Position numbers and translations under genes: made by a program. A model generated the notes under the pieces. The model did no database searches. It worked only from the letters and a program-made list of their open reading frames with translations, and was not told where the DNA came from. Positions 1 through 64,000 of a DNA stretch of 64,000 nucleotides are shown here, piece by piece. Position 1 is the first letter of the stretch; the number at the start of each line of letters is the position of its first letter. The DNA is from Solirubrobacterales bacterium (GTDB taxonomy: Bacteria; Actinomycetota; Thermoleophilia; Solirubrobacterales; Solirubrobacteraceae), in the NCBI GenBank assembly GCA_038330095.1, contig JBBQNQ010000001.1, positions 13,755 to 77,754 on the forward strand. Reading direction: 5' to 3'.

Positions 1-1
1 G

Positions 2-316
2 GGATCCGACTTCAACTTCGACTTCGACGCCTCGCACACCGAGGAGCAGCTGGCGCCGTTCCTGGACGGAGACATCCCTCCGCCCGTGGTCCAGATGGCC
101 GAGGCGTGCGGAACCGACCCGGCGGGATACGTTGCGGAAGGGCCGGGGCTGAGCGCCTTCGCCCTGTCCGACGGCGCCGTCTACCACACGTACTCGACCT
201 ACGCGCGCGGCCTCGAGATCATGCTCGGCTTCTATCCGCTGCTCGACCGCGTGCCAAAGGGACGCGACGAGGCCGGCTCTACGGAGTTCTGGATCCGCCG
301 CCACGACGAGTACTAG
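2..316 (+). CDS. DUF899 thioredoxin-like protein, 3' part (5' end outside window)
   Basis: The frame is open from the window edge. GSDFNFDF...AVYHTYSTYARGLE...FWIRRHDEY is a typical DUF899 C-terminus. Confidence 0.75.
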   Translation, partial: GSDFNFDFDASHTEEQLAPFLDGDIPPPVVQMAEACGTDPAGYVAEGPGLSAFALSDGAVYHTYSTYARGLEIMLGFYPLLDRVPKGRDEAGSTEFWIRRHDEY

Positions 317-354
317 TGGCGGGTGTGCGGGCGGGTCAGAGGCGGGTGCCGGTC

Positions 355-1128
355 CTACGCGGGCGCGGCGCCGCGGGCCTGCGACGCCCGCGGCGGTAAC
401 GCGCCGCGGTGACGCTCGTACATCTCGCGCACGTACGCCACCGCCGGATGACCGGCGAGCTCCGCGCGCAAATCCATGAGCTGCGGCGAGGCGAGGTGCA
501 CCGGGCGCAGGAAACGCTCGGGCGCGAGCGGGAACGACAGCCCTGCCGCGGTGAGGTCAGCCAACGTGAACCGGTCGCCCACGAGGTAGCCGCTGGGCCC
601 GATCTCGACCGCGAGCCGGTCTAGCATCGCCAGCGTGCGCCCCAGCCCGCGCTCCGCGGACTCCGGGTTGACGCCGTGCTCGGCGCCGATCGCGCGCGCG
701 ACCAAAGGCAGCGCCGGCCGCATGAACGCACGCCGCAGCGGCCCGGCGTCCGGCGCTGCCGCCAGCAGGGCGAGCTGCGGGTCGGCGAGCACGTGGACCA
801 GCAGCGCCCGCCGGATCTCCGGCGCCAGCTCCTCGTCGAAGAGCCCTTCGAGCTCCAGGGCACGCGCCCGCTCTACGGGATCGGCCGGATACAGCGCCGG
901 CTCGGGGAAGCGGCGCTCCAGCTCGGCGATGATGGCGGTGGAGTCTCCGACCGGCCGCCCGTCGAAGGTGACGACCGGCAGCGTCCTGCTGCCGGTCATC
1001 CCCAGGGCCAGCGCGAAGTGCACGCCGGGCGGCACGGCGCGGCGCACGTGCGGGACGCGCTTGTAGTCAAGCGCCCAGCGCGCCTTCTCGTTGTAGTGGG
1101 AGACGTCCAGGTGCCAGAGCCGGATCAC
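355..1128 (-). CDS. glutathione S-transferase family protein
   Basis: Thioredoxin-like N-domain (LWHLDVSHYNEKARWALDYK, TLPVV) followed by a helical C-domain. GTG at 1128 is chosen because it lies just before the conserved IRLWHL. The track ORF extends to 1299. Confidence 0.75.
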   Translation of the reverse strand: MIRLWHLDVSHYNEKARWALDYKRVPHVRRAVPPGVHFALALGMTGSRTLPVVTFDGRPVGDSTAIIAELERRFPEPALYPADPVERARALELEGLFDEELAPEIRRALLVHVLADPQLALLAAAPDAGPLRRAFMRPALPLVARAIGAEHGVNPESAERGLGRTLAMLDRLAVEIGPSGYLVGDRFTLADLTAAGLSFPLAPERFLRPVHLASPQLMDLRAELAGHPAVAYVREMYERHRGALPPRASQARGAAPA

Positions 1129-1212
1129 ACGGGCGACTCTAATGACAGGGGACCGGCCAGGGCCTTCCACGGCTGCGCCGGGGCCCGGTGGTGTTTCTTC
1201 GAGAGGAGACCC

Positions 1213-1644
1213 ATGCAGATCACCGGCATCTGGCCACTGACCCACACCGGGAAGTACCAGGGCGACATCGTCGCGGCCAACATCCTCGGGGAGCCGCACG
1301 AGGCCAACTACGAGGCCGTGCCACGCGTCACCTACACCGACCCGCAGGCGGCCTCGGTGGGCGCGACGAAGGCCCGATTCAGCGCGACTGCCCCCCTGGC
1401 CGAGGTCTCCAAGACCGCCACCTACACGCGCGCCTACGCCGAGTCCAACGGCTTCCTGACCCTGCTCAGCGACGGCGAGGGACTGACCGGCGCCTACGCG
1501 CTCGCCCCCGAGGCCGGCGAGCGGCTCCAGCAGGCCACGCTGGCCATCCGGGCCCGCGTGCCGCTCGAGCTGCTGCGCGACACCATCCAGCCGTTCCTCA
1601 CCTTCTCGGAGATCTACGTCCGCCTGATGGGCGGCGCTCTTTCT
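1213..1644 (+). pseudogene. fragment of a pyridine nucleotide-disulfide oxidoreductase (C-terminal dimerisation domain only)
   Basis: ITGIWPLTHTGKYQGDIVAANILG...VPRVTYTDPQAASVG...FLTFSEIY matches only the last ~140 aa of the dihydrolipoamide/mercuric reductase class. The FAD/NAD domains are absent. There is no nearby in-frame stop: the frame runs on through antisense genes to 2553. Confidence 0.5.
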
Positions 1645-1659
1645 CCTCGCTGCGGCTGC

Positions 1660-2166
1660 TCATTCAGTGCCCCGCTTGGGCAGCTCGCCGAGCAGGCCGC
1701 TTACGGTCTGCGGGCCGGAGAGCTGCTTGACGATCCGTCCCTTTGCGTCGAGGACGAAGGTGGTCGGGAGGCCGTGGATGTGCCAGGCGCTGCCCGCGCG
1801 GCCGGCATCGTCGACCAGCACCGGAAAGGTCCAGCCGTGCTTACGGACGAAGGAGGCGGCGCCGGAGCGGCTGTCGGACCAGTCGACGCCGACCACCGCG
1901 GCTCGACCCCGCAGCGCCGAGGTCAGACGGGCCAGCTCGGGTGCCTCCTTGGTGCACGGCCCGCACCAGCTCGCCCAGAAGTGGACGATCGCCGGCCTGC
2001 CGCGCAGGTCAGCGAGCTGCACGCGCGGCCCGACGAGGACGTCTCGCGGGAGGGCCGGGGCAGCGCGAGCGGCTGCGGTGTTGCCCCTGCCGCTGAGTAC
2101 CTCGGCCGCGCCAAACGCGAACAGCGCCGCGACCAGGATGGCCGGCCACAGCCAGCGGCGCCGCAC
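1660..2166 (-). CDS. TlpA/ResA-family thiol:disulfide oxidoreductase
   Basis: WASWCGPC active site and an N-terminal TM anchor. GTG at 2166 lies 2 nt after the SCO1 stop (TAGGAGTG). Confidence 0.8.
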   Translation of the reverse strand: MRRRWLWPAILVAALFAFGAAEVLSGRGNTAAARAAPALPRDVLVGPRVQLADLRGRPAIVHFWASWCGPCTKEAPELARLTSALRGRAAVVGVDWSDSRSGAASFVRKHGWTFPVLVDDAGRAGSAWHIHGLPTTFVLDAKGRIVKQLSGPQTVSGLLGELPKRGTE

Positions 2167-2168
2167 TC

Positions 2169-2807
2169 CTACCCCGCCGCCAGGAGCGGGACGTCGTGCG
2201 CCACCCACTGCGGCTTGAAGTTCGACGGGTACAGGGCAAGTTCGCTGCCCTTCCCCGTGATTCCGTACACGAACGCGGAATGGCCGACCTCGCGCTGGTC
2301 CGGAGAGCCCTGGACCTGGACCCCGTACTTCTTCCACACCGGGGTGAGCTCCCGCTTGGACCCGATGAGGTACTCCATGCGCCCCGTCATGTCGTGGGTC
2401 GCGATGAACTTCTTGACCTCGCCGGGGGTGTCGCCCTTGGGATCGACTGACACGGCGATGACCTGCGCCGTGCTCGCCTTGGGCCCGAGTTGCTGCAGCG
2501 CGGCGTGCAGGTTGCCGACGATCAGCGGGCAGACGTCGGGGCAGTGCGAGTAGATGAAAGTCAACAGCACGGCCTTGCCGCGATAGTCCGACAGGCGGAC
2601 CGTCTTGCCATCGGCGTTACGGAGCGCGAAGTCGGGCGCCGGTCGCGATGGTGTGGCGAGCGCCGGGGCGTCGTATTTGCTCTTCGATGCGGCATTCGCC
2701 GACATGCGGCTCGAGGACGAGCCCGACGAGCTGCCGCAGCCCGCCACGAGGAGTGAGCCGGCGAGGCCGACCAAGACCAGCATGACGCGAAGGCGACGCA
2801 CGGGCAC
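2169..2807 (-). CDS. SCO1/SenC copper chaperone lipoprotein
   Basis: Lipobox LVAGCGSS and the CPDVCP (CxxxC) motif in a thioredoxin fold. Confidence 0.85.
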   Translation of the reverse strand: MPVRRLRVMLVLVGLAGSLLVAGCGSSSGSSSSRMSANAASKSKYDAPALATPSRPAPDFALRNADGKTVRLSDYRGKAVLLTFIYSHCPDVCPLIVGNLHAALQQLGPKASTAQVIAVSVDPKGDTPGEVKKFIATHDMTGRMEYLIGSKRELTPVWKKYGVQVQGSPDQREVGHSAFVYGITGKGSELALYPSNFKPQWVAHDVPLLAAG

Positions 2808-2952
2808 GGCCTGCGGAATAGTTCCCTAATGCGCTCAAGCTCGCCTAAAGCCTGCGGCTGGGAGACGGGCCCGCCGGGATCGTGGTCCGGTAGCGTGCGA
2901 TGAAGCCGCGAGAGCGGCCGGCTCGTCCGCGTCAACGATCGGAGTTCGGCCC

Positions 2953-3660
2953 GTGCGAAAGACCGTCGTCGTTCTCCTAGCGGCCGCCGCGACTGCCGGT
3001 GTGCCGGCCGACGCCGGTGCCAGCTCTCAGTTCCGGGCGACCTTCAAGACGACCTACCTGTCCAAGCAGCCGGGCGCCTCGACGGGCTTGAGGACGCGCA
3101 TCGCGTGGAGCGATCCCGGCGCACCGAACGCCGTGCCCAAGCTGATCAAGGAGATCAAGCTGCGCTTCGCGCCCGGTACGAGGTTCGACACCTCGGCGCT
3201 ACCGAGATGCACTGCCTCCGATGAGACGATCAAGTCGGAACGAGCGTCGGCGTGTCCACCGGGTAGTCAGCTGGGCTCAGGCCAGACGATCGGCGTCCTC
3301 GCGTCGGGCACGAAGTTCACGACGAAGGTGAAGCTGTTCAACGCCAAGCGCCAGATCATCGTGCTCGTCACCCTCAACGGGGCGCTCGCTACCGAGTTCC
3401 GCGACCGGGTCGGCACGAACACCATCTTCGTCCGCCCGGTGCTTCCGCCCGGCGTCTCGCTGGGGCGGCTGGCGCTGCGGATGGGCGCGTTCTCAACCGG
3501 CAGCGGAGCGAAGCGAAAGGTCTACATGCGTACGCCGCCCACATGCCCGAGGAGTGGGCGCTGGAACATCGCCGGGCGCCTCACCTACGCCGACGGGTCG
3601 GCGCAGACCCTCAAGCGCGCCTCCCCATGCCGTCCCACTCGGCGACACAGAGAGCATTAG
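2953..3660 (+). CDS. secreted hypothetical protein
   Basis: Signal peptide MRKTVVVLLAAAATAGVPADAGA. High third-position GC. No family recognised. Confidence 0.55.
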   Translation: MRKTVVVLLAAAATAGVPADAGASSQFRATFKTTYLSKQPGASTGLRTRIAWSDPGAPNAVPKLIKEIKLRFAPGTRFDTSALPRCTASDETIKSERASACPPGSQLGSGQTIGVLASGTKFTTKVKLFNAKRQIIVLVTLNGALATEFRDRVGTNTIFVRPVLPPGVSLGRLALRMGAFSTGSGAKRKVYMRTPPTCPRSGRWNIAGRLTYADGSAQTLKRASPCRPTRRHREH

Positions 3661-3700
3661 CGCGCGAGGGTACCTCGCGGCCGCGGGGGGCGCTGGCGCC

Positions 3701-4615
3701 TTAGTCCAGCGCGGCTGCCGAGAGTGAGAGCGCAGGCTCGGGGCCGCGGCCGTAGACCGCCGCGCTTCGGGCCACGGCCCGTGCGCTGACCGACGTCGTC
3801 CCGTAGCCGGGCGCGTTGGGCTCACACCAGTCGGCGGAGTCGGCTCCCACCCACGGGGCGGGGCACACGACCGAGCCGTTGACGCGGATCTCGAAGTGCA
3901 GGTGGGGGCCAGTGCAGCTCCCGGTGCAGCCGACGCTTCCGATCTTCTCTCCGCGCGAAACGGTGTCACCCACCGACACGAGGATGTTGGTCTGGTGGGC
4001 GTAGCACGAGCTCACCGTGGCGGTGTGCCGGATGCAGGTGTAGTTGCCGTAGCCGCCCGAGTAGCCGGCGGTGGTCACCCTTCCCGCGCCGATCGCCTTG
4101 ATCGTCGTTCCGCTGGAGATCGCCAGGTCCACGCCGGGGTGGTTCTCATAGCTGCGGGCCTCCCAGAACTTCGAGGTCATGACCCAGCCCCGGGACAGCG
4201 GCCTGCCGTAGGAGCCCGACGAGGCGGACGGTGGCGTCTTGGGGGCGGGTGCAGCGGTGATCCTCACGGACTTGCTCGGCCTCGAGCGCGGCCCGCCGCG
4301 GGCGTAGACCCTCAGCGGCCCGCTGCGGGCGCGAGCGGGTACCACGACGTCGAGCCAACGGTCCGACTGGGCGGCCGGCCTGGCCTTTGCTCCGCCGCCG
4401 AACACGACCCTCGCCACATAGGCGAGGTTCGCGCCTCTCAGCCGCAGCTTGCTGCCGATCTGCGCCGAGGTCGCGCCCCCGCTCGACCTGGTTGACGCGA
4501 CCGCGGCGCAGCCGCTGCGGCACGCGACACGGGTGATCTTGGCCCGGGGAGGAATGCTTGTCCCGCCGGTGCTGGAGGCGGCGGCGACGCTCACCGAGAG
4601 AAGGGAGCCCAGCAT
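3701..4615 (-). CDS. secreted M23 family metallopeptidase
   Basis: HPGVDLA ... GPHLHFEI LytM/M23 motifs and an N-terminal signal peptide. Confidence 0.85.
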   Translation of the reverse strand: MLGSLLSVSVAAASSTGGTSIPPRAKITRVACRSGCAAVASTRSSGGATSAQIGSKLRLRGANLAYVARVVFGGGAKARPAAQSDRWLDVVVPARARSGPLRVYARGGPRSRPSKSVRITAAPAPKTPPSASSGSYGRPLSRGWVMTSKFWEARSYENHPGVDLAISSGTTIKAIGAGRVTTAGYSGGYGNYTCIRHTATVSSCYAHQTNILVSVGDTVSRGEKIGSVGCTGSCTGPHLHFEIRVNGSVVCPAPWVGADSADWCEPNAPGYGTTSVSARAVARSAAVYGRGPEPALSLSAAALD

Positions 4616-4684
4616 CAGGAACGCCGCCAGCGCGGCCGTCTTTGCGATTGTCTCAACGCTCGCGCGCTGGATGGGTCCCAGCAG

Positions 4685-4840
4685 GGTGCTACCTCTCTTT
4701 CGGTTGCCTCCGGGGTTAGCTGTCGGGCTCGCGCGGAAAGAGCAGCGCTACGTCGCGGCTTTGCGACGATTCGCCCCTCAGATGCTGCACGCATCTGTTT
4801 GGGTCCCCCGGCCGCTTGCAACGGGTCCTGCATCGCGCAA
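4685..4840 (-). promoter_or_regulatory. ydaO/yuaA-type c-di-AMP riboswitch in the leader of the M23 peptidase gene
   Basis: The minus strand reads GCCGGGGGACCCAAAC ... TGAGGGGCGAATCG ... GAGCCCGACAGCTAACCCCGGAGGC. These are the hallmark blocks of the ydaO motif, in the correct order. They end about 75 nt upstream of the start codon at 4615. Confidence 0.75.
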
Positions 4841-4906
4841 ACGGTTCGGCAAGGCTTATGTGAAGCGCAGGTAAGGTAGCGAACTCCGCGGCGCGAGTCC
4901 TGAGAA

Positions 4907-5605
4907 GTGCCTGAGCGCTCGACTTACACTGGCCGCTTGACCGTCGGCGCTCCGCCCCCCGACTGGTACGCAGATCCTGCCGGTGCGCCGTTCTGGCGCT
5001 ACTGGGACGGCGGCGCTTGGACCGAGCAAATGCGACCCTGGTTCGCCTCGGTTCGCGACGCCGCGGGGCAGACGCTCCGGCTCGACCAGGGCGGCATCAC
5101 CGCTGAGGCCGACGACGTGAAGCTCGGGGACGCGGTCGTCGCGCGGCTCGTCTGGGGCGGCGCGATGAGCCGCGCAGGCGGCGACGCCACGGTCCAGACC
5201 GGCGAGGGGGCCTGGCGCCTGGACCAGCAGGGCTTCCTGCACGCCAAGGTGGTCGTCCTAGACGCTGCGACCGGCGCCCAGGTCGCCGTGTTCGAGTGGG
5301 CTGACGCGCTGCGCCGGGGCACGCTGCTCATCGCCGACGGCACGAGCTTCCGGTGGGCAGCCGAGAGGGTGTCGCGAAACCGCGCGCGCGTCGGCATCCG
5401 CTCCATGTCCTACGTGGGCAACTTCTGGCTGTACGACCCCGAGGGGCAGCCGGTGATCGGGGCCGATCTCGCGGAGGGAGTCATCACGATCTCCCCGCTT
5501 CCCCGGAGCGCAGCGCTTCCCCACCTGCCCCTGCTCGTCGCGCTCGCCGCCTACTTCGTGCTGCGCTGGTGGGACTCGCAGACGGCCTCGACGCGCGACG
5601 ACTGA
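4907..5605 (+). CDS. DUF2510 domain protein
   Basis: N-terminal PPDWYADPAGAPFWRYWDGGAWTE motif. There is a C-terminal hydrophobic segment. Confidence 0.65.
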   Translation: MPERSTYTGRLTVGAPPPDWYADPAGAPFWRYWDGGAWTEQMRPWFASVRDAAGQTLRLDQGGITAEADDVKLGDAVVARLVWGGAMSRAGGDATVQTGEGAWRLDQQGFLHAKVVVLDAATGAQVAVFEWADALRRGTLLIADGTSFRWAAERVSRNRARVGIRSMSYVGNFWLYDPEGQPVIGADLAEGVITISPLPRSAALPHLPLLVALAAYFVLRWWDSQTASTRDD

Positions 5606-5674
5606 CCGGCAACCTCACGTGTCGCCGTCCGCTATGACTTCCCGCCACCAGCCGAGGGTCGACGAAAGGATTCG

Positions 5675-7093
5675 ATGCGCAGAGCGATGATCGTTGCCGG
5701 GCTGGCCTGCGGGCTGGCCGTCAGCGCCGGCGCGGCCGCCCAGGCCGCCACGGTGGAGTACACGGCAAGCGCGGGCGCTGCCTCGGACGGCTACATCCAG
5801 TACACCGCGAGCAAGGGCGAGGACAACCGCGTGACGATCCGCGAGCTCAAGCGCTCCTTCATCATCACCGACAAGGGCACGAAGCTCCTGCGCGCCAAGA
5901 CGAACGAGGGCTTCAAGAACACCTGCAAGAGGCGCAACGCCAAGTCGCTGATCTGCCCCAACGAGTTCGCGGTCGCGGTGTTCGCCAACCTGCGCGACGG
6001 CAACGACAAGATCAGCTACCTGCCCCGCAAGCCCCCGCGCAAGCCGGAAGTGGCGATCACCGACCCGGTCAAGCTCGCCGAGTCCTATGAGGACACCGAG
6101 GGGGCGCTGCAGGAGTCGGCCTTCATCGACGGAGGGTCCGGCAACGACGTCATCCGCGGCACCCGGTTTGACGACACGATCGTCCCGGGGACGGGCAAGG
6201 ATCGCGTCTATGGCCTCGAGGGCCCGGACAGGATCCTCCTGCAGCCGGACGGCGAGAAGGACCGGATCAGCGGCGGCCCGGGGCTCGACACCGTCCAGTA
6301 CAGCGGGTCCAAGGCGGTGACCGTCGACCTCGCGGCGGGCACAGGCGGCCGAGGCGACGACCTCGACACGCTGCTGAGCATCAACCGGGTGCACGGCACC
6401 GACTCCAACGACATCCTCAGGGGCTCCGACGGCGCCGACGCGCTCTACGGCGAGGGCGGCAACGACGAGATCGACGGCCGCGGGGGCAACGACCTGCTGG
6501 TCGGCGACTCGCCTATCACCACCGACAGCTCCGCGAACCGCATCACCGGCGGTCCGGGCGACGACCTCGTCGACGCGCGTGGCGCGAAGCTCGCCCCGAC
6601 CACGACGATCTCCTGCGGCGAGGGCAACGACCGCATGGCCGGCGAGGTGGACGACCGCGTGGACGCAACGTGCGAGAGCGCGGTCTACCGCGAGCCGAGG
6701 TCGTTCCTGCCCGACGAGACGCCGCTGTTCGACGTGCTGACGCCGATCGAGCCGGTCACGCGCGGCGCGGACGGCGCGCCGACCTTCGCCATCCCCTGCC
6801 CGACCAGCGAACAGGTGCCCAACACGGGCTGCACGGGCACGGTCACACTGCAGACGCCGCCCGTCGCCGGCGCGACGGGCGGCGTGCAGGCGCTGGGAAG
6901 CGGCAGCTTCGCGATCACCCCCGGTAACGGCGCCAACGTGGCGGTGGTCCTCAACGCGGCCGGCAAGTCAGCGCTGGCCGTCCCCGGAGCGCCGATCTCC
7001 GTTCACGTCAAGGCCACCCTCGCTCCGCCCGCCGGCTCCTCGAGCACTCCGGGCCAGGCCGACTACGGCTGGCAGGAGGTGCTCACGCCGTAG
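5675..7093 (+). CDS. secreted calcium-binding repeat (RTX-like) protein
   Basis: Signal peptide, then repeated GGxGxD-type nonapeptides (GGSGNDVIRG, GEGGNDEIDGRGGNDLLVG, GGPGDDLVD). Confidence 0.75.
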   Translation: MRRAMIVAGLACGLAVSAGAAAQAATVEYTASAGAASDGYIQYTASKGEDNRVTIRELKRSFIITDKGTKLLRAKTNEGFKNTCKRRNAKSLICPNEFAVAVFANLRDGNDKISYLPRKPPRKPEVAITDPVKLAESYEDTEGALQESAFIDGGSGNDVIRGTRFDDTIVPGTGKDRVYGLEGPDRILLQPDGEKDRISGGPGLDTVQYSGSKAVTVDLAAGTGGRGDDLDTLLSINRVHGTDSNDILRGSDGADALYGEGGNDEIDGRGGNDLLVGDSPITTDSSANRITGGPGDDLVDARGAKLAPTTTISCGEGNDRMAGEVDDRVDATCESAVYREPRSFLPDETPLFDVLTPIEPVTRGADGAPTFAIPCPTSEQVPNTGCTGTVTLQTPPVAGATGGVQALGSGSFAITPGNGANVAVVLNAAGKSALAVPGAPISVHVKATLAPPAGSSSTPGQADYGWQEVLTP

Positions 7094-7197
7094 TCCCGCC
7101 CGCCGATCGCCCCAGCCTCCGCGAGCGCCTGGGCCCGGGCGTTCGCGCCGGGCTTCCGCTCGGGCTCGCCGCTCTGCTGCTGTCGTTCTCCTTCGGG

Positions 7198-7767
7198 GTG
7201 GTGGCGCGACCGGTGATGGGCCCGGTCGCGCCGATCGTCATGTCGGTGATCGTCTTCGCCGGCTCGTCGCAGTTCGCCGCACTCGCCGTCCTCAGCGGAG
7301 GGGGCGGCGCGTTCGCGGCGATCGTCGCCGGCATCCTGCTCAACCTGCGCTTCGGCCCGATGGGGATCGCGCTGGCCCCATCGCTTCGCGGCGGGCGGCT
7401 GCGGCGCGGGCTCACGGGCCAGGCGGTCGTCGACGCCTCGTGGGCGATGGCCAATCAGGGTGCAGGGCGCTTCGATCCCGACCTGCTGTTGGGCGCGACA
7501 CTGCCCCAGTACGCCGGCTGGGTACTGGGGACGGTGCTCGGAGTGCTGGGTGGCGGGCTGATCGGCGACCCGTTGCGCCTCGGCCTCGACGCGGTCTTCC
7601 CCGCGTTCTTCCTCGGCCTGCTCGCCCCCGAGCTCAGAGACGGGCGGGGCCGCGCCGCGGCGGCCCTCGGAGCTGCGATTGCCCTGGCACTCGCGCCGTT
7701 CACGCCCGCCGGCGTGCCGATCCTCGCGGCCTGCCTGGCCGCCCTCGCCGGGCTGCGCGAGCGATGA
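7198..7767 (+). CDS. azlC: AzlC family branched-chain amino acid exporter subunit (true start probably upstream, non-canonical)
   Basis: SSQFAALAVL plus a multi-TM AzlC pattern. The conserved N-terminal region (LRERLGPGVRAGLPLGLAALLLSFSFG) lies in frame upstream of 7198. It has no ATG/GTG/TTG. Confidence 0.75.
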   Translation: MVARPVMGPVAPIVMSVIVFAGSSQFAALAVLSGGGGAFAAIVAGILLNLRFGPMGIALAPSLRGGRLRRGLTGQAVVDASWAMANQGAGRFDPDLLLGATLPQYAGWVLGTVLGVLGGGLIGDPLRLGLDAVFPAFFLGLLAPELRDGRGRAAAALGAAIALALAPFTPAGVPILAACLAALAGLRER

Positions 7768-8078
7768 GCGCCACCTGGATCACGGTCGCCGGGCTCGCCG
7801 TCGCGACCGCGCTGATCAAGGCGGCGGGGCCGTTGCTGCTCGGCGGTCGCGAGCTCTCCCCCCTGCCCGCCCGCCTGATCAGGCTTCTGCCGGCCGCCCT
7901 GCTGGCCGCCCTGGTGGTCACCGAGACATTCACGAACGCGCGCGGCGGTGACCTGTCGATCGACGCGCGTGCGGCGGGGCTCGCGGCGGCCGGCATCTCG
8001 ATCGCCCTTCGCGCCTCGCTGGTGGTCACCGTGGTCGTCGCGGCGGTCGCGGCCGCCGCCGTGCGCGCCCTCGGGTGA
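7764..8078 (+). CDS. azlD: AzlD family membrane protein
   Basis: 104-aa hydrophobic protein. ATGA overlap with the azlC stop. Confidence 0.8.
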   Translation: MSATWITVAGLAVATALIKAAGPLLLGGRELSPLPARLIRLLPAALLAALVVTETFTNARGGDLSIDARAAGLAAAGISIALRASLVVTVVVAAVAAAAVRALG

Positions 8079-8742
8079 TCCGGTGCTAGGCGGGCGCAGA
8101 GCTGCCGGCCACGGCGGCGCGCGAGCGGGCTACCGGCGGTGCGCCGTGATGGCGGGCCAGGGCCAGTGCGAAGGCGTAGGGCACGGGCTCGCCGGCCCGC
8201 TCGCTGAGCGTGCCGACCCAGCCGGCGGCGGCGCGGCCGAGAGGGTCGGAGGGCTCCCGAACGGGAGTCAGATGTCGGCGGACGAGCATTGCGGGCACCG
8301 TACGGACCCGCCCCGACGGCGTGCAAGCGACGTTGCAGAACGCCCTTACCGGCCCTCGCCGGACTCGCCCGTCGGCTCGCGCTTCTGCTCTTCACGGCGG
8401 TCGTGCGCGCGCCGCGAGCGGGAGCGCGTACCAGAACAGCGCAAAGGCGACGCCCGTCCCCCCGGCGCTCGAGACGACCAGAAGCCTGCTCGCGTAGGGG
8501 TAGTCGGTGATGAGGAGCACGACGCCTGTCATCGCACGCCAGGGCGAGCAGCCCTGCGACCGCGGAACGATGGGGACTCCTGCCCTCGGCGTTCGGGCCC
8601 CTCTTTGCCAGCGCGCGCGGCGGACACGAGCCATGTATAGCCCGTCTCGCTCCCTGCCGGCTGCGGTCTTTCGCGCTCGACTAACCTGATCCCAACCGGC
8701 CCCCGCCGCGGATCAACCTCGAGCGCACAACACTCGCGTCCG

Positions 8743-10509
8743 ATGGTGCCCTCACGGTCTGGATTCTCAGCGGGCGAGCGACGGGGGCTCGCCCGCTTCG
8801 TGCTGGTCGCACGCTGGTGGCCGGCGACCACAGCCGTGCTGGCGGGCCTCACCGGCATCACGCTGGCGGGCTCGGCGATCGACTGCACACAGCTCGGGCG
8901 TGTGGCCGGACCGCTCGCGGTGGACCCGGCCTCGGCGCTCGCCCCGGGGCACGTGCTCGCCGCCGTAGCCGGAGCCGGCCTCCTGGTCCTCGCGGGGGGT
9001 CTCGTGCGGGGCAAGCGCCGGGCCGCGGAGCTCGCGGCCGCCGCCCTCGCGGCCGCCGCGATTCTGCCCATCCTGGACGGCGGAGGAGGGAGCGCCACCG
9101 CCCTGGCGGCCGGGCTGGCCGGCCTGATGTGGGCTACGCGCGGAGTGTTCGCCCGTGGCGGCGGCGCGACGGTTCGGCGAGCGGGGCCCGCGGCGATCGT
9201 CGCGGCGATCGCAACCTACGCAGTTGCCGTGGCGGCACTCGCCTCTGGCCCGACGGTCACGGTCGGCGCCGCGGCGGTGCGCGGCACGTCCTGGCTGCTC
9301 GGTGGAACCTGGTGGCTTCGCTCAGACGACCCCGTCTCGATCACGCTCGACGCCCTCTTCGTGGCAACGATCGCGGCCAGTGCGTGGCTCTTCCGGGCGC
9401 TGCTGCGCCCCGCGCCGGCTGCCGAGGGGCACACACCGGCGGAGCACTGGCGGGCGGTCGACATAGTGGGCGCTCACGCCGGCGACTCGCTTGATCCCTT
9501 CGCGCTGCGCGAGGACAAGGCCTTTCACTTCGCCGCGGGCGGAATGCTCGCCTACCGGACTCTGCAGGAGACCGCGGTGGTGGCCGGCGACCCTATCGGG
9601 CCGCCGGGAACCGCTTCCGCCATCCTTGCGAGCTTCCAGCGCTTCGCCGTAGATCGCGGGTGGGACGTCGTCCTCACCGGCGCCTCGTCGCGCCACCTCG
9701 CCGACTACCGGGCCATGGGGCTGCGCGCGCTGTGCATCGGCGAGGAGGCAGTCGTGGACCCGCGCACCTTCTCGCTGGAGGGCCGGGCGATCCGCAAAGT
9801 GCGCCAATCGGTCGCCCGTGTCGCGCGAGAGGGCTGGGCAGTCGAGGTCGTGGACGGCGACGGGCTGGACGCGCGGACGGTGGGTGAGCTCGAGGACCTC
9901 GAGCTTACGTGGCGCGCGAGCCAGCGCCGCCTGTACGGCTTCGCGATGACCCTCGGGCGGTTGCTGGGAGCCGAGGAGCAGGGTGCTGGGGTGTACGTGC
10001 TGGCACGCGACCCCGCGGGCCGCCTGCGAGCCTTCATCCGCTTCGCGACCTATCCCGCGGGCCTGTCACTCGACGTCATGCGACGGCCAAGCGACGCCCC
10101 GAACGGCCTCATGGAGGCCCTGGTCGTGGCCGCGCTCGTCCAGGCACGCGAGCGAGGGTGCACCGAGGTCAGCCTCAACTTCGCCGGCTTCGCGCACGTG
10201 ATGGCCGCGCGCCCGGCACTCACGCGGGGCCAGCGAACGCTGCGGTGGCTGCTGAGCCGCGCGCACGGGCGCTTCCAGCTCGAGCGGCTCGTGCGCTTCA
10301 ACGAGAAGTTCCAACCGGCCTGGCGTCCACGCTACCTGGTCCACCGCAGCGCGCTCGGCCTCCCGCTCGCCGGCCTCCGGGTCCTTCAGGCCGAAGCCTA
10401 CCTGCGCCCGCCGCGCTCGCGCCCGCTCAGCGCCCGCTGGCGGCCCGCCGGCGCGTCGCTCCCGCGCGGCGCTCCGCATGCCGTCCGGTCAGGGGCAGCG
10501 AGCCGATGA
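8743..10509 (+). CDS. MprF-like lysyl-phosphatidylglycerol synthase family protein (TM domain + DUF2156)
   Basis: C-terminal FHFAAGGMLAYR...GDPIGPP...RKVRQSV...FQLERLVRFNEKFQPAWRPRYLV matches the aminoacyl-PG synthase domain. The N-terminal half is hydrophobic. Confidence 0.8.
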   Translation: MVPSRSGFSAGERRGLARFVLVARWWPATTAVLAGLTGITLAGSAIDCTQLGRVAGPLAVDPASALAPGHVLAAVAGAGLLVLAGGLVRGKRRAAELAAAALAAAAILPILDGGGGSATALAAGLAGLMWATRGVFARGGGATVRRAGPAAIVAAIATYAVAVAALASGPTVTVGAAAVRGTSWLLGGTWWLRSDDPVSITLDALFVATIAASAWLFRALLRPAPAAEGHTPAEHWRAVDIVGAHAGDSLDPFALREDKAFHFAAGGMLAYRTLQETAVVAGDPIGPPGTASAILASFQRFAVDRGWDVVLTGASSRHLADYRAMGLRALCIGEEAVVDPRTFSLEGRAIRKVRQSVARVAREGWAVEVVDGDGLDARTVGELEDLELTWRASQRRLYGFAMTLGRLLGAEEQGAGVYVLARDPAGRLRAFIRFATYPAGLSLDVMRRPSDAPNGLMEALVVAALVQARERGCTEVSLNFAGFAHVMAARPALTRGQRTLRWLLSRAHGRFQLERLVRFNEKFQPAWRPRYLVHRSALGLPLAGLRVLQAEAYLRPPRSRPLSARWRPAGASLPRGAPHAVRSGAASR

Positions 10510-10891
10510 CCATCAGCGCGACGGCCGTCCACGTCCCGCCGCGGCCCAGCTGCGCCGGGAGGTGGCTGAAGACAGTGTCGGAGATCGCGGCCGCGTCGGC
10601 CACGGCCCCCGAGACGATCAGAAGCGACCAGCACCCGAGCGCGATCGCCACCGCACGCCCGGCGAGTCCCAGGCGTGTCGTGCCGGCGAGCGCCGCCCCG
10701 GCCAGCGCTCCGGCCGGCAGCCATGCGCAAGCCTGGCGGGCCAGCGGCTGGTCGTCGGAACCCGCGAGCTGCTGGAGCGGCAGCGCACCGGCGATGTGCG
10801 GCCCGAGGGCCAGCGCACCGACGTCTCGGAGCAGGTACAGCCAGCCGGTCGCGGCCACTATCGACGCGACGACGGCCAGCGAACCGAGCAC
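10427..10891 (-). CDS. hypothetical membrane protein
   Basis: Four hydrophobic segments. GTG start chosen at 10891. It overlaps the convergent MprF-like 3' end by 83 nt, so the ends are uncertain. Confidence 0.35.
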   Translation of the reverse strand: MLGSLAVVASIVAATGWLYLLRDVGALALGPHIAGALPLQQLAGSDDQPLARQACAWLPAGALAGAALAGTTRLGLAGRAVAIALGCWSLLIVSGAVADAAAISDTVFSHLPAQLGRGGTWTAVALMVIGSLPLTGRHAERRAGATRRRAASGR

Positions 10892-10909
10892 CGCCGCGGG
10901 CGCACGGCG

Positions 10910-11812
10910 ATGACGCGCTTGGCGATCCTGCTGTCGCTCGCGTGGCTTGGGCTGGGCGGGTACGGCGCGTTTCTCTACGGCCACAACTATTACGTGTTCC
11001 GCGGCTTTTCCCCGCCCGTGGATCCGAGGGGTGTCGCCCCCGGCCGGCTGGTGGCGACGCGCTTCTTCTCGGGCGCGATGGGCAGACGGCGATCGTACGA
11101 CATCTACCTGCCGCCAGGATACGCGCGCGCGGCGGCCGCCGGTAAGCGCTTCCCAGTCCTCTACCTGCTCCACGGCAGTCCAGGATGGCCACGCCTGTTC
11201 CTGAACGCCGGCGCGCTCGGGGTGTCGCTCGACGTCCTAGAGGCCCGGCGTCGCGTGGCTCCGTTCATCGTCGTGATGCCCGATGGCCGCGACGGCTCCC
11301 TGCGCAGCGACACCGAGTGGGCCGATACCCGGCACGGGCGCTACGAGTCGTTCGTGCTGAACGTGGTACGCGACGTCGATCGCCGCTGGGCGACCCGGCC
11401 CGACCGCCGCTTCCGCGCGATCGCCGGGAACTCAGAGGGCGCCTTCGGCGCGGTCAACATCGGATTGCGCCATCTGAGCACCTTCTCGGTCATCGAAAGC
11501 TGGTCGGGCTACTTCAGCCAGCAGCGCACCGGGCCGTTCAAGCGCGCCTCCGGCGCGAAGGTGCAAGCCAACAGTCCCGCAGCGTACGTCGGCTCGCTCA
11601 AGGGCCAACTGCGCGCGTTTCCGCTCCACGCCTTTCTCTACGGAGGCACGAGCGACAAGGACCTGGAGCAGACGCGCGCGTTTGCCCCGCGCTTGCGTGC
11701 AGCGGGGGCAAAGGTCAGCGTGGGCATCTATCCGGGCGGCCACGACTGGCGACTGTGGCGTGAGCGCACACCGGCCATGCTGCGCTACGCGGCTCGGTGG
11801 TTCGGCCGGTGA
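10910..11812 (+). CDS. esterase family protein (esterase D / enterochelin esterase-like)
   Basis: FPVLYLLHGSPG, nucleophile elbow GNSEG and an N-terminal TM helix. Confidence 0.75.
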   Translation: MTRLAILLSLAWLGLGGYGAFLYGHNYYVFRGFSPPVDPRGVAPGRLVATRFFSGAMGRRRSYDIYLPPGYARAAAAGKRFPVLYLLHGSPGWPRLFLNAGALGVSLDVLEARRRVAPFIVVMPDGRDGSLRSDTEWADTRHGRYESFVLNVVRDVDRRWATRPDRRFRAIAGNSEGAFGAVNIGLRHLSTFSVIESWSGYFSQQRTGPFKRASGAKVQANSPAAYVGSLKGQLRAFPLHAFLYGGTSDKDLEQTRAFAPRLRAAGAKVSVGIYPGGHDWRLWRERTPAMLRYAARWFGR

Positions 11813-12936
11813 GCGCGCAGGTGGTCATCGGGCTCGGCCTGGCGCTGCTGGCGTCGCTCGCCCTGAACGGCAGCTTCCTGCTACAGCACAGCGGCTCGCG
11901 GGAGACCGCGCCCGTCACGCTGCGCCGGCCGCGAGCGGCGCTGGCCGGTCTGCTGGGCTCCCGACTGTGGCTCGCCGGGTTGGCTCTGGGGCTGGCGGGC
12001 TGGGGATTGCACGTCGCGGCCCTATCGAAAGCGCCGTTGGCCATGGTGCAGGCGTTCGCAGGCGGAGGTATCGCGCTCGCCGCGGCGGTCGCGGCGCGGG
12101 CGCTCGGGGAGCGGCTGAGCCCAGGCGAGCGCCGTGGGATCATCCTCACGGCCCTGGCGCTGGTGCTGCTCGCGGCGGGGTCCGGCGCAACAGCGACGAC
12201 GCACCGCGTGCCGGCAGCCCCGCTCGCGGTTTACCTGCTGGCGGCCTTCGCGCTGGCGGGCGCCTTGACCCTCGCGCCGGCCGGCCGGCGCCGAGCCCAG
12301 GCGCTCGGGCTGGCTGGCGGCGTCCTGTACGGCGCCGGCGACACGACGACCAAAGCGCTGACGACGCTCGCGCACGAAGGCCTGACAACGGCTCTCCTGA
12401 GCCCATGGGCGGTCGTGCTTGTGCTCGCGAGCGCAGGCGCCTTCGTGTGCTTCCAGCGGGGCCTGCAACTCGGCCCGGTCGTGCCGGTCATCGCGCTGAT
12501 GACTGCCGCGACCAACCTCATCTCCATCGCGGCCGGCCTCGCCGTCTTCGGGGAGCCGCTTGGCCATCCGCTCGCACTCGCCGCGGCCCACGGGCTGGCC
12601 TTCGCGCTGGTTGGCGTCGCGGCTTGGCTGCTGGCGCCCGCTCAGGCCAGGCTGTCGACCGGCGCTGACCTCGACGAGCGCGGTGGGACGTCCACGGAGT
12701 CACCCGCCGCGCCTCGGGACCGTCCACGTGAGCACGCCACCACCCCGGCGCCGAGCGCGAACGCTAGCGCGTGCTCGGTGCCCGCCAGCTCCCGCGTGAG
12801 CGGAATCTCGGTGACGAACGCGGCGAGGCACCCGGCGGCCACCACCAGCGCGAAGGGTCGGATCGCAGGCGCGCGGATCGCCACTCCTGCGACGAGCGCG
12901 CCCAGCGCTCCGGCCCAGACGCACGAGATCCCGTAG
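11797..12936 (+). CDS. DMT/EamA-like integral membrane protein
   Basis: About 9 hydrophobic helices. An alternative GTG at 11809 forms a GTGA overlap with the upstream stop. The 3' tail overlaps the convergent gene, so the end is uncertain. Confidence 0.55.
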   Translation: MVRPVSAQVVIGLGLALLASLALNGSFLLQHSGSRETAPVTLRRPRAALAGLLGSRLWLAGLALGLAGWGLHVAALSKAPLAMVQAFAGGGIALAAAVAARALGERLSPGERRGIILTALALVLLAAGSGATATTHRVPAAPLAVYLLAAFALAGALTLAPAGRRRAQALGLAGGVLYGAGDTTTKALTTLAHEGLTTALLSPWAVVLVLASAGAFVCFQRGLQLGPVVPVIALMTAATNLISIAAGLAVFGEPLGHPLALAAAHGLAFALVGVAAWLLAPAQARLSTGADLDERGGTSTESPAAPRDRPREHATTPAPSANASACSVPASSRVSGISVTNAARHPAATTSAKGRIAGARIATPATSAPSAPAQTHEIP

Positions 12937-13322
12937 TCGGGGGCGTCCAGGACCGGGTCCACGGAGGGGCTGCCGGCGAGCCACAGCACCGCGATCCCCG
13001 CGTAGGCGAGCACCGCCGAGCCGAGATGGGCGACCGTCGCGGCCAGCCAGAAGGCCCTTGAGCCGAGCAGGCCGACGACGGCGACCGTGGCCGCCGCGGT
13101 GCCGCAGAGCTGTGGCAACGGATCACCCGCGACGACCAGGCCGCTGGTGAGCAGGCGCCACGCCTCGCCGCGAGCGACTCCGGCTGGGCTGGACGCGAGC
13201 TGCGCCGCGCCCGGCAGGCCGAGTCGGGACGGAAGCAGCGACAGCGCCGCGACGACGGCGAGGTAGGCCGTCGCGAACGAGAGTCCTCGTGCCCTTCCGA
13301 CTTGCGGTGGGGGCAGTCGCAC
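12642..13322 (-). CDS. rhomboid-like membrane protein (catalytic motifs not evident)
   Basis: GEAWRLLTSGLV resembles the rhomboid TM2 WR motif. Multi-TM. No clear GxSG or His motif was seen. Confidence 0.4.
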   Translation of the reverse strand: MRLPPPQVGRARGLSFATAYLAVVAALSLLPSRLGLPGAAQLASSPAGVARGEAWRLLTSGLVVAGDPLPQLCGTAAATVAVVGLLGSRAFWLAATVAHLGSAVLAYAGIAVLWLAGSPSVDPVLDAPDYGISCVWAGALGALVAGVAIRAPAIRPFALVVAAGCLAAFVTEIPLTRELAGTEHALAFALGAGVVACSRGRSRGAAGDSVDVPPRSSRSAPVDSLA

Positions 13323-13410
13323 CCATCGAGGATACTGCCGCCGCCACGCGGCGCTTGAACCAGGCGGCGTGGATGTTGACCCCAGGTTATGAAGCCCGGC
13401 TTCGGGGGGC

Positions 13411-14379
13411 GTGCCGGATACCTTCGCGCCGGTGCGAGCTCGCCAGGTCTGCTTTCGGGTCCTCGTTCCGGTGGTCGTGGTGGTGCTCGCGCTCGTCGTC
13501 ATCGGGTGGAAGGGTGCGGGCCCGACGAAGTCGACGGCGGCGTCCGCCGCGGGTGCCGGTGGCGTCTGCGCTCCCGCGCGCACGGGCGACCTCGCGATCC
13601 GGATCGTGAGCCGGGGGCGGCGGCGGTCCGCGCTCCTCCACGTCCCGGGCGGGCTCACGGGCCCGGCGCCGCTGGTGCTTGCCTTCCACGGAGCCGGCGG
13701 CACCGGCGCGTTCATGCAGCGTTACTCGGGGCTGTCGCAAGCGGCGGCTCCGCGCGGGATGGTGGTCGCCTACCCCAGCGCTGATCCCGACTACCGTCGC
13801 TGGACGCTTCAGGGCGACCCTGACGACGCGCCCGACGACGTCGAATTCATCCGTGACCTCATGGCCGAGATCAGGCGAAGGGTATGCGTCGATCACTCCC
13901 GGGTCTACGCGACCGGTGTCTCCAACGGCGCCGGCTTCACGGCCCTACTCGCCTGTCGGCTGACCGGTCAGGTGGCGGCGATCTCCCCGGTTGCAGGCGC
14001 CTACCGCGTCGGCCCTTGCGGCGCCCCGACCCCAGTGTCGGTGCTCGAGATCCACGGCACGGCGGACGATGTCGCGCCCTACCGCGGACGCGCCCGGGTG
14101 CAGAGCGTGCGCTCATGGCTGGAGGGCTGGGCACGTCGCGATCGCTGCACCGGGCCCCCGGTCGGGCGCTACATCGCCCCGCGCACGCCGCATTTCGCAT
14201 GGCGCTGCGACCAGCGCACAGCGGTCGTCGAGCACATCGCCATCACCGGCGGCACGCACGCCTGGCCGGGCGCTGCGCCGCCCGATCCCGGACCGCCGAG
14301 CACGATCCCTGCTGCTGAGCAGATCGTCCGATTCTTCGCCGGCCGCCGGCTCGCGAGCGCTCCGGCGCCGTCTCGCTGA
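13411..14379 (+). CDS. PHB depolymerase / LpqC-family esterase
   Basis: LVLAFHGAGGTG, nucleophile elbow GVSNGAG, IHGTADDV and an N-terminal TM anchor. Confidence 0.75.
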   Translation: MPDTFAPVRARQVCFRVLVPVVVVVLALVVIGWKGAGPTKSTAASAAGAGGVCAPARTGDLAIRIVSRGRRRSALLHVPGGLTGPAPLVLAFHGAGGTGAFMQRYSGLSQAAAPRGMVVAYPSADPDYRRWTLQGDPDDAPDDVEFIRDLMAEIRRRVCVDHSRVYATGVSNGAGFTALLACRLTGQVAAISPVAGAYRVGPCGAPTPVSVLEIHGTADDVAPYRGRARVQSVRSWLEGWARRDRCTGPPVGRYIAPRTPHFAWRCDQRTAVVEHIAITGGTHAWPGAAPPDPGPPSTIPAAEQIVRFFAGRRLASAPAPSR

Positions 14380-14391
14380 CGTGCAGCGGGC

Positions 14392-15135
14392 TCACTCAGG
14401 CGTGACGTAGGCGGCGGAGAGGCCTCCGTCGACCAGAAACGTGGTCGCGTTGACGTAGGAGGACTCGTCGCTGGCCAAGAAGAGCGCCGCGGCCGCGATC
14501 TCGCCGGCCTGCGCGAAGCGGCCCATCGGCAGGTGCACGAGCCGCCGAGCGGCCTGCTCGGGGTCCTTGGCGTAGAGCTCGCGCAGGAGCGAGGTGTCGA
14601 CCGGTCCGGGACACAGCGCGTTGACCCGCACCCCCCGGCGGGCGAACTGCACACCGAGCTCGCGCGAGGCGGCCAGCACCGCGCCCTTGGAGGCGGTGTA
14701 GGCGATCTGCGACGTCGCCGAGCCCATCGTCGCGACGAACGACGCCGTGTTGATGACTGAGCCGCCGCCCGCCTCGAGCAGGTGCGGTATCCCGTGCTTG
14801 CAGCACAGCAGCACCGACCGCAGGTTGACGTCGAGCACCTTCTCCCACAGGTCGGGTGCGCCCTCGAGCACCGAGCCGTCCAGCGGCGGCGAGATCCCAG
14901 CGTTGTTGAAGAGCACGTCGATGCGGCCGAACGCCTCGCGAGTGCCCGCGTACAGCGCGCGCACCGCGGCGTCGTCGGTGACGTCGGCCTCGATCGCGAG
15001 GTCCACGCCCTCCGTGCTCAAGAGGTCTACGCCCACGACGGTCGCTCCGTGCTCGCGAAAGAGCCGCGCCGACTCGGCCCCGATCCCGCCGGCGCTGCCC
15101 GTGATCACACACACCTTGTCGCTCAGCCGGCCCAT
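14392..15135 (-). CDS. short-chain dehydrogenase/reductase
   Basis: ITGSAGGIG cofactor motif, NNAG, YTASK catalytic motif. Its ATG overlaps the ALDH stop (ATGA). Confidence 0.9.
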   Translation of the reverse strand: MGRLSDKVCVITGSAGGIGAESARLFREHGATVVGVDLLSTEGVDLAIEADVTDDAAVRALYAGTREAFGRIDVLFNNAGISPPLDGSVLEGAPDLWEKVLDVNLRSVLLCCKHGIPHLLEAGGGSVINTASFVATMGSATSQIAYTASKGAVLAASRELGVQFARRGVRVNALCPGPVDTSLLRELYAKDPEQAARRLVHLPMGRFAQAGEIAAAALFLASDESSYVNATTFLVDGGLSAAYVTPE

Positions 15136-16490
15136 CACTCGGTGGCGACGAAGACGTTCTTGACCTCGGTGTAGTGCTCGAGCGCGTGCGGCCCGAGCTC
15201 GCGGCCGACGCCCGACTGCTTGAAGCCGCCGAACGGAGTGGCTACGCGGACCGAGGTGTTGGAGTTGATCGACAGCACGCCGCAGTCCAGCGCGCGTGCC
15301 ACGCGCAGGGCGCGGGCGCCGTCGCGCGTCCACACCGAGCCCGAGAGGCCGTAGACGGTGTCGTTGGCGAGGCTGATGGCGTGTGCCTCGTCCTCGAACG
15401 GGATCACGCACGCGACCGGGCCGAAGATCTCCTCGCGCGCCGCGCGGTCGTCGTTTGAGACCGGCGCGAGCACGGTGGGCGCGAACCAGTACCCCGGACC
15501 CTCGGGCGCCTGGCCGCGTACGGCGACGGGCGCGCCCGCGGGCACGTAGGAGGCGACGGCATCGCGCTGGCCGGAGGAGATCAGCGGGCCCATCTGCGTG
15601 CTCTCGTCGAGCGGATCGCCGACCCGGATCTCGCGGACCGCCCGCTCCAGGGCGGGCAGGAAGCTCTCGAGCGCCGAGCGCTGCACGAGGATCCGCGAAC
15701 GCGCGCAGCAGTCCTGGCCGGCGTTCCCGAACACCGCCATCGGCGCCGCGCTCGCCGCGCGCTCGAGGTCGGCGTCGGCGAACACGACGTTGGCCGACTT
15801 GCCTCCGAGCTCCAGCGTGACGCGCTTGATCGTGCCCCCAGCCCCAGCCGCGATCCGCCGGCCTACCTCGGTCGAGCCCGTGAAGGCGATCTTGGCCACG
15901 TCGGGGTGCTCGACCAGCCGCTGCCCGCAAACGCTGCCCGGCCCGGCCACTACGTTGACCACGCCCTCGGGCACGCCGGCTTCCAGGGCGATGCGCTCGA
16001 GCTCGAGTGCGGTGAGCGGGGTGAGCTCGGCGGGCTTGAGGACGAGCGTGTTGCCGGCGGCCAGCGCGGGGGCGACCTTCCAGCTGGCGATGGTCAGCGG
16101 GAAGTTCCAGGGGACGATGAGCCCGACGACGCCCAGCGGCTCGCGGAAGGTCATGTCTACCCCGCCGGTCACCGGGATCGTGTCGCCGAGCAGGCGCTCG
16201 GGCGCGCCGGCGTAGAAGCGGAAGGTCTCCACGACCATGCCCATCTCCCCGCGTGCGTCGGCGATCGGCTTGCCCGCGTTGCGTGCTTCGAGCGTCGCGA
16301 GCTGCTCGCACTCGGCCTCGAGCGCGTCGGCGAGCCGGCGCAGCAGCGTCGCGCGGTCGCCCGGGCTGACCGCGCGCCACGCCGGGAAGGCCGCCCGCGC
16401 GCGGTCGACGGCGGCGTCCACCTCCTCCGCACCTGCGGTCGGCAGCTCCCGCAGCACCTGCTCGGTCGCCGGCTCGAGGACGGTGGTCAC
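15135..16490 (-). CDS. NAD-dependent aldehyde dehydrogenase
   Basis: VPWNFP, ELGGKS and GQDCCA (catalytic Cys) motifs. GTG start at 16490. Confidence 0.9.
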   Translation of the reverse strand: MTTVLEPATEQVLRELPTAGAEEVDAAVDRARAAFPAWRAVSPGDRATLLRRLADALEAECEQLATLEARNAGKPIADARGEMGMVVETFRFYAGAPERLLGDTIPVTGGVDMTFREPLGVVGLIVPWNFPLTIASWKVAPALAAGNTLVLKPAELTPLTALELERIALEAGVPEGVVNVVAGPGSVCGQRLVEHPDVAKIAFTGSTEVGRRIAAGAGGTIKRVTLELGGKSANVVFADADLERAASAAPMAVFGNAGQDCCARSRILVQRSALESFLPALERAVREIRVGDPLDESTQMGPLISSGQRDAVASYVPAGAPVAVRGQAPEGPGYWFAPTVLAPVSNDDRAAREEIFGPVACVIPFEDEAHAISLANDTVYGLSGSVWTRDGARALRVARALDCGVLSINSNTSVRVATPFGGFKQSGVGRELGPHALEHYTEVKNVFVATE

Positions 16491-16558
16491 CGCGCGAGCG
16501 ACTCCATGCGCTCGCGGGCCTGCTCCACGAAGATCCCGATCACGCGGCTGGCCTCGTC

Positions 16559-17227
16559 CTACTCCGGGTGCCACAGCACGCCGACTGCGAAGCTGCGGTC
16601 GGGGAGCTCGACCGCCTCGACGGACCCATCCTTGACGTCCCAGCCTGTCGCGACGATGCCATCGCCGAGGCGGTCGGGCGCCTGGTGATGGTGCGACTTG
16701 ACCGACGTCGAAGGCGCCCCGACGACACGCGCTGCGAGCGATCCGTCCCGCAGGCGCACGTCGTGGTCGGCGTAGCTCCCGGGGGTGTGGCGGTGCTCGT
16801 CGTGGCCGACCACGTCGTGCAGGTGCTGGTGAAGCGTCCCTCCGGCCGCCACGTTGAGCAGCTGCATGCCGCGGCAGACCCCCAGCACGGGCATGTCGCG
16901 CTCGAATGCCCGGCGAGCGAGCGCGACCTCGAAGGCGTCCCGCGGGGGCTGCGTTCCCTTGGTCTCGGGGTGGGGCAAGGCGCCGTAGCTCGCCGGGTCG
17001 ATGTCGCAGCCGCCGGCGAGCAGCAGCCCATCGAGCACGTCGAGCAGGCGGTCTGGCTCCGCGGTCGCGCGCGGGTCGGGCGGCAGGATCAGCGCGAGCC
17101 CGCCCGCGCGCTGGACGGCGACCGAGTAGGTGTGGGGCAGCAGGTCGGCGACCTCCTCCCACGCTCCCCACAGGCCGAGCTCGACCGAGGCCGGCATGCC
17201 GATCACCGGCCACGCCGCCGCGTTCAC
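16559..17227 (-). CDS. gamma-glutamyl-gamma-aminobutyrate hydrolase family (peptidase C26, PuuD-like)
   Basis: GVCRGMQLLNV nucleophile motif and SHHHQA. GTGA overlap with the upstream GlnA-like stop. Confidence 0.85.
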   Translation of the reverse strand: MNAAAWPVIGMPASVELGLWGAWEEVADLLPHTYSVAVQRAGGLALILPPDPRATAEPDRLLDVLDGLLLAGGCDIDPASYGALPHPETKGTQPPRDAFEVALARRAFERDMPVLGVCRGMQLLNVAAGGTLHQHLHDVVGHDEHRHTPGSYADHDVRLRDGSLAARVVGAPSTSVKSHHHQAPDRLGDGIVATGWDVKDGSVEAVELPDRSFAVGVLWHPE

Positions 17228-18552
17228 AGCCGCTCGAACCCCCGCTCGAGCTCCCAGTCGGTCACCGCGGCGTCGAAGGCGTCGAGCTCGACGCGGGCGG
17301 CGTTGAGGTAGTGCTCGACCACTTCGTCGCCGAGCGCCCCGCGCGCTACGGCGCTGCCGGCGAAGAGCTCGCGTGCGTCGCGAAGGGTGTGGGGGACGCG
17401 CGGCTTGTCGGATTCATAGGCGTTGCCCTCGACCGCGGGCTCTGGCTCGAGCTCGTTCTCTACCCCGTGCAGCCCCGCCGCGATGATCGCGCTGAGCGCG
17501 AGGTAGGGGTTCACGTCGGCGCCGGGCAGGCGGTTCTCGAAGCGCCGCGCGCCGCCGTGGCCGACCACCCGCAGGGCACACGTGCGGTTGTCGCGCCCCC
17601 AGGCGACCGCGGTGGGCGCGAAGGAGCCCACCGCGAAGCGCTTGTAGGAGTTGACGTTCGGGGCGAAGAGAAGGGTGAGCTCGCGCAGGCACGCGAGCTG
17701 GCCGGCCAGGAATCGCTTGAAGAGCTCCGGGTCGCGCGCGAAGGCCGGCTCGCCGGCGGCGTCGCCGAGCGAGAAGTGGATGTGGCACGAGTTGCCCTCG
17801 AGCTCGTTGTACTTCGCGATGAAGCTGAGCGCCATTCCCTCCTGGGCGGCGATCTCCTTGGCGCCGTTCTTGTAGATCGCGTGGCCGTCGGCGGCGGCGA
17901 GCGCATGGTCGTAACGGAAGTTGATCTCGTGCTGGCCGAAGTTGCACTCGCCCTTGGAGTTCTCGACGGCGAGGCCCGCGCCGCCCATGGCGTTGCGGAT
18001 GCGCCGGATCAGCGGCTCGACGCGCGCGGTCCCCAGCAGCGAGTAGTCGACGTTGTAGAGGTTGGTCGGCTCGAGGTCGCGGAAGCGCTTGTGCCACGCC
18101 GCCTCGTAGCTGTCGCGGAAGAGGAGGAACTCGAGCTCGGTGCCGGCGAAGGCGGTCCAGCCGCGCTCGGCGAGACGCTCGAGCTGGCCGCGGAGGATCT
18201 GGCGGGGCGAGGGTGCGACGGGGCGGCCGTCCTCCCACTGGACGTCGGTGAGACACAGCGCGGTCGCCGGCAGCCACGGCACGAGCCGCAGCGTCTCGAG
18301 GTCGGGCCGCAGCGCGAAGTCGCCGTAGCCCCGCTCCCAGCTGGACATCTCATAGCCCTCGACGGTCTCCATGTCGACGTCGACGGCGAGCAGGTAGTTG
18401 CACGCCTCCGCGCCGTGCTGCGCGACGTCGGCGAGGAAATGGCTCGCGGTCAACCGCTTGCCCTGCAGGCGCCCCTGCATGTCGCACATGGCGAGCAGGA
18501 CGGTGTCGATCTCCCCCGCTCCTGCGGCCTTCTCGAGCTCCTCGAGGGTCAT
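17224..18552 (-). CDS. glutamine synthetase-like gamma-glutamyl-amine ligase (GlnA3/GlnA4/PuuA class)
   Basis: GS catalytic-domain motifs (GTELEFLLF, NSCHIHFSL, NSYKR, RDNRT, ENRLPGADVNPYL). ATG at 18552. Confidence 0.85.
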   Translation of the reverse strand: MTLEELEKAAGAGEIDTVLLAMCDMQGRLQGKRLTASHFLADVAQHGAEACNYLLAVDVDMETVEGYEMSSWERGYGDFALRPDLETLRLVPWLPATALCLTDVQWEDGRPVAPSPRQILRGQLERLAERGWTAFAGTELEFLLFRDSYEAAWHKRFRDLEPTNLYNVDYSLLGTARVEPLIRRIRNAMGGAGLAVENSKGECNFGQHEINFRYDHALAAADGHAIYKNGAKEIAAQEGMALSFIAKYNELEGNSCHIHFSLGDAAGEPAFARDPELFKRFLAGQLACLRELTLLFAPNVNSYKRFAVGSFAPTAVAWGRDNRTCALRVVGHGGARRFENRLPGADVNPYLALSAIIAAGLHGVENELEPEPAVEGNAYESDKPRVPHTLRDARELFAGSAVARGALGDEVVEHYLNAARVELDAFDAAVTDWELERGFERL

Positions 18553-18654
18553 CGGGGGTGGCCTAAAGGTTTGCGCATCCGTCCATTTATCGCCGAGCCT
18601 GCGCCGGGAGTCAACCAGGCGCTCGACCGCCGCGCCGCCCGCTACGTTCGCGGC

Positions 18655-19545
18655 ATGTACCGGGAAGGCGCAGGCTGGAGAACGGCGGTCGCGCTGGTGC
18701 TGGTCGGCGTCGCCCTGTGCGCGGGCGCCGGCACGGCCTCGGCGGCCTTCGATCCGCCCCCGCCCGGCGCCAACGACTGGACCTGCAAGCCCACCCCCGC
18801 TCACCCCCGCCCGGTCGTGCTCGTCCACGGCCTCGGCGCGACCATGGCGGTGAACTGGAGCTTTATCTCGCCCAGGCTGAGAGCCGCGGGCTACTGCGTC
18901 TTCGCGCTGACCTACGGCGTCGACCCGCGCACCGCCGCGCTGCCCTACGCCCCGGGTGGCGTGGTCGCCATGGAGCGCAGCGCCCCTCAGCTCGCCGCCT
19001 TCGTCGACTTCGTACGCGTGTTGACCGGCGCGCGCGAGGTCGACCTCGTCGGTCACTCGGAGGGCACGGTCATGCCCCGCTACTACCTCTCCCGGCTCGG
19101 CGGCGCGAGGGCGGTCCGCCGGTTCGTGGCGCTGACCCCGCTGTGGCGCGGCACCGAGGTCGGCGGCGCGGCGTTCCTGCGCGACGTCGGCGAACGGCTG
19201 GGGATCGCCCGGGCGGTCATCGACCTGGTCGCCGGGCTATGCGGCTCGTGCCCGGAGCTGCTGCGCGGCTCGCCGTTCCTGCGCGGCCTCAACGCGGGCG
19301 GCGAGCCCGTCGCCGGCGTGTCCTACACGAGCATCGTCACGCGCTATGACGAGCTCGTCATCCCCTACACCAGCGGCATCCTCAACGCCGCCGGCACTAC
19401 GAACATCGTCCTGCAGCGGGTCTGCCCGTTCGACCTCTCCGAGCATGTGGCGGTGGCCTTCGACCCCGCCGTCGCAGCACTGGTTCTAAGGGCGCTCGAC
19501 CCGGCGAACGCACGGCCGGTGTCCTGCCTTCGCGCTCGGGGCTGA
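18655..19545 (+). CDS. secreted lipase/esterase (alpha/beta hydrolase)
   Basis: Signal peptide, PVVLVHG and the GHSEG nucleophile elbow. Confidence 0.8.
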   Translation: MYREGAGWRTAVALVLVGVALCAGAGTASAAFDPPPPGANDWTCKPTPAHPRPVVLVHGLGATMAVNWSFISPRLRAAGYCVFALTYGVDPRTAALPYAPGGVVAMERSAPQLAAFVDFVRVLTGAREVDLVGHSEGTVMPRYYLSRLGGARAVRRFVALTPLWRGTEVGGAAFLRDVGERLGIARAVIDLVAGLCGSCPELLRGSPFLRGLNAGGEPVAGVSYTSIVTRYDELVIPYTSGILNAAGTTNIVLQRVCPFDLSEHVAVAFDPAVAALVLRALDPANARPVSCLRARG

Positions 19546-19599
19546 CGGATCTCCTACGCTGGGCCACTGCCCCCCCCCGACCCAGGAGGCACGACGTCG

Positions 19600-21747
19600 A
19601 TGATGCAGCGGCTCACCCGCACGGTTCTGCGCCACAAGCGCATGGTGGCGATCGCCTGGGTACTCCTGACCATCGTCGGGGTGGTGGCCGCCGGCCCGGC
19701 CTCCAAGGCGCTGAACCAACGCTTCAGTGTTCCGGGGCGCGAGGGCTGGGAGGCCAGCCAGGAGATCGAACGGGTCTACGGGAACGGCGGCGAGACGCTG
19801 CCGATCGTCCCGGTGGTCCAGCTGCCACAGGGCAAGACGGTGAGCTCCCCCGGGCTGCGCGCCGAGCTGCTCCGCCTCGAGCGCGAGGTCCAGAAGGCAG
19901 TCCCGAGGGGCCGGGTCGCCGGCTTCGGATCCACAGGCGACCGCGCATTCGCCTCCAAGGACGGCCGGACGGCGTTCATCTATGCAATGCCGCCGCGCAC
20001 CGCGGACGCGTTCGGGGGCAACGTCGACGACCAGCGCAACGTGCGCAAGGCGCTGCAGGGCGCGACGATCTCCGGAGCGCCGGTGCGGGTGACGGGCTAT
20101 GACGCCCTGGCCGACTCCTCGGGCGGCGGCGGTGGAGGTCCCGGCGTCCTGCTCGAGGCCGTGATCGGTGGCGTCGGCGCGCTGGTGGTGCTCGTGTTCG
20201 TGTTCGGCTCGTGGCTCGCTGTGGTCCCGCTGCTCATGGCGATCTGCTCCATCCTCGTCTCGTTCCTGCTGCTCTGGGGGCTGACCGCCATCACCGACGT
20301 ATCGCCGGTGGTGCAGTTCCTCGTCGCCCTGATCGGACTGGGAATCTCGATCGACTACGCGCTGCTGATCGTCGTGCGCTGGCGCGAGGAGCGCGACAAG
20401 GGCCTGGAGGGCGACGAGGCGGTGGCCGCCGCGATGGCCACCGCAGGGCGAGCGGTCGTCTTCTCGGGCACGACCGTCGCAGTCGGGCTGCTCGCGCTGA
20501 TCGCGCTGCCGCTGCCGTTCCTGCGCAGCATGGGCTACGGCGGACTGCTGATTCCGCTGGTGGCGACGCTCGCCGCCATCACCCTGCTGCCCGTGGTTCT
20601 GGCGACGATCGGGCCGCGGCTGGATCGCCGGCGCCTGCGGCGCAGCGACCGCAGCGTCAGATTCTGGCAGCGCTGGTCTGAGGCCGTGGTGCGCCGGCGC
20701 GGCGTCGCGGCCCTGGTCGCGGTGGCGATCCTCGCCGCGCTCGTCGTTCCCGCCACCAACCTGCACCTCGGCAACGCGGACCCGAACACGATTGCCAGGA
20801 GCGGGCAGGCCAAGCAGGGCCTGCTCACGCTCGAGGACTCCGGGATCGGCAGCGGCGCGATCGCGCCGGTCGAGACGCTCGTCCCCGCCGCCGGGGCCGC
20901 AAAGGTGGCCGCCGCCCAGGCGAACGTCGAGGGCATGCACGGCGCGGTCGCCCCGACCGGGCCTGACTGGCGCCGCAACGGCTTGGCGGTGGTGGCGGCG
21001 GTGCCGCACGCGGGCGACGACTCCCAGGCCGGGCGCGACACCGTTCAGGGCGCGCGCGTCGCCGCTCACTCCGCCTCCCCGGGCGCGCGAGTCGGAGGCT
21101 CGGGCCCGCTCGACGCCGACTTCATCGATGCCGTCTACGGAGCCTTCCCGCTGATGATCGCGCTGATCTCGATCCTCACTTTCCTGCTGCTCGCGCGCGC
21201 CTTCCGCTCGCTGCTCTTGCCGGCCAAGGCGGTGGTCCTCAACGTCCTGTCGGTGGGGGCCGCCTGGGGCGTCATGACGCTCGTGTGGCAGGAGGGCCAC
21301 GGGTCCGAGCAGATCTGGGGCATCGCCGCCACGGGCTCGATCGCTTCGTGGGTCCCGCTGATGGTCTTCGCGTTCCTCTACGGCCTCTCCATGGACTACG
21401 AGGTGTTCATCCTCGCCCGCATGCGCGAGGAGTACGACCACACGCGCGACACCGACGAGGCTGTCATCTTCGGCCTCGCCCGCACCGGCCGGCTGGTCAC
21501 CAGCGCCGCGCTGATCCTGTTCCTGGCCTTCGCGGCGCTGGCCTCGGGGCCGGAGACCGACGTCAAGACCCTCGCCACCGGCCTCGCGGCGGGGATCCTC
21601 ATCGACGCGACCGTGGTCCGCGCCCTGCTCGTTCCCGCGGTGGTGTCGCTGTTCGGGCGCTGGAACTGGTGGCTGCCGGCGGGGGCGGCGCGACTGCTGC
21701 GCGTCCGCCCCTCGCCCGAGCCGGTGGCCGAGCCGGGCCCGGCGTAG
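19600..21747 (+). CDS. MMPL family (RND superfamily) transporter
   Basis: 715 aa. Two 6-TM bundles separated by soluble loops. GISIDYALLIVVRWREE and GLSMDYEVFILARMREE motifs. Confidence 0.9.
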   Translation: MMQRLTRTVLRHKRMVAIAWVLLTIVGVVAAGPASKALNQRFSVPGREGWEASQEIERVYGNGGETLPIVPVVQLPQGKTVSSPGLRAELLRLEREVQKAVPRGRVAGFGSTGDRAFASKDGRTAFIYAMPPRTADAFGGNVDDQRNVRKALQGATISGAPVRVTGYDALADSSGGGGGGPGVLLEAVIGGVGALVVLVFVFGSWLAVVPLLMAICSILVSFLLLWGLTAITDVSPVVQFLVALIGLGISIDYALLIVVRWREERDKGLEGDEAVAAAMATAGRAVVFSGTTVAVGLLALIALPLPFLRSMGYGGLLIPLVATLAAITLLPVVLATIGPRLDRRRLRRSDRSVRFWQRWSEAVVRRRGVAALVAVAILAALVVPATNLHLGNADPNTIARSGQAKQGLLTLEDSGIGSGAIAPVETLVPAAGAAKVAAAQANVEGMHGAVAPTGPDWRRNGLAVVAAVPHAGDDSQAGRDTVQGARVAAHSASPGARVGGSGPLDADFIDAVYGAFPLMIALISILTFLLLARAFRSLLLPAKAVVLNVLSVGAAWGVMTLVWQEGHGSEQIWGIAATGSIASWVPLMVFAFLYGLSMDYEVFILARMREEYDHTRDTDEAVIFGLARTGRLVTSAALILFLAFAALASGPETDVKTLATGLAAGILIDATVVRALLVPAVVSLFGRWNWWLPAGAARLLRVRPSPEPVAEPGPA

Positions 21748-21772
21748 CGGGCCGGCGCCAGGGACGCCGCGG

Positions 21773-22276
21773 CTAGCGCTTGAGCCGCTCGGCCAGCTTC
21801 GTGCGCGCGTTGAAAGCGCTCTTCAGCGCCCTGTCCGCGCCCGACCCGTCCGGCGGCATCATGCCGATCTGGCGGGCGTACTGCAGCTGATCGACGACCA
21901 CGAAGTTGGACACGACCTTGCCGTCGCGCACGACGAAGTGGTCGATGCCGTCGATGGCGAGCGCCTTGCCGGTGGGCGCGATGCCCAGCAGCGGGCCCGC
22001 GTGGGTACCCGTCAGGTGCCATTGCACGAACACGTCGTCGCCCTGCGCGGCGATGGTGACGACCTCCATGTGCCAGTCAGGTAACGCGTCGAAGGCGTCC
22101 TGGAAGTAGGCGCCGATCTCCTCGGCGCCGTGGCAGGTCTTGTCCGGGAAGCGCTCGACCGTGGAATCGGTCCAGAACTGCTTGAGCGCGGCGACGTCGC
22201 GGCGATTCAGCGCGTCGAACGCCCAGCGGATCAGCTCGGCGTTGGATGCGTCTGTAGGCGGGGCGGTAGCGGTCAT
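21773..22276 (-). CDS. SnoaL-like ester cyclase family protein
   Basis: Pattern of NTF2-like ester cyclases: RWAFDALNRRDVAAL...WHLTGTHAGPLLGIAPTGK...DHFVVRDGKV. Confidence 0.75.
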   Translation of the reverse strand: MTATAPPTDASNAELIRWAFDALNRRDVAALKQFWTDSTVERFPDKTCHGAEEIGAYFQDAFDALPDWHMEVVTIAAQGDDVFVQWHLTGTHAGPLLGIAPTGKALAIDGIDHFVVRDGKVVSNFVVVDQLQYARQIGMMPPDGSGADRALKSAFNARTKLAERLKR

Positions 22277-22346
22277 GCCGCGATCCTCGCACGCGCCTGG
22301 CGCCGGCGCAACGGCAGCGCTATGTGGCGCCGCCGAGAAGAGAAAC

Positions 22347-22382
22347 GGGCGGCGCGCCGGCAGGGGTGTGGGCGCGCCGCCC
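22347..22382 (-). terminator. strong GC hairpin, likely intrinsic terminator of the mod operon transcript
   Basis: GGGCGGCGCGCC-12 nt-GGCGCGCCGCCC, a perfect 12-bp stem. On the minus strand it is followed by GTTTCTCTTCTC. Confidence 0.5.
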
Positions 22383-22607
22383 GGTCGAGCGCGGGGAGAG
22401 GTTCGGCCTCCGGCCTGCCGCCCCCCGGCGTGACCCGTCGCGTGGCCGCCCCTGGGATACCCGGCGGTCCGACACGACAGCTTGGTAAGGGTGGGGTCGA
22501 GTGTTTAAGGAAGGGGCCACGCTGACGGTCGCGAAACGTGCGATCAAAAGTCAGTCGGTGCTGCCGGGACCCCAGTGGGCCACGACCCCAGCCTCCTGTC
22601 CTTTAAG

Positions 22608-22901
22608 TCAAGAAGGTACCAGCGGAACCGGCTGGTGTGTAGGGGGACCGAGCATGAACAGCTCGAGCTCGAGGTCGGGACCGACATGGTGAGTCGATAT
22701 GAACCTCGTGACCTGGCGGCCAGTGATGCGCTCGACCACAGAGATGAAGCGCGGCTCCATCGCCTGGTGGAAGGTGCTGCGCGTTTCGTGCACGAGCGCC
22801 TTGCGCTGCAGCTCGATCATCGTCTTCTCGACGCATGATCTGCGAGGTGTTCGTCCTCGCGCCCAGCGACGTAGTTCACTGAGCGCCGTCGACCCGGTCA
22901 A
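22608..22901 (-). CDS. DUF2294-like protein, apparently N-terminally truncated
   Basis: VEKTMIELQRKALVHETRSTFHQAMEPRFISVVERITGRQVTRFIS...DLELELFML matches only the C-terminal half of DUF2294. The expected GRGP-containing N-half is missing. Confidence 0.45.
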   Translation of the reverse strand: MTGSTALSELRRWARGRTPRRSCVEKTMIELQRKALVHETRSTFHQAMEPRFISVVERITGRQVTRFISTHHVGPDLELELFMLGPPTHQPVPLVPS

Positions 22902-22910
22902 CGCCCGAGC

Positions 22911-23123
22911 TCAGGTCGGGTCGGTCGCGATCATCACGTCGGAGGCTTTGACCACGGCGGTGACCTCGGCGCCTTCGGTGATGCCGAGCTCGTCCACCGC
23001 TTCGACGGTGATCGAGGCGACTACGCGCTGGCCGCCGACGTCGAGCTCGACGTTGGCGATCGACGCCCCGCGAGCGACCTTCGTCACGGTGGCGCGGAGC
23101 TGGTTGCGAGCGCTGATGCGCAT
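22911..23123 (-). CDS. mop: molybdenum-pterin binding (Mop/TOBE) protein
   Basis: 70 aa. MRISARNQLRATVTKV...ASDVMIA is the canonical single TOBE/Mop domain. Confidence 0.85.
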   Translation of the reverse strand: MRISARNQLRATVTKVARGASIANVELDVGGQRVVASITVEAVDELGITEGAEVTAVVKASDVMIATDPT

Positions 23124-23156
23124 CGGGTGTTCTCCTTGTCGTGGCGGAGGTTGAGC

Positions 23157-24221
23157 CTAGAGGTCGAGCAGCCGCGTGGCAGCGGCTTTCCAGGTTGCGG
23201 TCACCTTGGCGCCAGGGGCGAGGGCGAGTTGCCGAGCGGCGGTCTCGGTGATCTCGGCCGCGACGGGCTGCGGGCCGGCGAGGCCGAGGCGCACGCGGTT
23301 GCCGACCGAGGTGATGGAGACGATCTCGACCGCCAGGTGGTTCTGGGCCGAGCCCGTCGGGGGGACGCCGGCATGCTCGATCGCAATCTCCCACGGAAAG
23401 ACGCTGACCGCGACGGGGCCGCGCGCGTGATCGAGTGCCGTGACCCTGCCGCCGCCGTCGAGATCGACGACGGTGACTCCATCTTCGCCGGCGCGGGCGC
23501 TGCCGGTCAGCACGACGGCGCCGGTGAAGTCGGCGACGAACGCGGTCGCCGGGGTGGCGGCGAGCTCGCTGGCGCTGCCCCGCTGGATGATGCGACCACC
23601 GTCGATGATGGCGGCTTGGGTGCCGAGCAGCGCGGCCTCCGAGAAGTCGTGCGTGACGAGCACGGTGGGGACGTCGATGGCGCGCAGGATGTTTGTGAGC
23701 TCCCGCGCGGCGCGCGCCCGCGTGCGCGAGTCCAGCGCCGACAGCGGTTCGTCGAGGAGCAGGGCGCTGGGCCGGCGGGCGAGCGCTCGCGCCAGCGCGA
23801 CCCGCTGACGTTCACCGCCTGAGAGCGTGCCGGGGCGCGCATCTGCGAGCGCGGCGATGCCCAGGCCCTCGAGCAGCTCGTGCGCGCGCGCGCGGCGCCG
23901 CGCGCGAGATTGCCCGCGCAGCGCGTAGGCGACGTTCTGCCAGACCCGCAGGTGCGCAAAGAGCGCGTAGTCCTGGAACACGTAGCCGCAGCGCCGGCGC
24001 TCCGGCGGCGCATCGATGCCCTGCGCGGTGTCCAGCCAGACCTCGTCCTCGCACTCCACGCGCCCGCGGTCAGGCGCCGCCAGGCCGGCGATGATGCGCA
24101 GCAGCGTGCTCTTGCCGGCTCCGGACGGCCCGGCAAGAGCCAGGCACTCGCCGGCAGGGACTTCGAGCGCTGCGTTGAGCTCGAACGTGCCCAGCCGCGT
24201 GCTGGCGTCAATGCGCAGCAC
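23157..24221 (-). CDS. modC: molybdate ABC transporter ATP-binding protein with C-terminal TOBE domain
   Basis: Walker A GPSGAGKST, signature LSGGERQRVALARAL, C-terminal TOBE. Confidence 0.9.
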   Translation of the reverse strand: MLRIDASTRLGTFELNAALEVPAGECLALAGPSGAGKSTLLRIIAGLAAPDRGRVECEDEVWLDTAQGIDAPPERRRCGYVFQDYALFAHLRVWQNVAYALRGQSRARRRARAHELLEGLGIAALADARPGTLSGGERQRVALARALARRPSALLLDEPLSALDSRTRARAARELTNILRAIDVPTVLVTHDFSEAALLGTQAAIIDGGRIIQRGSASELAATPATAFVADFTGAVVLTGSARAGEDGVTVVDLDGGGRVTALDHARGPVAVSVFPWEIAIEHAGVPPTGSAQNHLAVEIVSITSVGNRVRLGLAGPQPVAAEITETAARQLALAPGAKVTATWKAAATRLLDL

Positions 24222-25026
24222 CGCGAAACGCCCCGTCTCCGGCCGCGAGCTTGACCGACAGGAGCAGCGCAGCGGAGACGATCACCAGTACGGCAGAGAG
24301 CGCGATCGCGCCGGTCAGGTCGGTCGCGAACTGGTCATAGATCGCGAGCGGCGTGGTCTGGGTGATTCCGCGAAACGACCCGGCGAAGATGAGCGTCGCG
24401 CCGAACTCACCGAGCGCCCGTCCCCAGGCGAGCGCCAGCCCGGCCAGCAGGCCCGGTCGCGCGGCGGGCACGGCGATCCGCGCGAACGTCGTCGCCTCGT
24501 TCGCGCCGAGCGTGCGCGACGCCTCCATCCAGCTGCGGTCGACTGCGCCGAAGGCCGCCTGGGCCTGGCGAAGGTAGAACGGCGCGGCGACGAAGGTCAG
24601 CGCCACGACGACCCCGGCCGTCTGCAGGACGAGCTCGATGTGCGCGTCGCGCAGCGCGTGCCCGAGCAGGCCGGCCGGGCCGAACGCCGTCAGCAGCGCG
24701 ATCCCGGCGACTGCGGGTGGAAGCACGAGCGGCAGCTCGACGAGCGTGATCACGACTGCGCGGCCAGGGAACGACCGGGTGGCCAGCAGGTAGGCCGCCG
24801 GCGTGCCGACGACCACGATGATCGCCACCGCGATCGCGGTCGTCTCCAGGCTGAGCTTGAGCGCGTCGGTGGCTACCGGGTCGCCGAGGCTGGCGACCAG
24901 GCGCGCGGGGCTGGTGTCGGCGAAGATCGCGACGATCGGCAAGACCAGGAACGCCAGCGCCACGACCACCGCCACCGCGAGCACCAACGAGAACCAGCCC
25001 GGCCGACGTCCCGGCCGGCGGCTCAC
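24208..25026 (-). CDS. modB: molybdate ABC transporter permease
   Basis: Six-TM permease with an EAS/EAA-type loop (EASRTLGANEATTFARIAVPAARPG). Overlaps modA and modC. Confidence 0.9.
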   Translation of the reverse strand: MSRRPGRRPGWFSLVLAVAVVVALAFLVLPIVAIFADTSPARLVASLGDPVATDALKLSLETTAIAVAIIVVVGTPAAYLLATRSFPGRAVVITLVELPLVLPPAVAGIALLTAFGPAGLLGHALRDAHIELVLQTAGVVVALTFVAAPFYLRQAQAAFGAVDRSWMEASRTLGANEATTFARIAVPAARPGLLAGLALAWGRALGEFGATLIFAGSFRGITQTTPLAIYDQFATDLTGAIALSAVLVIVSAALLLSVKLAAGDGAFRGAAH

Positions 25027-25796
25027 TTGGGGGGTGGGAGGAAGCCCGCCGCGCGCAGATCCTGCTGGCCGGGCCCGCGAAGCAGCCCCGCGATAAACGC
25101 CTGGGCCTCCTTCGGGTGCTTGGCTCCCTTCACGACCGCCACGCCGTAGGCGACCCGCGGCTGCAGGCTCGCGGGCAGCGCGACCGCCTTTGCCTTGCCC
25201 GAGCTGGCGGAGACGGCGGTGACATAGACGAACCCCGCATCGACGGCCTTCCCGGTGACCTTGGCGATCACGCCCTTCACGTCGGGTTCGTTGGAGCGCA
25301 CGTTGGCCAGGATCTTCTTCTCTTCCGCAGAGGGCAAGCCGGACAGGACGTTGCGCGTGTAGGCGCCGATCGGCACGCTCGCCGACCCGATCGCGATCGT
25401 CACGCCGGGCTCGGCCAGATCGCCTACCGAGCGCACCTTGCTCGAACCCGCCGGCGCCGCGATCACGAGCCGATTCGAGGTGAAGACGACCGGCTTTGAG
25501 ACGAGCCCCTTGCCGTACAGCATGTCGGGCAGCTTGGTGTTCGCGGCGGCGAACACGTCGGGCTTCACGCCGCGCTGGATCTGGGCCGCCAGCTCATCTG
25601 AGCCGGCGAACGAGAACTTCGCGTTGGCGTCGGTGAACTGGGTCCCGTACTCCGTGAACGCCTTCGTCAGCGACGCTGCCGCCGACACGGTCAAGTCCGG
25701 TTTGCTCCCGTCGCCCCCGCTCGAGCTCCCGCACCCGGTCGCGACCGCGAGGATGCCGGCCACGAGCATCGTGACCACCCTTACGCGTGCTCTCAT
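25023..25796 (-). CDS. modA: molybdate-binding lipoprotein
   Basis: Lipobox VATGCGSS plus the ModA fold pattern (TVSAAASL...FSFAGS...DVFAAAN). Confidence 0.9.
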   Translation of the reverse strand: MRARVRVVTMLVAGILAVATGCGSSSGGDGSKPDLTVSAAASLTKAFTEYGTQFTDANAKFSFAGSDELAAQIQRGVKPDVFAAANTKLPDMLYGKGLVSKPVVFTSNRLVIAAPAGSSKVRSVGDLAEPGVTIAIGSASVPIGAYTRNVLSGLPSAEEKKILANVRSNEPDVKGVIAKVTGKAVDAGFVYVTAVSASSGKAKAVALPASLQPRVAYGVAVVKGAKHPKEAQAFIAGLLRGPGQQDLRAAGFLPPPK

Positions 25797-26185
25797 TCCG
25801 CCCCGCCCTTTTCCACCATCACCGAGGTTGCCTTCACCGTCGCGGTAGCCGGTGCCCCGCGCACCAGCCTCAGCTCTTCGACGGCGTCACGTGTCACGGC
25901 CGCGGTGACGAGGAACGGACCCGCCTCGATCTCGACCAGCGCCATCACACCGTCGACCTCTACCGACCGGACCACACCGGCGAACCGGTTGCGCGCCGAC
26001 AAGTCATGCCCCGCCGCGTGGCGCTTGGGATGCGCCGCCAGGCGCTCGACCTCCGAGGAGGCGACAAGTCGGCGGTTTCGCTCGTCGCGTGTCGTGCGCA
26101 GCTTCCCCGCACGGTCCCAGCGACGCAGCGTGTCCACGCTCACCCCCAGCGCCTGAGCCGCTTCACCCAGCGACAAGTCCGCCAT
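25793..26185 (-). CDS. MerR/excisionase-type HTH + TOBE domain molybdenum-responsive regulator
   Basis: N-terminal LSLGEAAQALGVSVDTLRRWDRAGKL HTH. C-terminal SARNRFAGVVRSVEV...ATVKATSVMV TOBE. Overlaps the modA start. Confidence 0.8.
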   Translation of the reverse strand: MADLSLGEAAQALGVSVDTLRRWDRAGKLRTTRDERNRRLVASSEVERLAAHPKRHAAGHDLSARNRFAGVVRSVEVDGVMALVEIEAGPFLVTAAVTRDAVEELRLVRGAPATATVKATSVMVEKGGAE

Positions 26186-26187
26186 TG

Positions 26188-26204
26188 CCTAAGCATCGCA
26201 TAGG
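26188..26204. promoter_or_regulatory. imperfect palindrome CCTAAGC-ATC-GCATAGG next to the regulator start codon; candidate operator
   Basis: 7-3-7 inverted repeat with 6/7 matches, starting 3 nt upstream of the ATG at 26185. Confidence 0.3.
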
Positions 26205-26234
26205 CGGCTGGCGGTTGACGAACGGCATCGACGA

Positions 26235-26246
26235 GGGAGAGGGAGG
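26235..26246. repeat. 12-nt exact direct copy of the tRNA-Ser 3' end (GGAGAGGGAGGG); candidate distal att-like site
   Basis: Identical to 37211-37222 in the same orientation. It lies in the intergenic gap between the mod operon and the less GC-rich gene block. Confidence 0.3.
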
Positions 26247-26357
26247 GTCAAGTTCGGCCGCGGCGCCGTTCTGCGACGAATTAAGCCCACGCGCCGCACC
26301 TCCACCCCGGCGCCGAGCTGAGCGCCGCCGCGGCGAGCCCTACGCCGCCCGCCTGTC

Positions 26358-26378
26358 GGACCCCTCTGTCAGGGGTCT
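26358..26378 (-). terminator. hairpin directly after the stop of the 26380-26841 gene (copy 1 of a shared motif)
   Basis: GACCCCT-ctgtc-AGGGGTC. Flanks GTCGGACCCC and GGGTCTCC are shared with 41531-41553. Confidence 0.4.
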
Positions 26379-26379
26379 C

Positions 26380-26841
26380 CTAGGGAAGATGGATCAGGAA
26401 GGTGAAGCGGTCGCCGCTTGGTTGCTGTTGGACCCTCACGGTCCCGGTGGCGCGGGCGTAGCGGCCGGTACCACCAGTGATCGCCTGGGTGTAGGTGCGG
26501 GTGCCTCCTAGGCCGGGTTGTAGGAGCTGGACCATGACCTGCCCGCCCTGCAGGATGTAGGTGCCGGTGCACAGCGAGCGCTGGTCGAACAGCGTCGTGC
26601 ACGACGCGGCGTCACGGCCGATCACGCGGCCGTCTTGATCGAGCAGCTTCTCGGTGAAGATCACCGCGTCGCCGGCCGATCGCCCGGCTGGCGGGTTGTC
26701 AACCGATCGCGCCTGTTCGAGCTTGGACGTCGCTCGCAGAATGATCTTGCCGGGTCGCTCGCGTCCGTTCGCCGGCCCGGCCAGCGCGACTGCGCCGATC
26801 AGAGCCGGGCCGAGGATGCAGATTGCGATCGTCCGTCGCAT
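26380..26841 (-). CDS. secreted dirigent/allene-oxide-cyclase-barrel-like protein
   Basis: Signal peptide MRRTIAICILGPALIGAVALA, conserved Cys pair, ITGGTGRYARATG motif. GGAGG Shine-Dalgarno sequence before the ATG at 26841. Confidence 0.6.
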   Translation of the reverse strand: MRRTIAICILGPALIGAVALAGPANGRERPGKIILRATSKLEQARSVDNPPAGRSAGDAVIFTEKLLDQDGRVIGRDAASCTTLFDQRSLCTGTYILQGGQVMVQLLQPGLGGTRTYTQAITGGTGRYARATGTVRVQQQPSGDRFTFLIHLP

Positions 26842-26946
26842 GTCCCCTCCTTCGGTTGGCCGGTAAAAGTCGCCCTCCGCGAGACTATCGGCGTGGTGGA
26901 CCAGCCAATCGCTCATCGCGGCCGCGACGTCGTCCTCGGACTGTCA

Positions 26947-28504
26947 ATGGTCCTGCTCGCCGCGGCGTACTTGGCGGCGAGCCCGAAGACCGCGGATCTC
27001 GCTGCGAGTGAGTACCGGACCCATCTCCTCGCCACCGAGGGGTGGGCACTCATAAACCTCCAGTGGTACGGCGGGCACAACGTCCCGGGCTACTCCGTAG
27101 CGGTACCGGCGCTGGCTTCACTCATCGGGCCACGCGTCCTCGCGACCATCGCCGGAGCGCTGTCGGTGCTGCTCGTCGGTGTGGTGGTGAGCCCCCACAC
27201 GACAGCGCGCGCCCGGCTCGCGGTGATGCTGGCGTTCCTGCCCTCGGTGGCTGCCGGTGTCGTGATCGGCCGGGTCACCTTCACGGTCGGATGCGCCGTG
27301 GGCTTGGCTGCGCTGGCGGCAGCGGACCGCAGACGTGCTGTCCTTGCCAGTGCCTTGTCGGTGTCGACGGTGCTCTGCAGCCCCGTCGCGGGCTTGTTCC
27401 TTTGTGTCGCCTCCGCCGCCGCCGTGATCGGCGGCCGACCCGACGATCGACGGCGGTGGAGCGTTCTGGCCGGGACGACGCTCCTGGTGAGCGTGCTGCT
27501 CAACGTCCTGATCTTCCCCGAGGGAGGTGCGCAGCCGGATCCCGCCTCGTCCTTCCTGCCCGTGGCCGCAGTGGGGCTTGGCGTCGTGCTCGTAGCGCCT
27601 GTCGGGCGACGCTCGGTGCGCATCGGCTGGCCTCCTTGCGCTCGCGCTTCTAGTGGCGTCCTACGCGATCCCCTCTCCGATGGGATCCAATGCCGACAGG
27701 CTCGTCGTCAGCTTCGGACCCGCGGCCCTGGTCGCCGCATGGTCCTCCCTTCCAGCGGGGGTCAGAGGTCGATCCCTCCCCATCACCTCGGCGCTCGTCC
27801 TCGTCCTCGGCGCACTGCTGTTCCACGAGGTCCGACCGGCCGTCGACGCCGTTGCCAACTCAGTGGACGACCGATCGACCCAGCGCTCCTATTACGACCC
27901 CTTGCTCCGGTTCCTTGCGCGTTCCGCCGGACCCGGGGATCGGATCGAGATTCCCTTGACCCTCAACCACTGGGAGACGGCGTACGTGGCGCCGTCGTTC
28001 GCGCTTGCCCGAGGTTGGGAGAGGCAGCTCGACGTCAAGTACAACGGGCTGTTCTACGACGGCCGTGGTCTGACCGCACGCCGGTACGAGCGCTGGTTGC
28101 GCCGGTCCGGGGTGCGCTGGATCGCGCTGCCGAGCTCCACCCTGGACAGCTCTGCGCGCCAGGAGCCTCGCATACTGCGATCCTCGCCCTCGTATATCCG
28201 ACGCGCCTTCGCCTCTAGGGACTGGACGATCTGGGAGTACCCTCGCGGAAGGACGGTCCAAGGTCCCGCACGTATCACGGCCGCCGACGCCGACGCGGTC
28301 GACCTCACGGCCACCCGAAACGGCAGCGTCCTGCTGCGCATCCACTACACGCCCTACCTGAGGCTGGTGGCCGGCGCAGGGTGCATCGGTCCAAGCCGCC
28401 TTGGCTGGACCCGCCTTACGGTGAAGCGGCCGGGCCGTCTCACGCTTGACTCGGGCTTCTCAGTCCGACAGTTCCTGTCGGACGACCCGATCTGCCGCAA
28501 CTAG
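26947..28504 (+). pseudogene. large polytopic membrane protein with C-terminal extracytoplasmic domain, interrupted by a +1 frameshift (GT-C-like, family uncertain)
   Basis: The N-part runs in the frame of ORF 26635..28218 and the C-part in ORF 27653..28504. The second frame opens at 27596, and hydrophobic helices continue across the junction (27596-27630). Confidence 0.55.
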
Positions 28505-28560
28505 AGCCGGCTCATGGCAGCTTTATGTGGCGTTTCGCCGGCGTCGTGACCCTTTCGGCC

Positions 28561-29580
28561 ATGGGGTCCAGGTTGACTCGGGCTGCCGCTCTGGTAGGCG
28601 TCGGCTGCGCGTGCGCGTGGCTCGGCTGCGGGGGCGGAAGCGGTGTTCGCCAGGCGCGGAGCGGCGCCGGCGATCGGGCGGCGCGCCCTCCGGCCCCGGC
28701 ACGTCGATCGGCGCGTCCGCCGCGCCTCGTGGCCGACCGGCGGCCGCTCAGCCGGCTTCCGGTGGCCGTGCAGGGCGCCGCCTCGGTGCTCAGTGGCGGC
28801 CGCATCGTGGTCATGGGCGGGCTTACCGCGAATGGGACATCCAGCCAGGACGTAGTGGCCGTTCCTCCCGCCGGTGGACGCGCGCGCATCGTCGGTTCGC
28901 TGCCTCGTCCTGCGCATGACGCCGCCGCCATCGCACTCGGCCCCCGGGTGATCCTCCTCGGTGGAGGGCCGGTGGAGGGCACCGATCAGATCGTCCGTGT
29001 CCTGCCGGGCCCGGCTGCACAGGCAGGATCGCTGCGCCGGCCGCTGTCGGACGGCGTCGGAGTGACCGTCGGCGGGGCGGGCTACCTCGCCGGGGGATGG
29101 GATTCGACCGTCCTCGATCCGAGGATCTACCGGGTGGCGCCGAACGCCACGGCAAGGCCGATCGGCCGGCTCCCGGTCGGAATCCGCTATCCGGCGGCCG
29201 CCGCGATCGGCGGACGCATCGTGATTGCCGGAGGCGAGACGGCGGCCGGTGTCGCCAGCGCGGATGTGTGGTCGTTCGACCCTCGGACCAGGAAGGTTGT
29301 GGCCGGGCCTCGGCTCCCGACCGCGATCGATCACGCCGCCGGCGCGGCGCTGGGTGGACGCTTCTACGTGATCGGCGGGCTGAGGGGCGGTGCGCCGTGG
29401 TCGGGCGTGCTCTCGTGGGCGCCCGGTGAGCAGCGCTTCAGCCGCGCCGGGCGGCTTCCGCGCGCGCTGGCCGACGCGTCGGCTGTCCCGGCTGGAGCGG
29501 GGATCGTGCTCGTCGGGGGCCGGACCGGTGGCGGCCGGGTCGGGGATGTATGGCTCCTTCGCGCCAGGGCCCGGAGATGA
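28561..29580 (+). CDS. Kelch-repeat beta-propeller lipoprotein
   Basis: Lipobox AWLGCGG. Repeated units with GGRIVVMGG / RVILLGGG / GYLAGGW / RIVIAGGE / RFYVIGGL / GIVLVGGR. Confidence 0.75.
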   Translation: MGSRLTRAAALVGVGCACAWLGCGGGSGVRQARSGAGDRAARPPAPARRSARPPRLVADRRPLSRLPVAVQGAASVLSGGRIVVMGGLTANGTSSQDVVAVPPAGGRARIVGSLPRPAHDAAAIALGPRVILLGGGPVEGTDQIVRVLPGPAAQAGSLRRPLSDGVGVTVGGAGYLAGGWDSTVLDPRIYRVAPNATARPIGRLPVGIRYPAAAAIGGRIVIAGGETAAGVASADVWSFDPRTRKVVAGPRLPTAIDHAAGAALGGRFYVIGGLRGGAPWSGVLSWAPGEQRFSRAGRLPRALADASAVPAGAGIVLVGGRTGGGRVGDVWLLRARARR

Positions 29581-29661
29581 AGGCGAGGGCAGCCTCCTAC
29601 CGCTCCTCTGGGATGATCCATTGGCATCGGGGCCCCAGCTCAGTCCACCAGAGGAGGCCGC

Positions 29662-30105
29662 ATGGCCGGTCGGTTCGAGGCGAATGTTGTGATCGACCGT
29701 CCGATCGAGGAGGTGTTTGCCTTTCTCGCGGACGGTGAAAACGATCCGAAGTTCAGCCCGAGGGTCCTGGAAATGGCCAAGACGACCGACGGGCCGCCCG
29801 GCGTCGGCACCGTCTACGCAAGCACGGTCAAGGACGCCGGGATGAAGACCAAGCGGGAGTTCAAGCTCACCGAGTTCGAGCCGCCCGAGCGAATTCGCTG
29901 GGCGGAGGTCTCCAAGAACCTCGTCACGGCCCCCGAGGGTGGCTACGACCTCGCTCGGGAGGGGAGCGGGACCCGACTCACGGTCTACAACGTGCTCGAG
30001 GGACACGGTCCGGGCAAGCTGATCGCCCCGCTCGCCCTGCGCTCCGCCCGCAAGGGTGCGGACGACTTCGCGAACGCGATCAAGACGGCCGTAGAGGGGT
30101 CCTGA
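29662..30105 (+). CDS. SRPBCC (polyketide cyclase/dehydrase-like) family protein
   Basis: 147 aa. VIDRPIEEVFAFLAD...RIRW pattern. Confidence 0.75.
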   Translation: MAGRFEANVVIDRPIEEVFAFLADGENDPKFSPRVLEMAKTTDGPPGVGTVYASTVKDAGMKTKREFKLTEFEPPERIRWAEVSKNLVTAPEGGYDLAREGSGTRLTVYNVLEGHGPGKLIAPLALRSARKGADDFANAIKTAVEGS

Positions 30106-30113
30106 GGCAGGGC

Positions 30114-31004
30114 ATGCACTCGAGTGAGCTGGCGGGCACCGTCGGGGCGTTGTGGCGATTTCCGGTGAAGTCGATGTTGGGCGAGCAGCTCGACGCGGTC
30201 GATTTGGGTGAGGGCGGAATCGTCGGTGACCGCACGTATGCGCTTCGAGATCGGGAAACGGGCAAGGTCGCGAGCGCGAAGCACCCCAAGCTGTGGCCCG
30301 ACCTGCTCGCGTGCCGGGCCGCCTTCGTCGAGGCGCTGCGCCCGGGCGACGAGCTGCCGCCGGTGCGAATCGAGCTCGCCGACGGAACTTCGGTGCTGAG
30401 CGACGCTGCGGATGTCGACGCCGTGCTGTCGCGGTTCTTTGGCCGCGATGTGGAGCTGGCCCACGCCGCGCACAATGGCTACACGATCGATCAGTACCAC
30501 CCTGACGAGGATGACTTCGACCCTGAGGGACACCGCGACGAGATCACTGAAACGCAGCTCGGTGCGGCGTTCTTCAACGAGCGGGGGCTTCCCTCGGCTG
30601 TCCCCGAAGGCTCGTTCTTTGACCTCTTCCCGCTCAGCGTCCTGACCACGTCAAGCCTGGACCAGCTGGCCGAGCTCGAACCACAGAGCCGGTTCGACGC
30701 GCGGCGGTTTCGCATGAACGTGATCGTGGACAGCCCCGCGCGTGGCTTCGTCGAGAACGATTGGCTCGGGCGCACGCTCTCGATCGGCGACGACGCACAG
30801 ATCGCCGTGGCCCTGCCGGATCCCCGCTGCGTCATGCCAAGCCTTGCCCAGCAGGACCTCCCCAGAGATCCCCAGATCCTCAAGGCCCTCGCCCGGCACA
30901 ACAGAATCGACGTCGCAGGCGCGCTCTACCCCTGCGCCGGCGTCTACGCCATCGCCCAATCGACAGGCACGGTCCGCAAAGACGACGCCGTCAACCTGAT
31001 CTGA
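30114..31004 (+). CDS. MOSC domain protein (N-terminal beta-barrel + MOSC)
   Basis: LWRFPVKSMLGE...GIVGDRTYAL ... RFRMNVIV ... PDPRCVMP motifs. Confidence 0.8.
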   Translation: MHSSELAGTVGALWRFPVKSMLGEQLDAVDLGEGGIVGDRTYALRDRETGKVASAKHPKLWPDLLACRAAFVEALRPGDELPPVRIELADGTSVLSDAADVDAVLSRFFGRDVELAHAAHNGYTIDQYHPDEDDFDPEGHRDEITETQLGAAFFNERGLPSAVPEGSFFDLFPLSVLTTSSLDQLAELEPQSRFDARRFRMNVIVDSPARGFVENDWLGRTLSIGDDAQIAVALPDPRCVMPSLAQQDLPRDPQILKALARHNRIDVAGALYPCAGVYAIAQSTGTVRKDDAVNLI

Positions 31005-31029
31005 GCTCGCCGGCCGTCATTGACCGCGT

Positions 31030-31190
31030 TTGACGGCCTCCGAGTGGAGGGACCTGTTCGTAGCGACCGCAGGGGCTTCCGCGGCGCTTGCCGGCATGCT
31101 GTTCGTCGCGGTCTCGATCAACGTCGAGCGCATCCTGAACTTCGCCGGCCTTCCGGAGCAAGCGCTGGCGGTAGTCCTGCTCGCGTCACG
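31030..31190 (+). pseudogene. 5' remnant of a small multi-TM membrane protein gene
   Basis: TASEWRDLFVATAGASAALAGMLFVAVSINVERILNFAGLPEQALAVVLL looks like the first ~55 aa of a small membrane protein. The remainder is replaced by the 3' end of the convergent gene. Confidence 0.3.
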
Positions 31191-31225
31191 CCGGTTCCTG
31201 AACTGGCCCATGTCGCCTAGGGCGA

Positions 31226-31623
31226 CTATGCCGGCAGCCCGCCGGCTTCCAGGGCCTCCGACCACTCGACGAAGTACTCGAGCCGGACCATCCTCCCGTC
31301 GCGGAAGGTCCGAGCTGGTGATACAGCTGCCCTTCGACCACTACCCCGCTTCCCTTGCCCCGTGAGTAGTAGCGAAGCCGGGTCGCCACGTGGTCACCAC
31401 CAACGACGAACTCCTGCGGATCGAGCCTCAACTCCTTGAAGGTGTCGTCGAGGTTTGCCCAGAAGCGCCTGATCTCGTCCGGGCCCCTGCAGGAGTCCGA
31501 GCTCTGGCGCGCAGGAAGCACCCACTCGATCTCGGGATCAAAGTTCTCGACGGCAGCGTCGAAGTCACGCCGGTTGTAGGCCGCGATGTAGTCCCGGGCC
31601 TTGGCGAGGTTCTCCTGCGACAT
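31226..31623 (-). pseudogene. SnoaL/NTF2-like protein with a 1-nt frameshift near the 3' end
   Basis: The N-part reads MSQENLAKARDYIAAYNRRDFDAAVENF...GQLYHQL. Shifting frame at about 31305-31312 gives FRDGRMVRLEYFVEWSEALEAAGLPA-stop (stop at 31226). The track frame gives low-complexity junk. Confidence 0.6.
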
Positions 31624-31643
31624 CGGTCAGGAGTACGCGCGAG

Positions 31644-32042
31644 TCAGTCCGCCGGCCACCAGCCCGGCTCGCTCTCGCCGTCGCCCTCCTCGGGTCGCGG
31701 ACCGCCGATCGCGATCAATTCGATCCCCTCCTCGCCGGCCTCGATCGCGCGCATGACCTCGGGGGCGACGCGCACGACATCCCAGCGGCGCAGGTCGATG
31801 ATGTCGTCGTCGAGCTTCATCCGGCCCGATCCGGCGACGACGACGTATGCCTCCTCCTGCTCACGGTGGTAGTGGCCGAAGGGGGGCCGAAAGCCCGGGG
31901 CGTAGCTGAAGAAGCTCACCCCGAGGTGCTTGGAGTACAGCGCGGACCTGCCGAGGCGCGCCTCGACGCTTCCGGCAGCCGGGCTTCCCTCAGAGGCGTC
32001 GCGGATGTCCTCGCGCAGGTTCTTGTGGGTGAAGCCAGGCAT
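31644..32042 (-). CDS. cupin domain protein
   Basis: FGHYHREQEEAYVVVAGSGRMKLDD cupin motifs. ATG at 32042. Confidence 0.75.
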   Translation of the reverse strand: MPGFTHKNLREDIRDASEGSPAAGSVEARLGRSALYSKHLGVSFFSYAPGFRPPFGHYHREQEEAYVVVAGSGRMKLDDDIIDLRRWDVVRVAPEVMRAIEAGEEGIELIAIGGPRPEEGDGESEPGWWPAD

Positions 32043-32090
32043 CGCCGCCCACTCTAGCCCGGCACACGAGGGTACGCTTCCTTCCTCGCC

Positions 32091-32918
32091 ATGCAAGACC
32101 CCGGACCAAGCCTCCCGCCCGATTCGCGTGGTGAGGGGCCCGGCCGCGATCGCCTCGTAGGCCGTCGGATCCTCGTCGTAGGCGGCGGCCAGCAGACGCA
32201 CGGGCTCGAGGACCCGCCGATCGGAAACGGGCGCGCCATGTCCGTTCTGTTCGCCCGCGAGGGGGCGGCCGTCGCGGTAGCGGACCTCGACGCAGAGTCG
32301 GCACAGGCGACCGTCGAGCTCGCCGAGCACGAAGGCGGCCGGGTGCTCGCCCTACAGGCCGACGCCGCCGACGAGGACGCCGTGCGCCGGATGTTCGAGC
32401 AGGCGGGCGAAGGCCTTGGCGGGCTCGACGGGGTGGTCCTGAACGTCGGCGTCGGCGCCGGCTTCGGCCTGGCTGGCACCAGCGTCGAGGACTGGGATCG
32501 CGTGCTCGCGGTCAACCTGCGCGCGCACTTCCTCGGCTGCAAGCAGGCGCTCGGCACGCTCGGCGACGGCGGGGCAGTCGTGCTGGTGGGCTCCCTGGCC
32601 GGGCTGGAGTACATCCCGATCCCCGCCTACGGCGCCTCCAAGGCAGCGCTCGAGAGCCTCACGCGGTCGGCGGCCGTCGAGGGCGCGCCACGGGTGCGCG
32701 TGAACCTCCTGGTCCCGGGCCTGATCGACACCTCGCTCGGACGGCTCGCCACCAAGCTGGCGCCGGACCGAGCCAAGGTGCACATCCCGCTGCGGCGTCA
32801 GGGCACGGCGTGGGAGGTCGCCCACGCCGCCCTCTATCTGCTCTCGCACGAGGCCGCATACGTCACCGGAACGTCGCTCGTGGTCGACGGCGGGCTCTCG
32901 CAGGCGCCGCGCCGGTAG
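32091..32918 (+). CDS. short-chain dehydrogenase/reductase
   Basis: VVGGG...IGNG cofactor region, YGASKAAL catalytic motif, C-terminal YVTGTSLVVDGG. Confidence 0.8.
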   Translation: MQDPGPSLPPDSRGEGPGRDRLVGRRILVVGGGQQTHGLEDPPIGNGRAMSVLFAREGAAVAVADLDAESAQATVELAEHEGGRVLALQADAADEDAVRRMFEQAGEGLGGLDGVVLNVGVGAGFGLAGTSVEDWDRVLAVNLRAHFLGCKQALGTLGDGGAVVLVGSLAGLEYIPIPAYGASKAALESLTRSAAVEGAPRVRVNLLVPGLIDTSLGRLATKLAPDRAKVHIPLRRQGTAWEVAHAALYLLSHEAAYVTGTSLVVDGGLSQAPRR

Positions 32919-32919
32919 C

Positions 32920-33768
32920 TCAGTACCCGGGCGGATTCGCTGACTCGACGAACAGGTCGACCCCGAGCTCGGCGTCGGCATCCGCGGCGCTGTACTTGGT
33001 CAGGTCGGTGACGCCCGCCTCGACGAGCACGTCCTCGCACAGGAACGCGTTGCCGGTGGACTCGCGACTGGGCCGGGTGAGAACCTCGTAGGCGGCGTCG
33101 GCGTAGACGGCGGGCGTCCGCGCCCGGCGCATCGCCTCGTCGCCGCCGAGCAGGTTCTGGACGGCAGCGGTGGCCACGAGCGTGCGCGGCCACAGCGCGT
33201 TGGACGCGATGCCCGCCTCGCGGAGCTCCTCCGCCAGCCCGAGCGCGACGAGCGTCATGCCGTACTTCGCGATCGTGTACGCGGTGTGCGGCGCGAGCCA
33301 CCGCGGCTCGAGCGAGATCGGCGGGGAGAGCGTGAGGATGTGCGGGTTGGTCCCGTTCCGGAGATGGGGTACGCACGCCTTCGACACGACGAAGGCCCCG
33401 CGCGTGTTGATGTCCTGCATGAGGTCGTAGCGCTTCATCTCGATCGCCTCGACGCCCTGCAGGTTGATCGCGCTCGCGTTGTTCACGCAGATGTCGATCC
33501 CGCCGAAGCGCTCGACGGCCTGGGCCGCCGCCTCGTTCACCGCGCCTTCGTCCCGGATGTCGCCGACGATCGGGAGCGCCTTCCCACCGGCCCGCTCGAT
33601 CTCCTCGGCGGCCGTGTACACGGTCCCCTCGAGCTTGGGGTGCGGCTCGGCCGTCTTTGCGATCAGGGCGACGTTCGCGCCGTCGCGGGCCGCGCGCAGC
33701 GCGATCGCAAGGCCGATCCCCCGGCTCGCGCCGGAGATGAACATGGTCCTGTCGCGAAGGTCGGTCAT
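32920..33768 (-). CDS. SDR family oxidoreductase (HSDL2-like subgroup)
   Basis: ISGASRGIG, NNASA and YTIAKYG motifs. Confidence 0.85.
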   Translation of the reverse strand: MTDLRDRTMFISGASRGIGLAIALRAARDGANVALIAKTAEPHPKLEGTVYTAAEEIERAGGKALPIVGDIRDEGAVNEAAAQAVERFGGIDICVNNASAINLQGVEAIEMKRYDLMQDINTRGAFVVSKACVPHLRNGTNPHILTLSPPISLEPRWLAPHTAYTIAKYGMTLVALGLAEELREAGIASNALWPRTLVATAAVQNLLGGDEAMRRARTPAVYADAAYEVLTRPSRESTGNAFLCEDVLVEAGVTDLTKYSAADADAELGVDLFVESANPPGY

Positions 33769-33793
33769 GAGCAGAACCTACCTGCGCGTGCCC

Positions 33794-34464
33794 TCAGCCA
33801 GCGTGCTCGTACTGATCGTGCAGGTGCCACCATTGGTAGGGCGGGGTCTGGGGGTAGCCCTCCGGCGAGTCCTCCCACTCCTCCTCGCGTCCGAGCGCCG
33901 TGATGTCGAGGTAGCTCCAGGTGCTGCCCATCGCCTCGTCGCCGCGGTTGTTGACGAAGTAGGTGCGAAAGACGCGGTCGCCCTCGCGCAGGAAGGCGTT
34001 GGTGCCATGCCACTGGTCGACGCCGAAGTCCGCGTCGAAGTCGTCGGTGAGGGTGAACCACGGGATCTCCCATCCCATCCGCGCCTTCCAGCGCTGGATG
34101 TCCGCCAGGGGCGCGCGCGACACGAACGCGAGCGTGGTGTCGCGGGCGTTGAGGTGGGCGAGGTGGGCGACCTGGTCGGCGAGGAACGAGCAGCCGACGC
34201 ACCCGCGCTCGGGCCACCCGGCGACGCCCGGCTCGAAGAAGAAGCGGTAGACGATCAGCTGCCGCCGGCCGGCGAACAGGTCGAGCAGGTCGCCTTGCCG
34301 TCGGGCCCCTCGAACTCGTACTCCTTCTCCACGGCCACCATCGGCATGCGCCGCCGCTTCGCCGCCAGGGCGTCACGGGCGCGGGTCAGCTTCTTCTCCT
34401 CGACCAGCAGCTCCTCGTGCGCAGCATCCCACTCCTGGGGGGAAACGATCGGTGGTGTGTTCAT
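33794..34464 (-). pseudogene. DUF899 thioredoxin-like protein with a 1-nt frameshift
   Basis: The N-part (MNTPPIVSPQEWDAAHEELLVEEKKLTRARDALAAKRRRMPMV...YEFEGPDGKA) and C-part (LLDLFAGRRQLIVYRFFFEPG...CVGCSF...YQWWHLHDQY) are in different frames. The switch is at about 34286-34292, in a C/G run. Total length is 3n-1. Confidence 0.7.
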
Positions 34465-34600
34465 CTCGGCCTGTCCTCCTTCAGCTACTGGATGGCGCCG
34501 GCGCGTGCAGGTCTTGATCATTTTCCGCTATGACCGCCGGAGGGCCCCGAAATCATCGCTCGAACGACCTGTCGTCGCTGGCGCAATAGGCTTCGCCGCC

Positions 34601-35572
34601 GTGGGAGTTGGTTGCTTCGTCCTGGCGGGCCGCTCGCTCGACCGCGCCGTCGCGCGCGTCAAGCTCGCCGAGGAGCTCGGCTACGAGGCCGTCTACCTGA
34701 CCCACGTCGCGGGGCACGAGCCGTTCATCGTCCTGACGGCATACGCGCTCGCGACGCAGCGCATTCGCCTGGGCACGGGCGTCACCCCGATCTACACGCG
34801 GACGCCGGCGAACATGGCCCAGACCGCTGCGACGGTCGACGAGCTCAGCGCCGGGCGGCTCAACCTGGGGATCGGCGTCTCGCACCGGCCGGTGGTCGAG
34901 GGCTGGTACGGGCAAACGATCGACAAGCCGGTCCGCGAGATGCGCGAGTACGTCGCGATCGTGCGAGCGATCCTGACCGGCGAGGACCCGCCGGCGGGCG
35001 AGAAGTGGCGCACCGGCTTTCGCCTGGCTGGGCTCGAGCCCCGGCCCGAGCTGCCGATCTACGTCGCGGCGCTCTCCCCGGCCATGCTGCGGGCCGCGGG
35101 TGAGATCGCCGACGGCGTCGTGCTGTGGCTGTGCAATCCCGAGTACATCGAGCGCGTCGTCGTCCCCGAGGTGACGCGCGGGCGCGAGCGCGCGCAGCGG
35201 CGGCTCGAGGGCTTCGACATCGTCGCCGCGGTGCCCTCGGCGGCTACCGAGGACGTCGACTCCGCCTACAGCATGATGCGCCGCGAGCTGCTGACCTACT
35301 TCGGCCTGCCGTTCTACCGGGCGATGCTCGAGCGTTCGGGCTACGAGGACGACATCGCCGCATTCGATCAGGCGGCCGGCAGCGGCGATGCCGACGTGAT
35401 GCAGGCGGCGATCTCCGAACGCTTCCTGCGCGCGCTGACCGCGGTCGGGGACGAGGCGGCGGTGCGCGAGGGCATCGAGCGCTACCGAGCCGCCGGCACG
35501 ACGTCGCCGTGTGTCGGGGGCATCCCGAAGACGGACTACGAGGCCACGCTTCGCGCTGCCGCGCCACGGTGA
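34601..35572 (+). CDS. LLM-class (luciferase-like) F420/flavin-dependent oxidoreductase
   Basis: AEELGYEAVYLTH...RLNLGIGVSH...LPIYVAAL pattern. GTG at 34601 chosen. Confidence 0.8.
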   Translation: MGVGCFVLAGRSLDRAVARVKLAEELGYEAVYLTHVAGHEPFIVLTAYALATQRIRLGTGVTPIYTRTPANMAQTAATVDELSAGRLNLGIGVSHRPVVEGWYGQTIDKPVREMREYVAIVRAILTGEDPPAGEKWRTGFRLAGLEPRPELPIYVAALSPAMLRAAGEIADGVVLWLCNPEYIERVVVPEVTRGRERAQRRLEGFDIVAAVPSAATEDVDSAYSMMRRELLTYFGLPFYRAMLERSGYEDDIAAFDQAAGSGDADVMQAAISERFLRALTAVGDEAAVREGIERYRAAGTTSPCVGGIPKTDYEATLRAAAPR

Positions 35573-35643
35573 GGCGCGCTCTCGTCCCTGCTCGTTGCGC
35601 TTGTCCTGGTTGAGGACGGAACCTGACCTAAATCGCGAATAGG

Positions 35644-36546
35644 TTGAGCGCACCCGAGAGTCAGCGACCGAGAGGAGCAGCCGTGCCCGAGCGAGACGAA
35701 TACATCCCCGGCGTCCCCTGCTGGGTGGACACGAGCCAGCCCGATCCCGAGGCTGCCGTCGCCTTCTACCGCGACCTCTTCGGCTGGGAGCTCGAGGACG
35801 TGATGCCGCCGGGATCGGAGGCCAAGTACTTCATCGCCAAGATTCGAGGCGGCGACGTCGCCGCGGTCGGATCGATCCCCGAGCAGGCGCCGCCTGCGGC
35901 GACATGGAACACCTACATCTCGGTCGAGAGCGCGGACGCGACGGCGTCGAAGGTCCGCGATGCCGGCGGCAGCGTCGTGATGGACCCGTTCGACGTCATG
36001 AACGCCGGGCGGATGGCGGTGTTCACCGATCCCGAGGGAGCGTTGTTCTGCGCATGGGAGGCGAAAGCGCAGAAGGGCGCGCAGATCGTCAACGAGCACG
36101 GCAGCCTGAACTTCAACGTCCTCAACACGCGCGACGCCGTACAGCGAAAGCGTTTTTACGGCTCGGTGTTCGGCTGGACGACACTCGACCTGGGGGGTGG
36201 CGCCCAGATGTGGTCGCTTCCCGGCTACGGCGACCACCTCGAGCGCGACAATCCCGGCCTCCGCAAGGGTATGGCGGAGATGGGTGCCCCAAAGGGCTTC
36301 GAGGACGTTGTCGCGTCGATCTTGCCGATTCCGGACGACCAGCCGGACGTGCCCGCGCACTGGGGGGTGACGTTCGGCGTCGACGACGCGGATGCCGTCG
36401 CTGACAACGCGTCCAAGCTCGGCGGCAATGTGCTCGTCCCGCCGCTAGATGGTCCGTGGGTCCGGATGACGGTCATCGCCGACCCACAAGGCGCGACGTT
36501 CACGGCGAGCAAGTTCGTCCCCGAGAACCGCGACCTCGCCGCCTAG
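35644..36546 (+). CDS. VOC (glyoxalase/bleomycin-resistance) family protein, two-module
   Basis: PCWVDTS...FYRDLFGWE...AVFTDPEGALF, repeated in the second half (FYGSVFGWT...VIADPQGATF). The start could be GTG at 35683. Confidence 0.75.
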   Translation: MSAPESQRPRGAAVPERDEYIPGVPCWVDTSQPDPEAAVAFYRDLFGWELEDVMPPGSEAKYFIAKIRGGDVAAVGSIPEQAPPAATWNTYISVESADATASKVRDAGGSVVMDPFDVMNAGRMAVFTDPEGALFCAWEAKAQKGAQIVNEHGSLNFNVLNTRDAVQRKRFYGSVFGWTTLDLGGGAQMWSLPGYGDHLERDNPGLRKGMAEMGAPKGFEDVVASILPIPDDQPDVPAHWGVTFGVDDADAVADNASKLGGNVLVPPLDGPWVRMTVIADPQGATFTASKFVPENRDLAA

Positions 36547-36609
36547 GCCGAAGCCGAGGACCGAGTCGGGGCCGACGACGTCGAGCCTGAAGCCGGAGAA
36601 GCTTCCGGT

Positions 36610-36632
36610 GCGCCGTACCGAGGTTACGGCGC
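36610..36632. terminator. hairpin between convergent VOC genes
   Basis: GCGCCGTA-ccgaggt-TACGGCGC, a perfect 8-bp stem. No clear U-tract. Confidence 0.3.
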
Positions 36633-36730
36633 AAAGCGTCGTGCCGATTTAGGCGCCGACGCGGGTCCCGCCCGGCAGCTGGCGGCCGTCGGGGCCGAAC
36701 ACCTCACCGGCGAACCGCGCGCGGGGCGAG

Positions 36731-37138
36731 CTAGCCGCGGGCAGATATCTGCTGCACGGCCCACGCATTGCCGTCCGGATCGCTGAAGAAGACGAACCCG
36801 ACGTTGTCGAGCGCGTGCGGCTGCGGACTGGGATTCTCGCCCATGACCTGGATTTCGCTGACCTCCACCCCTCGCTCTGCGAGCTGAGCACGTGCCACCT
36901 GGAGGTCGGAGACGACCAGCTGCAAGCCCTTGAGCGAGCCCGGTGGCATGTCCGGGACGATCCCCTCACCCACGACGATCGAGCAGCCCGACCCGGGAGG
37001 GGTGAGCTGAACGATCCGATTCCCCTCGCTGACCTGGGTGTCGTGATCCACGCTGAACCCGAGCCGCTCGGCGTAGAAGGCCTTAGAACGGTCCACGTCC
37101 GAGACCGGAACCACCACCACTTCCAGCGTCCAGTTCAT
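36731..37138 (-). CDS. VOC/glyoxalase family protein
   Basis: 135 aa. VPVSDVDRSKAFYAERLGF ... FFSDPDGNAWAVQ. Confidence 0.8.
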   Translation of the reverse strand: MNWTLEVVVVPVSDVDRSKAFYAERLGFSVDHDTQVSEGNRIVQLTPPGSGCSIVVGEGIVPDMPPGSLKGLQLVVSDLQVARAQLAERGVEVSEIQVMGENPSPQPHALDNVGFVFFSDPDGNAWAVQQISARG

Positions 37139-37209
37139 GTTGCGTCTCCTTGTGCGTTGTGGTCACGATCCCTTCAGGTCAGAGACCGCCCAGCTAACCA
37201 CGAGGGAGA

Positions 37210-37299
37210 CGGAGAGGGAGGGATTCGAACCCTCGAACGAGGTTGACCCCCGCTACGCGATTTCCAGTCGCGCCCGTTCAGCCGCTCCGGCACCTCTCC
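37210..37299 (-). tRNA. tRNA-Ser (anticodon GGA)
   Basis: GGAGAGGTGCCGGAGCGGCTGAACGGGCGCGACTGGAAATCGCGT...GAGGGTTCGAATCCCTCCCTCTCCG. 7-bp acceptor stem, CUGGAAA anticodon loop, long variable arm, GTTCGAATC T-loop. CCA is not encoded. Confidence 0.9.
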
Positions 37300-37334
37300 G
37301 AGCGACGGAAGGGTAGTGGCTGACCTGCCGCGGG

Positions 37335-38531
37335 TTAGACGCGCCAGGAGCGGTCGATGAGCACGGGCACCCGGTCGCCGTCGGCGGTGATGCCCGAGAC
37401 CTTGATCTCGGGGGCTCCGATCATGAAGTCGATGTGGATCTCGCTGTCGTTGATGCGCTCGAGATCGGGGTCCTCGACGCCCATCGGGTAGGCGCGGCCA
37501 AAGGCGATGTGGCTTGCCGCGTTCTCGTCGAGCAGGGTGTCGTAGAAGATCGTGTCCAGCGCGCCGATGCGGCCCTCTCCGTCGACCAGGGCGAGCTCGC
37601 CGAGCCGTGCGGCGCCCTCGTCGCGACCGGTTCGCGTGCGCAGGGCGTCGACGCCGGTGTCCGCCTGCACGTCGACCGCCCGGCCGCCCTCGAAGCGCAC
37701 GCGCAGGCCGCGGACCGTCGTTCCCTGGAGGTCCAGCGGCTTGGTCGAGGTGACCCAGCCCTCGGTGCGTGCGGGATCGGGCGAGGTGAAGACCTCCTCG
37801 GAGGGAAGGTTGGGAAGGTGGACGATTCCGCCGACGGTCTCCATGCGGGCCGCAAGCCAGCGCGAGGTAGGCAGCAGGCCGACGCGCAGATCGGTGCCCG
37901 GGCCCTCGAAGTGCAACAGGTCGAAGCGGCGCTCGGTGAGGCGCTGGGCGACCGCGCTCAGCGCGTCGAAGCGCTCGTTCCACGCCGCGGCAGGGTCGGG
38001 CTCGTCCAGGCGGCAGACGTGGGCGATCTGCTCCCACAACCGCTCGAAGGCCGCGCCCGGCTCGAGGTCCGGGTGCACGAGGGTCGCCCACCCGGTGGTC
38101 GGCGCCGGCACGATCGACCAGTTGGTCGTCGACTCGGCGACGAGCTTGGCGGCCTCCTTGATCCAGGGAAGCATGTCCGTGCCGGCGCGCAGCGGGTCGA
38201 GATCGTCGAACAGGCCGGGCGCCGCGTTGCCGCTCAGCGCGATACGGGCGCAGCGCTGGTCACCGAGCGCGAGGACACGCTCGCCGTACCAGGAGGGCAC
38301 GAACTCCAAAGTGTCCTCGGCGGCATGCCGCAGCCGGGCTCGCTTGACCCACGGGTCGAAGTAGGTGACGTCGACGAAGCGCGCGCCGTGCCGGTAGGCG
38401 CTCTCCGCCACCGCCCGGGTGAGTGACTCCTTGCCGGGCTCGGAGCCGAGAGCGACGATCTGCCCCGGCTGCACGTTGGCGCCTGACACGACAACGAGGT
38501 CGGCCAGGCGTCGCTCCAGATCCTCGAACAC
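37335..38531 (-). CDS. M29 family aminopeptidase (AmpS/PepS-like)
   Basis: GANVQPGQIV, YFDPWV and a conserved C-terminal EIHIDFMIG. GTG at 38531 is preferred. ATG at 38603 would overlap the divergent gene start. Confidence 0.8.
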   Translation of the reverse strand: MFEDLERRLADLVVVSGANVQPGQIVALGSEPGKESLTRAVAESAYRHGARFVDVTYFDPWVKRARLRHAAEDTLEFVPSWYGERVLALGDQRCARIALSGNAAPGLFDDLDPLRAGTDMLPWIKEAAKLVAESTTNWSIVPAPTTGWATLVHPDLEPGAAFERLWEQIAHVCRLDEPDPAAAWNERFDALSAVAQRLTERRFDLLHFEGPGTDLRVGLLPTSRWLAARMETVGGIVHLPNLPSEEVFTSPDPARTEGWVTSTKPLDLQGTTVRGLRVRFEGGRAVDVQADTGVDALRTRTGRDEGAARLGELALVDGEGRIGALDTIFYDTLLDENAASHIAFGRAYPMGVEDPDLERINDSEIHIDFMIGAPEIKVSGITADGDRVPVLIDRSWRV

Positions 38532-38601
38532 GGACCGCAGATTAGTAGTCGGACGTCGGTGGCCTTGCGCCGCCGGGGCGCCAGCGGGTAGCGTCGTCGT
38601 C

Positions 38602-38997
38602 ATGAAGCCAGAAGACGCCATTCGGAACCTCTCCATGATCCGCCTCGCCGTGGGCGCCGGAGCGTGGCTCGCGCCGAGGCTAACGGCCAAGGCCTTCCTG
38701 CTCGACATGGACGCGAACCCCCAGGCCCCCTACCTGGGTCGCCTCTTCGGGGCACGCGACGTCGCGCTCGGCTACGGGACGATGACCTCGAGCGGCCCGG
38801 CGCTCAGGAAGTGGCTAACCGCCGGCCTGGCCTGCGACGTCGCCGACACGCTCGCCGCCGTGGCGGGCGGGCGCGACGGCTCGCTCACGCGCCTGCAGAC
38901 CGTCCTCCTCCTCGCCCCGGCGATCACCGGGGTGGGCATGGGTCTCGTCGCGCTCAAGGGCCAGGGCGGCGGCTCAGCAGCAGGCGCGGGCGTCTGA
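38602..38997 (+). CDS. small membrane protein (DUF4267-like)
   Basis: 131 aa. Hydrophobic helices and high third-position GC. The family call is tentative. Confidence 0.5.
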   Translation: MKPEDAIRNLSMIRLAVGAGAWLAPRLTAKAFLLDMDANPQAPYLGRLFGARDVALGYGTMTSSGPALRKWLTAGLACDVADTLAAVAGGRDGSLTRLQTVLLLAPAITGVGMGLVALKGQGGGSAAGAGV

Positions 38998-39902
38998 GCG
39001 CCGCGCCGGTCGCGCTGATCGGCGCCCCCACGAGCGCCGGGGCCTTTGCGCCGGGTCAGGAGGACGCGCCGTCGGCATTGCGCGATGAGCGCCTCGCCGA
39101 CCGGCTGGCTGAGCACGGGCGCGAGGTGGTCGACCGGGGCGACACCCCACGCTGGCGCTGGCGCCCGGACCGCGAACACCGCCGCGCGCAGAACGTCGCG
39201 GCGGTCGCCGCCGGCGCGAGCGCGGTCGGCGCGCTCGTGAGCGCCGCGCTCGACGCCGGCGAGCTGCCGCTGGTCATGGGCGGCGACTGCACGGTGGAGC
39301 TCGGCACCGTCGCCGGTGCCGCGGCCGCCGGTCACGATCCCGCCCTGGTCTACTTCGACCTCCATCCCGACCTCAACGTTCCGGAGGCGGTGCCCGACGG
39401 GACACTGGACTGGATGGGCGTCGCGCACCTCCTCGACGAGCAGGGCGCGGTCGAGGAGCTTGCCACGCTAGGCCCGCGACGACCGCTGCTCGACCAGGAT
39501 CGCCTCGTGCTCCTCGGCCACGACCCCGACCACTCCACCGACTTCGAGCGCGGGGTCATCGAGCGCCGGGGTCTGCGCGGCGTCCCGCTCGCACAGGTCG
39601 CTGATGATCCCCGCGGGGCGGCGCGCCGTGCCGTCGAGCTCGCCACCGGCGACCGGGCGCGGGGCTACCTCGTGCACTTCGACGTAGACGTCGTCGACTT
39701 CGTCGACATGCCTCTGTCGGAGAACACCGGCCGCAACTACGGGCTGTCCTTCGACGCCGCGATGACCGCTCTGGAGGTCCTGCTTGCCGACAGCCGCCTC
39801 ATAGGGCTCACCGTCACCGAGCTCAATCCCCATCACGGGGCGCCGGACGGGTCGACCCTGCGCGCGTACGTCGAGCGCCTCGCCTCGGCCCTGGGCGCCT
39901 GA
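38994..39902 (+). CDS. arginase/agmatinase/formimidoylglutamase-fold protein, probable CTG start
   Basis: ALIGAPTSAG, MGGDCT (variant of GGDHS), FDLHPD and HFDVDVVD motifs. No ATG/GTG/TTG lies between 38808 and the conserved N-terminus. CTG at 38994 overlaps the upstream stop as CTGA. Confidence 0.7.
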   Translation: MSAAPVALIGAPTSAGAFAPGQEDAPSALRDERLADRLAEHGREVVDRGDTPRWRWRPDREHRRAQNVAAVAAGASAVGALVSAALDAGELPLVMGGDCTVELGTVAGAAAAGHDPALVYFDLHPDLNVPEAVPDGTLDWMGVAHLLDEQGAVEELATLGPRRPLLDQDRLVLLGHDPDHSTDFERGVIERRGLRGVPLAQVADDPRGAARRAVELATGDRARGYLVHFDVDVVDFVDMPLSENTGRNYGLSFDAAMTALEVLLADSRLIGLTVTELNPHHGAPDGSTLRAYVERLASALGA

Positions 39903-39936
39903 GCCGCAGCCCGTCTACGGCGCGCGGCCCCGCCGC

Positions 39937-40065
39937 TCAGAGCGCGCGGATCAGGACGTTCAGCAGCACCGTGAGGACGATGCTGAGCACGATCGACCAG
40001 ATGAGGCAGCCGGGGAGGAAGCGAACTTCCGTCCTCCTCCCCGGCCTCTTGCTGAACAACAGCAC
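39937..40065 (-). CDS. possible 42-aa membrane peptide
   Basis: VLLFSKRPGRRTEVRFLPGCLIWSIVLSIVLTVLLNVLIRAL: a basic N-terminus plus one TM helix. It starts 16 nt after the stop of the 113-aa membrane protein gene. Too short for the ORF track. Confidence 0.25.
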   Translation of the reverse strand: MLLFSKRPGRRTEVRFLPGCLIWSIVLSIVLTVLLNVLIRAL

Positions 40066-40080
40066 GAGGAGCCTCGCTCG

Positions 40081-40422
40081 CTAGCGCAGCCCTGCGTCCT
40101 GGTCGTCGTGCGCGCGGTTCTGCCCGCTGTCGGACCAGTAAGGCTCGCGGCTGCCGGACTTCGCGAGCCCGCGGCCGACCAGGTAGGCGCCGGTGACGAT
40201 GGCCACGTAGAGCCACGCCTGGCGGGCGATGAACTCGTCCGTCCCACCGGTGTCGCCGCCCTTGATGAGCGCAGCGCTCACGAGGATCGCGGCGACAACG
40301 GCCACGAACGACCAGAACTCGGTCGTCTTGAAGGCGGCCTTGGTCTCGGTTGCGAGCCTGGTCGCGAGTCCGCCGCCGGCGGCGCTTGCGCCACGGGAAC
40401 GTGTCTCATCAGCAGTAGCCAC
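40081..40422 (-). CDS. hypothetical 2-TM membrane protein
   Basis: AGGAGG Shine-Dalgarno sequence 6 nt before the GTG. Two hydrophobic helices and high third-position GC. Confidence 0.55.
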   Translation of the reverse strand: MATADETRSRGASAAGGGLATRLATETKAAFKTTEFWSFVAVVAAILVSAALIKGGDTGGTDEFIARQAWLYVAIVTGAYLVGRGLAKSGSREPYWSDSGQNRAHDDQDAGLR

Positions 40423-40621
40423 TTCGTACCTCCTTGTTGGAAACGCCGTACACCCGCGTTTCCAGGCCGCCCCGTTTATGAGGCACCTGTTTCCGAAGGA
40501 TGAAACGTGCGCCCGGTGACGCCGTGGGCTTCACCCACTTCGCCGGACGTCGGGACCCGTCGTCCCCGTTTCCCCGCTCGAGCAAACATTCGATTTCAGA
40601 TCTTGGGGGCGTGGGGCTGGT

Positions 40622-41155
40622 TTACGGCGCGCCCGCGGCCTTGGGGGCCGTGGGGTCGGCGGCCTCCTCGGAGGCCTCCTCGCGCGCGACATAGTCCTCG
40701 ATGTCGGCGACGTCGTCGCGCGAGCGCTCGGCCACCCGCAGTAGCGTGCTCATCGTGGCGACCTCCTCGATCTGCTCCTTGATAAACCACTGGACGAACT
40801 GCTCGGAGGTGTAGTCGCCTGCCTCGCGCGCGGTGGCCGCCAGCCCGTTGATCTGCTCTGAGACCCGCTGCTCCTGCTCGAGCGCGAGGGCGATCGGCTC
40901 GACCACGTCGGAGAAGCGGGAGCGCGGCTCGGCGACCCCCGGGGTCGTCACCTCGGCGTCCGTGTCGAGCAGATACTGGACCATCATCATCGCGTGCTCG
41001 CGCTCCTCCAGCGCCTGGCGGTAGAAGAAGGCGGCGAGCTGCGGAAGTGCTTCGTCGTCGTAGTAGATCGCGCAGGCGACGTACTGCTGATGCGCGGCGA
41101 ACTCGTTGGCGATCTGCTCGTTGAGCCTCGCGGCGAAGGCATCGGCGGGTGGCAC
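40622..41155 (-). CDS. ferritin (non-heme, bacterial type)
   Basis: NEQIANEFAAHQQY...ALEEREHAMMMVQYL...LALEQEQRV ferroxidase-centre pattern. The start is ambiguous (GTG 41155 or ATG 41194). Confidence 0.85.
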   Translation of the reverse strand: MPPADAFAARLNEQIANEFAAHQQYVACAIYYDDEALPQLAAFFYRQALEEREHAMMMVQYLLDTDAEVTTPGVAEPRSRFSDVVEPIALALEQEQRVSEQINGLAATAREAGDYTSEQFVQWFIKEQIEEVATMSTLLRVAERSRDDVADIEDYVAREEASEEAADPTAPKAAGAP

Positions 41156-41192
41156 GGGGCGAAGCCTACAAGCGGCGCCTACGATGCGGATC

Positions 41193-41369
41193 ATGGCGAA
41201 GCCGGTAAAGGTCAAGCGCTCCTGCTGCCAGAGCCGGCCGCGCTGCAAGCGCTGCCCGGTGGTGCTCGAACGCCTCGCGCGCGCCGGGGCGGCCGAGCGC
41301 ACCGGCAAGCGCACCTACGAGCTCGGCAAGGTTCGCAAGCGCAAGCTGCGCGCGGCCCGCGCGCGCTGA
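41193..41369 (+). CDS. 58-aa highly basic four-cysteine protein
   Basis: MAKPVKVKRSCCQSRPRCKRCPVV... CC-x6-C-x2-C motif. Third-position GC is near 95%. Divergent from ferritin. Confidence 0.45.
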   Translation: MAKPVKVKRSCCQSRPRCKRCPVVLERLARAGAAERTGKRTYELGKVRKRKLRAARAR

Positions 41370-41533
41370 GGCGAAGCGCCTGGCGGTGCTTCGAGCGCCC
41401 CCTCCCTCTCTCTCGTCGCCCCAGACCACGCGGCGCACGCCAGCCCGGCGCGAACGGAGCGCCGCGCGGCGAGCCCGACGCCGCCCGTGCGGGAGAACGT
41501 GGGCGCAGGGAGATCGTCGCCTCCAAACGAGTC

Positions 41534-41551
41534 GGACCCCTTTTAGGGTCT
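41534..41551 (-). terminator. hairpin just after the tgt stop (copy 2 of the shared motif)
   Basis: GACCC-ctttta-GGGTC with flanks GTCGGACCCC / GGGTCTCC identical to 26355-26380. Confidence 0.35.
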
Positions 41552-41557
41552 CCCAGG

Positions 41558-42751
41558 CTAGGGGGCGGCGCCCGCGCGTAGCGCCGCAGCCTCCTCCGCG
41601 AGCCTTCCGTCGGCTATCGCGGTCCGCATGCGCTCCATGAGCCGCGCCACGAAGGAGAGGTTGTGCAGAGTGACGAGGCGCAGGGCGGTGAGCTCGCGGC
41701 GGCGCAGCAGATAGCGCAGGTACCCGCGCGAGTAGCCCGCGTCGCAGGCCGGGCACGGGCAGCCCTCCATGATCGGCTGCTCGGCGTCCTTCCAGCGGGC
41801 GCCCGTCAGGTCCACACGCCAGCGCGCGCCGGGATCGGGAACCACGGCGACGCCGTGGCGGCCCAGGCGCGTGGGCATCGCGCAGTCGAAGCTGTCGATT
41901 CCCAGCTCTACGCCCCGAATGAGGTCGTCGATGTCCCCGATGCCCAGCAGGTGGCGGGGACGGTCCTCCGGCAGCTCGTCCACCGCCCACTCCACCACCT
42001 CGTACATCTGCTCCTTCTCGCGCCCCAATGAGCCTCCCACGGCGATTCCGTCGCAGTCAGACCCGGCGACCTGGAGCGCCGACGCTCGCCGCAGGTCCTC
42101 GTGGACGCCGCCCTGCACGATCCCGTAGACCGCCTGACCCTTGGGGCCGTGCTCCGCGTGCCAGTCAAGGCAGCGGCGCAGCCAGCGATGCGTGCGCTCG
42201 GTCGAGCGTGCGGTGTAGTCGCGGGTGGCGTGGAAGGGCGTGCACTCGTCGAAGGCGAGCGCGATGTCCGAGCCCAGCGCGGCCTGAACCTCCATGGAGG
42301 TCTCGGGTCCCAGGAAGCGCTCGCCACCGTCGACGTAGGAGCGAAAGCGCACCCCGGCCTCGGAGATCTGAAGGATGGCTCCGGCGCGCTGCGCCCCACG
42401 CGGAGCGCGGCCCTTGATCTCGTCGGCCACCGTCCCGTGGCCCATCGAGAAGACCTGGAAGCCGCCGGAGTCGGTGATGATCGGGCCGCCCCAGCGCATG
42501 AAGCGGTGCAGTCCTCCGAAGCGCGTGATGAGCTCGGGACCCGGGTCGAGCAGCAGGTGGAAGGTGTTGCCGAGCACCATGTCGTAGCCAAGGCCCGCCA
42601 CCTCCGCGGCTGCAAGCCCGCGCACCGAGCCATTGGTCGCCAGCGGGACGAAGGCCGGGGTGTGAACCACGCCGTGGGCGAGCGCGATCCGGCCTGTACG
42701 TGCGCGTGTCGCGCCGTCTGTCGCGCCGAGCTCGAACCGCTTCACGGGCAT
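41558..42751 (-). CDS. tgt: tRNA-guanine transglycosylase
   Basis: TPAFVPLAT, ITDSGGFQVFS and the zinc site CPCPAC...H pattern. Confidence 0.9.
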   Translation of the reverse strand: MPVKRFELGATDGATRARTGRIALAHGVVHTPAFVPLATNGSVRGLAAAEVAGLGYDMVLGNTFHLLLDPGPELITRFGGLHRFMRWGGPIITDSGGFQVFSMGHGTVADEIKGRAPRGAQRAGAILQISEAGVRFRSYVDGGERFLGPETSMEVQAALGSDIALAFDECTPFHATRDYTARSTERTHRWLRRCLDWHAEHGPKGQAVYGIVQGGVHEDLRRASALQVAGSDCDGIAVGGSLGREKEQMYEVVEWAVDELPEDRPRHLLGIGDIDDLIRGVELGIDSFDCAMPTRLGRHGVAVVPDPGARWRVDLTGARWKDAEQPIMEGCPCPACDAGYSRGYLRYLLRRRELTALRLVTLHNLSFVARLMERMRTAIADGRLAEEAAALRAGAAP

Positions 42752-42788
42752 CACGGCACTGCGAGCCCGCCCGGCGGGCTCGCTTGCG

Positions 42789-43268
42789 TCAGTCCTCGGC
42801 CGACTCGGGCGCGACGCGCCGCCACATCTGGGCCAGGCGCTCGAGCTCTGAGTCCGAGAAGTGGGCGACGAAGTCCTGGCGGACCGCGGCCAGGTGCGTC
42901 GGTCGCGCCTGCTCCACGCGCTCGCGGCCCGACGCGGTGAGCACGGCGTAGGCGCCGCGGGCGTCGACATGGCAGCAGGCGCGGGCGATGAGGCCCTCGC
43001 GCTCGAGGCGGTCGACGAGCCGGGTGAGCCCGCTGCGGCTCAGGGCCACCGACTCGGCGAGCTCGCACATGCGCATCTTGCCGCCGGGAGCGTCAGCCAG
43101 TGCTGACAGCACTTGATAGGTGGAGAGACTGAGCCCGTGGCCGGTCTCGAGCTCGGCGTCGAGGCGCTTCACGAGGGCCGCGTGGGCCCGGACGAGGCCG
43201 CGCCAGGCGCGCAGCTCGACGTCGCGAAGGTCGGCCTCGTCGGCCAGTGGTGTCGCCGCCGTGCGCAT
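42789..43268 (-). CDS. MarR family transcriptional regulator
   Basis: Winged HTH: LSLSTYQVLSALADAP...MCELAESVALSRSGLTRLVDRLEREGLI. Confidence 0.85.
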   Translation of the reverse strand: MRTAATPLADEADLRDVELRAWRGLVRAHAALVKRLDAELETGHGLSLSTYQVLSALADAPGGKMRMCELAESVALSRSGLTRLVDRLEREGLIARACCHVDARGAYAVLTASGRERVEQARPTHLAAVRQDFVAHFSDSELERLAQMWRRVAPESAED

Positions 43269-43327
43269 GGCTAGGTGGCTCTCAAACCGGGCTCAACATA
43301 GCAGCGCCCGCCGCGGCAGCCGGCGAC

Positions 43328-44866
43328 TCAGGCGAGCAGCGAGCGGCCGGTCATGTTGGCGGGCTGGCGCTCTCCGAGCAGTGCGAGCACGGTGGGCGCG
43401 ACGTCGGCGAGGATCCCCGGCCCGTTCAGTTCTCCCTCCCCAATCGTGATGACGAAGGGAACGGGGTTGAGCGAGTGCGCGGTGTTGGGGCTGCCGTCGG
43501 GCTCGAGCATGTGGTCGGCGTTGCCATGGTCCGCGGTGACCAGGCACACCCCACCGCGCTCGTGGACCGCGCGAACGAGGTCCCCCAGGCACGCGTCGAC
43601 GGTCTCGATGCCCTTCACCGCTGCCGGGATCGACCCTGTGTGGCCGACCATGTCGGCGTTGGCGAAGTTCACGACCGCAAACCCCGGCTCGTCGGCGCGC
43701 CAGTGGCGCACGAAGGCGTCCGTCACGCCGCGCGCGCTCATCTCGGGCTTGTGGTCGTAGGTCGGGACGTCGCGCGGCGAGGGCACCAGCTCGCGCTCCT
43801 CGCCCTCGTAGGGGTGCTCCTCGCCGCCGTTGAAGAAGTAGGTCACGTGCGCGTACTTCTCGGTCTCCGCGACGTGCAGCTGCCGGATCCCGCGGTCGGA
43901 GAGCACCCGCGCGAGCGTGGTCGCCGGGCGGTCGGGCGGGAAGGCGGCCGGATAGGGCCAGCCCTCCTCGTACTCGGCCATGGTCGTCAGGCGCGCGACC
44001 GGCTCGTGCCCGCCGCGGTCGACCTCGGCGAGCCCGGGCTCGGCCAGCGCCCGGACGATCTCCCGCATGCGGTCGGGGCGGAAGTTGAAGCAGATGACGC
44101 TGTCGCTCGCCGGGCGGATCGCGGCGTCCTCGCCGACCAGCGTGGGCTGGACGAACTCGTCGGTCTCCCCGCGCTCGTAGGCGTCGCGCACCGCCTGGGC
44201 GCCGGTCGCCGCCCGGTACGGGGCGTCGCCGCCGACCAGCAGGTCGTAGGCGCGCTGCATGCGATCCCAGCGCCGATCGCGGTCCATCGCGAAGTAACGC
44301 CCGACCACGCTGCCCACCCGCGCTGCACCGGCTGCCCGACACCAGCTCTCGACGGTCTCCAGGTAGCCGGCGCCGGCGGTGGGAAGGGTGTCGCGCCCGT
44401 CGGTGAAGGCGTGGACAACGAGCTCGCCGACGCCGAGCTCGGCGCCCATGGCGATGAGCGCCTCGAGGTGGCCGAAGCCCGAGTGCACGCCGCCGTCGGA
44501 GACCAGCCCGAGCAGGTGGACGCGCTCGCCTGCGGTGAACGCAGCGCGCAGCGTCTCGTTGGAGCGCAGGGAGCCGTCGGCGACGGCGTTGTCGATGCGC
44601 GTGAGATCCTGGTGTACGACCGACCCTGCTCCCAGGTTGAGGTGGCCGACCTCGGAGTTGCCCATCTGGCCCTCGGGCAGGCCGACGCGCGGCCCGCAGG
44701 CGATGAGCTCGGTGCGAGGGTAGGTCGCCCACAGCTCGTCGAACACCGGCGTGTCCGCGAGCTCCACCGCATTTCCCGGCCCCGGCTCGGCGAGGCCCCA
44801 GCCGTCGAGGATGACCAGGCAGGCCGCAGGCACCGGGACGTGCGCCGGGCCGGGCGGGACGGTCAT
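43328..44866 (-). CDS. gpmI: 2,3-bisphosphoglycerate-independent phosphoglycerate mutase
   Basis: LVILDGWG, NSEVGHLNLGAG, VSDGGVHS and ADHGNA motifs. ATGA overlap with the tpiA stop. Confidence 0.95.
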   Translation of the reverse strand: MTVPPGPAHVPVPAACLVILDGWGLAEPGPGNAVELADTPVFDELWATYPRTELIACGPRVGLPEGQMGNSEVGHLNLGAGSVVHQDLTRIDNAVADGSLRSNETLRAAFTAGERVHLLGLVSDGGVHSGFGHLEALIAMGAELGVGELVVHAFTDGRDTLPTAGAGYLETVESWCRAAGAARVGSVVGRYFAMDRDRRWDRMQRAYDLLVGGDAPYRAATGAQAVRDAYERGETDEFVQPTLVGEDAAIRPASDSVICFNFRPDRMREIVRALAEPGLAEVDRGGHEPVARLTTMAEYEEGWPYPAAFPPDRPATTLARVLSDRGIRQLHVAETEKYAHVTYFFNGGEEHPYEGEERELVPSPRDVPTYDHKPEMSARGVTDAFVRHWRADEPGFAVVNFANADMVGHTGSIPAAVKGIETVDACLGDLVRAVHERGGVCLVTADHGNADHMLEPDGSPNTAHSLNPVPFVITIGEGELNGPGILADVAPTVLALLGERQPANMTGRSLLA

Positions 44867-45617
44867 CGAGGCGCGGCCGCAACGATCCGGGCGAACGCCT
44901 CGGGGTCGAGGCTCGCCCCGCCGACCAGCGCGCCGTCGACGTCGGGTAGCCCCAGCAGCTCGTTCGCGTTGTCGGGGGTGACGCTGCCGCCGTAGAGGAC
45001 GCGCACCCGCTCGGCCGCGGGCGGGTGACGGTCGCCGACCAGCGCGCGGATGAACGCGACTGCCTCCTGCGCCTGCTCGGCGGTGGCCACCTGCCCCGTG
45101 CCGATCGCCCAGATCGGCTCATAGGCGATCACCACCTCCGCCAGGAACTCGTCGGACACCTCGCGCAGCCCCTCCTGCACCTGGTGGCGCAGCCGGCGCT
45201 CGGTGTCGCCGCGCTCGCGCTCCTCCTCGCTCTCGCCGACGCACAGCAGCGGCACGAATCCCGCCACGAGCGCCGCCGAGACCTTGAGCTGGAGGCTGCG
45301 GTCGTTCTCGGCGAACTGCTGGCGACGCTCGGAGTGGCCGAGCACGACCCCGTCGACGTCGAGCTCGGAGAGCATCGGCGGCGAGATCTCGCCGGTGAAC
45401 GCCCCCTCGGCCGCCTGGTGCATGTTCTGTGCGAAGACCTGGACGCGCGACCCCCGCGCGCTGTCGACGATCGCTCCCAGCGCGGTGTAGGGCGGGCAGA
45501 CGACGACCTCCACGCCCTCCTCGGAGGAGACCTTCGGCAGCAGCGCCTGGATGTAGTCCTCGGCCTCGCGGATCGTCTTGTACATCTTCCAGTTGGCGGC
45601 GACGACGGGTACGCGGC

Positions 45618-45621
<4 letters not shown>
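44863..45621 (-). CDS. tpiA: triosephosphate isomerase
   Basis: ANWKMY, GHSERR and AYEPIWAIGTG motifs. ATGA overlap with the pgk stop. Confidence 0.95.
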
Positions 45622-47887
<2,266 letters not shown>

Positions 47888-47907
47888 CTAGCGGTTCAGA
47901 GTCCGTC

Positions 47908-48900
47908 TCAGGTCCGCGGAGCCTTGTCGACGTCGCGGTGGCTGACCTCGACGAGGTACTCCCCGCGACGGCGGTACAGGGCCGACAGGTACTCGGCGAT
48001 GACCACGGAACGGTGGCGCCCGCCGGTGCAGCCGATGGCGATGGTGAGGTGCGCTTTGCCCTCGGCGACGTACTGGGGAAGCAGGTAGTCGAGCAGCGGA
48101 ACGAGGTGGGCGTAGAACGCCTGCAGCTCGCCGCCACGATCGACGTAGGCGATGATGCGCGGGTCCACCCCGGTCAGGGATCGCAGCCGTGCCTCGTAGT
48201 GTGGATTGGGCAGGAAGCGCACGTCGAAGGCAAGGTCGGCGTCGCGCGGGGGGCCGTGCTTGTGGCCGAAGCTCATGAAGGTGACGGCCAGCTTGCCCGG
48301 CGTGCTCGTAGGGAGCATCTCGTCGGCGACCCGCCTGCGCAGCTCGGAGGCCTTGAGCCCGGTGGTGTCGATCACGATCTCGGCGCGCTCCTTCAGCGGC
48401 TCGAGCAGCGCGTGCTCGGCCGCGATGCCGTCGGCGACGCTGCCCATCGGGGACAGCGGGTGGCGGCGGCGCGTCTCCTTGAAGCGGGTGAGCAGCGCCT
48501 GCTCCTCGGCATCGAGGAACAGCACGCGGTGCGCGATGCCGGCCTGCTCCAGGCCGTCGAGCACCTCGACCAGGCCCTCGAAGTAGTCCCCGCCGCGCAC
48601 GTCGGTGACCACGGCCGAGCGCTCGACCTGCGAACCCGGATGCACGAAGAGATCGGCGAGGTGGCGGATCATCTCGGGCGGCAGGTTGTCGACGCAGAAG
48701 TAGCCCGCGTCCTCGAACAGGTGCATCGTGGTGGACTTGCCGGCGCCGGAGTAGCCGGTGATGATCACCAGGTCGCGCAGCGGCGAGGGCTGCTCGCGGG
48801 GCGCGTCGCGCCCGTTTCGCCGGCTCAGGCGCAGCCGCTCGCTGAGGCGAACGGGCCGGGCGGCCTCCATGCGACTGATTCTGGCGGGCTCATCGGTCAT
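47908..48900 (-). CDS. rapZ: RNase adapter / P-loop nucleotide-binding protein RapZ (YvcJ family)
   Basis: ITGYSGAGKST Walker A, FCVDNLP, C-terminal GCTGGRHRSV. It has a ~40-aa N-terminal extension. Confidence 0.9.
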   Translation of the reverse strand: MTDEPARISRMEAARPVRLSERLRLSRRNGRDAPREQPSPLRDLVIITGYSGAGKSTTMHLFEDAGYFCVDNLPPEMIRHLADLFVHPGSQVERSAVVTDVRGGDYFEGLVEVLDGLEQAGIAHRVLFLDAEEQALLTRFKETRRRHPLSPMGSVADGIAAEHALLEPLKERAEIVIDTTGLKASELRRRVADEMLPTSTPGKLAVTFMSFGHKHGPPRDADLAFDVRFLPNPHYEARLRSLTGVDPRIIAYVDRGGELQAFYAHLVPLLDYLLPQYVAEGKAHLTIAIGCTGGRHRSVVIAEYLSALYRRRGEYLVEVSHRDVDKAPRT

Positions 48901-48978
48901 GGGGTGACGATGCTGTTAACGCAGCGGGTGCGCATGCGGTTCGGGGAAGCTCTCGGCCGGCGGGATCGCGGGGCTCGC

Positions 48979-50868
48979 TCAGCGGCCGGTCTTGTTGAGC
49001 GAGGCGTAGAGCACGCGGGCCACCTTGCCCGGGATCCCCGGGACCGCCTCGAGCTCCTCGCGCGACGCCGCCAGGACCGCCTCGGGGGATCCGAAGTGGT
49101 TGAGCAGCGCGCGCTTGCGGGCGGGGCCGATGCCCTGCAGCCCATCGAAGATCGACTCGGTCATCTCGCGGTCGCGGCGCGCGCGGTGGTGAGTCAGCGC
49201 GAAGCGGTGCGCCTCGTCGCGAACCCGCTGGAGCAACTGGAGCTCGGGCGTGTCGTGGTCGAGCATGAGCGGCGCCTGCCGTCCAGGGAGGAAGACCTCT
49301 TCGATGCGCTTGGCGAGGGCGATGACCGCGACGCCGCGCTCGCGGAAGCCGGGCAGCGCGGCCATCGCGCTGGACAGCTGGCCCCTGCCGCCGTCGATGA
49401 CGATCACGTTGGGCAGCGCGGCGAAGCTCGCGTCGTGCTCGCGGTCGTGGGGCGAGATGTCGTGCTGGCGCTCGAACTGGGCGAGGCGGCGGCCGAGGAC
49501 CTCGGACATCGCCGCGAAGTCGTCGGCGCCCTCGAAGCCGCGGATCCGGAAGCGCCGGTAGTCGGACTTCTTGGGCGCGCCGCCCTCGAAGACGACCATC
49601 GAGGCTACGTTGTTTGTGCCCATCAGGTTGGAGATGTCGAAGCACTCGATCCGCAGCGGGACGGAGTCGAGGCGCAGGGCGCGCTGAAGGCCGTCGAGCG
49701 CTTCGACGCGCCGCTGCCGGCGCCGCTCCGCCTTCAGCTTCTCCTGGTCGAGCGCCAGGCGGGCGTTGCGTTCGGCGAGGTCGAGGATGCGCCGCTTGTC
49801 GCCGCGCTCGGCGTGACGTAGCTCGACGGGCCCTCCGCGACGCTGCGCGAGGACCTCCGCCAGCGCAGAACCCTCCCCCACTCCGCGCTGCACCACCAGC
49901 TGCGTCGGGATGGCCATCGCGCTCGCGTAGTACTGGAGGATGAACTCCTCGGCCACCTCTTCGACCTCGCGGCCCGCCTCGTTGAGCAGGTAGAAGCTCT
50001 GACGGTCGGACAGCACGCCGTCACGGACCTGGAAGACCTGGGCGTTGGCGTCCGCGTCCTCGACAGCGACGGCGATGGCGTCGAGCGTGCCCACCGCCTC
50101 GTTGGAGATCCGCTGGCGCTCGAGCAGCGAGCGAACGGCGCGCAGGCGGTTGCGCTCCAGTGCGGCCTGCTCGAAGCGCTGGTCCTCGGCCGCCCGCTTC
50201 ATCCGCCCCTCGAGCTGGGCCTCGATCTCCCGGTAGCGGCCGGAGAGGAAGTCGACAACCCCGTCGATCATCCCCCGGTACTCCTCCTTGTCGACATAGC
50301 CGACGCAGGGCGCCTCGCAGCGCTTGATGTAGTAGTCCAGGCACGGCGAGCCGCTGCGCCTCCCCGGCTCCGGCCCCTCGCAGGAACGGAACAGGAAGAT
50401 CTTCTGCAGCAGGTCGAGCGTGCCGCGCACCTTCTTGGCGTTGGAGTAAGGGCCGAAGTACGCGCGCTCACGGCGGTGGCGCTCGCGCGTGAAGAACACG
50501 CGCGGGAAGTCCTCCTCGAGGCTGAGCGCGATGTAGGGGTAGGACTTGTCGTCGCGCAACCGGATGTTGAAGCGCGGCTTGTACTGCTTGATGAAGTTCT
50601 GCTCGGCGAGCAGCGCCTCGGCCTCGGTCTCGGTGGCGAGGTACTCGATCGCGTCGACCAGCTCACGCAGCTCGACGAAGCCGCGCGTGGCGGGGCTCGA
50701 GAAGTGTGAGGCCACGCGCTTGCGGATCGACTTCGCCTTGCCGACGTAGATCACCCGTCCGCGCGCGTCGCGGAAGAGGTACACCCCCGGCCCGTCGGGC
50801 AGCGCGCGGCGCTGCTCGGCGAGGCGGCTGGGGGTCCGCTTCGTCGTCTGTGGAGTCGTCGAGGCCAT
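48979..50868 (-). CDS. uvrC: excinuclease ABC subunit C
   Basis: GIY-YIG (GVYLFRDARGRVIYVGKA), UVR domain, RNase H-like endonuclease domain, C-terminal HhH. Confidence 0.95.
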   Translation of the reverse strand: MASTTPQTTKRTPSRLAEQRRALPDGPGVYLFRDARGRVIYVGKAKSIRKRVASHFSSPATRGFVELRELVDAIEYLATETEAEALLAEQNFIKQYKPRFNIRLRDDKSYPYIALSLEEDFPRVFFTRERHRRERAYFGPYSNAKKVRGTLDLLQKIFLFRSCEGPEPGRRSGSPCLDYYIKRCEAPCVGYVDKEEYRGMIDGVVDFLSGRYREIEAQLEGRMKRAAEDQRFEQAALERNRLRAVRSLLERQRISNEAVGTLDAIAVAVEDADANAQVFQVRDGVLSDRQSFYLLNEAGREVEEVAEEFILQYYASAMAIPTQLVVQRGVGEGSALAEVLAQRRGGPVELRHAERGDKRRILDLAERNARLALDQEKLKAERRRQRRVEALDGLQRALRLDSVPLRIECFDISNLMGTNNVASMVVFEGGAPKKSDYRRFRIRGFEGADDFAAMSEVLGRRLAQFERQHDISPHDREHDASFAALPNVIVIDGGRGQLSSAMAALPGFRERGVAVIALAKRIEEVFLPGRQAPLMLDHDTPELQLLQRVRDEAHRFALTHHRARRDREMTESIFDGLQGIGPARKRALLNHFGSPEAVLAASREELEAVPGIPGKVARVLYASLNKTGR

Positions 50869-50902
50869 CGCCTCGAGGATAGGTGCGGCTTGGGCGGGCG
50901 GC

Positions 50903-51598
50903 TCAGGTCTCGCGAGCCGCGGCGTGCGCCGCGACCGGCGCCGAGGCCCCGCGCATGAGCACGATGCTCGTCACCAGCACCCAGACCACGAAGACCAGGA
51001 AGCTCACGAAGCCGGCGGCACCGCCGATCGAGACGAATGCGTCGCTCTCTCCGTAAATGCTTAGTGCTCCGAGGATCGACACGATGGCGGTGAGGACCCC
51101 CAGCGCCCCGACGGCACGGGGCAGCACCCCGGTGCGCAGGATGACGGCGGCGCTCGCCGCGGTGAGCCCAGCGGCCGGAAAGGCGATCAGCGCGTAGACG
51201 TAGATCTGCGCGTCGTAGAACGCTCGTACCGTGGCGTCGTCGAGCTGCTCGGCGTGCAGGGTCGGCGCGAGTCCCAGGGCCGAGCCGACCAGGACGAGCG
51301 CGAGCAGGGCGATGCCGCTGCCGAAGGCCACCTCGGTGAGGCGGCCGGTGCCGCCCTCGGCCGCGCGAAGGTGACCGCGCAGCGTTCCGAGGAACCACAG
51401 CAGCGCGATGACCGCGAGCCCGGTGAAGAACGTCGCCGCCTGCAGCGTGTCGCGCTCGTCGACGAAGAACTTCCGGATGTCTGCGACCGGATCGGTCGCC
51501 GCCGGCGGCTTGCCCGGCAGCAGGCTGGCCGCGACGATCAGCACCACGAAGGCGATGCCCGCCGCCGCGTCGAACCGCTCGGTGCGATCCTGGTCCAT
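50903..51598 (-). CDS. hypothetical integral membrane protein
   Basis: Six hydrophobic helices. No family recognised. Confidence 0.55.
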   Translation of the reverse strand: MDQDRTERFDAAAGIAFVVLIVAASLLPGKPPAATDPVADIRKFFVDERDTLQAATFFTGLAVIALLWFLGTLRGHLRAAEGGTGRLTEVAFGSGIALLALVLVGSALGLAPTLHAEQLDDATVRAFYDAQIYVYALIAFPAAGLTAASAAVILRTGVLPRAVGALGVLTAIVSILGALSIYGESDAFVSIGGAAGFVSFLVFVVWVLVTSIVLMRGASAPVAAHAAARET

Positions 51599-51683
51599 GC
51601 CTCAGCTCCTCCCCGGCGATCCTTTCACTGGTGATCACCGCGGGTCAAGCCGCGGTCGTGATCTGAGTACTAGCTTGGACGGC

Positions 51684-52706
51684 GTGGGCGTCAACCTGTA
51701 CAGCGACACGCAGACCCGCCCGACGGAGGGGATGCGGCAGGCGATGGCGCGGGCCGAGGTCGGCGACGAGCAGCGCGGGCTCGATCCGACGGTCAACGCC
51801 CTCCAGGAGCGCGTCGCGCAGCTGCTCGGCCAGGAGGCGGCGCTGTTCCTGCCCACCGGGACGCTGTGCAACATCATCGCCACCCGCCTGCACGTCCGCC
51901 CGGGAGGCGATGAGGTCCTGATGCACCACAGCGCGCATCCGTTCCACGCCGAGGCGGGCGGGCCGGCGGCGATCTCTGGGGCGACGCTGCATCCCCTCGA
52001 CGGGGACGGCGGCATCGTCGCGCCGGAGGCGTTCGAGGCGGCCATTCGCCCGACCGGCGACCGCTACGGCCCGCGCACGCGCCTGCTGTGGGTGGAGCAG
52101 ACCGCGAACCTGACGGGCGGCCGAGTATGGCCGCTGGAGACGGTCCGCGGGGTGCTGGACGTGGCCCGCCGCCGCGGCCTGCGTGCGCACCTCGACGGAG
52201 CGCGGCTGCTCAACGCCGTGACCGCGACCGGCGTTCCGGCGGACGGATGGGCGACGAGCTTCGACACCGCGTGGCTGGACTTCAGCAAGGGCCTGGGCGC
52301 GCCGGCCGGGGCGTGCCTGGCCGGCTCGGCCGAGATGGTCGAAGAGGCGTGGCGCTACAAGCAGATGCTCGGTGGCGCGCTGCGCCAGGCCGGCGTGCTC
52401 GCCGCCGCGGCGCTCTACGCGCTCGACCACCATGTCGAGCGGTTGGCCCAGGATCACGCCAACGCGCGCGTCCTCGCCGCGGGCCTGGCGGAGCTTGAGG
52501 GCATCGCGCTCGACCCCTCGGCGGTGGAGACCAACATCGTGATCTGCGAGGTCGCCGACGCGGGCGCGCTCGCGTCAGCGCTGGCGCGAGCGGGGGTCCA
52601 GGTGAGCACGGTCGACGACCGTCGGGTGCGCATGATCACCCATCTCGACGTCGACCTGGCCGGCGTCGGGCGCGCACTCGACGCGGTACGCGCCGCGCTG
52701 GCCTGA
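51684..52706 (+). CDS. low-specificity threonine aldolase / GntG-family PLP aldolase
   Basis: YSDTQTRPT, GDEQRG, LFLPTGTLCN and FSKGLGAP (PLP Lys) motifs. The start may be TTG at 51675. Confidence 0.85.
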   Translation: MGVNLYSDTQTRPTEGMRQAMARAEVGDEQRGLDPTVNALQERVAQLLGQEAALFLPTGTLCNIIATRLHVRPGGDEVLMHHSAHPFHAEAGGPAAISGATLHPLDGDGGIVAPEAFEAAIRPTGDRYGPRTRLLWVEQTANLTGGRVWPLETVRGVLDVARRRGLRAHLDGARLLNAVTATGVPADGWATSFDTAWLDFSKGLGAPAGACLAGSAEMVEEAWRYKQMLGGALRQAGVLAAAALYALDHHVERLAQDHANARVLAAGLAELEGIALDPSAVETNIVICEVADAGALASALARAGVQVSTVDDRRVRMITHLDVDLAGVGRALDAVRAALA

Positions 52707-52749
52707 GCCGGCCGCGCGGGGGCCGCGGGGACGGCGATATGCTCGCGTC

Positions 52750-55008
52750 GTGGCCGAGCCCCGCGTCGCCTACCGCACGTGCCCGCTGTGCGAGGCGACC
52801 TGCGGGCTGGAGATCACGGTGAACGGAGGTGTGAGCGCGATCCGGGGCGACCGCCAGGACGTGCTCAGCCACGGGTTCATCTGTCCCAAGGGGCCGTCGC
52901 TCAAGGCGCTGCACGAGGACCCCGACCGGCTACGTACACCGGTGCGACGGACGCCCGCGGGTGACTTCGAGCCGATCGGCTGGGACCAGGCCTTCGAGCT
53001 CATCGACGAGCGCCTGGGTCCGATCCTCGCCCGCGACGGCCGTGGCGCGGTGGCCACGTACTTCGGCAACCCGTCGGCCCACAACCTCGATTCCCTGATC
53101 TACGGGCGCGCGCTGATTCGGGCGATCGGCTCGCGCAACGTCTTCTCGGCGAGCACGGTCGACCAGATGCCCAAGCACGTCTCCGCCGGGCTGATGTTCG
53201 GAACGCCGATCAGCGTCCCCGTGCCCGACGTCGACCGTACCGACTACCTGCTCATGCTCGGGGCCAACCCACTTGCCTCCAACGGCTCGCTGCTGACCGC
53301 CCCCGACATGCGCGGCCGGCTGCGTCGCCTGCGCGAGCGCGGCGGCCGGCTGGTGGTCGTCGACCCGCGCCGCACGCGCACCGCTGAGGTGGCCGACGAG
53401 CACATCGCGCTGCGGCCCGGCACCGACGCCCAGCTCCTGTTCGCCATGGTGAACGTGATCCTGTCCGAGGGGCTGGACGCACCCGGACCGCTCGCCCCGC
53501 TGTGCGAGGGGCTCGGTGAGCTGCCCGCGCTCGCGCGCCCGTTCACCCCGGAGGCGGTGGGCGCCGCGTGCGGGATCCCCGCGGACGACGTCCGCCGGCT
53601 CGCGCGGGACCTCGCGGGCGCGCGCCGCGCGGCGGTCTACGGCCGGATCGGAACCTGCACGCAGGAGTTCGGGACGCTCGCGAGCTGGCTGGTCGACGTA
53701 CTGAACGTGCTGACGGGAAACCTCGACCGGCCGGGCGGCGCGCTGTTCCCCAAGGCCGCGGCGGGGGCCCGCAACACGAGCGGCGAGCCGGGGCGCGGCC
53801 GCGGTCTGCGGATCGGGCGCTGGCAGTCGCGGGTCCGCGGGCTGGGCGAGGTGCTCGGCGAGCTGCCGGTCGCCTGCCTGGCCGAGGAGATCGACACGCC
53901 GGGCGAGGGCCAGGTCCGGGCTCTGCTCACGATCGCCGGCAACCCGGCGCTCAGCACGCCCAACAGCGGCAGGCTCGGACGCGCGCTGGCGTCGCTGGAG
54001 TTCATGGTGAGCGTGGACATCTACGTCAATGAGACCACGCGCCACGCCGACGTCATCCTCCCCGGCGACTCGCCGCTGGCGCACTCGCACTACGACCTCG
54101 CCCTCTACCAGTTCGCCATCCACAACGTCGCGAACTACTCGCCGCCGGTGGTCGATCCCGAGCCGGGGCTCGAGCCCGAGTGGCGGACGCTGCTGCGGTT
54201 GGCCGGGATCGCCGCCGGCCAGGGAGCCCACTGCGACGTCGACGCGCTCGACGACCTGGTCGTCGGCGAGCTCGTGCGCCGCGAGCTGGCCGATGCCCAC
54301 TCGCCGCTGACCGGCCGGGACGCGGGGGAGGTGCTGGCGGCGCTCGAGCCGCGCCGCGGACCCGAGAGGGTGCTCGACCTGATGCTCCGTGTCGGCCCCT
54401 ACGGTGACGGCTTCGGCGCGCGGGACGGCGCGCTGTCGCTCGCGGCGCTCGAGGCCGCACCGCACGGCGTCGACCTCGGCCCGCTGCGGCCACGGCTGCC
54501 CGAGGTGCTGCGTACGCCGAGCGGGCGGATCGAGGTGGCGCCCGAACCGATCGTCCGCGACGTGGAGCGGCTGCGCGCGGCGCTGGAACGCCGGTCGAGC
54601 GAGGGCGGGCTCGTGCTCGTCGGCCGCCGCCAGCTGCGCTCCAACAACTCCTGGATGCACAACCTTGCTCCGCTGGTGCGCGGAAAGCCCCGCTGCACGG
54701 TGCAGGTGCATCCCGAGGACGCCGCGCGCCTCTCGCTGACCGACGGCGAACCCGCGGTGGTGAGCTCCGCAGCCGGATCGATCGAGGTTCCAGTCGAGAT
54801 CACGGACTCCGTGATGTGCGGTGTCGTGAGCATCCCTCACGGCTGGGGCCACGACGACCCGGGTGTGCGGATGCGCGTGGCCGCCGAGCACGCGGGCGCG
54901 AACAGCAACATTCTCGCCGATGAGGCGCTCGTCGACGTGCTGTCGGGAAACGCGGTCCTAAACGGCTTCCCAGTGCGAGTTTCGCCGGTGTCCGTGGCCG
55001 TCGGCTAG
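52750..55008 (+). CDS. molybdopterin-dependent oxidoreductase (MopB superfamily, substrate unknown)
   Basis: N-terminal Fe-S motif CPLCEATCGL...GFICPKG. Molybdopterin-binding and C-terminal dinucleotide-binding domains (VQVHPEDAARL). Confidence 0.85.
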   Translation: MAEPRVAYRTCPLCEATCGLEITVNGGVSAIRGDRQDVLSHGFICPKGPSLKALHEDPDRLRTPVRRTPAGDFEPIGWDQAFELIDERLGPILARDGRGAVATYFGNPSAHNLDSLIYGRALIRAIGSRNVFSASTVDQMPKHVSAGLMFGTPISVPVPDVDRTDYLLMLGANPLASNGSLLTAPDMRGRLRRLRERGGRLVVVDPRRTRTAEVADEHIALRPGTDAQLLFAMVNVILSEGLDAPGPLAPLCEGLGELPALARPFTPEAVGAACGIPADDVRRLARDLAGARRAAVYGRIGTCTQEFGTLASWLVDVLNVLTGNLDRPGGALFPKAAAGARNTSGEPGRGRGLRIGRWQSRVRGLGEVLGELPVACLAEEIDTPGEGQVRALLTIAGNPALSTPNSGRLGRALASLEFMVSVDIYVNETTRHADVILPGDSPLAHSHYDLALYQFAIHNVANYSPPVVDPEPGLEPEWRTLLRLAGIAAGQGAHCDVDALDDLVVGELVRRELADAHSPLTGRDAGEVLAALEPRRGPERVLDLMLRVGPYGDGFGARDGALSLAALEAAPHGVDLGPLRPRLPEVLRTPSGRIEVAPEPIVRDVERLRAALERRSSEGGLVLVGRRQLRSNNSWMHNLAPLVRGKPRCTVQVHPEDAARLSLTDGEPAVVSSAAGSIEVPVEITDSVMCGVVSIPHGWGHDDPGVRMRVAAEHAGANSNILADEALVDVLSGNAVLNGFPVRVSPVSVAVG

Positions 55009-55117
55009 GCTGCCTTCGCGCGCTCCGGCGGGGCGGACTTGGCGCGTCGACACCGAAGTCGCGGTAAGATGGTCCGCGAGTAGGACTTTTCGAACGGAGA
55101 TCGAAGGCGGGGCAGGG

Positions 55118-55759
55118 ATGGACCAGGGGAGCCGGGACGCCGCCGTAAGCGGCCATAGCTTGTCGGAGGCGCCGGTCAGGCGCTGGTCGCGCGCTGCGCT
55201 GCTGCGGCGCGCCGGCGCCGGCGGCTTGGCGGTTTCGCTCGGAGGGGCGCTGCTCGCCCGTCGGTCGGGTCCCGCGGTGTCTTCCCCTTCGGTCGACGCC
55301 CGCGTGCTGCAGTTCGCCCTGATCGTCGAGCGCCTTCAGGCCGCGTTCTACGCCGAGGCCAACAAGAACGGGAAGCTGCGCGGCGAGGTTGCGGAGTTCT
55401 CGCGCGTCGTCGGCGCCAACGAGCGTGAGCACGTCGCCTTCGTCACGAAGGCGCTGCGGGGCTCGGCGGCCGCCGCTCCGCGGTTCTCCTTCGGCGATGC
55501 CACGACCAGCGAGAAACAGTTCGTCCGTTCCGCGGTGGAGCTCGAGGACCTCGGGCTCGCGGCCTACAACGGCCAGGCCACGAACCTCAGTCCCGCCGCG
55601 CTCGCGGCGGCTGCCAAGATAGTGTCGGTCGAGGCTCGACACGCCGCCTGGATCCGCGACCTGGCCGGCAAGCCGCCCGCCCCTCTCGCGGTGGATAAGC
55701 CGCTCGACGAGGCGCAGGTTCGCGCGGCGCTCAAGCGGACCGGGTACATCAAGCCATGA
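55118..55759 (+). CDS. Tat-signal ferritin-like (di-iron) domain protein
   Basis: RRWSRAALLRRAGAGG twin-arginine region. Paired ExxH motifs (EREH, EARH). Confidence 0.75.
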   Translation: MDQGSRDAAVSGHSLSEAPVRRWSRAALLRRAGAGGLAVSLGGALLARRSGPAVSSPSVDARVLQFALIVERLQAAFYAEANKNGKLRGEVAEFSRVVGANEREHVAFVTKALRGSAAAAPRFSFGDATTSEKQFVRSAVELEDLGLAAYNGQATNLSPAALAAAAKIVSVEARHAAWIRDLAGKPPAPLAVDKPLDEAQVRAALKRTGYIKP

Positions 55760-56457
55760 CTCTCACCGACCCCCTGCCCGATCTTCGCTGGGTCGACATC
55801 GACGTCGACGGCGCACTGGCCGAGACCGAGGCCGCCGCCGCCCCGTGGACGCGAGCGGACTTCCTGCGAGGCGGCCTCGGCGCCCTGCTCGGCTCGCTCG
55901 CCGTACCGGCACTTGCGGGCGCGGCATCGAAACCCGACCGCGGCGACGTCGCCATCCTCAACTACGCGCTGACGCTTGAGGAGCTCCAGGCAGCGTTCTA
56001 CACCGAAACCGAGCAGGCCAACGCCCTGAAGGGGGAGACCAAGGTGCAGGCGCGGGTCGTCGGGGGGCACGAGCGCGCCCACGTCAAGGCCTTCCGCGAC
56101 GTGCTGGGCAGCAAGGCCGGCAAGCAGCCGTCGTTCGACTTTCGGGGAGTGACCGAAAACGAGGACGATTTCCGGCGCACCGCCGTCGCCTTCGAGGACC
56201 TCGCCGTCGCCGCCTACAAGGCCCAGGCGCCGGCGATCCGCAGCAAGGCCTACCTTGCCGCAGCCATCGGCATCCACTCCGTCGAGGCCCGCCACGCCGG
56301 GTGGATCCGCCGGCTCGCCGGTCGGTCGCCGGTCAATACCGCCTTCGACGAGCCGATAAGCGCCACCCGGGTGCGGGCGATCGTCGCGAAGACCAACTTC
56401 GTCACCTCCAGCCCGAAGACCGGAACGAAGAAGGGGAGCCCGCGTTTCACCGGATGA
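55756..56457 (+). CDS. Tat-signal ferritin-like (di-iron) domain protein, paralog
   Basis: RADFLRGGLGAL Tat-like region. ERAH and EARH motifs. ATGA overlap with the upstream gene. Confidence 0.75.
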   Translation: MTLTDPLPDLRWVDIDVDGALAETEAAAAPWTRADFLRGGLGALLGSLAVPALAGAASKPDRGDVAILNYALTLEELQAAFYTETEQANALKGETKVQARVVGGHERAHVKAFRDVLGSKAGKQPSFDFRGVTENEDDFRRTAVAFEDLAVAAYKAQAPAIRSKAYLAAAIGIHSVEARHAGWIRRLAGRSPVNTAFDEPISATRVRAIVAKTNFVTSSPKTGTKKGSPRFTG

Positions 56458-57275
56458 TCACCACCGCCGGCGAGGCTTGGCGACGCGGTGGGCGGGTCGC
56501 CGGGGCGGCCCTGGGTGCTCTGGTGGTGGGACTGGCGGGACTCGTGCTCGTCGGCCCTTTCGGGGCCGGTGGCGACGACGGTGGCGGGCTGGGCGCGCCC
56601 CTTCCTGCGCCGCCCAAGTCGGCCCTGAACATCCCGCGGCCGCTCGCGCTGGCGGCCGCCGACCGGCGCGCCACGCGCTGGGCGCCGGTCCGCATCCCGG
56701 TCGTCGCCCGCAGAGCTCCTTCCCTGCGGGCTGCCGGGGTCACGATGCTTGCCACCAAGACGCCCGAGGGCACGGCCAACCTGGTCGTGGTCCTTCCCGG
56801 CGCGCTTCGCCGTGGCGGCCGTCTGTGGGTGAGGGCCCGGGTGCCGGCGCGCGCCCAGGAGCCCATGACGGGCTGGGTGCCACGGCGATCGCTGGGCGGC
56901 TACCGCGTGGTGAAGACGCGCCTGGTGGTCGACCTCCGCGGGCGCACCGCCACGCTGATGCGCGCGGGTCGGGTGGTGCTGCGAGCGCCCGTCGGCGTCG
57001 GCCTACCGGCGTCGCCCACCCCGCGCGGAGAGTTCTACGTGCGCGACCGGCTCGAGCGCTACGCGAGCCCGGTCTACGGACCGCTCGCCTTCGGGACGAG
57101 CGCCCGCAGCAACCTGAGCGAGTGGCCGGCCGGCGGCTTCGTCGGCATCCACGGGACCGACCAACCGCAGCTCGTGCCGGGAAGCGTGTCGCGAGGGTGC
57201 ATCCGTATGCGTAACGCGGACATCGAAAGACTCGGCCGGCTCATGCCGGTGGGAACCCCGCTGCGCATCCGCTGA
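56454..57275 (+). CDS. L,D-transpeptidase (YkuD domain) with N-terminal TM anchor
   Basis: GIHGT...SRGCIRM catalytic motif. ATGA overlap with the upstream gene. Confidence 0.85.
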   Translation: MITTAGEAWRRGGRVAGAALGALVVGLAGLVLVGPFGAGGDDGGGLGAPLPAPPKSALNIPRPLALAAADRRATRWAPVRIPVVARRAPSLRAAGVTMLATKTPEGTANLVVVLPGALRRGGRLWVRARVPARAQEPMTGWVPRRSLGGYRVVKTRLVVDLRGRTATLMRAGRVVLRAPVGVGLPASPTPRGEFYVRDRLERYASPVYGPLAFGTSARSNLSEWPAGGFVGIHGTDQPQLVPGSVSRGCIRMRNADIERLGRLMPVGTPLRIR

Positions 57276-57279
57276 ACCC

Positions 57280-58467
57280 ATGCTCCGTCGAATTCTCATC
57301 GCCCTCGCCGCCGTCATGGTGTCAGCCCTGTGGATCACGGCGGCTGTGCCCGCCGCGCCGCCGGTCTACACCACTCCCGGGGGAGCCGACACGGCACCGG
57401 CCGTGTCCACCCCCCCGGCAGCCGCAGGCCGCCCCGATCCCTCGCCACTGTGGCGCGAGTTCCCGCTGGGCACGCCTCGGCGAAAGGGCGCTCCCAAGAC
57501 CGGCGGCACCCAGACGCCACCCGCTGATGGCTCGACCGCACCCGCCGGCCGCTCGGCGCCCACCAGCACCACAGCTCCTGGTGCCGGCGGCGACGACTCG
57601 GGCCCGAGTTGGCTGCTGTTGCTGGCGCTGGGGACGCTGCTGGTCATGGTCGGAGTCCTCGGCTTTCTGTTCAGCAGGCGGCGGGCGGAGCGGCGCCGGG
57701 GAGAGAGTGGGACCGAGCGAGTGGGCCCAGCGCTGCATGGCCCGCAGCCACGGCGGCCCGCGGTCGCCGACGCCGCCGGCCCCGTGAGAACCGGCAGGCC
57801 GCGTCGTCGTAGCGAGCCCCTCCGGGCGGCCCGTCAACCCAACGGCACGCCGTTGCAGAGCAACGGCGGCCCCCCCGAGCCGGTCAGTCCACGCGAAAGC
57901 GAAGGAGCGTCTAACGGGGGAGCGCCGGCATCCTCACCGTGGCGGCCGGCCGACGCGGACGGCGACCCTCCCTTCCCGGAGTCTGGCTCATCCTCCTTCG
58001 GCCAGGGCGGCTCCCCCACGGGCGCCGCCTCCACGCCGCAGACGACCTCTGCCCCGCGCCCGGCCGAGCAGGACACTCCGACCAGCGGCTTCCCGCCCGT
58101 CAGCGAGGATGCCGCGCCGCTGACACGGGCGCTACCTGCCACGCCGGCGACCCCCGCCGCTGAGCCGAACTCCCCGGGGCACCAGGACACCCCGCCCAGC
58201 GGCTTCCCGCCCGTCGAGAGGGACGCCGGGCAGGCACGCGACGCGCGACCGAAACCCGCCCTGCGCTGGGAAGCGAAGTCACTCGGCCGGGCCGAGGCCG
58301 AGCAGCCGCCACTCCCCGCGCCCGACGCCGTGCCATGGCGACCGCCCGAGGCCGCGCCGCAGCCGGAGAGGTCATCAGGGACCCCGCCCGAGGAGAGGCC
58401 TCGCCCGGCGGTGGCCGGTCGCCCTCGCGACCCGCGCAACCTGTGGCGGCGCGCGCGGTCCCGCTGA
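57280..58467 (+). CDS. proline-rich membrane-anchored hypothetical protein
   Basis: Signal-like N-terminus, a central TM helix (WLLLLALGTLLVMVGVLGFLF) and a long Pro/Ala-rich low-complexity tail. Confidence 0.5.
   Translation: MLRRILIALAAVMVSALWITAAVPAAPPVYTTPGGADTAPAVSTPPAAAGRPDPSPLWREFPLGTPRRKGAPKTGGTQTPPADGSTAPAGRSAPTSTTAPGAGGDDSGPSWLLLLALGTLLVMVGVLGFLFSRRRAERRRGESGTERVGPALHGPQPRRPAVADAAGPVRTGRPRRRSEPLRAARQPNGTPLQSNGGPPEPVSPRESEGASNGGAPASSPWRPADADGDPPFPESGSSSFGQGGSPTGAASTPQTTSAPRPAEQDTPTSGFPPVSEDAAPLTRALPATPATPAAEPNSPGHQDTPPSGFPPVERDAGQARDARPKPALRWEAKSLGRAEAEQPPLPAPDAVPWRPPEAAPQPERSSGTPPEERPRPAVAGRPRDPRNLWRRARSR
58069..58215 (+). repeat. 33-nt direct repeat (31/33 identical) 114 nt apart inside the Pro-rich gene
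   Basis: CAGGACAC(T/C)CCG(A/C)CCAGCGGCTTCCCGCCCGTC at 58069-58101 and 58183-58215. It encodes QDTP(T/P)SGFPPV. Confidence 0.8.
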
Positions 58468-58670
58468 CGGCGTAAGTCCGGGTCTGCCTTCGCCGTGCCG
58501 GGCTGAACGGCGGCAACGAGGGAGAAGGGTGGGGCGATTTCCGGTCGTAATGCGTCCGTTATTCGACCCACCCCCGCTCAGTCCATCCCCTCCGCCGTTC
58601 GTCTTCTTGCAGGCGCCGAGCGCTCAGAAAGGTCACTCGGCGGGGCCCGAGAGCGCTCAGCGCTCCTCTC

Positions 58671-60005
58671 TCACTTCACCAGCCGCACCTCCAGCCCGAC
58701 CAGGCCGGTCGCGTCGCCTGCTCCGCCGAGGAGGCCGAGAATTCGCGCGACGTAGCCTCGGGTCTCAGGGATCGGGGGGACGCACATGCAGGCCGCCACG
58801 CGGGCGGGGCCTGCGTTGTAGGCGGCCAGGGCGAGCGGGACCGCGGCGAAGCGACGCAGCAGGTCGCGCATCAGGCGCCCCTGGGCGTCTATGGCCTGCT
58901 CGGGATCGAAGGGGTCGCGCAGTCCGAAGCTGGCGGCGGTGCCGGGCATGAACTGGGCGATGCCCTGGGCGCCCGCCGAGGAGGTGGCGTTCGGGTTGAA
59001 GTTCGACTCGGCATAGAGCTGGGCGGCCAGCAACCCCGCCGAGACGTTGTAGCGCTGGGCCGCACGCGAGATCATCGGCGCAAAGCGCGCCGGCACGAAC
59101 GACGGGATCGCGCTGCCGCCATCGCCTCGCGGCCCGCCCCACCCAACCGACCGCGAGCCGGGGTTGCGGGTGTAACCCCAATGCCAGGGCTCCCAGGAAT
59201 ACCGCTGGATGAAGCCGAAGCGACCGCCGTTCGTGCGCATCCAGGCCATCGCCGAAGGCGGACCGAGGTCGAGCTCGGTGGCGAGGCGGTGCAGCGAGCG
59301 GCCGGGAGGGGCGACCCAGCGCGGGTCCGGATTGGCCGCGAACAGGCGGGCCTGCTCGGCGTCGCTGCGGTAAGCGCTGTTGATGATCAGGTTGACGCCG
59401 GCTGCGCGGGCGGCCGCGTACATGCGGTCGAAGGCGAGCGCGACGTCGGGACGCATGGGCTTGCCCTGGCGGTAGGCCAGTGGACCGTTGTAGCCGCCTC
59501 CCGTCGCGAAGCCGGAGGCCCCCGCGCCGAAGGCGGGAGCAAGCTCCGCCTCGGCGCTCGACTTCACCATCACCGATCGTCGCTTGCCCGCCGCCTCGAC
59601 CGTGACCGGGTCGCGCACGACCACGCGGATGAGCACCGGCGCGATCGTGCGTCGGTCCGGGAAGGTCACGGTGACGACGCGTGCCCCGTTGCGGCCGGCC
59701 GTCTCGAAGGCCACGCGCCGGCCCAGCGCGAGGTAGTCGCCCTTCTCGAGGTGGCGCGGGTTGCGCCGGCCGCCAACGCGGGGCGGCTCGAAGAGGCGCG
59801 GGTAGGCGACGAGCATCGCGCGCGCGCCGGCGAGCGCGCCGAGGTCCGCGGCGCCCTGGTGGCGCCCCTTCGCGCCGATCCCCCGGGCTATGGCGCCGAG
59901 GACGAAGGCCCCGACCAGCACCGCCGCCATCGCGCCAACGAGGAGCAGCAGCGCCTGCCCGCGCTCCTCGCGCAGCGCGCCCCATACCGGCCGCCGGCCC
60001 CTCAT
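58671..60005 (-). CDS. TadG-like N-terminal anchor fused to VanY-type M15 peptidase and SLT lytic transglycosylase domains
   Basis: N-terminus: ERGQALLLLVGAMAAVLVG...HQGAADLGALAGA (TadG-like). Middle: SAYRSDAEQ...SLHRLATELD...EPWHW (M15B His/Asp/His). C-terminus: YAESNFNPNATSSAGAQGIAQFMPGT (SLT). Confidence 0.8.
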   Translation of the reverse strand: MRGRRPVWGALREERGQALLLLVGAMAAVLVGAFVLGAIARGIGAKGRHQGAADLGALAGARAMLVAYPRLFEPPRVGGRRNPRHLEKGDYLALGRRVAFETAGRNGARVVTVTFPDRRTIAPVLIRVVVRDPVTVEAAGKRRSVMVKSSAEAELAPAFGAGASGFATGGGYNGPLAYRQGKPMRPDVALAFDRMYAAARAAGVNLIINSAYRSDAEQARLFAANPDPRWVAPPGRSLHRLATELDLGPPSAMAWMRTNGGRFGFIQRYSWEPWHWGYTRNPGSRSVGWGGPRGDGGSAIPSFVPARFAPMISRAAQRYNVSAGLLAAQLYAESNFNPNATSSAGAQGIAQFMPGTAASFGLRDPFDPEQAIDAQGRLMRDLLRRFAAVPLALAAYNAGPARVAACMCVPPIPETRGYVARILGLLGGAGDATGLVGLEVRLVK

Positions 60006-60643
60006 CACGCCTCCTCCGGGAACGGAGCGGGGACCTTGGCCGTGAGCCCGGCCAGCGCCAGCGCCCGCGAGATCGGTGGCAGGGACGCCGGGATTCGCCG
60101 CACCGGCGGACCGAGGGTGGCGAGGCGGGCCGCGGCGAGGCGGGACAGCGGGTCGTCGGGATCCTCCGAGGCGATAATGAGGGTGTCTTGGTCGGCGAGC
60201 ACGTCGTCGAGCGCTGCCGTGCGGGGGCCAGTTACGACGAAGACGCATGGCGCTTCCGAGGCCGCAGTCGCCCGGCCCAGGGCGCCGACGGCCGCCTCCG
60301 CGTCGCCCGGCAGGTCGATCCGCACTACGCGACCCGCCGTGTAGGCACGCAGGCCTCGTGCTCGCAGCGAGCTGCAGAGGCGGCGCGCACGATGACCCGA
60401 CGGCGCACCGAGGCCGGACGTGGCAGGCCCTCCGGGCCGCCACAGCGCAGCGATCGCGAACGGCGTCCGTGCACGCCGGGCCGTCGCCAGTGCGACGCCC
60501 GAGCCCAGCGCGACCGCCTCCTCCGGCGGGCAGAGCAGGGCGATCGACTCGGCGGGGAGAGACGAGGCGACGGTCGCGAGCGGCGGGCGGCGGGGCGCGG
60601 GCTGGACGAACACCGAGGACAGGCGCCCGAGCAGCTCGTTCAC
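60005..60643 (-). CDS. hypothetical protein, possibly a degenerate ParA/CpaE-like fold without a Walker A motif
   Basis: 212 aa, coupled at both ends (GTGA upstream; 1-nt overlap downstream). PCVFVVTGPRTAALDDVLADQDTLIIASEDPD resembles the ParA/MinD Walker B region. No GxxGxGK[ST] motif is present. Confidence 0.45.
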   Translation of the reverse strand: MNELLGRLSSVFVQPAPRRPPLATVASSLPAESIALLCPPEEAVALGSGVALATARRARTPFAIAALWRPGGPATSGLGAPSGHRARRLCSSLRARGLRAYTAGRVVRIDLPGDAEAAVGALGRATAASEAPCVFVVTGPRTAALDDVLADQDTLIIASEDPDDPLSRLAAARLATLGPPVRRIPASLPPISRALALAGLTAKVPAPFPEEA

Positions 60644-60996
60644 GTCGACCTCCGTCCCGCATCGGCGCGGGCATCCGCGGTCAGCATCCTGGCTATGGAG
60701 CGAGTGAGCGCCGGGGGTCGCATGCTGACCCGGACCGTGCGGCCACGCACCTCGATCGTCACCCGATCACGCGACCACCCGGGCAGGGCGTCGCGCACCG
60801 CCTGCCGTGGCTCTCGCTGCTGGAGGATCGCCACCGCGCCCGCCTCCGCCGCATGGTCGGCAAGCTCGGCGGCGACACCCGCCGCGAGCAGTTGCATGAC
60901 CGCTGCGGCGACCAGCGCGAGCATGGGAAGCAGAGCGACGATCTCCACCGACGACTGGCCACGCGACGAGCGGGCCCTTCCGAGCGCGCGCCTCAT
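60640..60996 (-). CDS. TadE-like pseudopilin family protein
   Basis: RGQSSVEIVALLPMLALVAAAVMQ N-terminal TadE motif. ATGA overlap with the upstream gene. Confidence 0.7.
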   Translation of the reverse strand: MRRALGRARSSRGQSSVEIVALLPMLALVAAAVMQLLAAGVAAELADHAAEAGAVAILQQREPRQAVRDALPGWSRDRVTIEVRGRTVRVSMRPPALTRSIARMLTADARADAGRRST

Positions 60997-61349
60997 CCCT
61001 TCCCCTGCGGCTCGAAGCGGGCCGTCGCACGCACGGTGGTCAGCGCGTCGCCGAAGATCACCGCACGGACGGGCACGGCGACCTGGATCCCGCCGTCGGA
61101 GCGCTTGCGCACGCGCAAACCCCGCTCGAGATTCTCGGGCAGGGCGCCGCGGGCGGCCAGAGCCGCGTCGGCCCCCACGGCCTGCGCCCGCGCCGCCGAG
61201 CGCGCCGCCGAGCCCGCGAGCCACAAGGCCTGCCCGGCGACCGCCGCCTGCCACATCATCGCCGCGAGCAGCGCCACGACCGGCAGCAGCACCACGAGTT
61301 CGACGCTCGCCTGCCCTCGTTCGTCACCCCACCGGCGCATGGGCGGCAC
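60993..61349 (-). CDS. TadE-like pseudopilin family protein
   Basis: ERGQASVELVVLLPVVALLAAMMWQ N-terminal TadE motif. Confidence 0.7.
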   Translation of the reverse strand: MPPMRRWGDERGQASVELVVLLPVVALLAAMMWQAAVAGQALWLAGSAARSAARAQAVGADAALAARGALPENLERGLRVRKRSDGGIQVAVPVRAVIFGDALTTVRATARFEPQGKG

Positions 61350-61419
61350 GCTCCAGGAGCGCAGCGCGCGGAGCTACGCGCGATGGTTGCGAGTCAGCAC
61401 AAAAGCTGTGGAGAAAGCG

Positions 61420-61773
61420 CTACGCGTACGCGCGCCAGGCGCGCCACACGGTGAAGATCGCGAACACGGCGCCTCCGATCAAGACGAACCACAGCATCGT
61501 TCCGATACCGGTCGCGAACAGCCGGTTCGACGCGGTCAAGGTCAGGACGACCACAGCAACGGCGCCGTAGAGCAGGGTTCGGTTGCGGTCGCCGATGCCG
61601 AAGAGGTCCAAGCGGTGGTCCGCGTACAGCCGGGCCACGAACCAAGCGAGGCCCCCGAACATGATCAGCGACAGCAACGTGCCGAAGAACGCCGCCGCCG
61701 GCCAGCCGCCCGGAAGGAAGGCCACGGCAGCCGCAATGGCGAGGACGATCAGTGCGTTACGCGCGGCGGTCAC
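61420..61773 (-). CDS. hypothetical 4-TM membrane protein
   Basis: 117 aa with four hydrophobic helices. It lies 70 nt upstream of the TadE-like genes. Confidence 0.5.
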   Translation of the reverse strand: MTAARNALIVLAIAAAVAFLPGGWPAAAFFGTLLSLIMFGGLAWFVARLYADHRLDLFGIGDRNRTLLYGAVAVVVLTLTASNRLFATGIGTMLWFVLIGGAVFAIFTVWRAWRAYA

Positions 61774-61799
61774 GTACGGGGAATGCTAGCCGTGAGACC

Positions 61800-61842
61800 G
61801 AGACTGCACTTGAACCGAATGATTCGGCTCAACAGCAGTCTC
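61800..61842. promoter_or_regulatory. nested inverted repeat between the response regulator and the membrane protein gene (terminator or operator)
   Basis: GAGACTGC-actt-GAACCGAA-tga-TTCGGCTC-aaca-GCAGTCTC. The outer 8-bp arms are perfect and the inner arms match 7/8. The local sequence is less GC-rich. Confidence 0.45.
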
Positions 61843-61892
61843 GCGCGCCCGAGGGGCCCAGGAGGCTCGCCGACCGATGCGGGCCGCCGCGT

Positions 61893-62750
61893 TCAGCCAG
61901 CGAAGCTCGGCGTCTGGAGCGACGCCGCCGTCGGCGCGGGCGCGCCGTCCTCCACCGCGGCGGGCGACGCCGTCTCCTCGCGCTCCCCCAGCGGCTCAGC
62001 CGCGAAGCGGTAGCCGATCCCGAAGTGGGTGTGGATGTAGCGCCAGTCCGGTGAGGCCCTCTCCAGCTTCTGACGCAGCTTGCGCACGAAGACGTCGACC
62101 GAGCGATCTCCGTGGGCCATCGCGTAGCCCCAAACGCGCTGGTAGATCTCCTCGCGCTCGAGCACGTGGCCGCGCGACTCGGCGAGCAGGTGGATCAGCT
62201 CGAACTCCCGGCGGGTAAGCTCGACGCTCTCGCCGCGGACGAAGGCCTGGAACTGATCCAGGCGTATCTCGACCTCGCCGGCACTCAGCGGCCCGCGCTC
62301 GTCGCGCGCCTCGGCGCGCTTGCGCCGCCGCACGACCGCCTCCACGCGCGCGATGAGCTCCTCCGGGTGGCAGGGCTTGGTCACCCAGTCATCGGCGCCC
62401 ATCCTCAAGCCCCGCACCCGCTGGGCGACCGTCGAGGAGCCGGTGCAGACGACCACGCCGAGGCCCGGGAGGACACCGCACACCCGCTCAAGGTACTCCC
62501 AGCCCTGCGGGCCGAGCGTCGCCAGGTCGAGGACGAGCGCGCTCAGGCGCATCGCCACGATCGCGTCGGTGGGGACCGCGCTCGCGAGCACGCGGTGCTG
62601 CCAGCCGACGCCGTCCAGGCGGCGGGTGAGCACCTGCAGGAACCCGCTGTCGGAGTCGATGATGGCCAGCCGAGTCGCGGCGTGGCCTGGCGCGGCGCGA
62701 CGGCCCGCGCTGGTATCGGGGGCCTGGGCGGCCAGCGTCATGTGATCCAT
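61893..62750 (-). CDS. OmpR/PhoB-family response regulator (no adjacent histidine kinase)
   Basis: Receiver (IIDSD, LVLDL, CTGSS, VTKP) plus winged-helix output (LTRREFELIHLLA...GIGYRF). Confidence 0.85.
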   Translation of the reverse strand: MDHMTLAAQAPDTSAGRRAAPGHAATRLAIIDSDSGFLQVLTRRLDGVGWQHRVLASAVPTDAIVAMRLSALVLDLATLGPQGWEYLERVCGVLPGLGVVVCTGSSTVAQRVRGLRMGADDWVTKPCHPEELIARVEAVVRRRKRAEARDERGPLSAGEVEIRLDQFQAFVRGESVELTRREFELIHLLAESRGHVLEREEIYQRVWGYAMAHGDRSVDVFVRKLRQKLERASPDWRYIHTHFGIGYRFAAEPLGEREETASPAAVEDGAPAPTAASLQTPSFAG

Positions 62751-62855
62751 GGCGCCGGTGAGGATAGAGGTCTGCCGCGACGCGACGTGGCGCGCGCGCC
62801 TGTGATCACGACTTCTTCACAACCCTAGGCGCAAAATGGAGGCAAAAGGCGAAGC

Positions 62856-63548
62856 TCACTCCTCCCGGCTGCTCACCCGCGACGCGTCCGCGAACTCCCG
62901 GAACAGGCCGGTCACGACGAACGCGACCTGCTCGCCGACGTCCACTGCGTTGTCCCCGACCCGCTCCAGCGCCCGGGCGACGAGGATCATGTGCATCGCC
63001 CACTCGCGCACGTCAGCGTCGTCGCCCGCCTCCAACGCGAGCTTGAAGACCTCGCGGTTGTGGGCGTTGATGAGCTGGTCCTGGCGCACCAGGTCCTCCG
63101 CCAGCGCCACGTCGCGCAGCTCGAAGGCCTGCTTGGACTGGCGCACCTCAGAGCGGGCGAGCTGCCCCATCTCCAGCACCTTCGCGAGGATCTCTTCGTG
63201 AATCGGCGGCTCGTGGCCGGACAGCGGGATGACCTTCGCGACGTTCACGCACTGGTCGCCCATGCGCTCGACGTGCTTGATGACGTGCAGCAGCGCGGCC
63301 ACGAGCCGCAGGTCGCCGGCCACCGGCGCCTGGGTCGCGAGCAGGGACAGGATCCCCTGGTGCACCTCCAGGTAGCGGCCGTCGATCCGGTCATCGTCGA
63401 CGATGACCAGCGAGGCGAGCTCGACGTCCTGGTGCTCGAGCGCCTCGAGCGCGCGGCCCAGGGTGCTCTCCACCATGTCCAGGCCGCCGAGGGCCTGCTC
63501 CTCGAGCTTGCGCAACTCCTGCCGGAAGGCGTAACGCGCCTCGTGCAT
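62856..63548 (-). CDS. phoU: phosphate signalling complex protein PhoU
   Basis: Two PhoU repeats with the E(R)xGD motif (HVERMGDQ, LERVGDN). Confidence 0.9.
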   Translation of the reverse strand: MHEARYAFRQELRKLEEQALGGLDMVESTLGRALEALEHQDVELASLVIVDDDRIDGRYLEVHQGILSLLATQAPVAGDLRLVAALLHVIKHVERMGDQCVNVAKVIPLSGHEPPIHEEILAKVLEMGQLARSEVRQSKQAFELRDVALAEDLVRQDQLINAHNREVFKLALEAGDDADVREWAMHMILVARALERVGDNAVDVGEQVAFVVTGLFREFADASRVSSREE

Positions 63549-63563
63549 GGCCGTCGCCGTCCC

Positions 63564-64000
63564 CTAGCCGAACTTCCCGGTGACGTACTCCTCGGTGCGG
63601 CTGTCGTCGGGGTTGGTGAAGATCTTCTCCGTAGCCGCGAACTCGACCATGTCGCCCGTGAGCATGAACGCGGTTCTGTCGGCGACACGCGCCGCCTGCT
63701 GCATGTTGTGGGTGACGATGACGATCGTGTAGCGCCGCTTGAGCTCGGCGATCAGCTCCTCGATCTTGAGCGTCGCGATCGGGTCCAGGGCCGAGCAGGG
63801 CTCGTCCATGAGTATGACCTCGGGCTCCACCGCGATCGTCCGCGCGATGCAGAGGCGCTGCTGCTGGCCGCCCGAGAGGCCGACGCCCGGCGTGCCCAGC
63901 CGGTCTTTGACCTCCTCCCACAGGCCGGCGCCGCGCAGGGAGCTCTCGACCTTCTCGTTGAGGTCCTTCCCGCGCGCGCCGCTCAGCCGCATCCCCGCGG
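63564..64000 (-). CDS. pstB: phosphate ABC transporter ATP-binding protein, 3' part (5' end outside window)
   Basis: [13 protein letters not shown] signature, ILMDEP Walker [14 protein letters not shown]-terminal EEYVTGKFG. Confidence 0.9.

Follow-up and report, generated by a model that had tools for sequence, protein, structure and literature searches.

A 12-nt match to the end of tRNA-Ser(GGA) in a Solirubrobacterales genome probably derives from a dispersed palindromic repeat and not from a tRNA-targeted island

Islands that tyrosine integrases insert at tRNA genes are well known and include pathogenicity islands, symbiosis islands and ICEs. The prokaryotic MITEs, a second class of elements relevant here, comprise the Correia elements of Neisseria, Chunjie of Geobacter and QMITE1/2 of Coxiella (PMC10969869). 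REP/BIME sequences with their RAYT transposases and modular mosaics such as pneumococcal BOX and SPRITE form a third, generally familiar group (see also PMC10969869). The window analyzed here, a stretch of 64,000 nt from a Solirubrobacterales bacterium, contains an 11-kb interval that resembles the first class in several respects. The interval is situated directly 3' of a tRNA gene, its content varies among relatives, and it combines an accessory gene mix with a partly atypical GC3 and with pseudogenes. Unlike tRNA-linked islands, it has no integrase or integrase remnant, no mobility genes and no direct repeat derived from the tRNA. Its tRNA-proximal genes appear native, and the atypical composition is confined to about 5 kb in the middle. 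The available evidence makes it very probable that the 12-nt match which suggested an island originates from a dispersed repeat, and that the interval belongs to a variable stretch assembled piece by piece rather than to a discrete island.

The tRNA-Ser(GGA) gene (37210-37299, minus strand) was identified with both ARAGORN and the Rfam family RF00005. The 12 nt that precede its discriminator (37211-37222), GGAGAGGGAGGG, have exactly two occurrences in the window, both with one orientation; the second lies toward the 3' side of the tRNA, at 26236-26247 in the spacer between a ModE-like and an AOC-like gene. An earlier note on this DNA had correctly described this pair and the position of its distal member in the spacer flanking the mod operon, except that it placed the distal copy at 26235-26246. 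The 3' end of the tRNA, ...GGTTCGAATCCCTCCCTCTCCG, is kept in 16 relatives, and in 16/16 of them the flanking sequence diverges immediately past the discriminator. The identity between the two sites excludes the discriminator, ending there at 12 nt, and five further 12-13-mers are common to the 180-nt tRNA region and the remainder of the window. In the whole assembly (3.13 Mb in 173 contigs, 90.6% complete, 91% coding) the 12-mer occurs 27 times, and every one of its 26 non-tRNA copies is embedded in the same longer context, which is the arm, approximately 29 nt long, of a repeat. The few-percent chance that had been estimated for such a match is thus beside the point.

The repeat consists of two inverted arms of about 29 nt, GAACGGCNN-CGACGAGGGAGAGGGAGGGG, around inner hairpin modules that vary in number between the members of the family. 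Intact members are 65-200 nt long and fold at -54 to -71 kcal/mol, with z-scores of -4.4 to -9.4. A search of the genome with the arm gives 18, 39 and 58 matches at zero, one and two mismatches, respectively, and none at any of these levels with the reversed control. Although the genome is mostly coding, 56/58 arms are intergenic. The spacers occupied by the repeat are almost exclusively those facing the 3' ends of genes: 21 are convergent, 22 tandem and one divergent, against a background of 152, 602 and 358. The family has about 45-60 loci in this genome and is nearly missing from its congeners. The copy number is 41 here, two in G001, four in G002 and zero in 38 other relatives, and a search of 185,579 species genomes yielded just 21 scattered single matches. 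No Rfam family has sequence similarity to the repeat.

These properties make the repeat a new lineage-specific family of the MITE/REP-like kind. Like MITEs, it is a short, non-coding, multi-copy element that carries terminal inverted arms and folds into stable hairpins. It is almost wholly intergenic, often located in 3' untranslated regions, and it has truncated and half copies and a lineage-specific burst. Unlike MITEs, it shows no target-site duplication: 18 of the 23 two-armed elements lack any terminal direct repeat, and the repeats of 2-4 nt at the ends of the others are consistent with chance. An autonomous IS sharing these arms was not seen in the fragmented assembly, and the transposase fragments found at three contig ends sit inside repeat copies and are not bounded by arms. 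With REP/BIME, BOX and SPRITE the repeat shares its palindromic structure, extragenic position, lack of target duplications and variable number of hairpin modules, as well as a preference for gene 3' ends and a terminator-like look. Unlike REP/BIME sequences, it has arms longer than the classical REPs, and a Y1 (RAYT) transposase (PF01797) gave no match at E<=0.01 in the assembly, which is 90.6% complete. The elements would have spread as non-autonomous MITE/REP-like units, and they presumably survive in 3' untranslated regions as terminator-like structures.

The distal 12-mer is contained in one of these elements. The copy at 26219-26345 (plus strand), recognized by alignment and with nhmmer, is a degenerate half of such an element, placed behind the AOC-like gene. 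It is composed of the left arm, GAACGGCATCGACGAGGGAGAGGGAGGG, in which the 12-mer is located, part of the inner hairpin module and a "B extension" of about 70 nt, and it has no right arm. It aligns over about 130 nt with six other copies of the family, and its own folding is unexceptional (z-scores of +1.3 and +0.7). Adjoining the B extension, a short hairpin, GACCCCT...AGGGGTC, is present in the sequence at 26359-26377 (minus strand), directly past the AOC-like gene, whose stop codon occupies 26380-26382. The same arrangement recurs in the second copy of the family in the window (41399-41553, plus strand), where a right arm (41399-41418) is followed by the B extension (41419-41487) and a terminal hairpin (41531-41553), and where the element adjoins the stop of a tgt-like gene (41558). 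The arm profile detects the 26219-26345 copy with E=1.1e-5 and gives no match at the tRNA locus. As a member of a genome-wide family, the sequence at 26236-26247 was rejected as an att site.

In the preferred reading, the 12-nt identity is a coincidence between the core of the repeat arm and the conserved tRNA-Ser(GGA) 3' end (the T-stem and acceptor strand, CCCTCCCTCTCC). Nevertheless, one observation suggests that the resemblance of the arm to the tRNA end may be more than a coincidence. The sequence TCTCCCTCGT, located directly past the discriminator and seen only in this genome, where the family has expanded, is a 10/10 match to the arm, in addition to the 12/12 identity; about 0.7% of 20-nt intergenic windows contain a match this long. 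The family might have arisen from the end of tRNA-Ser, might recombine with it or might insert there, with microhomology between arm and tRNA driving turnover at this site. Such a functional connection is nevertheless very improbable. The sequence concerned is C/T-rich and of low complexity, and the observation was made post hoc. The alignment requires a gap of 6 nt, and a slippage duplication of TCTCC can explain it. The arm profile leaves the tRNA locus unscored, and in an unsystematic examination of the other ~45 repeat loci none was seen adjoining a tRNA. It is equally doubtful that the arm and the tRNA end are related by descent or mechanism, which would turn the site into an integrase-free, repeat-mediated recombination hotspot.

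The earlier note had interpreted the two 12-mers as attL and attR of an old, decayed, integrase-less island at 26.25-37.2 kb targeted to tRNA-Ser. The spacing and orientation of the pair fit this interpretation, as do the low GC3 and the pseudogenes in part of the interval, and the whole block adjoins the tRNA in no relative. However, the direct repeat is not specific to the border, the distal 12-mer being one of the 26 non-tRNA copies, and its repeat recurs at over 40 other loci. The identity stops short of the discriminator, and the further 12-13-mers are other chance matches between the tRNA region and the window. The absence of an integrase, which the note had already remarked upon, was confirmed: Pfam assigns none of the genes called across the interval to an integrase family, and a six-frame search of contig C1 with PF00589 gave no match at E<=0.1, thus leaving no remnant either. 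The window, contig C1 and the variable regions of both G001 and G002 contain no partial tRNA copy (at least 17 of the 22 3'-terminal bases). With the border belonging to a repeat family, no integrase and no partial tRNA copy, the attL/attR pair is refuted, and an island with these limits is extremely improbable.

The composition of the interval does not follow these limits either. The earlier note had judged several of its genes to be lower in GC3 than the flanks, which holds for 25793-31623, where seven successive genes starting at the ModE-like gene are at or below the 9th percentile, and fails for the genes at 32091-36546, which lie between the 14th and 91st percentile, the same as the flanks. 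The run is among the four longest of the assembly, and it begins to the left of the proposed attR. Within the interval it forms a patch (26380-31623; GC3 0.77-0.86, 1st-9th genome percentile), the limits of which coincide with neither 12-mer nor tRNA; atypical composition does not extend over the whole of the supposed element. The patch is made up of the AOC-like gene (26380-26916, minus), a frameshifted hypothetical gene of about 490 aa (26980-28504, plus), a Kelch gene (28525-29580, plus), the genes for SRPBCC (29662-30105, plus) and MOSC (30114-31004, plus) proteins, and a SnoaL_2 gene (31186-31623, minus). The frameshift in the hypothetical gene is located near 27630-27660; seven full-length homologs of 464-493 aa align to its two frames, and those that are named belong to Solirubrobacterales or Thermoleophilaceae.

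The region from 26.9 to 31.0 kb has no DNA match in G001-G003. Its SRPBCC protein is 76-82% identical in amino acid sequence to proteins from genomes of two other families (f3 and f4) and has no match at E<=1e-10 within the genus. The MOSC protein is 78% identical (79% at the nucleotide level) to that of G025, from a third family (f2), and 45-48% identical to those of its own genus and family. As a baseline, a core protein has only 54-65% identity to other families. The GC content and GC3 of the MOSC gene (0.66 and 0.83) compare with 0.65 and 0.80 in G025. As their closest homologs are in other families, these two genes (29662-31004) suggest gene-by-gene transfer and are candidates for horizontal acquisition, a direction of transfer that we infer.

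The tRNA-proximal half of the interval presents a different picture, as it is core-like in composition and shared with G002. Alignment to relatives, as the note had proposed, gave a divided answer: the middle of the patch is without a DNA match, whereas the block at 31186-36546 (SnoaL_2, cupin, two SDRs, DUF899, a luciferase-like monooxygenase and a two-domain VOC protein) is 83-89% identical in nucleotide sequence to contig C11 of G002, in roughly the same order and with the same orientation with respect to pepS; in G002, DUF899 is found on contig C1. The gene content listed for the interval in the note (AOC, Kelch, SRPBCC, MOSC, cupin, SDRs, LLM and VOC) is right by Pfam. Two of the three frameshifted genes that it claimed were verified, the hypothetical gene and the DUF899 gene (33794-34464, minus), in which Pfam in two ORFs and blastn against the G002 homolog place a 1-nt deletion near 34290. 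Both frameshifts could be assembly errors. A homolog of the VOC gene (35683-36546, plus), a glyoxalase-fold protein, adjoins tRNA-Ser(GGA) in two metagenome contigs of greater divergence, L083 and L086, with 67% amino acid identity; pepS is 66% identical there, which is the same divergence. Judging from this conservation, the VOC gene is probably an ancestral neighbor of the tRNA, which also speaks against the island. A small VOC gene identified by Pfam (36731-37138, minus) lies between the tRNA, from which it is separated by 71 nt, and the shared block; elsewhere in G001 and G002 it has only partial matches of 70-73% nucleotide identity. On the whole, this half of the interval looks native.

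The true variable stretch is bounded by the tRNA on one side and by a conserved puu-like cluster (at 18.55 kb) on the other. One of its anchors is the gene for an M29 aminopeptidase (pepS-like; 37335-38531, minus), which accompanies tRNA-Ser(GGA) throughout the family, the tRNA also being present at 59/80 metagenome pepS loci. The other is the puu-like cluster itself (14392-18552, minus; GlnA-like, peptidase C26, aldehyde dehydrogenase and SDR genes by Pfam), which in G001 and G002 is on the same contig as pepS and the tRNA and in the same orientation. Inside the stretch are a class-2 lipase gene (18655-19545, plus) and an MMPL transporter gene (19600-21747, plus), both with orthologs that G002 and G003 carry on other contigs. 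The molybdate operon (22911-26185, minus; ModE-like, modA, modB, modC and TOBE by Pfam) is kept as a unit in G001-G003, with 56-78% amino acid identity, in different neighborhoods, and its homology stops at 26204/26205, immediately before the repeat. The nearest relatives are 75-80% identical in PepS; none has an empty site at the 12-mer borders, and none of those examined has the whole interval next to the tRNA. Synteny is of limited power here because most of the window between 1 and 41 kb is rearranged relative to G002.

The distance between the anchors, 9.6 kb in G001, 18.6 kb here and 65 kb in G002, might indicate that the 3' side of tRNA-Ser(GGA) is an integration hotspot, the region at 18.6-37.2 kb being what erosion has left of a series of integrase-mediated insertions that have since lost both their integrases and their att sites. 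The end of identity directly past the discriminator in all 16 relatives would agree with this, and in G002 about 33 kb of genes with a lower GC3 (0.77-0.90) separate the tRNA from the VOC gene. Such a history is unlikely, as there is no tyrosine integrase in this region of the genome, in its counterparts in G001 and G002 or on the contig of G003, and no partial tRNA copies were found. Moreover, the genes closest to the tRNA appear native here, and rearrangement is equally frequent across the window at 1-41 kb, away from the tRNA.

The assembly of the stretch out of separate pieces, which is the explanation favored here, can be outlined as follows. The 11-kb interval would be a portion of an 18.6-kb variable stretch between pepS-tRNA-Ser and the puu-like cluster, built from the native tRNA-adjacent block (31.2-36.5 kb), a relocated mod operon and the low-GC3 patch of about 5 kb (26.4-31.6 kb). 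This patch would combine decaying genes with single genes acquired from other families of the same order. What survives of the original proposal is a weaker idea, namely accessory, partly foreign and decaying DNA near the tRNA (26.4-31.6 kb), but not an island as a unit.

Before short purine-rich identities with the end of a tRNA are interpreted as att sites, they thus need a genome-wide check. In the present case this check showed the candidate border of an island to be one copy of a dispersed repeat. The SRPBCC/MOSC transfer signal and the 33-kb insertion at tRNA-Ser(GGA) in a congener represent ordinary genome flux at this site. If recombination between the repeat arm and the tRNA end did take place, it would shuffle the genes beside tRNA-Ser(GGA). 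The repeat family itself, unsurprising in kind, is a clean case of a recent burst of MITE/REP-like hairpins in a high-GC actinobacterial MAG. It belongs to a single uncultured Solirubrobacterales-like lineage and can serve as a strain marker and in studies of 3'-end structures.

The tRNA-Ser(GGA) gene occupies 37210-37299 on the minus strand (ARAGORN and Rfam). Exact matching in the window finds the plus-strand 12-mer GGAGAGGGAGGG twice: at 37211-37222, where it corresponds to the T-stem and acceptor 3' strand and ends one base short of the discriminator, and at 26236-26247, in the same orientation and on the tRNA 3' side. The distal copy lies in a 194-nt spacer between the start of a ModE-like gene (26185) and the stop of an AOC-like gene (26380). 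Because both copies are located exactly and oriented as claimed, the raw observation of the earlier note, a recurrence near tRNA-Ser with this geometry, is correct, save that its distal coordinates (26235-26246) were one base off. The search for a longer degenerate repeat around the two copies found that identity ends at 12 nt on both sides. A gapped alignment extending the match was rejected, as it merely mirrors the low-complexity sequence of the repeat arm described below. The 180-nt tRNA region has five other 12-13-mers in common with the remainder of the window, and a lone 12-mer therefore carries little weight.

The distal copy belongs to a family of dispersed repeats. The assembly from which the window comes (3.13 Mb, 173 contigs, 71.7% GC) contains the 12-mer 27 times, and all 26 copies outside the tRNA are embedded in one longer context, ...GAACGGCAT-CGACGAGGGAGAGGGAGGGG... 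or ...GGTCTGGGG-CGACGAGGGAGAGGGAGGGG..., and many form inverted pairs with a spacing of 40-190 nt. An intact element measures 65-200 nt, has ~29-nt inverted arms flanking variable inner hairpin modules, and folds at -54 to -71 kcal/mol (z-scores -4.4 to -9.4). The 20-nt core of the arm has 18, 39 and 58 matches at 0, 1 and 2 mismatches, against 0, 0 and 0 for the reversed control. The matches are intergenic (56 of 58) in a genome 91% of which is covered by gene calls. Arm-bearing spacers are convergent in 21 cases, tandem in 22 and divergent in only one, against a background of 152, 602 and 358; the arms therefore face the 3' ends of genes.

At one mismatch or fewer, the assembly has 41 arms and the congeners G001 and G002 have two and four, while none occurs in the third congener, G003, or in 37 further members of the family or order. 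The repeat family is lineage-specific. A scan of 185,579 species genomes with a 19-nt arm core fits this, with only 21 scattered single matches, but says nothing about its origin. No target-site duplications were found at the elements, a search for RAYTs found none, the repeat has no Rfam match at gathering or E-value thresholds, and a literature search found nothing specific on repeats in Solirubrobacter-like bacteria. We place the family among MITE/REP-like palindromic repeats, whose general features have been reviewed (PMC10969869). One transposase 3' end (...HNRRKTPMAAFQTLLGLSTQHRPSTYTDITTHAA*) is found at three contig ends of the assembly (C103:1-152, C46:24271-24422 and C92:9455-9590), each time within a repeat copy of the GGTGGGTCGAA subfamily, and may represent an IS targeting the repeats.

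The window copy that holds the distal 12-mer (26219-26345) aligns with six other copies across ~130 nt. It consists of the left arm, part of the inner module and a ~70-nt 'B extension'; its fold is unexceptional (z +1.3 and +0.7) because the right arm is missing. An arm profile detects it at E=1.1e-5 and gives the tRNA no score. A second half-copy lies at 41399-41553, and in both copies a short terminal hairpin adjoins the stop codon of a minus-strand gene. The B extension (CCACGC..GAGCCCTACGCCGCC), conserved at 26290-26353 and 41419-41487, follows one arm type at ~15 loci, has no Rfam match, and is faced by the 3' end of the neighbouring gene at 11 of the 16 loci with a callable neighbour. 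Both window copies coincide with breakpoints relative to G002 (26205/26379 and 41371/41562). Nearly all operon boundaries at 1-41 kb are breakpoints in this comparison, and a long collinear block is present only at 41.5-57 kb. The two coincidences therefore carry no weight, the idea that the repeats mark synteny breakpoints was dropped, and missing synteny is not specific to the interval between the 12-mers.

The tRNA flank also resembles the arm. The sequence directly after the discriminator (37198-37209; TCTCCCTCGT in the tRNA sense) is specific to this genome, being absent from 16 relatives, and matches the arm at 10 of 10 positions, so that the tRNA end and its flank amount to an arm with a 6-nt insert. 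Among intergenic 20-nt windows, ~0.7% have an arm match of that length. Slippage, an arm remnant or chance could each account for the match; a functional link between the arm and the tRNA end or flank is most improbable.

Neither the window, nor the rest of its contig, nor the matching regions of G001 and G002 contain a partial tRNA copy (at least 17 of the 22 3'-terminal bases). The absence of an integrase, already remarked in the earlier note, is borne out by a six-frame PF00589 search, which found no integrase-like sequence on the contig, and by Pfam searches of every gene called in the interval, which found no recombinase or mobility gene. Nor do the matching regions of the congeners contain a tyrosine integrase. 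With its distal copy a dispersed-repeat arm, and with neither a partial tRNA copy nor an integrase, the proposed attL/attR pair falls: 26236-26247 is not an att site, and the island interpretation of 26235-37299 is not supported.

Linkage of the tRNA to pepS (M29 aminopeptidase, 37335-38531) holds in each of the 16 genomes fetched from the family and in 59 of 80 metagenome loci, and sequences diverge immediately after the discriminator in every relative compared. A metagenome scan for closer pepS relatives gave a best match of 79% identity and no same-species empty site. A second anchor, a puu-like cluster at 14392-18552 (GlnA-like, peptidase C26, aldehyde dehydrogenase and SDR genes), shares contig and orientation with pepS-tRNA in G001 and G002, at 9.6 kb and 65 kb from the tRNA, respectively, compared with 18.6 kb in the window. 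Since this distance varies, the variable stretch extends over 18.55-37.2 kb rather than 26.2-37.3 kb. All three congeners have the mod operon as a conserved unit, but in other locations, and its homology stops at 26204/26205, just short of the repeat. Between a SnoaL gene and this operon, a 70-aa minus-strand ORF (22608-22820, GC3 0.79) matches the MpsC family in the C-terminal half only (profile 56-109 of 111) and probably represents a truncated remnant.

Genes at 31.2-36.5 kb match the variable region of G002 at 83-89% nt identity, with their order roughly kept. In two metagenome contigs, L083 and L086, possibly from the same organism, a homolog of the VOC gene 35683-36546 (67% aa identity) adjoins the tRNA directly, at the divergence also seen for pepS (66%); the end of the interval nearest the tRNA therefore looks ancestral, with the insertion in G002. 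In that genome (C11:86700-114600) ~33 kb of lower-GC3 genes (0.77-0.90) separate the tRNA from the VOC gene; they include MMPL, beta-helix, methyltransferase, two-component system, ABC/FtsX, cupredoxin, BNR and other genes, without an integrase.

With a codon model trained on long ORFs, 3101 genes were called and their GC3 ranked genome-wide (mean 0.912, 10th percentile 0.861). At 25793-31623, seven genes in a row rank at the 1st-9th percentile, a run among the four longest of its kind in the assembly. The two low-GC3 examples singled out by eye earlier hold, but do not stand for the interval as a whole: the genes at 32091-36546 lie at the 14th-91st percentile, as in the flanks. The ModE-like gene (25793), where the run begins, lies to the left of the supposed attR and is native: it adjoins modA in all three congeners (75-78% aa identity). 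Compared with their G002 orthologs, the AOC-like gene (0.80 vs 0.94) and the SnoaL gene (0.77 vs 0.94) have lower GC3, which hints at relaxed selection. Low GC3 recurs at 8800-14379, in a second stretch of four genes (6th-14th percentile), in which 9292-12673 matches G002 contig C2 at 70% nt identity. Elsewhere in the window, a minus-strand c-di-AMP riboswitch (ydaO/yuaA leader, RF00379, 81 bits) lies at 4690-4861, upstream of the minus-strand gene 3701-4615.

The segment 26.9-31.0 kb has no DNA match within the genus. The SRPBCC gene (29662-30105) is 76-82% identical in amino acids to genomes of two other families and has no match within the genus at E<=1e-10. For the MOSC gene (30114-31004), identity to G025, which belongs to another family, is 78% in amino acids and 79% in nucleotides over exactly the gene, against at best 45-48% in its own genus or family; the GC content of the gene (0.66) is that of the lower-GC G025 locus (0.65). 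For comparison, a core protein (47908-48870) is 78-85% identical within the genus, 61-69% within the family and 54-65% in other families. From these identities we infer that SRPBCC and MOSC would be single-gene horizontal transfers rather than a co-transferred block. Downstream of the MOSC homolog in G025 (C1:1269000-1288999), about ten SnoaL-like ORFs stand in tandem (locus positions 11660-19794). The Kelch gene and the frameshifted hypothetical gene have only 34-44% identical homologs among 40 relatives and so give no signal of origin. A frameshift near 27630-27660 splits the gene at 26980-28504, whose full-length homologs (464-493 aa) are 38-46% identical; those with a named source come from Solirubrobacterales or Thermoleophilaceae. 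Compared with the homolog in G002, the DUF899 gene lacks 1 nt near 34290. Both are candidate pseudogenes, or could be assembly errors.

The repeat copy sits in a variable region of ordinary mosaic make-up, within which a small patch of genes is partly foreign and partly decaying. It belongs to a new, lineage-specific family of palindromic repeats, one copy of which mimics the end of a tRNA.
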